Of a stretch of DNA of 32,000 nucleotides, positions 1-32,000 are shown one piece after another (the first letter of the stretch is position 1; each line of letters starts with the position of its first letter). This DNA is from Trichlorobacter lovleyi SZ. GTDB lineage: Bacteria > Desulfobacterota > Desulfuromonadia > Geobacterales > Pseudopelobacteraceae. Position numbers and translations under genes: made by a program. The notes under the pieces were generated by a model. It was not told the DNA's origin, searched no databases, and was given only the letters and a program-made list of their open reading frames with translations. The DNA is taken from the NCBI RefSeq assembly GCF_000020385.1, contig NC_010814.1, positions 1,050,001-1,082,000 on the forward strand, read 5' to 3'.

Positions 1-2
1 TC

Positions 3-101
3 CCGGTCTATCCGATCTCATCCATGACCGGTGAAGGGGTGGAGGCGCTGCTGGATGCCATTGCCGAGCGTCTCTGGGCTGCCCCCAGGGAGGAGTGGTG
101 A
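3..101 (+). CDS. obgE: Obg/CgtA GTPase, C-terminal end (5' part lies outside the window)
   Basis: Reading from the window edge gives [32 protein letters not shown], which resembles the end of an Obg-family GTPase. The TGA stop at 99-101 overlaps the proB ATG (TGATG). The obg-proB adjacency is common. Confidence 0.55.
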
Positions 102-1231
102 TGCGCAGGGGGCTGTTGCAGCAGGTCCGCAGGGTAGTAATCAAGGTGGGCAGCCGTGTCCTGACCGTTGAGGGGGGCGGGCTTGATTATGACGCCATTT
201 CCCGGCTGTGTGACGAGATGGCCGGGCTGCGCCAACAGGGGATCGAGGTGATTCTGGTCTCATCCGGCGCTGTTGCTGCCGGGCGTGATGCCCTGCGTTC
301 AGCTGATACCACCCTGACCATACCGCAGAAGCAGGCTGCTGCTGCGGTGGGGCAACCGCTTCTGATGCAGGCCTACCAGCAGGCCTGTACCCGCCATGGA
401 CTGGTGACGGCCCAGATCCTGCTGACGGCCGAAGATCTGGCCAACCGCAACCGTTTCCTGAATGCCCGGACCACCCTTGAGGCGCTGCTGACTGCCGGTG
501 CCCTGCCGGTGATCAATGAGAACGATTCCGTTGCCGTGGCTGAGATCAAGTTTGGCGATAATGACAACCTCTCCGCCCTGGTGACCAGTCTGGCAGAGGC
601 AGACCTGCTGCTGATCCTGACCGATATTGAGGGGCTCTACAGTGCCAACCCTGCCAGTGATCCTGATGCAGAGCTGATCCCGCTGGTGCGCAGCATCACC
701 CGCGAGATCGAGCGGATGGCCGGCGGCAGCGGCTCAAACGTCGGTACCGGTGGTATGGCCACCAAGGTGACGGCAGCCAAAAAGGCAGCCCGTTTCGGGG
801 TACCCACCATTCTGGCGCCGGGCAAACAACCGGGGGTGATCACTGCTGCGGTCAGTGGCCAGGAGATCGGCACCCTGTTCCTGCCTGCCACTGACGGCCT
901 GAACCGCCGCAAGCACTGGATCGCCTATACCCTGCGTCCGGCAGGCAAGGTGCTGGTGGATGCAGGGGCGCAGAAGGCGTTGGTTGAAAAGGGTACCAGT
1001 CTGCTGCCATCCGGCATTACCGGTGTGGAAGGCCGTTTTGAACGGGGTCGCTGTGTACGGATCTGTGGCCCGGACGGGACAGAAATTGCCAGAGGATTAG
1101 CGGATTATTCCAGTAGTGAGATTCAACTGATAGCAGGTCACAAATCTGCGGAGATTGAGCAGTTGCTGGGCTACCGCTACGGTGATGATGTAGTACACCG
1201 GGATAATCTGGTGTTGATGACCCATAGTTGA
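101..1231 (+). CDS. proB: Glutamate 5-kinase with C-terminal PUA domain
   Basis: ORF track 95..1231; I prefer the ATG at 101 over the GTG at 95. Amino-acid-kinase motifs are present ([43 protein letters not shown]). The PUA-like C-terminus reads GKVLVDAGA...GRCVRI. Confidence 0.93.
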
Positions 1232-1235
1232 GGCT

Positions 1236-1353
1236 ATTCCAATTCCATTTCAAGGCGCTCTCTTCGTTGGCTCGTCTTTGGCTCCTCAGTGTACTGCGTG
1301 TACGCCTGCCTCGCCGAACTCCTCGCCGCCTTGATATCATCCTTGAACTGGAA
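1236..1353. repeat. Family-1 imperfect-palindromic intergenic repeat, copy 1
   Basis: Terminal inverted arms are ATTCCATTTCAAGG and CCTTGAACTGGAAT. The central motif is GTGTACTGCGTGTACGCC. It aligns with the copies at 17750..17857, 20575..20655 (partial) and 22073..22193 (divergent). Confidence 0.65.
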
Positions 1354-1380
1354 TCGGATAACTCTATTGGCGGAATATAG

Positions 1381-1416
1381 AAAAGCCCCTGATCATGACT
1401 GGTCAGGGGCTTTTGG
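1381..1416. terminator. Bidirectional intrinsic terminator between convergent proB and the 432-aa ORF
   Basis: AAAAGCCCCTGAtcatgactgGTCAGGGGCTTTT is a GC-rich stem flanked by an A-run on one side and a T-run on the other. It sits between two convergent stop codons. Confidence 0.7.
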
Positions 1417-1441
1417 TTACCTACAACAATGCGGTGAAGAA

Positions 1442-2740
1442 CTAGGGCTGTTTTGCCTTTACCGTAAAGGCTGCACCGTTGAAACTCTCTTTTACCTGCA
1501 GTGCGGTCTGCAGTACCTCTACCATGCCTTTGGCGGTCTTGCCTGCTGCATCAGGTCTGACAACAACCTTCAGACTGCGCTCAACCAGATTACCTGATGC
1601 TACGGCATCAATGCGGCAGGCGGCCAGCTGTTCGTTTTCAATCCAGCAGCCATTGCCGCCGGCATCGGTCAGCTTCAACTGCTGGGGCAGGCTGATCCGC
1701 AGATCGATCTCTTTGGCCGCCTTTGAACCCACATTCAGCAGGGTGACTTTGTAGCTGCCAGCCTCTCCTGCTACGGCGGTCTGCTGCAGGCGGGATACGG
1801 CACGCAGCAGCGGCGCTGCGGCGGTTATGGTCAGTTCTTTCGACTTGCTGATGTCATTAAACCTGGTTGAGGTGGCCTTGGCCGTGGCGGTAATCCGCGA
1901 TCCATCAACCCGGTCGCTGGGCATCTTGAAGGCGATCAGCAACTCGGCCTGTTGACGGGGCTGCAGGGTAATCTTCTGGACCGGCTGGGTGCGGTCAGCA
2001 GCCTGGGTGATCATCCCTTCCACGCCGGAGGGCAGCAGGGCCTCAACCGAGAACTCCTCGGCATCCTTGCCGTGATTGATCAGCTGGAACGCTACCAGCG
2101 CAGCGTTGCCAACCTCCTGTGCCGGTGCAGACGGGGATTCAATCTCAAACTTGACGGCCTCCCGGGCCGCCTTGATGGCGGCAAGACGCTCACGTTCCTT
2201 ACGTTCGGCTTCAGCCCGCTCCCGTGCTACCCGTTCCCGTTCAGCCCGCTCCTGAGCCAGACGTTCCTGCTCAGCCTTCAGGGCTGCGGCACGTTCCAGG
2301 GCCAGTTGTTCGTTACGGACCTTCTGGGCTGCGGCTCGCAGCTGCTTGTTGGGGTGCAGTTTTTCACCGGTCTGGCGACGCTTGGACAGCGCGGAAAGAT
2401 CAGCTTCAATCGAGTCAGCCAGCGGTCCGTTGCCAAATTCCTTGTTGAACTTGAGGATCGTCTGGGCCGCGTTGTCGTTGTCACCGGAGCGGTACTGCGC
2501 CCGGGCCAGCATCAGCAGCGAGACATCCCGCAGGGGGGAGTCGGGGAACAGCTGCTCCATTTGATGGAGCTTGTCAATGCTGTGCAGGTAATCCTTGCCC
2601 TGAAAAGCGGTAAACGCCTCCATAAAGAGCGATGAATCGTCGATCTCGGCCCTGAGCGGTGCTGGTGCCAGCAGACAGAGCAGCAGGTACAGGCAAACGA
2701 GAAAACGGAGCGGCTGACAGTGGCTGAAGGAGTGTCTCAT
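1442..2740 (-). CDS. Secreted hypothetical protein: signal peptide, TPR-like region, Glu/Arg/Ala-rich coiled coil, two beta-sandwich-like C-terminal modules
   Basis: The 432-aa ORF has a hydrophobic N-terminus, LVCLYLLLCLLAPAPLRA/EIDD. It carries a YbgF/BamD-like TPR stretch and the charged tract ERLAQERAERERVARERAEAERKERERLAA. The start codon lies 4 nt after the rpoD stop. Confidence 0.75.
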   Translation of the reverse strand: MRHSFSHCQPLRFLVCLYLLLCLLAPAPLRAEIDDSSLFMEAFTAFQGKDYLHSIDKLHQMEQLFPDSPLRDVSLLMLARAQYRSGDNDNAAQTILKFNKEFGNGPLADSIEADLSALSKRRQTGEKLHPNKQLRAAAQKVRNEQLALERAAALKAEQERLAQERAERERVARERAEAERKERERLAAIKAAREAVKFEIESPSAPAQEVGNAALVAFQLINHGKDAEEFSVEALLPSGVEGMITQAADRTQPVQKITLQPRQQAELLIAFKMPSDRVDGSRITATAKATSTRFNDISKSKELTITAAAPLLRAVSRLQQTAVAGEAGSYKVTLLNVGSKAAKEIDLRISLPQQLKLTDAGGNGCWIENEQLAACRIDAVASGNLVERSLKVVVRPDAAGKTAKGMVEVLQTALQVKESFNGAAFTVKAKQP

Positions 2741-2744
2741 CTGG

Positions 2745-4505
<1,761 letters not shown>

Positions 4506-4542
4506 GTGGGTGGGTACCTTTATGAAATACGAGTCTGGTTAC

Positions 4543-6309
4543 TTATAACGCCGATTTTTGATTACGCAACTGATCGGCTGTTTTTAACAGTTCTTGATAC
4601 TCTTCACTATCTTCCGGCAGGGTGGCCAGCCTGAGGGCAATCTGTTTCAGGCCGCGGGTCTCACCCTGCTTCTGGCGTTTCAGACACTGCCGCAGGGCAG
4701 CGCGCCAGTCGATACCGGCCAGGTGCTGATCCTGTATCAGCAGCCGTGCCACCAGCTCCTTCTGTTGTTCCTGCTCAAGCCGTGCCAGCACCTCCGGCCA
4801 GAGCGGACCGTCATGTTCTCCTTCACCTGCCGCCAGGATCGCCTGGGCCAGGGGCAGGTGCTGCTGGTCAAACAGCTGCTGCAGATCAAGCGTCCTGATC
4901 TCCAAACGGGCTTCAGGATAGGCTGCCAGCAGGCCCAGCATGGTTTCCTGGGTGCTGTCCCGTGCGATTGTCTGTGTGACCGGTTTTGTTGCCGTCTGTC
5001 GTTGTGCCACCGGTTGCTGCTGGTCACGCTGACCTGCCAGGCGTCGCCGGAAGGCCTGGAGATCGACCCCCAGCAGCCGGCAGATCTCTTTCTGGTACAG
5101 GTCTCGCTCCACCGGATCCTTGATACGCTGGAAGCGGGGGATGATCTCATCCATCAAGCGCACCCGCTGATCAATGCTGTCAGCCGGTGTCTTGGCCAGC
5201 AGCCAGTGCAAAAACTGTTCAAAGGCCGGTTTTGCCGCTGCAACCCGCTGGTTGAACGCCTCGACGCCATGCTTCTGTAACAGGCTGTCGGGATCTTCGC
5301 CCTGGGGCAGGTTGATCACGTAGACCGGCAGGGCCTGTTCAAGACAGAGTTCCATGGCCCGTACCGTGGCCTTACGCCCGGCATTGTCACCGTCAAACAG
5401 CAGGCAGACCCGCTGGGCATGTTTCTTCAGCAGGCTGATATGGCCGTCGGTCAGCGCCGTACCGCAGGTGGCCAGGGCATTGCGTATCCCGGCCCGGTAG
5501 AGGGCCAGATGGTCGAAATAGCCTTCCACGATAATGGCGGTGCCGCTCTGCCTGATATCCCGCAGGGCCAGGTCAACTCCGAACAGGACACTGCTCTTGC
5601 GATACAGCGGCGATTCCGGCGAGTTGATGTACTTGGGCAGGCTGTTGTCCAGTACCCTGCCGGCAAAGCCGATCGGTTGTCCCTGCTTGTCGCGGATCGG
5701 AAAGATCAGGCGATGGTGCAGCAGGTCATACCAGCCCCGGTCTCCCCTACGGATGATCCCCAGCTGTTCTGCCTGTTCAAGTGGCAGCCCCTTGGCCCGC
5801 AGGAGCTGGATCAGGGTGTCGCGCCGTTCCGGGGCGTATCCCAGTCCATAGGCTGCCGCGGTTTCCGGGTCCACTTCCCGCTCTTGCAGATAACTGCGCG
5901 CCACTGCCCCTTCCGGTTGGCGGGTCAGGGTCTCGCGATAATGTTGTGCCGTCAGGAGCATGATGGCGCGCTGCTGATCGCGTTCCGTCTTGAGCTGCTT
6001 TTCGGCGTCGGTCAAAGGGCGATCTTCAATAGCCACACCGGCACGCGCAGCCAGCTTGCGCAAGGCCTCCGGGAAGCTGATTCCCTCAATCTTCATTACA
6101 AAGGAGAAGATGTCTCCGCCGGCACCGCAGCCAAAACAGTGGAAGATCTCTCTGGCCGGATTGACGTTGAACGACGGGGTCTTCTCGCCATGAAACGGAC
6201 AAAGCCCCAGAAAATTGGAGCCGCTACGTTTCAATGAAACATATTCGCCGATAATCTCGGCTATGGAGAGTCGCTCTGCAACCTCTCTGACGGTGTCATT
6301 GCGGTTCAT
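4543..6309 (-). CDS. dnaG: DNA primase
   Basis: It has the CHC2 zinc finger CPFHGEKTPSFNVNPAREIFHCFGCGAGG. A TOPRIM region is present (IVEGYFD ... LFDGDNAGRKA). Confidence 0.96.
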   Translation of the reverse strand: MNRNDTVREVAERLSIAEIIGEYVSLKRSGSNFLGLCPFHGEKTPSFNVNPAREIFHCFGCGAGGDIFSFVMKIEGISFPEALRKLAARAGVAIEDRPLTDAEKQLKTERDQQRAIMLLTAQHYRETLTRQPEGAVARSYLQEREVDPETAAAYGLGYAPERRDTLIQLLRAKGLPLEQAEQLGIIRRGDRGWYDLLHHRLIFPIRDKQGQPIGFAGRVLDNSLPKYINSPESPLYRKSSVLFGVDLALRDIRQSGTAIIVEGYFDHLALYRAGIRNALATCGTALTDGHISLLKKHAQRVCLLFDGDNAGRKATVRAMELCLEQALPVYVINLPQGEDPDSLLQKHGVEAFNQRVAAAKPAFEQFLHWLLAKTPADSIDQRVRLMDEIIPRFQRIKDPVERDLYQKEICRLLGVDLQAFRRRLAGQRDQQQPVAQRQTATKPVTQTIARDSTQETMLGLLAAYPEARLEIRTLDLQQLFDQQHLPLAQAILAAGEGEHDGPLWPEVLARLEQEQQKELVARLLIQDQHLAGIDWRAALRQCLKRQKQGETRGLKQIALRLATLPEDSEEYQELLKTADQLRNQKSAL

Positions 6310-6791
6310 GGTGACTGCTGCCGTAGCGTCTTGGCCCGATCAAGCGTTGAGCCGCCAAAGCTTGCCAGCGGATGGGCAAAGGGATGTTTTTGAACGGTTT
6401 CCTTGAACGGGAAGGAAAAAGGTACGGCAACAACAGCGTAAAAAAACATTCCCAGCACCAATGCCCCTTCGAGGCAGCCCAGCACCATACCGCCAAGGCG
6501 GTTTACCCAGCCCAGCAGGGCCAGCCTGACCAGGCCGGTCAAGAGATTTCCCAGCAGGTGAGCAGCCAGCCCTACCAGAATCAGCAGGAGTATAAATGCG
6601 ACCATCCGGGCTGCCACCGGCGGCAGCATGCCATGCAGCAGTACGGCCGCCTTTTCGTGATAGCGGAAAGCCAGCCAGCCACCCAGCAGCAGGGCGGTCA
6701 GGGCTGCCGCTTCTTTGATCAGGCCGCGCAGCAGCCCTCGCAGGGCGCCAAGTGCCAGCACGGCCAGGATGGCGATGTCGAGCAGGCTCAT
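6306..6791 (-). CDS. cvpA: CvpA-family integral membrane protein
   Basis: 161 aa with four hydrophobic helices and a CvpA-like N-terminus, MSLLDIAILAVLALGALRGLLRGLIKE. Its stop overlaps the dnaG start by 4 nt. The alternative-frame ORF at 6340..6819 is rejected. Confidence 0.8.
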   Translation of the reverse strand: MSLLDIAILAVLALGALRGLLRGLIKEAAALTALLLGGWLAFRYHEKAAVLLHGMLPPVAARMVAFILLLILVGLAAHLLGNLLTGLVRLALLGWVNRLGGMVLGCLEGALVLGMFFYAVVAVPFSFPFKETVQKHPFAHPLASFGGSTLDRAKTLRQQSP

Positions 6792-6819
6792 AGTGTGTTC
6801 CGCAGGGATTAGACAGCAA

Positions 6820-6843
6820 CGGGGCTTTCTTGCGAAAGCCCCG
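6820..6843 (-). terminator. Stem-loop between rpsU and cvpA-dnaG, a possible partial terminator or attenuator
   Basis: CGGGGCTTTCttgcGAAAGCCCCG forms a 10-bp perfect stem. On the minus strand only a weakly U-rich tract follows it (TTGCTGTCT). It sits in the position of the E. coli rpsU-dnaG internal terminator. Confidence 0.4.
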
Positions 6844-6906
6844 TGGTTACTGCTACCGGATCATTGATGGAGGTGAAGGAAGGGGAGGATCCGGCTTCGA
6901 TGGCCG

Positions 6907-7104
6907 TTAGTCCATCATCTTGCGCTGTTTCTTCAGGGCGCGCTTGCGTGCTGCAATCGCCTTCTTCTTGCGCTTGATGCTGGGCTTTTCATAGTGCTCA
7001 CGCTTGCGGACCTCAGAGAGGATCCCCGCCTTTTCGCACTGCTTCTTGAACTTCTTCAGAGCGAGATCAAATGGCTCGTTTTCCCGAATTCGTACTCCTG
7101 GCAT
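6907..7104 (-). CDS. rpsU: 30S ribosomal protein S21
   Basis: The sequence is [48 protein letters not shown]... Confidence 0.95.
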
Positions 7105-7193
7105 CCATTATCCCTCCCCTCGTCGTAAGATACGTGTATGGAAACAGCGGCTGCTGTTAACAATGCCTAGGTGTATTTTTTTGTGAGCTTTGT

Positions 7194-7221
7194 ATACTAG
7201 CAGTAAATTCTCTGATGTCAA
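7194..7221 (-). promoter_or_regulatory. Candidate sigma-70 promoter of rpsU operon
   Basis: On the minus strand, TTGACA (7221-7216) is followed by a 16-nt spacer and TAGTAT (7199-7194). This lies about 90 nt upstream of the rpsU ATG. Confidence 0.45.
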
Positions 7222-7235
7222 CTGAATAAATATGC

Positions 7236-7408
7236 AAAACTACTGCGGAGGCCGTCAGTCCCTTATCTCCTCCCTTCTCCCGGCGGGGGAGGGTGGCCAA
7301 AGGCCGGGTGAGGGCATTGCGCGGTGCTCGCTTCTCTGTCTAACCGGGTGTTATATCTCCGCCGCTGCGCAACCTACACCTTGTATCCGGCCTTCCCCAT
7401 GACATTTT
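7236..7408. repeat. Family-2 composite intergenic element, copy 1 (GC-rich hairpins plus a conserved 3' module)
   Basis: It aligns over about 175 nt with 14614..14791. Shared blocks are AAAACTAytsCGGAGGCCGTCArTCCCT, CCTCCCTTCTCCC, GCrTTGCGCGGTGyTCGCTT, GTCTAAC, TGTTATrTCTC, TGTATCCGGsCTTCC and CATGACrTTTT. Confidence 0.7.
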
Positions 7409-7427
7409 GCATGGGACTCAGGTTTTG

Positions 7428-7754
7428 CTATTCCTTCCGGGCGGCTTTTTCAACTATGCCCGAGGTACCAAAGCGACGTTGCAGTTCAGACCAGACGGCA
7501 TCGGCCGGAATATCACGGGCTGCCAGCAGCACCAGGCCGTGATAGAGCAGGTCGGCGGTTTCGTAGATCAGCTCGGTGTCTGTCCCACCTTTACCGGCAA
7601 TCACCACTTCAGTAGCTTCTTCTCCGACCTTCTTGAGGATCTTGTCCACCCCTTTGTGCAGCAGGGAGGCGGTATAGGAACTGTCCGGCGAGGCCCCCTT
7701 GCGGGAGAGAATCACCTGATACAACTCATCCAGAATATGCTGGTTGCTGTTCAT
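7428..7754 (-). CDS. hisE: Phosphoribosyl-ATP pyrophosphatase (stand-alone HisE)
   Basis: The track ORF 7428..7895 overlaps hisF, so I chose the internal ATG at 7754, 1 nt after the hisF stop. The HisE/MazG-like sequence is LDELYQVILSRK...SYTASLLHKGVDKILKKVGEEATEVVIA...LIYETADLLYHGLVLL. Confidence 0.85.
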   Translation of the reverse strand: MNSNQHILDELYQVILSRKGASPDSSYTASLLHKGVDKILKKVGEEATEVVIAGKGGTDTELIYETADLLYHGLVLLAARDIPADAVWSELQRRFGTSGIVEKAARKE

Positions 7755-7755
7755 C

Positions 7756-8520
7756 TTAAACCATCCTGATCGGGACGCCCCGTCCTTGGAGATACTGCTT
7801 GGCTTCCTGTACCGTATGCTGCCGGAAGTGGAAGATTGAGGCTGCCAGGCAGGCTGAGGCCCCGGCAGTGGTGAAGCCGTCATAGAGATGTTCAAGGTTG
7901 CCGACCCCGCCTGAGGCGATCACCGGTATTGAAACGGCATCGACCACGGCACGGGTCAGGGCCAGGTCATAGCCGTCCTTGGTGCCGTCACGGTCCATAC
8001 TGGTCAGCAGGATCTCACCGGCACCGTAAGACTCCATCCTGACTGCCCATTCAACGGCATCGATTCCGGTCGGTTTGCGGCCGCCGTGGGTGTAGACCTC
8101 CCAGCGCTGCTCACCCGGTACCTGGCGGGCATCAATGGCCACGACGGTACACTGGGAACCGAACCGCTCGGCAGCCTCATTCACAAACTCAGGCCGGCTG
8201 ACCGCAGCGGTGTTGATCGAAACTTTGTCTGCTCCGGCGTTCAGCATCCGGCGGATATCCTCCACCACCCTGATACCGCCGCCCACGGTCAGCGGCATAA
8301 AGACCCGCTCTGCGGTATGGCGTACCACATCCACCATGGTGTCGCGCCCATCGCTGGATGCGGTGATATCCAGAAAGGTCAGCTCATCGGCCCCTTGCAG
8401 GTCATAGGCCTCGGCGATTTCCACCGGATCACCGGCATCACGCAGCTCAAGAAACTGGACCCCCTTGACCACCCGGCCGCCGGTCACATCCAGACAGGGA
8501 ATGATACGGCGGGTCAGCAT
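7756..8520 (-). CDS. hisF: Imidazole glycerol phosphate synthase, cyclase subunit
   Basis: The sequence includes [23 protein letters not shown]...[11 protein letters not shown]...[10 protein letters not shown], a typical HisF TIM barrel. Confidence 0.96.
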
Positions 8521-9251
8521 TGGCAGCCCCGCTTGGTCAGGTCAATCGCCTCACGCAGGTTGATGGCGCCGGTGTAGATCGCCTTGCCGGTAATGGCGCC
8601 GGTTACACCGCTGGCTTCAATGGCCATCAGGTTTTCGATATCCTTCAGTGAAGAGACACCGCCGGAAGCGATCACCGGGATTGAGATCGCCTCTGCCAGC
8701 GCCCTGGTCGCCTCAAGGTTGGGGCCACCCATCATGCCGTCCCGGCTGATGTCGGTGTAGATGATGGCGGCAACACCACAATCTTCAAACTTCTTTGCCA
8801 GATCAACCGCGCTGATGTCAGTCAGTTCAGCCCAGCCCTGCACCGCCACCATGCCGTTCTTGGCATCAATGCCGACTACAATCCGGCCGGGAAACTTCTG
8901 GCAGGCCTCGATCACCAGTTCCGGGTTGCGCTGGGCAGCGGTGCCGATGATCACCCGGGAAAGCCCCAGTGACAGGTAGGCCTCAATGGTGGCGATATCA
9001 CGGATGCCGCCACCCAGTTGGGCAGGAATGGTGATCGCCTTGATAATTGCCTCAATGGCAGCCTTGTTTTTGGGGATGCCGGCAAAGGCACCGTCCAGAT
9101 CCACCAGGTGCAGCAGTTCTGCGCCGGCCTCCTGCCACTTCAGGGCCTGCTCGGCAGGATTGTCGGAGAATACGGTGTCGCGGTTCATCTCGCCTTGTTC
9201 CAGGCGGACGCAGTTACCTTCTTTCAGGTCTATGGCAGGTATGACGATCAT
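8514..9251 (-). CDS. hisA: ProFAR isomerase
   Basis: The sequence includes [22 protein letters not shown]...LHLVDLDGA...GGGIR...IASGGVSS. It overlaps the hisF start by 7 nt. Confidence 0.95.
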
Positions 9252-9266
9252 TATCAGTTCCTTTTA

Positions 9267-9364
9267 TCCACGAAGGACACGAAGGTACACCAAGTAAGGC
9301 GTAAAGCTAAAATCAAGTTGACTGCTTTTTGTAGTTTTCTTAGTGATACTTCGTGTTCTTGGTA
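9267..9364. repeat. CACGAAGG-type imperfect palindrome inside the his operon (hisH-hisA spacer)
   Basis: The left arm is TCCACGAAGGACACGAAGGTACACCAAG. The right arm is CTTAGTGATACTTCGTGTTCTTGGTA, its imperfect reverse complement. An AT-rich loop of about 44 nt separates them. Confidence 0.65.
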
Positions 9365-9366
9365 GA

Positions 9367-9990
9367 TCAGTGCAGTTCGGCAAAGTTTTTCAGCATCTGC
9401 AGGCCGATTCCCTGCGATTTTTCAGGGTGAAACTGGGTGGCCATGACATTGTCCTTGCGGATGGCGGCGCAGAATTCCAGGCCGTAGCTGCAGGTGGCTG
9501 CTACGACAGACGGGTCATCGGGCCTGACGTAGTAGGAGTGTACGAAATAGACGTTACTGCCGTCGCTAATGCCGTTAAACAACGGTGTCTCTGCCTTCAG
9601 GGTGATCTGATTCCAGCCCATGTGAGGTACCGGCAGCTTTTCCCCCTGTTCCTTCATTCCCTCCGGGAAACGGACCACCCGTCCGGGGATGACTCCCAGC
9701 CCCTTGTGCAGGCCGAACTCTTCGCTTTCGCTAAAAAGCAGCTGCAGCCCGAGGCAGATCCCCAGAAAAGGCCGCCCTTCGGCAATCACCTGCAGGATCG
9801 GCTCAACAAACCTACCCTGCTCCAGATTGTGGATACAATCCCGGAAGGCGCCTACCCCCGGCAGTACGATTTTTTCTGCTGCAAGGATGCGTGCCGGATC
9901 AGCGGTTACTTCCGCCGCAAAACCTATCCGCTCAAAGCCTTTTTGAACCGAGCGCAGGTTGCCCATGCCGTAGTCAATGATTGCGATCAT
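9367..9990 (-). CDS. hisH: Imidazole glycerol phosphate synthase, glutamine amidotransferase subunit
   Basis: The internal ATG at 9990 gives [15 protein letters not shown], with catalytic GICLGLQ and HSYY. This ATG overlaps the upstream MCP stop (ATGA at 9987-9990). Confidence 0.93.
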
Positions 9991-11543
9991 TTGATACCAT
10001 TCTTGGTCAGGTGTGGACCGTATTTCTTGTCCTGCCCCTTGATGTGGTCGATCAGCCACTTCTGCAGGAAGGTGATCACGTCCTGCGAGAGTACGGTTTC
10101 ACCGCTCTGGAATTTGCCGATCAATGCGACGACCTGATCTACCAGGGCCTTGTGCAGCAGCTTGTGGTTGGCCTCGTCCGGATAACGGGTCTGGGCGAAG
10201 ACCTTTTCCTCGTCGGCAAAGTGATTGACCGTGTAGTCGGCCAGGCCGCGCAGGATTTCACCAATCGCCTCTTTGGTCCGCTTCTGTTGCATGGCGTCAT
10301 GCAGGTCGTTGACCATTCGGAACAACACTTTGTGCTGCTCATCATAGCGGTGGACACCGGTGGCAAAACTGTCATCCCAGACCAGGGCATTGGCCAGCTT
10401 GAAGTGACCTACCAGCTGGTGCAGATCATCAACCTGCTGGACCAGCTTGGTGGTTGCGTCGGTGGTGCTGCGGGCATTTTCCACGTTACGGTTGACCACC
10501 TCGGTAATCAGCTGGATGTTGTGGGTGATCTCGCTGGTGGTGGCGGTCTGCTCTTCTGCGGCGGTTGCCACCTGGCTGATCTGCATGGCCAGTTCGTTGA
10601 TCATGTTCAGGATATCTTCCAGGGCCTCGCCGGAGCGGGTGGTTCCCTCCGTACCCCGTTTTACCTGCTCAACACCCTCGTACATGGAACCGACAGCCGA
10701 TTGGGTTTCGGACTGAATGGTCTTGATCATGCTAGCGATCTCTTTGGTGGCCCGGGTGGTCCGCTCTGCCAGAGCCCGCACCTCATCGGCCACCACGGCG
10801 AAGCCCCGTCCCATTTCACCGGCCCGGGCCGCCTCAATGGCGGCGTTCAGGGCCAGCAGGTTGGTCTGGTCGGCAATATCCTCAATCGTTCCGACAATGG
10901 CGCCGATCTGATCGGAACGCTGTCCCAGACCCTGTACGGTTTCCGATGACTGCATCACCCGCTGGGCAATGTTTTCCATGACATCGGCGCTGCTGCGAAC
11001 AATCTGCGCACCGCTGGTGGTCTGTTCGGTTGCCTTCTGGGAATTCTCGGCGGCGTACAGACAGTTGCGGGCAATATCCGCTGAGGTGGCCGACATCTCT
11101 TCACTGGCCGTTGCAATGGTGCTTGACTGCAGGGCAACCTCTTCAGCTGCATTGACCATGGCATTGGTGGTGTTCTGTACCAGCTGCACAGAGTCCCTGA
11201 CCAGATCGGCCACCGAGAAAAACTGCCGCATGGCCTTGTTCATGTCATGCATCATGGTGTTGAAGGCGGTTCCCAGACGATGGATCTCGCCGACCCCGTC
11301 CACCTCGACACGCACCGACAGGTCGCCGGCTGCCGCCTTCTCCAGGGCTGTTGTAACCGTCATCAACGGCTCGAAAGCCTTGCGGCAGAGCAGCCAAAGG
11401 ACCAGCGATGAGCCGCCGAGCAGAACCAGGCCCAGGATGACGGCATTGAGCGGACTACCGGTGCGGTTCAAAAGTGTGAGAGCAAGTACGGCAATGACAA
11501 CAACAATGGCGTTACCCAAGACTATGCGACCGGTGAATGACAT
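9987..11543 (-). CDS. Methyl-accepting chemotaxis protein with C-terminal hemerythrin-like domain (DcrH-type)
   Basis: 518 aa. Two N-terminal TM helices are joined by a very short loop, then a HAMP and the MCP signalling domain ([32 protein letters not shown]). The C-terminal 130 aa carry hemerythrin ligand motifs: H..DEQH, HFADEE, HKLLH and [10 protein letters not shown]. Confidence 0.9.
9990..10379 (-). other. Hemerythrin-like di-iron domain region of the MCP
   Basis: The region runs [20 protein letters not shown] ... [11 protein letters not shown] ... [11 protein letters not shown] ... [17 protein letters not shown]. All canonical His/Glu/Asp ligand positions can be recognised. Confidence 0.8.
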
Positions 11544-11578
11544 GCTGCTCCTCCTGTTTTAATTAAACAGTTACGTGT

Positions 11579-13642
11579 TTAGCCAGCCAATCTGCCAAAG
11601 TCTGCAATCCTGCTGAAAAGTCGGTTGATGGTGGTCAAAAGTGCCAGACGGTTGTTGCGGACGGCACTATCCTCCGCCATGACCATGACTGCATCGAAGA
11701 AGGCATCCACCGCCCATTTCAGACCGGCTATGTCGGTCAGTGCCTCCAGGTACTGCTGCTGCTGAATCTTGTCTGAGGCGGAGAGCTTGGTTTCCTGCAG
11801 CACCCGGTAAAGGGTGTGCTCCGCTTCATCCTGAAACAGGGCCGGGGCAACCGGGGCATCGATCCCCTCCTTGATGATGTTGCAGACCCGTTTGAAGGCC
11901 ACGGTCAGCGGCTGGAAATCATCCCGCTGGCGGAAGGTGTCCAGGGCGCGGATCCGTTCGGCGCAGTCGGCCAGATCATCAAACCCGGCAGCCATTGCCG
12001 CCTCAACCACGTCGGCCGGATAGGCATTACCCTGCAGGTTGACAAAACGGCCCCGGAAAAACTCCAGCACATCGTGACGGACCTCGTCACGGGGACGGGT
12101 CAGTTTTGCGGCCAGCAACTCAAGTGATTTGTCGATCAGTCCGGATAATGACAGGCTGTAGCCCTTGTCCAGAATGATGCTGATCATGCCGATGGTGGCA
12201 CGGCGCAGGGCATAGGGGTCGGCAGCACCGGTCGGTATCAGCCCGACACCAAAGCAGCCGCAGAGGGTATCCAGTTTGTCAGCCAGCGAGACAAAAGCGC
12301 CGATATCCGAAGCGGGCAGGTCACCACCGGCCTGGGTGGGCAGGTAATGCTCGGCAATCGCATTGGCCACGGCCGTCTCTTCACCATCATGCAGGGCGTA
12401 CTCGCGTCCCATAATCCCCTGCACCTCGGGGAATTCGCCCACCATGCCGGAGACCAGATCGGCCTTGCAGAGGAAGGCTGTCCGTGCGGCCTGTTGTTTG
12501 GCAGCAGGGTTGAGCTGCTCAGCCAGCTGTTCAGCCAATGCCCGGAAACGCTCCATCTTCTCATAGGAGGTGCCCAGTTTCTGCTGGTAGACGACACTTT
12601 TGAGCGACTCGACCCGGCTTTCAAGCCGCAGCTTGCGGTCTTCGTCAAAGAAGAAACGGGCATCGGACAGGCGGGCCCGCAAAACGCGTTCATTGCCCCT
12701 GACCACCACCGCCGGATCTTCGGCCAGGGTGTTGGGGATGGTAATGAAGTAGGGCAGCAGCTTGCCGTTTTCATCCACCACCGAGAAGTAGCGCTGGTGG
12801 GAACGCATGGAGGTGATCAGCACCTCTTTGGGCACCACCAGGAATTCGGCCGGGATGCTGCCGATAATGGCGCTGGGGTACTCCACCAGGTAGGTGACCT
12901 CTTCCAGCAACGACTCATCCGGCAGCAGATGTCCACCGGTGGTCTTGGCAACCCGGTGGGTCTCCTTACGGATGGTCTCTTTGCGACGTTCCTGATCAAC
13001 GATGACGAAATGACGTTCGCACTCATCCAGGTAGTGGGCAAAGTCCCGCACCGGAAAGGTACTGTTGGCCATGAAACGGTGGCCGCGGGAGATGTTGCCG
13101 CTCTGGATCGGACCAAAACTGAACGGCACCACGATGCCGTCGAACAGGGCCACAATCCAGTGTACCGGACGGGCGAAGCGGATATCCAGATCTGCCCAGC
13201 GCATTGATTTCTTGAACGGGATACCGGCCACCAGCCTGGGTAGAATCTCGGCCAGCAGCTCATGGGTCGGGCGTCCGGTTTCCTGTCTGGTAACCGCCAG
13301 ATATTCGCCTTTGTCAGTGCTGATAACCTGCAGGGCAGAGACGTCCACCCCCTGGCCACGGGCAAACCCTTCAGCAGCCTTGGTCGGTTTGCCGTCGGCA
13401 TCAAATGCTGCCTTCTTTGACGGCCCCATGGCGGTCAGTTCAGCATCGGGCTGGATGACTGGCAGTCCTTTGATATGCAGCGTCAGGCGGCGCGGGGTTC
13501 CCATGGTCACGATGGCATCAAAACAGAGCCGGGCAGTCTCAAGCTCTTTGCGGATCATCTCTTCAAGGGATGCAAGCGCCTTGGGTACGAATCCGGCCGG
13601 GATTTCCTCGGCACCAATTTCAAGCAACAGTTCCTTGGACAT
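11579..13642 (-). CDS. glyS: Glycine-tRNA ligase beta subunit
   Basis: 687 aa with MSKELLLEIGAEEIP, GTPRRL, RGHRF and a typical GlyS C-terminal anticodon-binding region. It follows glyQ after 3 nt. Confidence 0.96.
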   Translation of the reverse strand: MSKELLLEIGAEEIPAGFVPKALASLEEMIRKELETARLCFDAIVTMGTPRRLTLHIKGLPVIQPDAELTAMGPSKKAAFDADGKPTKAAEGFARGQGVDVSALQVISTDKGEYLAVTRQETGRPTHELLAEILPRLVAGIPFKKSMRWADLDIRFARPVHWIVALFDGIVVPFSFGPIQSGNISRGHRFMANSTFPVRDFAHYLDECERHFVIVDQERRKETIRKETHRVAKTTGGHLLPDESLLEEVTYLVEYPSAIIGSIPAEFLVVPKEVLITSMRSHQRYFSVVDENGKLLPYFITIPNTLAEDPAVVVRGNERVLRARLSDARFFFDEDRKLRLESRVESLKSVVYQQKLGTSYEKMERFRALAEQLAEQLNPAAKQQAARTAFLCKADLVSGMVGEFPEVQGIMGREYALHDGEETAVANAIAEHYLPTQAGGDLPASDIGAFVSLADKLDTLCGCFGVGLIPTGAADPYALRRATIGMISIILDKGYSLSLSGLIDKSLELLAAKLTRPRDEVRHDVLEFFRGRFVNLQGNAYPADVVEAAMAAGFDDLADCAERIRALDTFRQRDDFQPLTVAFKRVCNIIKEGIDAPVAPALFQDEAEHTLYRVLQETKLSASDKIQQQQYLEALTDIAGLKWAVDAFFDAVMVMAEDSAVRNNRLALLTTINRLFSRIADFGRLAG

Positions 13643-13645
13643 GGT

Positions 13646-14521
13646 CTAGTTCCCCCCTTTCAGCATCGGATAGCCCAGCCGTTCGCGCTGCCGGACATAG
13701 CCTTCAGCGCAGAGGCGGGCCACGTTGCGTACCCGGCCGATGTAGGAGGCACGCTCGGTCACTGAGATCGCGCCACGGGCATCCAGCAGGTTGAAGGTGT
13801 GGGAGCATTTCATGACAAAGTCATAGGCCGGGAAGACCAGATCCTTCTCTGCCAGCCTGATACATTCTTTTTCGTATTTACCGAACAGCTCCAGCAGCAG
13901 GGCCACGTCAGCCTCTTCAAAGTTGTAGGTGGAGAATTCAACCTCGGTCTGGTGGTGGATGTCGCCGTATTTGACCCCCTTGACCCATTCCAGGTCATAG
14001 ACGTTGTCAACTCCCTGCAGATACATGGCGATCCGTTCGCAGCCGTAGGTGATTTCCGATGAGACCGGTTTCAGGTCAATCCCGCCGGCCTGCTGGAAGT
14101 AGGTAAACTGGGTGATCTCCATGCCATCCAGCCAGACCTCCCAGCCCAGCCCCCATGCTCCAAGGGTAGGGGACTCCCAGTCGTCCTCGACAAAGCGGAT
14201 ATCGTGCTGACTGGGATTGATGCCGAAGGCCCGCAGGGAATCAAGATACAGATCCAGGATGTTAGCCGGTGACGGCTTCATGATGACTTGAAACTGGTAA
14301 TAATGCTGCAAGCGGTTGGGGTTCTCACCATAGCGGCCATCGGTGGGACGGCGGGATGGCTCTACATAGGCCACATTCCAGGGCTCCGGTCCCAGTACCC
14401 GCAGGAAAGTGGCAGGGTTGAAGGTGCCGGCCCCTTTTTCAGTGTCATAGGGCTGTTGAATCACGCAGCCCTGGTTTGCCCAGTAATTTTGGAGCGACAG
14501 GATCAGGTTCTGAAACGTCAC
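13646..14521 (-). CDS. glyQ: Glycine-tRNA ligase alpha subunit
   Basis: The sequence includes [41 protein letters not shown]...[26 protein letters not shown]. It uses a GTG start with GGAGG 6 nt upstream. Confidence 0.96.
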
Positions 14522-14559
14522 GGTCTACCTCCGTGAGGATGAATTGGAATAAGTTGTAC

Positions 14560-14589
14560 AAAATACCAGTGCCAGGGGGCACCGGTCAA
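14560..14589 (-). promoter_or_regulatory. Candidate sigma-70 promoter of glyQS
   Basis: On the minus strand, TTGACC (14589-14584) is followed by an 18-nt spacer and TATTTT (14565-14560). This lies about 40 nt upstream of the GTG start. Confidence 0.35.
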
Positions 14590-14613
14590 GAAACTAAGAT
14601 TGACAGGGCTTTG

Positions 14614-14791
14614 AAAAACTATTCCGGAGGCCGTCAATCCCTCATCCCCTCCCTTCTCCCCAAGGGAGAAGGGCAGGCTTAACCCTCTCCCGCCGGGAGA
14701 GGGCGTTGCGCGGTGTTCGCTTGCTCGTCTAACTGTTTGTTATGTCTCGGTTGCTGTGCGCCGTGTATCCGGGCTTCCTCATGACGATTTT
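14614..14791. repeat. Family-2 composite intergenic element, copy 2
   Basis: See 7236..7408. It contains tandem GC hairpins, CCCTTCTCCCCaaGGGAGAAGGG and CCCTCTCCCgccGGGAGAGGG. It has the same orientation and relative position as copy 1, after a minus-strand stop and before a promoter. Confidence 0.7.
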
Positions 14792-14801
14792 AAAAACACT
14801 G

Positions 14802-15719
14802 TCAGGGGGGGCAGTTGGCACACATGGACTTGAACAGGTTCGTGCTCAGGTAGCGATCCCCACGGTCAGGAATAATCACCACAATCGTGCCGCTTTCAAG
14901 TTCTTGCGCCAGCTTGAAGGCGCCGGCCATGGCTGCTCCACCGGACATGCCGCAGAAGATTCCTTCGTGGGAGGCCAGTTGCCGGGAGGTTTCAAAGGCG
15001 GTCTCGTCATCGATCACGATCTTGCGGTGAAGCTGCTCCTCGTGATAGATGGCCGGGACAATTGCCTCCTGCATGTTCTTAAGGCCCTGAATGGCATGTC
15101 CCAGGTTAGGCTCCACTCCGATCACCTGTACGCCTGGGGCCTGTTTGCGGAGGCAGGCCGCAGTTCCCATCAGGGTGCCGCCGGTGCCCATGCCGGCCAC
15201 GAAATGGGTCAGATCGCCACCGGTCTGAGACAGGATTTCCGGCCCGGTGGTCAGTTCATGGGCCAGCGGGTTGTTAGGGTTGTCGTACTGATTGGGCATG
15301 TAGTAGTGCCCCGGCTCTTCGCCGTAGATCTTGTGTGCCAGACGGATGGCACCGTCGGTCTTCTCGCAGCCGGGTGAAAGTACGATCTCGGCGCCGTAGG
15401 CCTCAAGCACGCTACGCCGTTCCATGCTGACACAGGCGGGCATGGCCAGCTTGATCCGGTAACCGCGGGCCGCCGCAATCATGGCCAGGGCGATCCCGGT
15501 GTTGCCGGAGGTGGGTTCGAGAATGGTTTTGTCGGTAGTCAGTTCGCCGGATGCCTCAGCTGCCAGGATCATCTGGCGGGCAGGGCGGTCCTTGATCGAG
15601 CCTCCGGGGTTGTTTCCTTCAAGTTTTGCAAGAATACGAACACGGGGGTTGGGATTGATTGCAGTGATCTGAACCAGGGGGGTGTTGCCGATGGCATCAA
15701 GAAGCGGTTGTCCGAGCAT
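14802..15719 (-). CDS. cysM: Cysteine synthase (PLP-dependent, CysK/CysM family)
   Basis: Motifs are GNTPLV, KLEGNNPGGSIKDR (PLP lysine), TSGNTG and GMGTGGTLMG. I prefer the ATG at 15719 to the TTG at 15722. The unusual C-terminal tail is KSMCANCPP. The K versus M subtype is uncertain. Confidence 0.88.
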   Translation of the reverse strand: MLGQPLLDAIGNTPLVQITAINPNPRVRILAKLEGNNPGGSIKDRPARQMILAAEASGELTTDKTILEPTSGNTGIALAMIAAARGYRIKLAMPACVSMERRSVLEAYGAEIVLSPGCEKTDGAIRLAHKIYGEEPGHYYMPNQYDNPNNPLAHELTTGPEILSQTGGDLTHFVAGMGTGGTLMGTAACLRKQAPGVQVIGVEPNLGHAIQGLKNMQEAIVPAIYHEEQLHRKIVIDDETAFETSRQLASHEGIFCGMSGGAAMAGAFKLAQELESGTIVVIIPDRGDRYLSTNLFKSMCANCPP

Positions 15720-15866
15720 CAAAGGTACCTGCCTGAAATAAGTAGTAAATTTGAATTGCGTGATTTGTTGATTGAAGTTGTTTTTATAGCCTGTCGTCGG
15801 CAGGGGGTCAAGCAGATATCAGTGCAAGTGCTTGTTCATCGGTCACTTTTTATTGTCACTTTCCTG

Positions 15867-15896
15867 TTGACATCCTCTGGTTCTTGTGGCTATCGT
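15867..15896 (+). promoter_or_regulatory. Candidate sigma-70 promoter of rho
   Basis: TTGACA (15867-15872) is followed by an 18-nt spacer and TATCGT (15891-15896). This predicts a leader of about 240 nt. Confidence 0.4.
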
Positions 15897-15966
15897 GATT
15901 AAACTTCAGTTGCAACCACCCTGCTGCGCTCATTTCCAAACCAAAGAGAGTTTCCCGAAAGTAGTT

Positions 15967-16031
15967 AAACCAAGGCTTTGTATTTGGTATAAAGCCTCCA
16001 CGTGAATACAAATACTATCCCTGGTTTTTTG
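15967..16031 (+). terminator. Terminator-like or attenuator structure inside the rho leader
   Basis: The outer stem pairs AAACCAAGG (15967-75) with CCCTGGTTT (16019-27) and is followed by a T-run to 16030. Two mutually exclusive inner hairpins are possible: AGGCTTTgTA...TAtAAAGCCT and GTATTTG...CAAATAC. Confidence 0.3.
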
Positions 16032-16138
16032 TGAGTTTATTCTTTGTCATTGCCTGAATATCCCAGTAATCGTATGCCAACATCCCCGTCCTCTCATTTC
16101 TTGATGACGTCTTATCCTACCCGCAGGAGATCCTTGTC

Positions 16139-17386
16139 GTGAACCTCCAGGACTTGAAGAACAAAAAAATTAGCGAACTGAATGGTATTGCCCGTGATCT
16201 GAGTATTGAGGGTGCTTCAGGGCTTCGAAAGCAGGATTTGATCTTTGCCATCCTGAATGCCCAGACTGAACAGAACGGTTCAATCTATGGGGAGGGGGTT
16301 CTGGAGATACTGCAGGATGGTTTTGGCTTCCTGCGGGCCCCGGACTATAACTATCTGCCCGGCCCGGACGATATCTATGTCTCCCCCAGCCAGATCCGTC
16401 GTTTTAACCTGCGCACCGGTGATACGGTCTCCGGTCAGATCAGGCCGCCCAAAGAGGGTGAGCGTTATTTTGCCCTGCTGAAGGTTGAGACGATCAACTT
16501 TGAAACCCCTGAGGCCGGACGGGATAAGACCCTCTTTGACAACCTGACGCCGCTCTATCCGGAAGAAAAACTGAAGCTTGAAACCGCCCCGGATAATTAC
16601 GGTATGCGGGTGATGGAGCTGGTCTCGCCGATCGGCAAGGGGCAGCGTGGTCTGATCGTGGCGCCACCCCGGACCGGCAAGACCATGCTGATTCAGAATA
16701 TTGCCAACTCGATTGCCGCCAATCATCCTGAAGTCTACCTGATTGTACTGCTGATTGATGAGCGTCCTGAAGAAGTAACGGATATGCAGCGTTCGGTCAA
16801 TGGTGAGGTGGTTTCGTCCACCTTTGATGAACCTGCCACCCGTCACGTCCAGGTGGCCGAGATGGTGATTGAAAAGGCCAAGCGTCTGGTGGAACACAAG
16901 AAGGATGTGGTGATTCTGCTGGACTCGATTACCCGTCTGGCCCGCGCCTACAACACTGTGCTGCCTCCCTCCGGCAAGATCCTGACCGGCGGTGTGGATG
17001 CCAATGCCCTGCAGAAGCCGAAGCGTTTCTTCGGTGCGGCCCGCAATATTGAGGAAGGCGGTTCACTGACCATCATCGCCACTGCCCTGGTGGATACCGG
17101 CAGCAAGATGGATGAGGTGATCTTCGAGGAATTCAAGGGTACCGGCAACATGGAGGTCCATCTGGATCGCCGTCTGGTGGAGAAGCGTACCTTCCCGGCC
17201 ATTGATATCAATAAGTCCGGTACCCGCAAGGAAGAGCTGCTGATAGAGCGGACCATGTTGAACCGGATCTGGATCCTGCGCAAGATTCTGCACCCGATGA
17301 ACGTGGTCGATGCCATGGAGTTTCTGCTGGACAAACTTTCTGAGACCAAGACCAATCAGGATTTTATCGATTCAATGAGCAAATAG
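16139..17386 (+). CDS. rho: Transcription termination factor Rho
   Basis: 415 aa with a GTG start and AGGAG 9 nt upstream. It has the N-terminal Rho motif [11 protein letters not shown] and an RNA-binding cold-shock-like domain. The Walker A is PPRTGKT, and [25 protein letters not shown]-type motifs are present. Confidence 0.97.
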
Positions 17387-17484
17387 TAAAAAAAGATCTT
17401 GAGTTTTAGAGTGATAATCCGATATTCTAAAATTTCGCCAATGAACAGCTTTATTAACGAGCTGCAATTATCAGGAGGTAGCAG

Positions 17485-17685
17485 ATGAAAGAAGGAATCC
17501 ACCCGATGTATAATGAAGTGACGGTTAAGTGTGCCTGTGGCAACAGTTTTCTGACACGTTCCACCCGCAAGGAAATCTTTACCGAGATTTGCTCTGCCTG
17601 CCACCCGTTCTTCACCGGTAAGCAAAAACTGGTGGATACTGCCGGTCGTGTTGAGCGGTTCAAGAAGCGTTACGGCCAGGCTTAG
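17485..17685 (+). CDS. rpmE: 50S ribosomal protein L31 (zinc-ribbon C+ form)
   Basis: The sequence is [22 protein letters not shown]...[13 protein letters not shown], with RBS AGGAGG upstream. Confidence 0.95.
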
Positions 17686-17705
17686 CATTGCATGTAGTTT
17701 TCTCT

Positions 17706-17740
17706 GGGGGGGTGTGCCTACGGGTGCAGCCCCCTTTTTG
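17706..17740 (+). terminator. Intrinsic terminator after rpmE
   Basis: GGGGGGGTGTGCCTACGGGTGCAGCCCCC is followed by TTTTT. Confidence 0.6.
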
Positions 17741-17749
17741 TATCCAAGT

Positions 17750-17857
17750 CAATTCCAACTCAAGGCACTCATTTGCGTTGGCTCCTCAGTGTACTACCAC
17801 AGTATACCTGCGTTGCCTCCTCCGTGCCGCCTTGCTATCATCCCTGATCTGAATTGG
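17750..17857. repeat. Family-1 imperfect-palindromic intergenic repeat, copy 2
   Basis: The sequence is CAATTCCAACTCAAGG...GCGTTGGCTCCTCAGTGTACTACCACAGTATACCTGCGTTGCC...CCGCCTTGCTATCATCCCTGATCTGAATTG. It ends 17 nt before the thyX ATG. Confidence 0.65.
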
Positions 17858-17874
17858 CCCGAAGTAGGTGAGTT

Positions 17875-18567
17875 ATGAATATCGAACTGCTGCATTATAC
17901 CCCTGAACCTGAACGGACCGTTGCCCTGGCGGCCCGGCTCTGCTATTCCCCCACCGGGCTGAATGAACTGAAGGAAAAGATCGGTAGCGGGGATATTCGT
18001 CAGTTCATCGACAAGATCATGACGCTTGGCCATCACTCCGTTCTGGAGCATGCCTCCTTTACCTTCGGGGTGGAAGGGATCTCGCGGGTTACCTCCCACC
18101 AGCTGGTGCGCCACCGGGTGGCCTCCTATTCCCAGCAATCCCAACGCTATGTCTCCCATGTTGAGCGCTTTGATGCCGTACTGCCTCCTTCAATCGCTGC
18201 CAATGAAGAGGCGAAACGGATTTTTGATTTTACCGTCGGCGTGGTGCATCAGGCCTACAAACAGCTGGTGGAGATGGGGCTTCAACCGGAAGATGCCCGC
18301 TATCTGCTGCCCAATGCCACTGAAACCAAGATCATCATCACCATGAATGCCCGTGAACTGCTGCATTTCTTCAGATTGCGCTGTTGTGAGCGGGCCCAAT
18401 GGGAGATCAGGAGCATGGCGGTGGGGATGCTGAAGCTGGCCAAGCAGGCCGCCCCCACCATCTTCCGTGATGCCGGCCCCGGCTGCGTTGCCGGTCCCTG
18501 TCCGGAAGGTGAATTCTGCTGTGGCCGTACGGCCCAGGTGCGTAAGCAGTTCAGGAGTCTTACCTAA
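17875..18567 (+). CDS. thyX: FAD-dependent thymidylate synthase
   Basis: It carries the ThyX signature RHRVASYSQQSQRY (RHRxxSxxxxSxR). The C-terminal tail is Cys-rich: GPGCVAGPCPEGEFCCG. Confidence 0.93.
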   Translation: MNIELLHYTPEPERTVALAARLCYSPTGLNELKEKIGSGDIRQFIDKIMTLGHHSVLEHASFTFGVEGISRVTSHQLVRHRVASYSQQSQRYVSHVERFDAVLPPSIAANEEAKRIFDFTVGVVHQAYKQLVEMGLQPEDARYLLPNATETKIIITMNARELLHFFRLRCCERAQWEIRSMAVGMLKLAKQAAPTIFRDAGPGCVAGPCPEGEFCCGRTAQVRKQFRSLT

Positions 18568-19491
18568 ATGGAAAAAATCAATATCGGTGGTCAGGCCATA
18601 CTTGAAGGGGTGATGATGCGTGCCCCCCGCGCCATGGCCATTGCGGTCAGGCGCCCCAACGGCGAGATCGTGGTCAAGCGGGAGCAGATGCCGCCCCTGT
18701 CAGAACGCTACCCGGTTGTGAAGCTGCCGATCCTGCGCGGTGCCGTGGCCCTGTTTACCTCGCTGATCCTGGGGATCAAGGCCCTTAATTTCTCCGCCAA
18801 TGAGGCGCTTGAAGAAGAGGTTGACGAGAACGGCGAGAGCAAAAAAGAAGAACTGACCTCCTGGGCCCTGGCCGGTACCATGGCGGTGGCCTTTGGTTTC
18901 GGTATCGCCCTGTTTTTCTTTTTGCCGCTTTATCTGACCAAACTGCTGGTACCGATTATCGGTGACCATAATGTGATCTTTAACCTGGTGGATGGCGTGA
19001 TCCGGGTGATTATTTTTCTGATCTACATCTGGTCGATTGCCCGGATGAATGATATCCAGCGTGTCTTTCAGTACCATGGCGCCGAGCATAAAACCATCTT
19101 TGCCTTTGAGGCAGGTGCTGAACTGACGGTCGAGCGGGTGAAAACCTTCAGCCGTCTGCATCCCCGTTGCGGCACCAGCTTTCTGCTGATCGTGATGCTG
19201 GTCAGCATCGGCGTGTTTTCCCTGATTCCCAAGACATGGCTCTTTGAGTATAAGGCCTTGTCGCGGGTGGTACTGTTGCCGCTGATTGCCGGCATCTCCT
19301 ACGAATTCCTGAAATGGAGCGCCAAGAACGATCAGCACCCGCTGGTGAAGCTGGTAATCACACCCGGTCTGGCGTTGCAGCGTCTGACCACCCGTGAGCC
19401 GGATGATGATCAGATCGAAGTGGCGATCCGTTCGGTGAAAGAGGCCCTGGATGAAAACGGCGGTTATGCCGATGACAGATTAGTAGTGTGA
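18568..19491 (+). CDS. DUF1385-family membrane protein, a conserved neighbour of prfA/prmC
   Basis: 307 aa. The ATG directly abuts the thyX TAA. It has several TM helices and the conserved motif YHGAEHKTI. Its position between rpmE and prfA is typical of this family. Confidence 0.85.
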   Translation: MEKINIGGQAILEGVMMRAPRAMAIAVRRPNGEIVVKREQMPPLSERYPVVKLPILRGAVALFTSLILGIKALNFSANEALEEEVDENGESKKEELTSWALAGTMAVAFGFGIALFFFLPLYLTKLLVPIIGDHNVIFNLVDGVIRVIIFLIYIWSIARMNDIQRVFQYHGAEHKTIFAFEAGAELTVERVKTFSRLHPRCGTSFLLIVMLVSIGVFSLIPKTWLFEYKALSRVVLLPLIAGISYEFLKWSAKNDQHPLVKLVITPGLALQRLTTREPDDDQIEVAIRSVKEALDENGGYADDRLVV

Positions 19492-19503
19492 GGAATAGTA
19501 ACC

Positions 19504-20571
19504 ATGTTTGACAAGATCCAGGATTTAGAGATCCGTTTTCAGGAGCTGGAGTCATTGCTATCCGATCCGACGGTGATTGCCAACCAGCCGGAGTTCCGCA
19601 AGCTTTCCCGTGAACATGCCGATCTGGCACCGCTGATCGAGGCGTTCCGCCGCTACAAGAAGGTGCTGGATGAACTGGAAGAGAATCAGGAGCTGCTGGC
19701 TGATCCCGAGATGAAGGAGATGGCGGAAGAGGAGATCAGCCGCCTCAGTCAGGAAAAAGAGCGCCTTGATGCCGAGATCAAGATCCTGCTGCTGCCCAAG
19801 GATCCCAATGATTCCCGGGACGTCATTCTGGAAATCCGGGCCGGAACCGGTGGCGATGAGTCAGCCCTCTTCAGTGGTGACCTTTTCCGGATGTACTCCC
19901 GCTTTGCCGAGAAAAACCGCTGGAAGGTGGAGATGCTCTCCTGCTCCGAGTCGGAGCGGGGAGGCTACAAAGAGGTGATCGCCTCCATTGAGGGGCAGGA
20001 TGTCTATGCCAAGCTCAAGTACGAATCCGGCACCCACCGGGTCCAGCGGGTGCCTGAGACCGAGGCCCAGGGGCGGATTCATACCTCTGCCTGCACCGTG
20101 GCGATCATGGCCGAGGCCGAGGATGTGGATATCGACATCAACCCGGCTGACCTCAAGATCGACGTCTACCGTTCTTCCGGTGCCGGTGGCCAGCATGTCA
20201 ACACCACAGACTCGGCTGTACGGATTACCCATATTCCCACCGGTACGGTGGTGGCCTGCCAGGAGGAACGTAGCCAGATCAAGAACCGGGCCAAGGCGAT
20301 GAAGGTTCTGAAGACCCGCATTCTTGACACTATTCAGCAGGAACAGAATGCCAAGCTGGCAGCCGATCGTAAGCAACAGGTGGGCAGCGGTGACCGCTCC
20401 GAGCGGATCCGGACCTACAACTTTCCCCAGGGCCGGATGACCGACCACCGGATCGGCCTGACTCTTTATCGGCTGGATTCAATCATGGCAGGCGACATTG
20501 AAGAAATCACCGATGCCCTGCGCGCACACTACCAGATGGAAGCGCTCAAGGCCCAAAGTGAAGGCGCCTGA
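19504..20571 (+). CDS. prfA: Peptide chain release factor 1
   Basis: It has the GGQ motif [23 protein letters not shown] and a PxT-type RF1 domain. Confidence 0.97.
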
Positions 20572-20574
20572 TGA

Positions 20575-20655
20575 CGCTTCCGGCTCACGGTGCTGGCGGC
20601 GTTGGCTTGTCGTCGGACTCTTCACCGCCTTGCTGTCATCCGTGATCTGAAACCG
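20575..20655. repeat. Family-1 repeat, truncated copy
   Basis: GCGTTGGCT ... CACCGCCTTGCTGTCATCCGTGATCTGAA matches the right half of copy 2 (CCGCCTTGCTATCATCCCTGATCTGAA). It lacks the GTAC-containing centre. Confidence 0.45.
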
Positions 20656-20671
20656 TCAGGTTTACTCCTCT

Positions 20672-21532
20672 ATGTCTATTGAATCAGAGATATGGACTAC
20701 CCTTAAGGTCCTGACCTGGACCACCGGCTACCTGACCGAGAAGGGGGTGGAGAATGCCCGCCGTGAGGCTGAATGGCTGCTGTGTGAGGCCACCGGCCTG
20801 GACCGGATGGGGCTGTACCTGAATTTTGACAAGCCGCTGCAGGATGATGAACTTGCGGCGTACCGCAGCATGGTGGCCCGCCGTGGTAAACGTGAGCCGC
20901 TGCAGCATATTCTGGGTAGCCAGGAGTTTGATGGTCTTGAGTTTATTGTTACCAGAGATGTCCTGATTCCCCGCTTTGACACAGAAACCTTGTTGGAAGA
21001 GGCGGTCCGCCAGGCTCCCACAGCCCGCACGGTGCTGGATATCGGCACCGGTTCCGGCTGTATTGCCATTTCACTGTTTCACCGTTTGCCGCAGGCAGCA
21101 ATAACTGCCGTAGACCTCTCTCCCGATGCCTTGTCCATTGCCCGCCGCAATGCCGAGCGGAATAACGCCCAGATAGAGTTCTTGCTGGGCTCGTTTTTCC
21201 AACCGGTCAGCGAGCGTCGCTTTGATCTGATAGTCTCAAATCCCCCCTACATTACCAGTGCCGATCTGGCCGATCTTCAACCAGAGGTGCGTGATTTTGA
21301 ACCCCGGCTTGCACTGGATGGCGGCACTGATGGCCTGGATGCCTATCGGGTGCTGGCAGCAGAGGCTCCCCGCTATCTGGAGCCAAACGGCTGGCTGCTG
21401 CTGGAGATCGGGGCCGGTCAGGATAAAGATGTGGCCACGCTGCTTGCGGACGCAGGATTTGATGCTATCGTATCCGTACCGGACAATGCCGGTATCATCA
21501 GGGTGGTGGGGGGACAGTGGCATGCAGTATGA
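20672..21532 (+). CDS. prmC: Release factor glutamine N5-methyltransferase
   Basis: It has the SAM-binding motif VLDIGTGSGCIAI and the catalytic motif SNPPYI. Confidence 0.93.
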   Translation: MSIESEIWTTLKVLTWTTGYLTEKGVENARREAEWLLCEATGLDRMGLYLNFDKPLQDDELAAYRSMVARRGKREPLQHILGSQEFDGLEFIVTRDVLIPRFDTETLLEEAVRQAPTARTVLDIGTGSGCIAISLFHRLPQAAITAVDLSPDALSIARRNAERNNAQIEFLLGSFFQPVSERRFDLIVSNPPYITSADLADLQPEVRDFEPRLALDGGTDGLDAYRVLAAEAPRYLEPNGWLLLEIGAGQDKDVATLLADAGFDAIVSVPDNAGIIRVVGGQWHAV

Positions 21533-22073
21533 TCAGGCCTTAAAGGTGCTTGAGGAGGCAGATTGCCTGGCAGACCGGGCAACGGTCGAGGCGGCCATTG
21601 ACCGGATGGCCGGTGTAATTACGGCCAGCATCGGCAAAAAGAAACCGATGATCTTTTGCGTCATGAACGGCGGCCTGATCTTCTGCGGACAGTTGCTGAC
21701 CAGACTCCCGTTTCCGCTTGAGGTCGGCTATCTGCACGCCACCCGCTACGGCCATGAAACCAGCGGCGGCGATCTGGAATGGAAGGCGTTGTTTCAGGCC
21801 GATGTTGAAGGGCGTACCGTTTTGCTGGTGGATGACATCCTTGATGAGGGGGTTACGCTCAAGGCACTGGTTGATGAGTGTCTTACGCGTGGTGCCAAAA
21901 AGGTGCTGACCGCCGTGTTGGTGAACAAACAGCATGAACGTAAAGTCGTGCCTGGCTATTGTGCTGACTTCACCGGTCTGGAACTGCCGGACCGCTTTGT
22001 GTTTGGCTATGGTCTGGATTACGAAGATATGTGGCGGAATGCGCCGGGTATTTACGCTGTAAAGGGGTTGTAG
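21522..22073 (+). CDS. hpt: Hypoxanthine/guanine phosphoribosyltransferase-family protein
   Basis: I chose the internal ATG at 21522, which overlaps the prmC end by 11 nt. The PRPP-binding motif is VLLVDDILDEGVT. Confidence 0.85.
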   Translation: MQYDQALKVLEEADCLADRATVEAAIDRMAGVITASIGKKKPMIFCVMNGGLIFCGQLLTRLPFPLEVGYLHATRYGHETSGGDLEWKALFQADVEGRTVLLVDDILDEGVTLKALVDECLTRGAKKVLTAVLVNKQHERKVVPGYCADFTGLELPDRFVFGYGLDYEDMWRNAPGIYAVKGL

Positions 22074-22193
22074 GAACGCGCTATTCCCGCAATCTCTGCG
22101 TTGTGCTTCACTCGTGCCTGCTCAACGTACTACCAACGTACGCCTCTGCGGCACTTGTTCGCACGCCTTGACCTTGCGAAACTATCGCGTTCC
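22073..22193. repeat. Family-1-like imperfect palindrome, divergent copy
   Basis: The arms are GGAACGCGCTAT and ATCGCGTTCC. The centre is CAACGTACTACCAACGTACGCC, and TGCGTTG and CGCCTTG blocks are shared with the other copies. Confidence 0.5.
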
Positions 22194-22208
22194 TCGCTAA
22201 GGGGTGCT

Positions 22209-23510
22209 ATGAAAAACTTCTTTGAATTCAGTCGGTATAACACTTCCTACCGCCAGGAGAGCCTGGCCGGTCTCACCACCTTTCTGACCATGGCCTACAT
22301 CATGGTGGTCAATCCTTCCATCCTGGCGGCAGCCGGAATACCCAAGGATGCCCAGGTCACAGCCACCATTCTGGCCGCAGTGATCGGGTGCCTGGTAATG
22401 GCCTTCTGGGCCAGGCGGCCCTTTGCCATTGCCCCCTACATGGGGGAAAACGCCTTTATCGCCTTTGTGGTGGTCAAGGGGATGGGCTATTCCTGGCAGA
22501 TTGCGCTGGGGGCGGTCTTCTGGGCCGGACTGGCCTTTATCCTGCTGACCGTCCTGAAGGTGCGGTCGTGGCTGGCTGAATCGATTCCGATCTCGTTGAA
22601 GGCAGCCTTTGCAGTGGGGATCGGACTGTTCCTGGCCTTTATCGGTCTGAATGAAACCGGCCTGGTGGTACTGGGGGTGCCGGGGGCGCCGGTCAGGCTG
22701 GGCAACATTGCCCAGAGTTCGGTCCTGTTGGCTGCGGCAGGCTTTCTGCTGTGCGTGGTGCTGATGGCGAGGAAGGTAAACGGGGCGCTGCTGTACGGCA
22801 TTGTCGCCACAACCCTCGGTTCCGTGGCGCTGGGGCTTACGAAGCTGCCGGCATCGCTGGTCAGTCTGCCCCCCTCACTGGAACCGGTTTTTCTGAAGCT
22901 TGATATTGCCGGCACCCTGCAACCCGGCATCTTTCCGGTGGTGCTGGTGGTCTTTATGATGGCCTTCCTGGATACCATCGGCACCCTGATCGGTCTTTCC
23001 ATGCGGGCTGACCTGCTGGATAAGGACGGTAACCTGCCGGAGATCGAACGTCCGATGCTGGCAGATGCCGTTGCCACCACCCTTGCCCCGCTGCTGGGAA
23101 CCACCACCACCGGCGCTTACATTGAATCAGCAACCGGTATTGCAGCAGGTGGACGTACCGGTTTTACCGCCCTGGTGGTGGCGGTACTGTTTGCCCTGTC
23201 GCTCTTTTTTGCACCGCTTTTTACCATGGTGCCGGGCTATGCCGCCGGTATTGCCCTGGTGGTGATCGGTGCCCTGATGCTCCAGGCCGTCACCCGGCTT
23301 GATTTTGACGATTTTACCGAACTGATTCCGGCCTTCCTGACCGTTGCGTTGATGATCTTTACCTACAATATCGGGATCGGCATGACGGTCGGCCTGTTTT
23401 CCTATCCCCTGATCAAGCTCTGCACCGGCCGGGCCCGGGAGGTCTCCGGCGGGATGTGGGTGCTGGCTGCACTCTCCCTTGTATTTTTTATAGTTATGCC
23501 TAAAGGCTAA
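22209..23510 (+). CDS. NCS2/AzgA-family purine (adenine/guanine/hypoxanthine) permease
   Basis: I chose the ATG at 22209. The sequence begins MKNFFEFSRYNTSYRQESLAGLTTFLTMAYIMVVNPSILAAAG and is highly hydrophobic throughout. Confidence 0.88.
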   Translation: MKNFFEFSRYNTSYRQESLAGLTTFLTMAYIMVVNPSILAAAGIPKDAQVTATILAAVIGCLVMAFWARRPFAIAPYMGENAFIAFVVVKGMGYSWQIALGAVFWAGLAFILLTVLKVRSWLAESIPISLKAAFAVGIGLFLAFIGLNETGLVVLGVPGAPVRLGNIAQSSVLLAAAGFLLCVVLMARKVNGALLYGIVATTLGSVALGLTKLPASLVSLPPSLEPVFLKLDIAGTLQPGIFPVVLVVFMMAFLDTIGTLIGLSMRADLLDKDGNLPEIERPMLADAVATTLAPLLGTTTTGAYIESATGIAAGGRTGFTALVVAVLFALSLFFAPLFTMVPGYAAGIALVVIGALMLQAVTRLDFDDFTELIPAFLTVALMIFTYNIGIGMTVGLFSYPLIKLCTGRAREVSGGMWVLAALSLVFFIVMPKG

Positions 23511-24763
23511 TCCTGTTTCATCGGTTTACGTCTGGTGATCAGCCGCACCTGGCGTTCATGGAACCAGTAGTACCAGACCCAGTTCAGCAAGACGACAATC
23601 CGGTTACGGAAGCCGATCAGGTAATACAGGTGCAGCAGCAGCCAGGCCAGCCAGGCCGGATAGCCTCTGAGCTGCAGCCCAAAGACGTTTGCCACGGCGG
23701 CGTTACGCCCAATGGTTGCCATACTGCCTTTGTCATGGTAGCGAAAGGGGGGCAGAACGCTGCCCTGCTCCTTGGCAAGGATCGCCTTTGCTGCATAGAC
23801 CCCCATCTGCATCGCAACCTGGGCGATCATCGGCAGTGCCTTGCCATCCTGCTGCAACCAGGCTATGTCGCCAATCACAAAGACGTCCGGGTGATCAGCC
23901 AGGGTCAGGTCCGGTTCCACTATGATCCTGCCTCCTGCTGCGCGGGGAACCTCAAGTCTGGCGGCCAGCGGCGCTGCCTTGACACCCGCCGACCAGACCA
24001 GGGTGTGGGCCGGAATCACCGCACCGTCATGGAGGCTGACTTTCTCCGCATCCACATCAACCACCTGGGCATTCAGCAATACCTCAACCGACATACTGCG
24101 CAGCTTCTGCAGGGTATACATCCCCAGCTCCTGGGGCATGGCCGCCAGCAGCCGGTCCGTGGCCTCCACCAGGACTACTCTGGCCGTATGGATACCCAGT
24201 TCCGGGTAGTCCTTGGCCAGCACAAAGTTCACCAGCTCAATCAGTGCCCCGGCAAATTCAACCCCGGTCGGGCCGCCACCGACCACCACAAAGGTCATCA
24301 GTGCCCGCTTGCGGGCCGGATCAGGCTCGATGACAGCCCGCTCAAAGGCGCTCAGGATATGGTTGCGCAGTACTTCGGCATCTTCCAGCTCCTTCAGGTC
24401 AAAGGCGTGCTGCTCAACGGCTGTCAGCCCGAAAAAATTGGTGGCGCTTCCGGCGCCGATGATCAGGTAGTCGTAGGGAAGCAGGCCGCTGGTGACCTGG
24501 ATCTCTTTGCGGGAGAAATCAATTCCGGTGACTTCAGTCAGATGGAAGCGTACATCCGGCCAGGAACGGGCCATGGCGCGTACCGAATAGGCAATCGATT
24601 CCTGCTCCAGGCCTGCCGTGGCCACTTGATACAGCAACGGCTGAAACAGATGATAATTGTTGCGGTCCACCAACAGAATATCATGCCCCTTGCCGGCCAG
24701 TGCCTGGGCGGCGTGGACGCCGCCAAATCCCATTCCGACGATCACAATCCGTTTTTTTTGCAT
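23507..24763 (-). CDS. ndh: Type II NADH dehydrogenase (NDH-2)
   Basis: There are two Rossmann motifs, IVIVGMGFGGV and VVVGGGPTGVE. The C-terminal membrane-anchoring segment is hydrophobic. Confidence 0.92.
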   Translation of the reverse strand: MQKKRIVIVGMGFGGVHAAQALAGKGHDILLVDRNNYHLFQPLLYQVATAGLEQESIAYSVRAMARSWPDVRFHLTEVTGIDFSRKEIQVTSGLLPYDYLIIGAGSATNFFGLTAVEQHAFDLKELEDAEVLRNHILSAFERAVIEPDPARKRALMTFVVVGGGPTGVEFAGALIELVNFVLAKDYPELGIHTARVVLVEATDRLLAAMPQELGMYTLQKLRSMSVEVLLNAQVVDVDAEKVSLHDGAVIPAHTLVWSAGVKAAPLAARLEVPRAAGGRIIVEPDLTLADHPDVFVIGDIAWLQQDGKALPMIAQVAMQMGVYAAKAILAKEQGSVLPPFRYHDKGSMATIGRNAAVANVFGLQLRGYPAWLAWLLLHLYYLIGFRNRIVVLLNWVWYYWFHERQVRLITRRKPMKQD

Positions 24764-24766
24764 GGG

Positions 24767-25243
24767 TCACACGCCCCTGTCAGAGTCTGTTTGATCGTTT
24801 GTCAGTATATCGTTGCGCTGTGCTGCCTCGCAGGCAGCCAGCCGCTGTTTCAGCTCTTTTTCTTTTTGCCAGCGTTCGGTTACATCGCGCATGATCGAGG
24901 CGCAGCCCAGCATGACGTTTTTCTCATCATGCAACAACACCATGCTGAATTCCAGCGATACCTGACTGCCATCCCTGCGGACGGCCGGAGATGTCAGCAG
25001 GCCGGTTTTGTACTTGGTCTCTCCACTGGCCATCACACGGTAGTACCCTTCCCAGTGTCGTTCCCGCAGTTTTTCCGGTATGAAGAGGTCTAATGAACGG
25101 CCGATCGCCTCTGCGGCGCTGTAGCCGAGCAGCCGTTCCGCCCCTGCGTTCCAGAAAAGGATTGTCCCTTCTCTGTCAGCGATCAGGATCGCATCCTGAG
25201 CCTGTTCCACGGTCTGCACAAGCAGGCTTGCAATTGCTGTCAT
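24767..25243 (-). CDS. Stand-alone PAS-domain protein (FixL-like layout)
   Basis: 158 aa. DAILIADREGTILFWNAGAERLLGYSAAEAIGRSLDLFIPEKLRERHWEGYYRVM...RRDGSQV aligns by eye with heme-PAS domains of the FixL type. Its stop lies 3 nt before the ndh ATG. Confidence 0.8.
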   Translation of the reverse strand: MTAIASLLVQTVEQAQDAILIADREGTILFWNAGAERLLGYSAAEAIGRSLDLFIPEKLRERHWEGYYRVMASGETKYKTGLLTSPAVRRDGSQVSLEFSMVLLHDEKNVMLGCASIMRDVTERWQKEKELKQRLAACEAAQRNDILTNDQTDSDRGV

Positions 25244-25335
25244 GGTGGTCTGCCTTTCTTTCCGGCTGCATTATGAAAGGGATGTTTATCTGTACCGCAG
25301 TAAATATACCATAGCATCATCTCTTCGGCTCTGTC

Positions 25336-25349
25336 TTGACCAACATCAA
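25336..25349. promoter_or_regulatory. FNR/CRP-family-like box 1
   Basis: TTGACcaacATCAA matches TTGAT-N4-ATCAA at 9 of 10 positions. Confidence 0.45.
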
Positions 25350-25379
25350 AAACAGGGGTAATGCGCTTTTTGTGTTTTC

Positions 25380-25393
25380 TTGATGTCAGTCAA
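25380..25393. promoter_or_regulatory. FNR/CRP-family-like box 2
   Basis: TTGATgtcaGTCAA matches the consensus at 9 of 10 positions. TACAGT at 25416-25421 lies where a -10 would be if the box were centred at -41.5. Confidence 0.45.
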
Positions 25394-25448
25394 TGAGATC
25401 TTTACCCGGCCGCGTTACAGTCAGATCACATTCTGAAGGAGGTACCGT

Positions 25449-26684
25449 ATGCAGACGCAACTGTTACATAAAGATATGACCATTAAGGAACTGCTGGAAC
25501 AACATCCGGAGACACTGGAGGTGCTGGTTGCCAATGGATTTGAAAACCTGAAAGACCCCAAGGTGCTGGCCGGTGTTGGCGGCTTTCTGAAGCTGGAGCG
25601 GGCCGCCCTGACCAAGAACTATGATCTGGACAATTTTCTGGGGCTCCTGCAACAGAAGGTTGATGAAAAGCATAACCAGGTGGATGTCACCATGAAGCAG
25701 ACCCAGCAGGAGCAGAGCGAGATTACCATCTCCGGCCTGTTGCCCTGTCCGGTACGGCTGCCGCTGCTGGAAGGCTTTGACCGCTTTATTGAGCAGTACA
25801 CCAGGGACAGCGGTACCACGGTCAGCTACAAGTTTGAGGCAGCCTCGCTCGGCTCGGCCTGGATGGATGAGCATATCCAGACGGTTACTGCCCCTGACCA
25901 GCTGCCGGATATCTTTGTGTCGGCCGGATTTGAGACCTTCTTTGATCCGGCTACCATCGGCAGGTTCAAGGATCAGGGGCTGTTTGCCGACCTTACCGGT
26001 GACGCAGTAAACCGCAGCTTTGAAGGACTTGAACTGAAAGATCCTAAAGGCCACTATGGTCTGATTTCCGTAGTGCCGTCTGCCTTCATGGTTAACCATG
26101 ACGAGCTGGGTGACCTGCCGGTGCCCCGTACCTGGGCAGATATCCTCAAGCCGGAGTTTGAGCAGAAAGTGGCCCTGCCGGTGGGTGATTTTGACCTGTT
26201 CAACGCGATCCTGCTTACCATTCATAAGATGTATGGCGATGAGGGAGTCAAGAAACTGGGACGTTGCATGCTGAAATCGATGCACCCGGCCCAGATGATC
26301 AAAAATGCCCAGCGGGTGGCAGAAGAAAAACCTCCGGTGACGATCATTCCCTACTTTTTCAGCCGGATGGCCGGCATGGTCAAAAGTCTGGAGATTGTCT
26401 GGCCTGAGGATGGCGCCATCATAAGCCCGATCTTTATGCTGGCCAAGGCTGGCAAGCAGGACAAGCTGCAGCCGATTGCAGACTTCCTGTGCAGTAAAGA
26501 GGTGGGAGAGATCCTGACCAACCGTGGGTTGTTCCCGGCCTTGAATCCGGCCGTGGAGAACCAGTTGCCGGAGCAACACCCCTGGCAGTGGGTTGGATGG
26601 GATTACCTCTACAGCCATGATATAGCCGCCCAGATTCGGTATACCGTGGGGCTGTTTGAAGAAGCGATGAACGCAGATGAATGA
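25449..26684 (+). CDS. Cytoplasmic DUF1858-like domain fused to a periplasmic-binding-protein (SBP) fold; no signal peptide
   Basis: 411 aa with RBS GAAGGAGG. The N-terminus DMTIKELLEQHPETLEVLVANGF...DLDNFLGLL resembles DUF1858/ScdA_N but has no CxxC. The remaining roughly 320 aa resemble type II solute-binding proteins (LLPCPVRLPLLE...). The antisense 436-aa ORF is rejected. Confidence 0.8.
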   Translation: MQTQLLHKDMTIKELLEQHPETLEVLVANGFENLKDPKVLAGVGGFLKLERAALTKNYDLDNFLGLLQQKVDEKHNQVDVTMKQTQQEQSEITISGLLPCPVRLPLLEGFDRFIEQYTRDSGTTVSYKFEAASLGSAWMDEHIQTVTAPDQLPDIFVSAGFETFFDPATIGRFKDQGLFADLTGDAVNRSFEGLELKDPKGHYGLISVVPSAFMVNHDELGDLPVPRTWADILKPEFEQKVALPVGDFDLFNAILLTIHKMYGDEGVKKLGRCMLKSMHPAQMIKNAQRVAEEKPPVTIIPYFFSRMAGMVKSLEIVWPEDGAIISPIFMLAKAGKQDKLQPIADFLCSKEVGEILTNRGLFPALNPAVENQLPEQHPWQWVGWDYLYSHDIAAQIRYTVGLFEEAMNADE

Positions 26685-26696
26685 TGAAAGGCCATG

Positions 26697-26839
26697 ATGA
26701 TAGCACGCGGATAACGCGGATTGAGCAGATCTGCACGGATTTAAAGCAAAAAAACAGGATGTAGATAGTGTCAAGGGACAAGCCGGAATCTGTTTTAATC
26801 AGCGTACATCCGCCATAATCAGCGTTATCCGCGTTCCAT
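26697..26839. repeat. GCGGAT-type imperfect palindromic element
   Basis: The left arm is ATGATAGCACGCGGATAACGCGGATTGAGCAGATCTGCACGGATTTAAAG. The right arm CTGTTTTAATCAGCGTACATCCGCCATAATCAGCGTTATCCGCGTTCCAT is its imperfect reverse complement. The loop is about 30 nt. Confidence 0.65.
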
Positions 26840-26873
26840 TGCTTTTGATTTTTGTTTGTATAAGGAGAGAACC

Positions 26874-27557
26874 ATGCACTTTTTAACCGTATCCGGCCCG
26901 CCATCATCAGGCAAGACCTCGGTCATCCTGCGGGTAATCGAGGCCTTACAGGCCAAGCAGAAGAAGATCGGGGTGGTCAAGTATGACTGCCTGATGACGG
27001 AAGATGACCTGAGCTATGCCAAGAAAGGGGTGCTGGTCAAGAAGGGGCTTTCCGGCTCCCAGTGCCCGGACCACTACTTTGTCAGCAATATCGAGGCCTG
27101 CGTCAAATGGGGTGTCGAGAACGATTGTGATTTCCTGATCAGCGAATCAGCAGGTCTCTGCAATCGCTGTTCGCCCCATATCAAGGATATTACGGCAGTC
27201 TGCGTGATCGACAACTTAAGCGGCATCAATACGCCGCGTAAGATCGGGCCGATGTTGAAATCAGCCGATATTGTGGTGATCACCAAGGGAGATATCGTCT
27301 CCCAGGCCGAGCGGGAGGTGTTTGCCTCACGGGTCAAGCAGGTCAATCCCGGCGCGGTGATCATGAACATCAACGGTATTACCGGCCAGGGGGCCTTTGA
27401 GCTGACTACCCTGTTTGAAGAGGCCTCGGATATCGAGACCCTGAAGGGGATGCGGCTGCGTTTCTCCATGCCGTCGGCGCTCTGTTCCTACTGTCTGGGT
27501 GAGACACGGATTGGTGATGAATATCAGACCGGCAATGTCAGAAAAATGGAGTCTTGA
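26874..27557 (+). CDS. HypB/UreG-like G3E-family P-loop GTPase (divergent)
   Basis: I chose the ATG at 26874, with AAGGAGAG 5 nt upstream. The Walker A is GPPSSGKT. SGSQCPDH sits at the position of the HypB Cys-His metal motif, and ESAGLCNRCSP at the position of ENVGNLVCP. TKGD replaces NKxD, and there is a C-terminal CSYC. Confidence 0.8.
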   Translation: MHFLTVSGPPSSGKTSVILRVIEALQAKQKKIGVVKYDCLMTEDDLSYAKKGVLVKKGLSGSQCPDHYFVSNIEACVKWGVENDCDFLISESAGLCNRCSPHIKDITAVCVIDNLSGINTPRKIGPMLKSADIVVITKGDIVSQAEREVFASRVKQVNPGAVIMNINGITGQGAFELTTLFEEASDIETLKGMRLRFSMPSALCSYCLGETRIGDEYQTGNVRKMES

Positions 27558-27559
27558 CC

Positions 27560-28558
27560 ATGCACTACCATGATCTTTTACTACAACCATTAAAGCAGTT
27601 GCTGGCCGACTATCCCTGGCTGGAGGATTTTTTCAGTTCATTCGGCCTGCAGCTGCAGGCTGTGGAGCAACCGCTACAGCAGTATCTGGATCAACTGGAC
27701 CCAGACCAATTGCTTGATCTGGGGATCAGTCAGGAGCAGCTGCAGCAGAGCCTGCATGATTTTATGGCCGGTATGCTGGCCCTGGATGAAGCTGCTGAAA
27801 AGGTGGAGTCACTAACCATCATCGGCGGTTTTGACAAGACCGGAACTGCTGAACAGTTGGAGCTTACGCTAAAACCGGGTGAGGTGATCTGCATCGTCGG
27901 TCCCACCGGCTCCGGCAAGAGCCGTCTGTTGGCCGATATCGAGTGGGTGGCCCAGGGTGATACCCCCACCAAACGCAAGGTCCTGATCAACGGCACGGTG
28001 CCTGACAACAAGTGGCGCTTCTCAACCGAACATAAGCTGGTGGCACAACTTTCACAGAACATGAACTTTGTGATGGACCTGACTGCCGAGGAGTTTGTGC
28101 GGATGCATGCGGAAAGCCGTTTGGTGCCTGATCCGGAGGAAAAGGTGGCCCGGATTCTGGAGCAGGCCAATCAGCTGGCCGGTGAACAGTTCAAGCCGGA
28201 CACGCCGGTCACTTCACTCAGCGGCGGGCAGTCCCGGGCCCTGATGATTGCCGACATGGCAATCCTGAGCAAGTCGCCGATTGTACTGATTGATGAGATC
28301 GAAAATGCCGGTATTGACCGTAAAAAGGCACTGGAACTATTGGTAAAACAGGAAAAAATCATTCTTATGGCCACCCATGACCCGATTCTGGCGTTGATGG
28401 GGGACAAGAGGCTGGTAATCAAAAATGGCGGTATTGCCAAGATCATTGCATCAAGCGATGCAGAACGGAAGAATCTGTCCAGGCTGGAAGAGCTGGATAA
28501 TACCCTGCTGGCCCTGCGCAACAGGATCAGGTTCGGGGAAATATTAGAGGAACTGTAA
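27560..28558 (+). CDS. Soluble ABC-type ATPase with an N-terminal extension of about 85 aa; no cognate permease nearby
   Basis: The Walker A is GPTGSGKS and the signature is LSGGQSRAL. The Walker B is VLIDEIE and the H-loop is MATHD. The N-terminus PLKQLLADYPWLEDFFSSFGL resembles the DUF1858-like head of the first gene. The start lies 2 nt after the GTPase stop. Confidence 0.85.
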   Translation: MHYHDLLLQPLKQLLADYPWLEDFFSSFGLQLQAVEQPLQQYLDQLDPDQLLDLGISQEQLQQSLHDFMAGMLALDEAAEKVESLTIIGGFDKTGTAEQLELTLKPGEVICIVGPTGSGKSRLLADIEWVAQGDTPTKRKVLINGTVPDNKWRFSTEHKLVAQLSQNMNFVMDLTAEEFVRMHAESRLVPDPEEKVARILEQANQLAGEQFKPDTPVTSLSGGQSRALMIADMAILSKSPIVLIDEIENAGIDRKKALELLVKQEKIILMATHDPILALMGDKRLVIKNGGIAKIIASSDAERKNLSRLEELDNTLLALRNRIRFGEILEEL

Positions 28559-28583
28559 TCTAAACAGAAAAGGAGATACGAAT

Positions 28584-28826
28584 ATGCACCAGGGATGTGA
28601 TGGCAGTTTTGGCGGCGGAGCAGGGGTGGTTGATAAGCTGCGGATGATGGGATATAGCGGTATGGCGATGCCGGTTGAGACCCGGTTGGTCTGTGAAGGC
28701 TGCGGAACCTCCTTCCAGATGAAGACCATGGAAGATCGCTGCCCCCAATGCGGCATGGTCTATGGGGTAACCCCCTGCCATGCCCATGATCCGCGCAGTA
28801 TCCAGGCCGCCGGGATAGGTTATTGA
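28584..28826 (+). CDS. 80-aa zinc-ribbon protein (HypA-like Cys pattern)
   Basis: The RBS AAGGAGA lies 7 nt upstream. The pattern is C37-EG-C40 x12 C53-PQ-C56, followed by C65-H-A-H68. The N-terminus is MHQ. A strong terminator follows directly. Confidence 0.7.
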   Translation: MHQGCDGSFGGGAGVVDKLRMMGYSGMAMPVETRLVCEGCGTSFQMKTMEDRCPQCGMVYGVTPCHAHDPRSIQAAGIGY

Positions 28827-28849
28827 TTATATTTGTGTTGTAAGGTTGA

Positions 28850-28885
28850 AACGGGCAGCTCCCTGCAGGGGGCTGCCCGTTTTTG
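28850..28885 (+). terminator. Intrinsic terminator after the four-gene cassette
   Basis: AACGGGCAGCTCCCTGCAGGGGGCTGCCCGTT is followed by TTTT. Confidence 0.8.
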
Positions 28886-29050
28886 TTCTGCCGTCCCCCG
28901 CAGTTCCGGGAAATTTTGAAACAGTGTGTGATTTTTTGCAGCCAAAACAGGCGAATCATGCAATGATAGCTTTAATTCAATCAAACAGATTGGTTAGACA
29001 TTTTTTAGGTTTGTACGCATTGAGTTTCAGGTTGTTCCAAGGAGGATTGC

Positions 29051-29872
29051 ATGGGGTTCTCGCTTGATCTTCGCTACCAGATTTGCCTGCAGCCGATTGA
29101 ACTGCCGGTTTTTAATCCGGTCGCTCTGGAGTTGCTCCAGCTGTTGGCTGATCCGACGGTTGAAATCGACCATGTCACTGAGATCATCCAAAAGGATCAG
29201 GGGCTGGCTATTCAGGTGCTCAGGATGGCCAATTCATCGGCCTACGTGGGGCGTACCCGCTCTGAGACCATTAAAGATGCGGTCAATCGTCTGGGGGGCA
29301 AACAGATAACCAGTCTGGCAATGGCTGCCTCGCAGGCGGCCCTGCACGCCTCCGAAAATCCGGTTGTGAACGAGGTAATGCGGCATCTCTGGCTGCATTC
29401 CCACGCCTGCGCACTGGGCTGCCGTTCTCTGGCTATCAGCAGCGGCCACCGTGCGTTGGCAGATCAGGCCTATCTGGCAGGCCTGCTGCATGATATCGGC
29501 AAGCTCTATCTGCTGAAGGCGATGGAGCGGATCAGTCTGTCCCGGGAGATCAGTTTTGAGCTGGATCTTGAAACCCTGCTGGATGTCTTTTCCGATATGC
29601 ATGTTGAACAAGGGGTCCGGATCATGAACCATTGGGACATCCCCCCCCTGTACTGCGCTATTGCAGCACACCATCATGCAGAGACCTTTGATCCTGGCGA
29701 CACCCTGCTGGCCATTGTCCGGCTGGTCAACTTCAACAGCATGCAGTACAACCTCAACCTGTATCCGCGGCTGGTACAACCACCGGATGCCCTGCCTGAA
29801 ATTTTGCTGCTGAAGGTGGGAGATCCGGAACTGGTAAAACTGGAAGCGGATATGCAAGTGGTCTGTGCCTAA
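29051..29872 (+). CDS. HDOD-domain protein
   Basis: 273 aa with RBS AAGGAGG. The HDOD pattern reads LPVFNPVALELLQLLADP...IIQKDQGLAIQVLRMANSSAY...LLHDIGKLYLL. Confidence 0.88.
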   Translation: MGFSLDLRYQICLQPIELPVFNPVALELLQLLADPTVEIDHVTEIIQKDQGLAIQVLRMANSSAYVGRTRSETIKDAVNRLGGKQITSLAMAASQAALHASENPVVNEVMRHLWLHSHACALGCRSLAISSGHRALADQAYLAGLLHDIGKLYLLKAMERISLSREISFELDLETLLDVFSDMHVEQGVRIMNHWDIPPLYCAIAAHHHAETFDPGDTLLAIVRLVNFNSMQYNLNLYPRLVQPPDALPEILLLKVGDPELVKLEADMQVVCA

Positions 29873-29931
29873 CCGTTTGAGCGAAAGTCGGAGAATTCCG
29901 GTCACCAGCAGTCCCAAGCCACAGGAACGCC

Positions 29932-30642
29932 ATGAACATTACTGACCTTTACAGCACCCGCATCCAAAAGAACTTTGACGAAGACCAGGCTGAGATCCTT
30001 GCCGTGCTGCAGGCGAATCTCAAAAAGCCTCTCAAGCTGATCAACTATTACAAGGGGATTCCGCTTTCCTATCCGGCAACCATCGCCTCCATCAGCAAGG
30101 GGATTGTCGATCTGGATGTGCATGAGGTGCAGGCCTTTACCATTGAGCAGACCCACTCAACCTTCATACGAAGTCCCCTGTTCAAGCATGCCCTGTTTGC
30201 CCAGGCACAGTATGTCAATGTCAGTAAAAGGGCTGCAGCCTTTGTGCAGTTTTCCTACGTTGAAATCATGGCCGAACACCGGAGTTTCGTCAGGGTTGCG
30301 GTTGATTCTCAGGAGCCGGTCTCGATTGAATCCCCGCTGGGGACAATTGAGGGGCAGTTATATGATATCTCACTCTCAGGGCTGAACATCCTGATTGACT
30401 ACACCTGTCCGCTGGAACCAGGTGCCGAAACAACCGTGCAGTTTGTGCTCAGAAGCCCTGAAACAGCTCAGGCTATCAACGCCCGTCTTCCGGCGATCCT
30501 GATCGGCATCGCCGGCGATGTCCCGCCCTACAGTTACCGTTTTGCCATCAGCCCTGAAAAGCAGCTTGAAAGCCAGATCTCACAGTATATCTTTCAACGT
30601 CAGGTTGCGATTATCAGGGGGGTTAAGGAGGTGATCTCCTGA
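29932..30642 (+). CDS. PilZ-domain c-di-GMP receptor with YcgR-like N-terminal domain
   Basis: The RxxxR motif (HRSFVRV) and the DxSxxG motif (DISLSGL) are about 28 residues apart. Confidence 0.85.
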   Translation: MNITDLYSTRIQKNFDEDQAEILAVLQANLKKPLKLINYYKGIPLSYPATIASISKGIVDLDVHEVQAFTIEQTHSTFIRSPLFKHALFAQAQYVNVSKRAAAFVQFSYVEIMAEHRSFVRVAVDSQEPVSIESPLGTIEGQLYDISLSGLNILIDYTCPLEPGAETTVQFVLRSPETAQAINARLPAILIGIAGDVPPYSYRFAISPEKQLESQISQYIFQRQVAIIRGVKEVIS

Positions 30643-30663
30643 TCACCTTCAGCGCAGAAGTGA

Positions 30664-30707
30664 ATCCAACGGGCAGCTCCTGCAGGGAACTGCCCGTTGG
30701 ATTTTTT
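30664..30707 (+). terminator. Intrinsic terminator between convergent PilZ and MCP genes
   Basis: ATCCAACGGGCAGCTCCTGCAGGGAACTGCCCGTTGGAT is followed by TTTTT. Its core is nearly identical to the terminator at 28850..28885. Confidence 0.8.
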
Positions 30708-30720
30708 GCGCTACGGAAGA

Positions 30721-32000
30721 CTACAGCTTGAAGCGTCCCACCAGACCTTCCAGATCTTTCGCCAGGCCGGACAGTTCTGAGGCTGCACCGGCGGTTTGAT
30801 GGGCGCCGTTGGCGGTTTGTTGGACCACATCGGTGATCTGGTGGATGTTGGTGGATATCTCGCCGGTGACGGCGGTCTGCTCTTCTGCAGCCGTAGCAAT
30901 CTGATGCACCTGCAGGGTGACTTCATTGATCCCTTCCAGGATCTGCTGCAGGGCATCACCGGATCGGCGTGAACTGTCCATCCCTTTCTCAACCTCTACA
31001 ACTCCCTGCTCCATTGAGGTCACAGCGCCACCGGTTTCCTGCTGGATCGCCTTGATCATCTCACCGATCTCGCGGGTGGCGCGGGTTGTCCGTTCTGCCA
31101 GGGCCCGTACTTCGTCGGCAACCACGGCAAAGCCGCGCCCCATCTCGCCGGCCCGGGCCGCCTCAATGGCGGCATTCAGGGCCAGCAGGTTGGTCTGGTC
31201 GGCAATATCCTCAATCGTTCCGACAATGGCCCCGATCTGGTCAGAGCGGGCCCCCAGTGCCTCAACCGTACGGGCCGATTCACGCACCTTCTCTGCAATG
31301 GTCTGCATACCTGAGATGGTTTCCTGTACCACAGAGGCACCACCATGGGCCATTTCACTGGCACGGTTGGCGATGTCGGACGCCAGGGTGCAATTGCGGG
31401 AGATGTCGTTGGAGGTGGCTGACATCTCTTCACTGGCTGTGGCAACCGTGGCTGACTGGCAGGCCACTTCCTCAGCAGCAGTCGCGATCTGTTCGGCAGT
31501 GCTGTGCAGCTGGTTGGATGCCGTAGCGACCTGGACCGTTGTGGTGGTGGCCTGGGAGATGATGGAGTGGATATTCTCAACAAAGCGGTTAAACCAGTGG
31601 CTTACTTCGCCAAACTCATCCTTGCGGTTGGCGTCCAGACGCCGGGTCAGGTCTCCCTCGCCCTGGGCTATATCCTGTAGCATCTCTACCAGCTTGCGCA
31701 ACGGTCCGGTAATACTGCCGACAATCAGCAGGCTGAGCAGCAGGGTCAGGACAGCCATTGTCAGTGATATGGCAATACTTAAAATCAGCGCCAGGCGGGC
31801 TGTGCCTGCCTGGTCGGATGCCTGTTGCAGGATTCCTTTTGCGATCCCGTCTTCGATCTCTTTCATCTGATCAATTTTAGCGGTAATGGCGCTAAACCAG
31901 GTTTCCGGCGTGATTTCAAAGCTGCCGGCCATCCCCTTTGCAAGCACGGCGTTGCGTAACTCATCCGCCTTTTTGAATGATTCAGACTGCGCCTTTTCAT
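30721..32000 (-). CDS. Methyl-accepting chemotaxis protein with NIT-type sensor domain (N-terminus outside the window)
   Basis: The reading frame stays open upstream of the track start (GTG at 31947) to the window edge (...[52 protein letters not shown]). It continues through a TM helix, a HAMP ([24 protein letters not shown]) and an MCP signalling domain. Confidence 0.9.

Follow-up and report, generated by a model that had tools for sequence, protein, structure and literature searches.

A four-gene cassette without a membrane component

What would a solute-binding-protein fold do in the cytoplasm, encoded beside a GTPase and an ABC ATPase at a locus that offers no permease? The question is raised by four same-strand open reading frames, A, B, C and D (ACD94758-61), of Trichlorobacter lovleyi SZ, within a window of 32,000 nucleotides (NC_010814.1, positions 1,050,001 to 1,082,000; all coordinates below are those of the window). 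The original prediction, made from the letters of this stretch, had placed the four frames here and read them as a system for ligand capture and insertion, not import. All four were present, with the same lengths as their database orthologues, and the predicted tight packing was recovered, the stop of B lying 2 nt before the ATG of C and the gap between C and D measuring 25 nt. The A-B gap is 189 nt in T. lovleyi and about 10 nt in most orthologous loci; it contains a long-range hairpin (26700 to 26839, + strand, with arms at 26700-26722 and 26817-26839), which is common to T. thiogenes only and is a lineage-specific insertion outside the conserved system.

The strong terminator expected after the cassette was found at 28849 to 28890 (+ strand) as a GC-rich hairpin (28849-28882) followed by TTTTTGTT, together giving a folding energy of -32.3 kcal/mol (z = -3.8); a simple terminator scan did not pick up this hairpin. 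The flanks in the window are PAS and NDH-2 genes (divergent), HDOD and PilZ, with no permease or transmembrane-domain gene adjoining the cassette, as had been claimed. No transmembrane segment or signal-peptide-like N-terminus was detected in A to D, whose maximum KD19 values were 0.57-1.51 versus 2.49 for a neighboring permease.

A predicted cytoplasmic binding protein with a DUF1858 head

Gene A (25449 to 26684, + strand) encodes a 411-aa protein with the two-part architecture originally proposed, a DUF1858 head (aa 7-63, nt 25467-25637; Pfam E 1.6e-18) fused to a cluster-D solute-binding-protein fold that spans about aa 92-405 and matches SBP_bac_6 at aa 150-389 (Pfam E 3.7e-80). Neither a signal peptide nor a lipobox was found in A, in line with the prediction, or in 208 family members, and A is predicted on these grounds to be a cytoplasmic protein. 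The family stands apart as a clade of its own, with about 390 clusters at the 50% identity level, and keeps C100 (in an LPCP motif), H279, Y302, D321, K333, W318, W381 and W384.

The AlphaFold model of A (pLDDT 82) gave the ferric-binding proteins FbpA, SfuA, YfuA and FutA as its best Foldseek matches. FbpA, SfuA and FutA are the closest solved folds to the body of A (E ~1e-13; TM 0.60-0.68 normalized to the target) and belong to the same Pfam family, SBP_bac_6. Unlike these periplasmic proteins, with which its identity is only 11-18%, A is predicted to be cytoplasmic and has DUF1858 where the signal peptide would be. It also differs in having an invariant Cys (LPCP) after strand 1, which may correspond in position to the His ligand of FbpA. 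Profile searches matched P5PA, a 2-AEP binding protein, FbpA, PotD and the DUF1858 structure 2FI0, the strongest sequence-profile matches being a protein that binds PLP and one with a putative 2-aminoethylphosphonate ligand. The conserved Trp/Phe-rich site of A and its matches to PLP, phosphonate and polyamine binders suit an organic ligand equally well.

A could accordingly be imagined to bind a non-metal small molecule (a polyamine, a phosphonate or phosphate ester, or a PLP-like cofactor) that the module remodels or delivers, with B as only a regulatory GTPase. The top profile matches, PotD among the others, and the many Trp, Phe and Asp residues among the invariant positions of A, as in polyamine binders, favor this reading, but ferric-binding proteins are its top fold matches, B keeps a full metal-site motif, a small Cys/His-rich protein is added in every lineage, and the neighbors include metal importers and metalloregulators (all described below); we regard it as improbable.

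The head was originally linked to redox proteins, and the DUF1858 family was indeed first defined as "hybrid cluster protein-associated" (TIGR03980), but the redox Cys pair is missing from the head of A. Beyond this cassette, NO/nitrate regulons repeatedly include DUF1858 proteins (PMC6710368, PMC6282519). With RIC/YtfE/ScdA and stand-alone DUF1858 proteins A has in common a small helical DUF1858/ScdA_N-type domain, and the cassette resembles them in belonging to NO-responsive regulons alongside hcp; the head matches 2FI0, while the ScdA match is not significant (E 0.29), and, apart from the missing Cys pair, the cassette differs from RIC/YtfE/ScdA in having no hemerythrin-like di-iron domain.

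A HypB/UreG-like GTPase and a soluble ABC ATPase

Gene B (26874 to 27557, + strand; 227 aa from ATG) encodes a G3E-class P-loop GTPase related to HypB and UreG (cobW/HypB/UreG, PF02492, Pfam E 1e-13) with a GPPSSGKT P-loop, ESAG and TKGD. Its putative metal motif, C64-P-D-H67 (CPxH), aligns with the CPH of UreG and the CH metal site of M. jannaschii HypB, bearing out the predicted colinearity. Six further Cys are invariant (C39, C96, C99, C110, C204 and C207). Among 77 orthologues, 120 of the 227 positions are at least 97% conserved, and all Cys and His are invariant even in Firmicutes and Vibrio; the nine Cys/His/Pro positions checked did not vary anywhere in the range from relatives of Geobacter to Clostridia and Vibrio. 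B scored 54 bits against the HypB equivalog (cut-off 121) and 37 bits against that of UreG (cut-off 204), and its sequence marks it as a distinct, highly conserved HypB/UreG-like clade. Nickel chaperones, as opposed to iron chaperones, typically carry a CPxH motif, and this counts against iron as the cargo.

The nearest known systems for B are HypB-HypA (hydrogenase nickel) and UreG-UreE/F/H (urease nickel), which likewise use a G3E GTPase with an aligning metal site; as in HypB-HypA, B is paired with a small Cys-rich zinc-ribbon-type protein, D. The differences are that B falls far under both equivalog cut-offs and carries six extra invariant Cys, that no hydrogenase or urease genes are linked to the cassette, and that its SBP-fold protein and ABC ATPase have no counterpart known in these systems. 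COG0523/CobW/ZNG1/ZigA proteins share the Pfam family of B and, as a concept, GTP-driven metal delivery to a client under stress or limitation; B differs in lacking the CxCC motif and the C-terminal CobW_C (weak local matches only), and the cassette lies under NO/anaerobiosis-type factors, not Zur/Fur-type boxes.

Gene C (27560 to 28558, + strand; 332 aa from ATG) encodes a soluble ABC ATPase whose predicted full motif set was confirmed: ABC_tran (Pfam E 3.5e-18) follows an N-terminal extension of about 95 aa, and the nucleotide-binding domain has GPTGSGKS, a Q-loop, LSGGQ, LIDE (Walker B-Glu) and H273 (H-loop). The helical domain within the extension (aa 4-72, nt 27569-27775) aligned with the head of A (hhalign probability 96.5%, E 9e-10) and thus appears to be a second, homologous DUF1858-like domain. 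Identity of C across Desulfuromonadales is 76-80%. Its AlphaFold model (pLDDT 80, confidence being low in residues 155-170, the invariant Q-loop stretch) retrieved generic ABC domains only, the SufC-like SmsC occurring among them; neither SufC nor PhnK was among the best family matches of C. Like the ATPases of SufBC2D/SMS Fe-S assembly and C-P lyase PhnK/PhnL, C lacks a membrane domain and presumably drives a conformational change in a soluble partner. It differs from SufC and PhnK in its unique DUF1858-like N-domain, and from the SufBC2D complex in being partnered with an SBP-fold protein, not a SufB/D scaffold.

A Cys/His-rich mini-protein

Gene D (28584 to 28826, + strand) encodes an 80-aa Cys/His-rich mini-protein with invariant M1-H2-x-G4-C5, C37xxC40, C53xxC56 and P64-C65, and H66 kept in at least 90%. 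Of its proposed identity as a zinc ribbon and HypA-type partner, the CxxC-x12-CxxC motif held and is invariant, but zinc-ribbon and HypA matches were sub-threshold only (Pfam), the family profile matched no HypA structure, and D is only 80 aa long. The N-terminus MH(D/E)GC recalls the MHE motif that forms the nickel site of HypA. YgbA replaces or joins D in Deferribacteraceae, and Cys-rich peptides of 41-43 aa stand in its place in Clostridia; like D itself, each of these stand-ins is small and rich in Cys and His.

Conserved gene order and recurrent neighbors

Co-occurrence in other genomes was one check proposed with the original prediction. A-B-C-D were colinear in essentially every one of the 79 distinct orthologous loci examined that was long enough to show it, about 70 loci spanning at least eight phyla, and given such colinearity in essentially all of 79 loci the arrangement is far beyond chance. 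The same order was found in Desulfuromonadales, Deferribacterales, Spirochaetota, Bacteroidota, Cloacimonadota, Fermentibacterota, Acidobacteriota, Marinimicrobia and a Vibrio. No curated family or publication was found that places the four genes in a characterized pathway, as had been surmised.

No permease recurred among the neighbors of the 79 main-clade loci, which together with the missing export signal on A argues against an ordinary importer. In Clostridia and Desulfobacter, the A-B-C trio lies behind a complete FecCD/Peripla_BP_2 metal-chelate importer, and in Niallia behind a Nik/Opp-type importer. An ordinary ABC importer with its permease encoded elsewhere and A exported non-classically, or a BtuCDF-like corrinoid-trafficking accessory as a variant, would fit the FecCD-linked loci and the database labels of A ("Fe3+ ABC transporter substrate-binding protein") and C ("lipoprotein export ATPase"). 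We judge it highly improbable: A begins with a folded domain, no transporter ATPase is more than a distant relative of C (best PDB match E 3e-12), riboswitches for cobalamin or any other ligand were not found, and the adjoining importers carry their own binding protein, permease and ATPase. Because A-B-C adjoins importers with complete parts of their own, the claim "not import" is better read as "acts after import".

The most frequent neighbor was hcp, adjacent in 31/79 loci in three different arrangements and exceeding the Hcp equivalog cut-off; it is divergent from the cassette in Desulfuromonadales and forms a co-directional, operon-like string with it in all four Cloacimonadota and two Spirochaetia. 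This pattern, a promoter region shared by hcp and the cassette with two HcpR-type boxes, and the original definition of DUF1858 would suit a narrower form of our preferred explanation, in which A-B-C-D (re-)inserts iron into the hybrid [4Fe-2S-2O] cluster of Hcp, by analogy with the nickel insertion that CooC/CooT/CooJ carry out on the homologous CO dehydrogenase. Such an Hcp-specific maturase or repair system is unlikely, as hcp was near the cassette in 0/10 Deferribacterales and 0/4 Bacteroidota and absent within 10 kb in most Spirochaetota, and the importer-linked versions of Firmicutes and Desulfobacter have none nearby. The Deferribacterales and Bacteroidota counts also weigh against metal hand-off more broadly, and two points weigh against both readings: hcp is not in the cassette neighborhood within the window itself, and Hcp matures to an active form in E. 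coli, which is not known to have such genes.

A second recurrent neighbor, ygbA, was adjacent in 11/79 loci; in enterobacteria, both it and hcp belong to the NsrR regulon (PMC2884951). The Vibrio cassette is surrounded by genes of the CDF, GDT1 and P-type metal ATPase families, and an ArsR/SmtB metalloregulator is encoded near the FecCD-linked A-B-C, including beside the Clostridium version. These two settings, NO-regulon membership and the Cys-rich, metallothionein-like partners are compatible with metal buffering or detoxification, in which NO would drive Fe or Zn out of their Fe-S and thiolate sites and the module would capture the released metal or dinitrosyl-iron species for storage or efflux. 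We hold this to be distinctly unlikely, since linkage to uptake systems points to supply, not disposal, known G3E GTPases bring metals to clients, and efflux genes were not recurrent neighbors across the 79 main-clade loci.

Promoters of a probable nitrosative-stress type

Two FNR/HcpR-type boxes precede A on the + strand: a distal one, TTGACCAACATCAA (25336 to 25349, 113 nt upstream of the start), within a 205-nt region shared with the divergent PAS-ndh genes, and a proximal one, TTGATGTCAGTCAA (25380 to 25393, 69 nt upstream). The motif has 3 matches in 32 kb versus 0.14 expected. A -10-like TACAGT hexamer at 25416-25421, downstream of the proximal box, would place the center of that box near -41.5, suggesting class II activation geometry. 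Every Desulfuromonadales and Deferribacterales locus, and each of the two from Acidobacteria, carried TTGAYnnnnRTCAA 40-100 nt ahead of A, at 2.63 per kb versus a background of 0.0096 per kb (275-fold). For Geobacter/Desulfuromonas, this class of box has been published as HcpR profile 2 (PMC1274295); sequence alone does not separate HcpR-type from plain O2-responsive FNR sites.

An HcpR2 box lies at the operon in Marinilabiliales and some Spirochaetes, with 7/10 matches of the motif GTAACnnnnGTTAC in 1.26 Mb falling at cassette promoters, and 19/21 loci of the Rrf2 type have the gene for this repressor together with its conserved palindromic operator, the regulator not being assignable to NsrR. 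Together with adjacent hcp and ygbA, these sites strongly reinforce the nitrosative/anaerobic link first drawn from the T. lovleyi boxes.

A proposed metal-trafficking module

Altogether, we give about even chances to A-B-C-D being a cytoplasmic module for metal trafficking, active once metal has been taken up or damage has occurred, and induced by nitrite/NO stress under anoxia. The ligand capture and insertion reading is supported and sharpened in this form, and most likely the module moves metal to or from damaged metalloenzymes. A metal as cargo is favored by the CPDH site of B, the ferric-binding-protein-like fold of A and the metal importers and metalloregulators beside some versions of the cassette. 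No metal-specific signature was found; iron is the leading candidate for the cargo. The domains, the cytoplasmic placement, the gene order, the regulatory motifs and the neighborhoods come from direct analysis, and the metal, the sequence of transfer steps and its direction, and the client are inferred from them.

In T. lovleyi, an FNR-family HcpR-type activator would switch on the operon together with hcp, and in other phyla an Fe-S Rrf2 repressor would control both. The ferric-binding-protein-like clamshell of A would then pick up a metal, either as an ion or as a chelate, in the cytoplasm, with the invariant Cys100, His279, Tyr302 and Asp321 as candidate ligands. C, a putative homodimer in the position held by the membrane permease in a transporter, may dock through its DUF1858-like domain and use ATP to open or strip the loaded clamshell. 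A dimer of B would accept the metal at its Cys-Pro-x-His and Cys-rich site and let it go on GTP hydrolysis, with D passing it towards the client as an adaptor or by holding it transiently. In Geobacteraceae, Hcp-Hcr is the main NO reductase (PMC11633192); this hybrid-cluster protein, Hcp, would be among the likeliest clients of the module, along with other iron centers damaged by NO.

A conserved four-gene cassette lacking a permease

The four ORFs of the cassette lie where the original prediction had placed them, on one strand, with A (a DUF1858 head fused to a solute-binding-protein [SBP] body) at 25449-26684, B (a HypB/UreG-like GTPase) at 26874-27557, C (an ABC ATPase) at 27560-28558, and D (a Cys/His-rich mini-protein) at 28584-28826; the 2-nt gap between B and C, the 25-nt gap between C and D, and the closing hairpin with its T-run were also as described there. 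The products are identical to ACD94758-ACD94761 (WP_012469108-111) of Trichlorobacter (Geobacter) lovleyi SZ, whose database names, all automatic or generic, are "ABC transporter substrate-binding protein/DUF1858" for A, "GTP-binding protein" for B, "ATP-binding cassette domain-containing protein" for C, and "hypothetical protein/HypA" for D. Pfam returned the domains expected for A, B, and C, and only sub-threshold zinc-ribbon and HypA matches for D.

A locus scan with one genome per species yielded 80 loci, 79 of them distinct once a duplicate was dropped, from Desulfuromonadales, Deferribacterales, Spirochaetota, Marinilabiliales (Bacteroidota), Cloacimonadota, Fermentibacterota, Acidobacteriota, and Marinimicrobia. 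Homologues of B, C, and D were found downstream of A, on the same strand and in the same order, in all loci long enough to tell, the exceptions to the A-B-C-D arrangement being five Deferribacteraceae loci with a YgbA-family gene in place of D. The anticipated co-occurrence of the four genes across genomes was thus borne out as colinearity in those of the 79 loci with sufficient length, this D swap aside. Conservation is extreme in B and nearly equal in the nucleotide-binding domain of C, with A and D more variable. Altogether, the cassette is real, strongly conserved, and uncharacterised.

The initial reading also noted the absence of an adjacent permease gene. When neighbours within five genes were clustered over the 79 loci, no recurrent permease or membrane component emerged, and a hydropathy scan, with the xanthine permease two genes upstream as a positive control, detected no hydrophobic segment fit for a signal peptide or membrane helix in A to D. 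The cassette therefore lacks the cognate permease, encoded with or fused to the ATPase, that defines an ABC transporter. Searches against Rfam revealed no riboswitch or other RNA family around the cassette; a weak DnaX match nearby is the terminator hairpin. The 189-nt spacer between A and B contains a 23-nt inverted repeat at 26700-26839, 87% complementary with arms 94 nt apart, which has no Rfam match and is kept in T. thiogenes; in most other loci, the A-B gap is about 10 nt. This hairpin was rejected as a conserved regulatory element because it is lineage-specific; possible origins are the insertion of a small element or a structure for processing or attenuation between the two cistrons.

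Protein A is a cytoplasmic member of the solute-binding-protein fold

The body of A matches PF13343 (SBP_bac_6) at 269 bits, and its head matches DUF1858 (PF08984) at 67 bits against a cut-off of 32.2. In the AlphaFold model (pLDDT 82), a linker joins the small, helical head to a body with the bilobed type II binding-protein fold, whose nearest solved matches by Foldseek are FbpA-type (E ~1e-13), i.e., the ferric-ion binders FbpA, SfuA, YfuA, HitA, FutA, and KfuA, followed by sugar-phosphate, PLP, phosphonate, metal-citrate, and polyamine binders, with all matches at 11 to 18% identity. The family profile matched the PLP binder P5PA, a putative 2-aminoethylphosphonate binder, a Campylobacter ferric binder, and PotD. 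Over the head, the profile recovered the DUF1858 structure 2FI0 at an E value of 1.2e-6 and, weakly, the N-domain of ScdA. Residues 1 to 99 of A contain no cysteine, and the score against TIGR03980, the "hybrid cluster protein-associated redox disulfide domain" (20.4 bits), is below the cut-off of 44.95; the head is therefore not the "redox disulfide" form of DUF1858.

That A has no signal peptide was confirmed, its N-terminus being the folded DUF1858 domain, and neither a signal peptide nor a lipobox was found in 208 family members (median N-terminal hydropathy of 0.83). Head-less relatives begin with short polar leaders and are also devoid of signal peptides; thus, the whole A clade is cytoplasmic, unlike the periplasmic ferric-binding proteins with which A shares its fold. 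The family is compact, with about 390 clusters at 50% identity collected at E values below 1e-10, a search that did not reach ordinary periplasmic binding proteins. Invariant in the family are C100 (in LPCP, right after the first strand), H279, Y302, D321, K333, W318, W381, and W384, and these residues survive even in relatives at 26 to 34% identity. Proteins of the FbpA type hold iron in their cleft through His/Glu/Tyr/Tyr ligands; in A, C100, H279, Y302, and D321 are candidate ligands. One distant member of 534 residues (P0313) carries an N-terminal extension of about 200 residues with a SAM-methyltransferase-like GxGxG motif ahead of its SBP-like domain, a fusion suggesting that the SBP fold has been recruited to other cytoplasmic jobs.

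Proteins B and C: a separate G3E GTPase clade and a permease-less ABC ATPase

Protein B matches PF02492 (CobW/HypB/UreG) over residues 5 to 163 with 51.8 bits (cut-off of 20.7). Its GTPase motifs G1 (GPPSSGKT), G3 (ESAG), and G4 (TKGD) are each at least 97% conserved in 77 orthologues, and across the sampled phyla 120 of its 227 residues reach an identity of 97% or more. The segment C64-P-D-H67, invariant in all lineages, aligns with GGCPH of UreG, whose Cys-Pro-His binds nickel, and with KECH of M. jannaschii HypB; six more cysteines are invariant, namely C39, C96 and C99 beside the Walker B-like ESAG, C110, and the C-terminal C204xxC207. B falls short of the equivalog cut-offs for both HypB (TIGR00073, 54.4 versus 121.2 bits) and UreG (TIGR00101, 36.9 versus 204.2 bits), as does the Clostridium orthologue. 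We regard B as forming a clade of its own among the G3E GTPases. A link to selenium was discarded, as the matches of B and D to NCBIfam selenoprotein families cover the P-loop or zinc ribbon only; reviews on selenium make no mention of the cassette.

Protein C scores 67 bits against PF00005 (cut-off of 25). It was said to have a complete ABC ATPase motif set, and this is so: Walker A, Q-loop, LSGGQ, Walker B with the catalytic Glu, and H-loop are all present, with GPTGSGKS, LSQN, LSGGQ, LIDE, and ATHD invariant. Similarity to solved or curated ABC ATPases is low (best E values of ~1e-12 to 1e-15), and Foldseek returned generic ABC nucleotide-binding domains only. An N-terminal extension of about 95 residues precedes ABC_tran, and a profile-profile comparison with hhalign identified residues 4 to 72 of C as a homologue of the A head, DUF1858 (probability of 96.5%, E value of 9e-10), a relationship beyond the reach of the original prediction. 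Since this N-domain is kept even where A is head-less, it belongs to C universally and is more than a counterpart of the A head. The invariant Q-loop stretch at residues 155 to 170 is the sole low-confidence part of the nucleotide-binding domain model. Transporter ATPases grip the coupling helix of their permease at the Q-loop region, and the modeled stretch would fit a surface that becomes ordered only on a partner.

A small Cys/His-rich partner recurs in most sampled lineages

The two CxxC pairs of the mini zinc ribbon reported for D are invariant; membership of D in the HypA family is not supported. Invariant residues of D are M1, H2, G4, C5, C37xxC40, C53xxC56, and C65, with D, E, or Q at position 3. 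HypA has its nickel site at an N-terminal Met-His-Glu and a zinc site of the form CxxC...CxxC, which the MH(D/E)GC N-terminus and the two CxxC pairs of D appear to recall as a resemblance only. Against Pfam PF01155, D scored 17.9 versus 28.9 bits, over the zinc-ribbon part only, and against TIGR00100, 15 versus 88; a 34-sequence D profile found no HypA structure in the PDB, the best match being a FYVE finger with an E value of 0.05. On these failed cut-offs and the lack of a HypA structure match, D was rejected as HypA, and the HypA label on some D database entries is unjustified.

In Clostridia, the gene after C encodes peptides of 41 to 43 residues, e.g., MCECGCGCQKPE...CHGDEENHPC, with Cys/His-rich mini ORFs following A-B-C at 10126-10251 in locus L084 (MGECKCQ...) and at 9876-10007 in locus L085 (MCECGCGCQ...). 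We take these peptides to resemble the N-terminal CxxCGC nickel site of Escherichia coli HypB or a mini-metallothionein. ORFs of this size are easily missed by annotation. With the Cys-rich YgbA in the D position of Deferribacteraceae, a small Cys/His-rich partner appears as a recurrent feature in the majority of the lineages sampled, but the Niallia (L088), Desulfobacter (L089), and Desulfovibrio (L086) loci yielded no gene of this kind.

The cassette neighbours hcp and other nitrosative-stress genes

Across the main clade, the commonest neighbour is hcp, the gene for the hybrid-cluster protein, present within 10 kb in 31 of the 79 loci and encoding a product that passes the Hcp equivalog cut-off (832 bits). 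In Desulfuromonadales-like genomes, it occurs in 21 of 36 loci and is divergent with a shared promoter region in 20 of these 21, whereas it is co-directional after D in all four Cloacimonadota loci and in 2 of the 14 Spirochaetota loci. No hcp was found in the 10 Deferribacterales loci, in the 4 Bacteroidota loci, or in the window itself. Given this distribution, a strictly Hcp-dedicated form of the metal-trafficking role proposed below, which the frequency of hcp would favor and its absence from these loci would not, seems unlikely. Hcp is the main NO-to-N2O reductase in many anaerobes. In nitrate-ammonifying Geobacteraceae, Hcp-Hcr is the main NO reductase, converting NO to N2O (PMC11633192).

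YgbA_NO recurs near the cassette in 11 loci and a small cupin in 6, and an OsmC-like protein is a further recurrent neighbour; hcp and ygbA belong to the NsrR regulon in Salmonella and E. coli (PMC2884951). Two Cloacimonadota loci (L068 and L077) have the OsmC-like protein between D and hcp, with a below-cut-off match to the NCBIfam "OsmC-related (seleno)protein," and this protein and the upstream small cupin may be accessory operon members in Cloacimonadota. Genes for stand-alone DUF1858 proteins rank with those that depend most strongly on NnrR in Bradyrhizobium and are also contained in the Thermus nitrate-respiration cluster (PMC6710368, PMC6282519). A PilZ protein recurs near the cassette in Desulfuromonadales; in 21 loci of this group, a zinc-ribbon PilZ protein, different from the PilZ of the window, is encoded on the opposite strand immediately downstream. 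In the window, HDOD, PilZ, and chemoreceptor genes follow the cassette at 29051-30642 and 30721-31947 (minus strand), and this chemoreceptor has a weak match to the NIT (nitrate/nitrite-sensing) domain at its N-terminal end. These PilZ and chemoreceptor neighbours hint at a c-di-GMP or chemotaxis link to nitrate/nitrite sensing.

Three regulatory arrangements at the cassette promoter

The 205-nt region from which A diverges from a stand-alone PAS protein gene (24767-25243, minus strand) and ndh, encoding an NDH-2 type NADH dehydrogenase (23507-24763, minus strand), contains two matches to TTGAYnnnnRTCAA, at 25336 and 25380, with one match elsewhere in the 32 kb, where 0.14 is expected. Precisely this FNR-like motif, TTGACnnnnGTCAA, was derived by Rodionov et al. 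(2005, PMC1274295) for Geobacter, Desulfuromonas, and Desulfotalea as the site of HcpR, an FNR/CRP-family regulator of the NO/nitrite response, with hcp, frdX, ndh, and nrfHA assigned to the regulon; the prediction of ndh as a target in Geobacter thus dates from 2005. In the window, ndh flanks the cassette; in T. thiogenes, which has no PAS gene here, it faces A directly, and nrfHA is found 2 kb downstream. The third box, TTGATGGTGGTCAA at 11625-11638, belongs to a chemoreceptor gene (9987-11543, minus strand) whose product has hemerythrin as its C-terminal domain, and is positioned about 82 to 95 nt upstream of the start at 11543. As hemerythrin-like genes are frequent in predicted HcpR regulons (Rodionov et al., PMC1274295), this chemoreceptor may be co-regulated with the cassette.

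An FNR/HcpR-type box 40 to 100 nt upstream of A was found in all Desulfuromonadales and Deferribacterales loci and in both Acidobacteria loci, at a density of 2.63 per kb versus 0.0096 per kb elsewhere in the same loci. Some of these boxes may be bound by the O2-sensing FNR, which the motif by itself does not separate from HcpR. Candidate HcpR sites, TTGACnnnnGTCAA or GTAACnnnnGTTAC, are conserved at promoter distance across genomes. The latter is the second HcpR motif of Rodionov et al. (PMC1274295); it has ten matches in the 1.26 Mb of loci, seven of them at cassette promoters, i.e., at -125 from A in three Marinilabiliales and upstream of the Rrf2 gene in four Spirochaetes.

Instead of the box, loci without it have an Rrf2-family gene directly upstream on the same strand (21 loci), and in 19 of these 21 a well-conserved palindrome, TTAGGTAT-N4-ATACCTAA, overlies a TTGACA promoter. 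This operator, also written TATTTAGGTAT-N4/5-ATACCTAAATA, occurs in loci L049 to L083 (Spirochaetota, Cloacimonadota, and others), for example 464 nt upstream of the A start in L053, with another copy in the rrf2-A interval of some loci. The Rrf2 protein has a three-Cys Fe-S signature and passes only the Rrf2 superfamily model; its assignment as the NO sensor NsrR (40.9 versus 182 bits) or as IscR (54 versus 208 bits) is unsupported, and the operator is unlike the published motifs of NsrR, in enterobacteria, and of IscR. It may define a new Rrf2 regulon. Unrelated regulatory solutions, three in all, thus converge on the cassette operon, two of them corresponding to published NO/nitrite-responsive HcpR motifs. 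The anaerobic or nitrosative-stress link of the original prediction is strengthened by these conserved candidate HcpR/FNR-type boxes and by the frequency of hcp nearby.

Distant members adjoin complete importers

In the more distant genomes of Clostridium aceticum and Ca. Contubernalis, the genes A (head-less), B, and C (the trio) directly follow a complete type II importer, which comprises a FecCD permease, a Peripla_BP_2 binding protein, and an ATPase of its own. B and C there share 67% and about 60% identity, respectively, with their window counterparts and retain every Cys/His. Both loci close with a Cys-rich peptide gene, and in C. aceticum an ArsR/SmtB metalloregulator, which passes its cut-off, follows the trio. 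A Desulfobacter-like genome has Peripla_BP_2-FecCD-ATPase-A-B-C tightly packed on one strand, a Niallia genome has a five-gene Nik/Opp-type importer ahead of the trio, and in a Vibrio genome Rrf2-A-B-C-D is set amid genes for CDF, GDT1, a P-type metal ATPase, and cupins. That the cassette is an ordinary importer, as this proximity might be read, is very improbable: the adjoining importers carry their own ATPase and are complete by themselves, and the trio is therefore a cytoplasmic-side addition rather than a missing part. No riboswitch, cobalamin riboswitches included, was detected by Rfam in the importer-linked loci, making a corrinoid cargo unlikely.

A proposed role in cytoplasmic metal trafficking

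The hand-off function first proposed is supported and sharpened by these results, which place it in NO/nitrite stress with Hcp. From the domain identities, location, synteny, motifs, and neighbourhoods observed here, we infer a metal, a client, contacts, and a direction of transfer. In general terms, we consider the chances about even that A-B-C-D is a cytoplasmic metal-trafficking module, in which A would be an SBP-fold clamp holding a metal or metal chelate, a C dimer would operate this clamp, B would receive and then deliver the metal, and D would serve as a small Cys/His adaptor. In the window lineage, the module would be expressed within the nitrite/NO stress response and would supply or refill NO-damaged centres with metal, Hcp being the prime candidate client. 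Within this model, metal buffering rather than such insertion is quite improbable. As the cargo of the trafficking module, iron is favored by the likeness of the A fold to FbpA, by the Fe-S and Hcp setting, and by the importers of the FecCD type, but the CPxH motif is typical of nickel chaperones, and the aromatic-rich invariant site of A would also suit an organic chelate.

More tentatively, and on balance doubtfully, the cassette may represent a new class of soluble metallocentre machine, in which a cytoplasmic SBP clamp, run by an ABC ATPase where a permease would otherwise serve, a new G3E clade, and a mini Cys/His protein take metal from an imported or damaged carrier and rebuild iron centres harmed by NO, the Hcp hybrid cluster foremost. 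If true, no metallochaperone before it would have been driven by both ATP and GTP, and Hcp would have its first maturation or repair factor; a literature search found no dedicated assembly or repair factor for the Hcp Fe-S-O cluster.

The trafficking module would work like the HypAB and UreEFG nickel systems and the COG0523 chaperones, although B is orthologous to none of HypB, UreG, and CobW, and D is no HypA; SufC and PhnK/L, like C, are ABC ATPases without a permease, yet C is not specifically related to them. The A-B-C-D combination was not found described or characterised in the literature, curated families, or structures, and we would therefore class the cassette as a variation on the theme of G3E metallochaperones, set apart by its unprecedented partners; should the clamp mechanism coupled to ATP and GTP prove correct, the cassette would come close to a new category. 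G3E GTPases are the central metallochaperones of biology, and a new, extremely conserved clade whose partners are a cytoplasmic SBP fold and an ABC ATPase without a permease would add to the known routes of metal movement. A function would also be gained for about 400 sequence clusters whose present names, "Fe3+ ABC transporter substrate-binding protein," "lipoprotein export ATPase," and "HypA," are mis-annotations. The cassette is directly testable in tractable Geobacter relatives, and its function would bear on N2O emission and on the survival of nitrosative stress by anaerobes.
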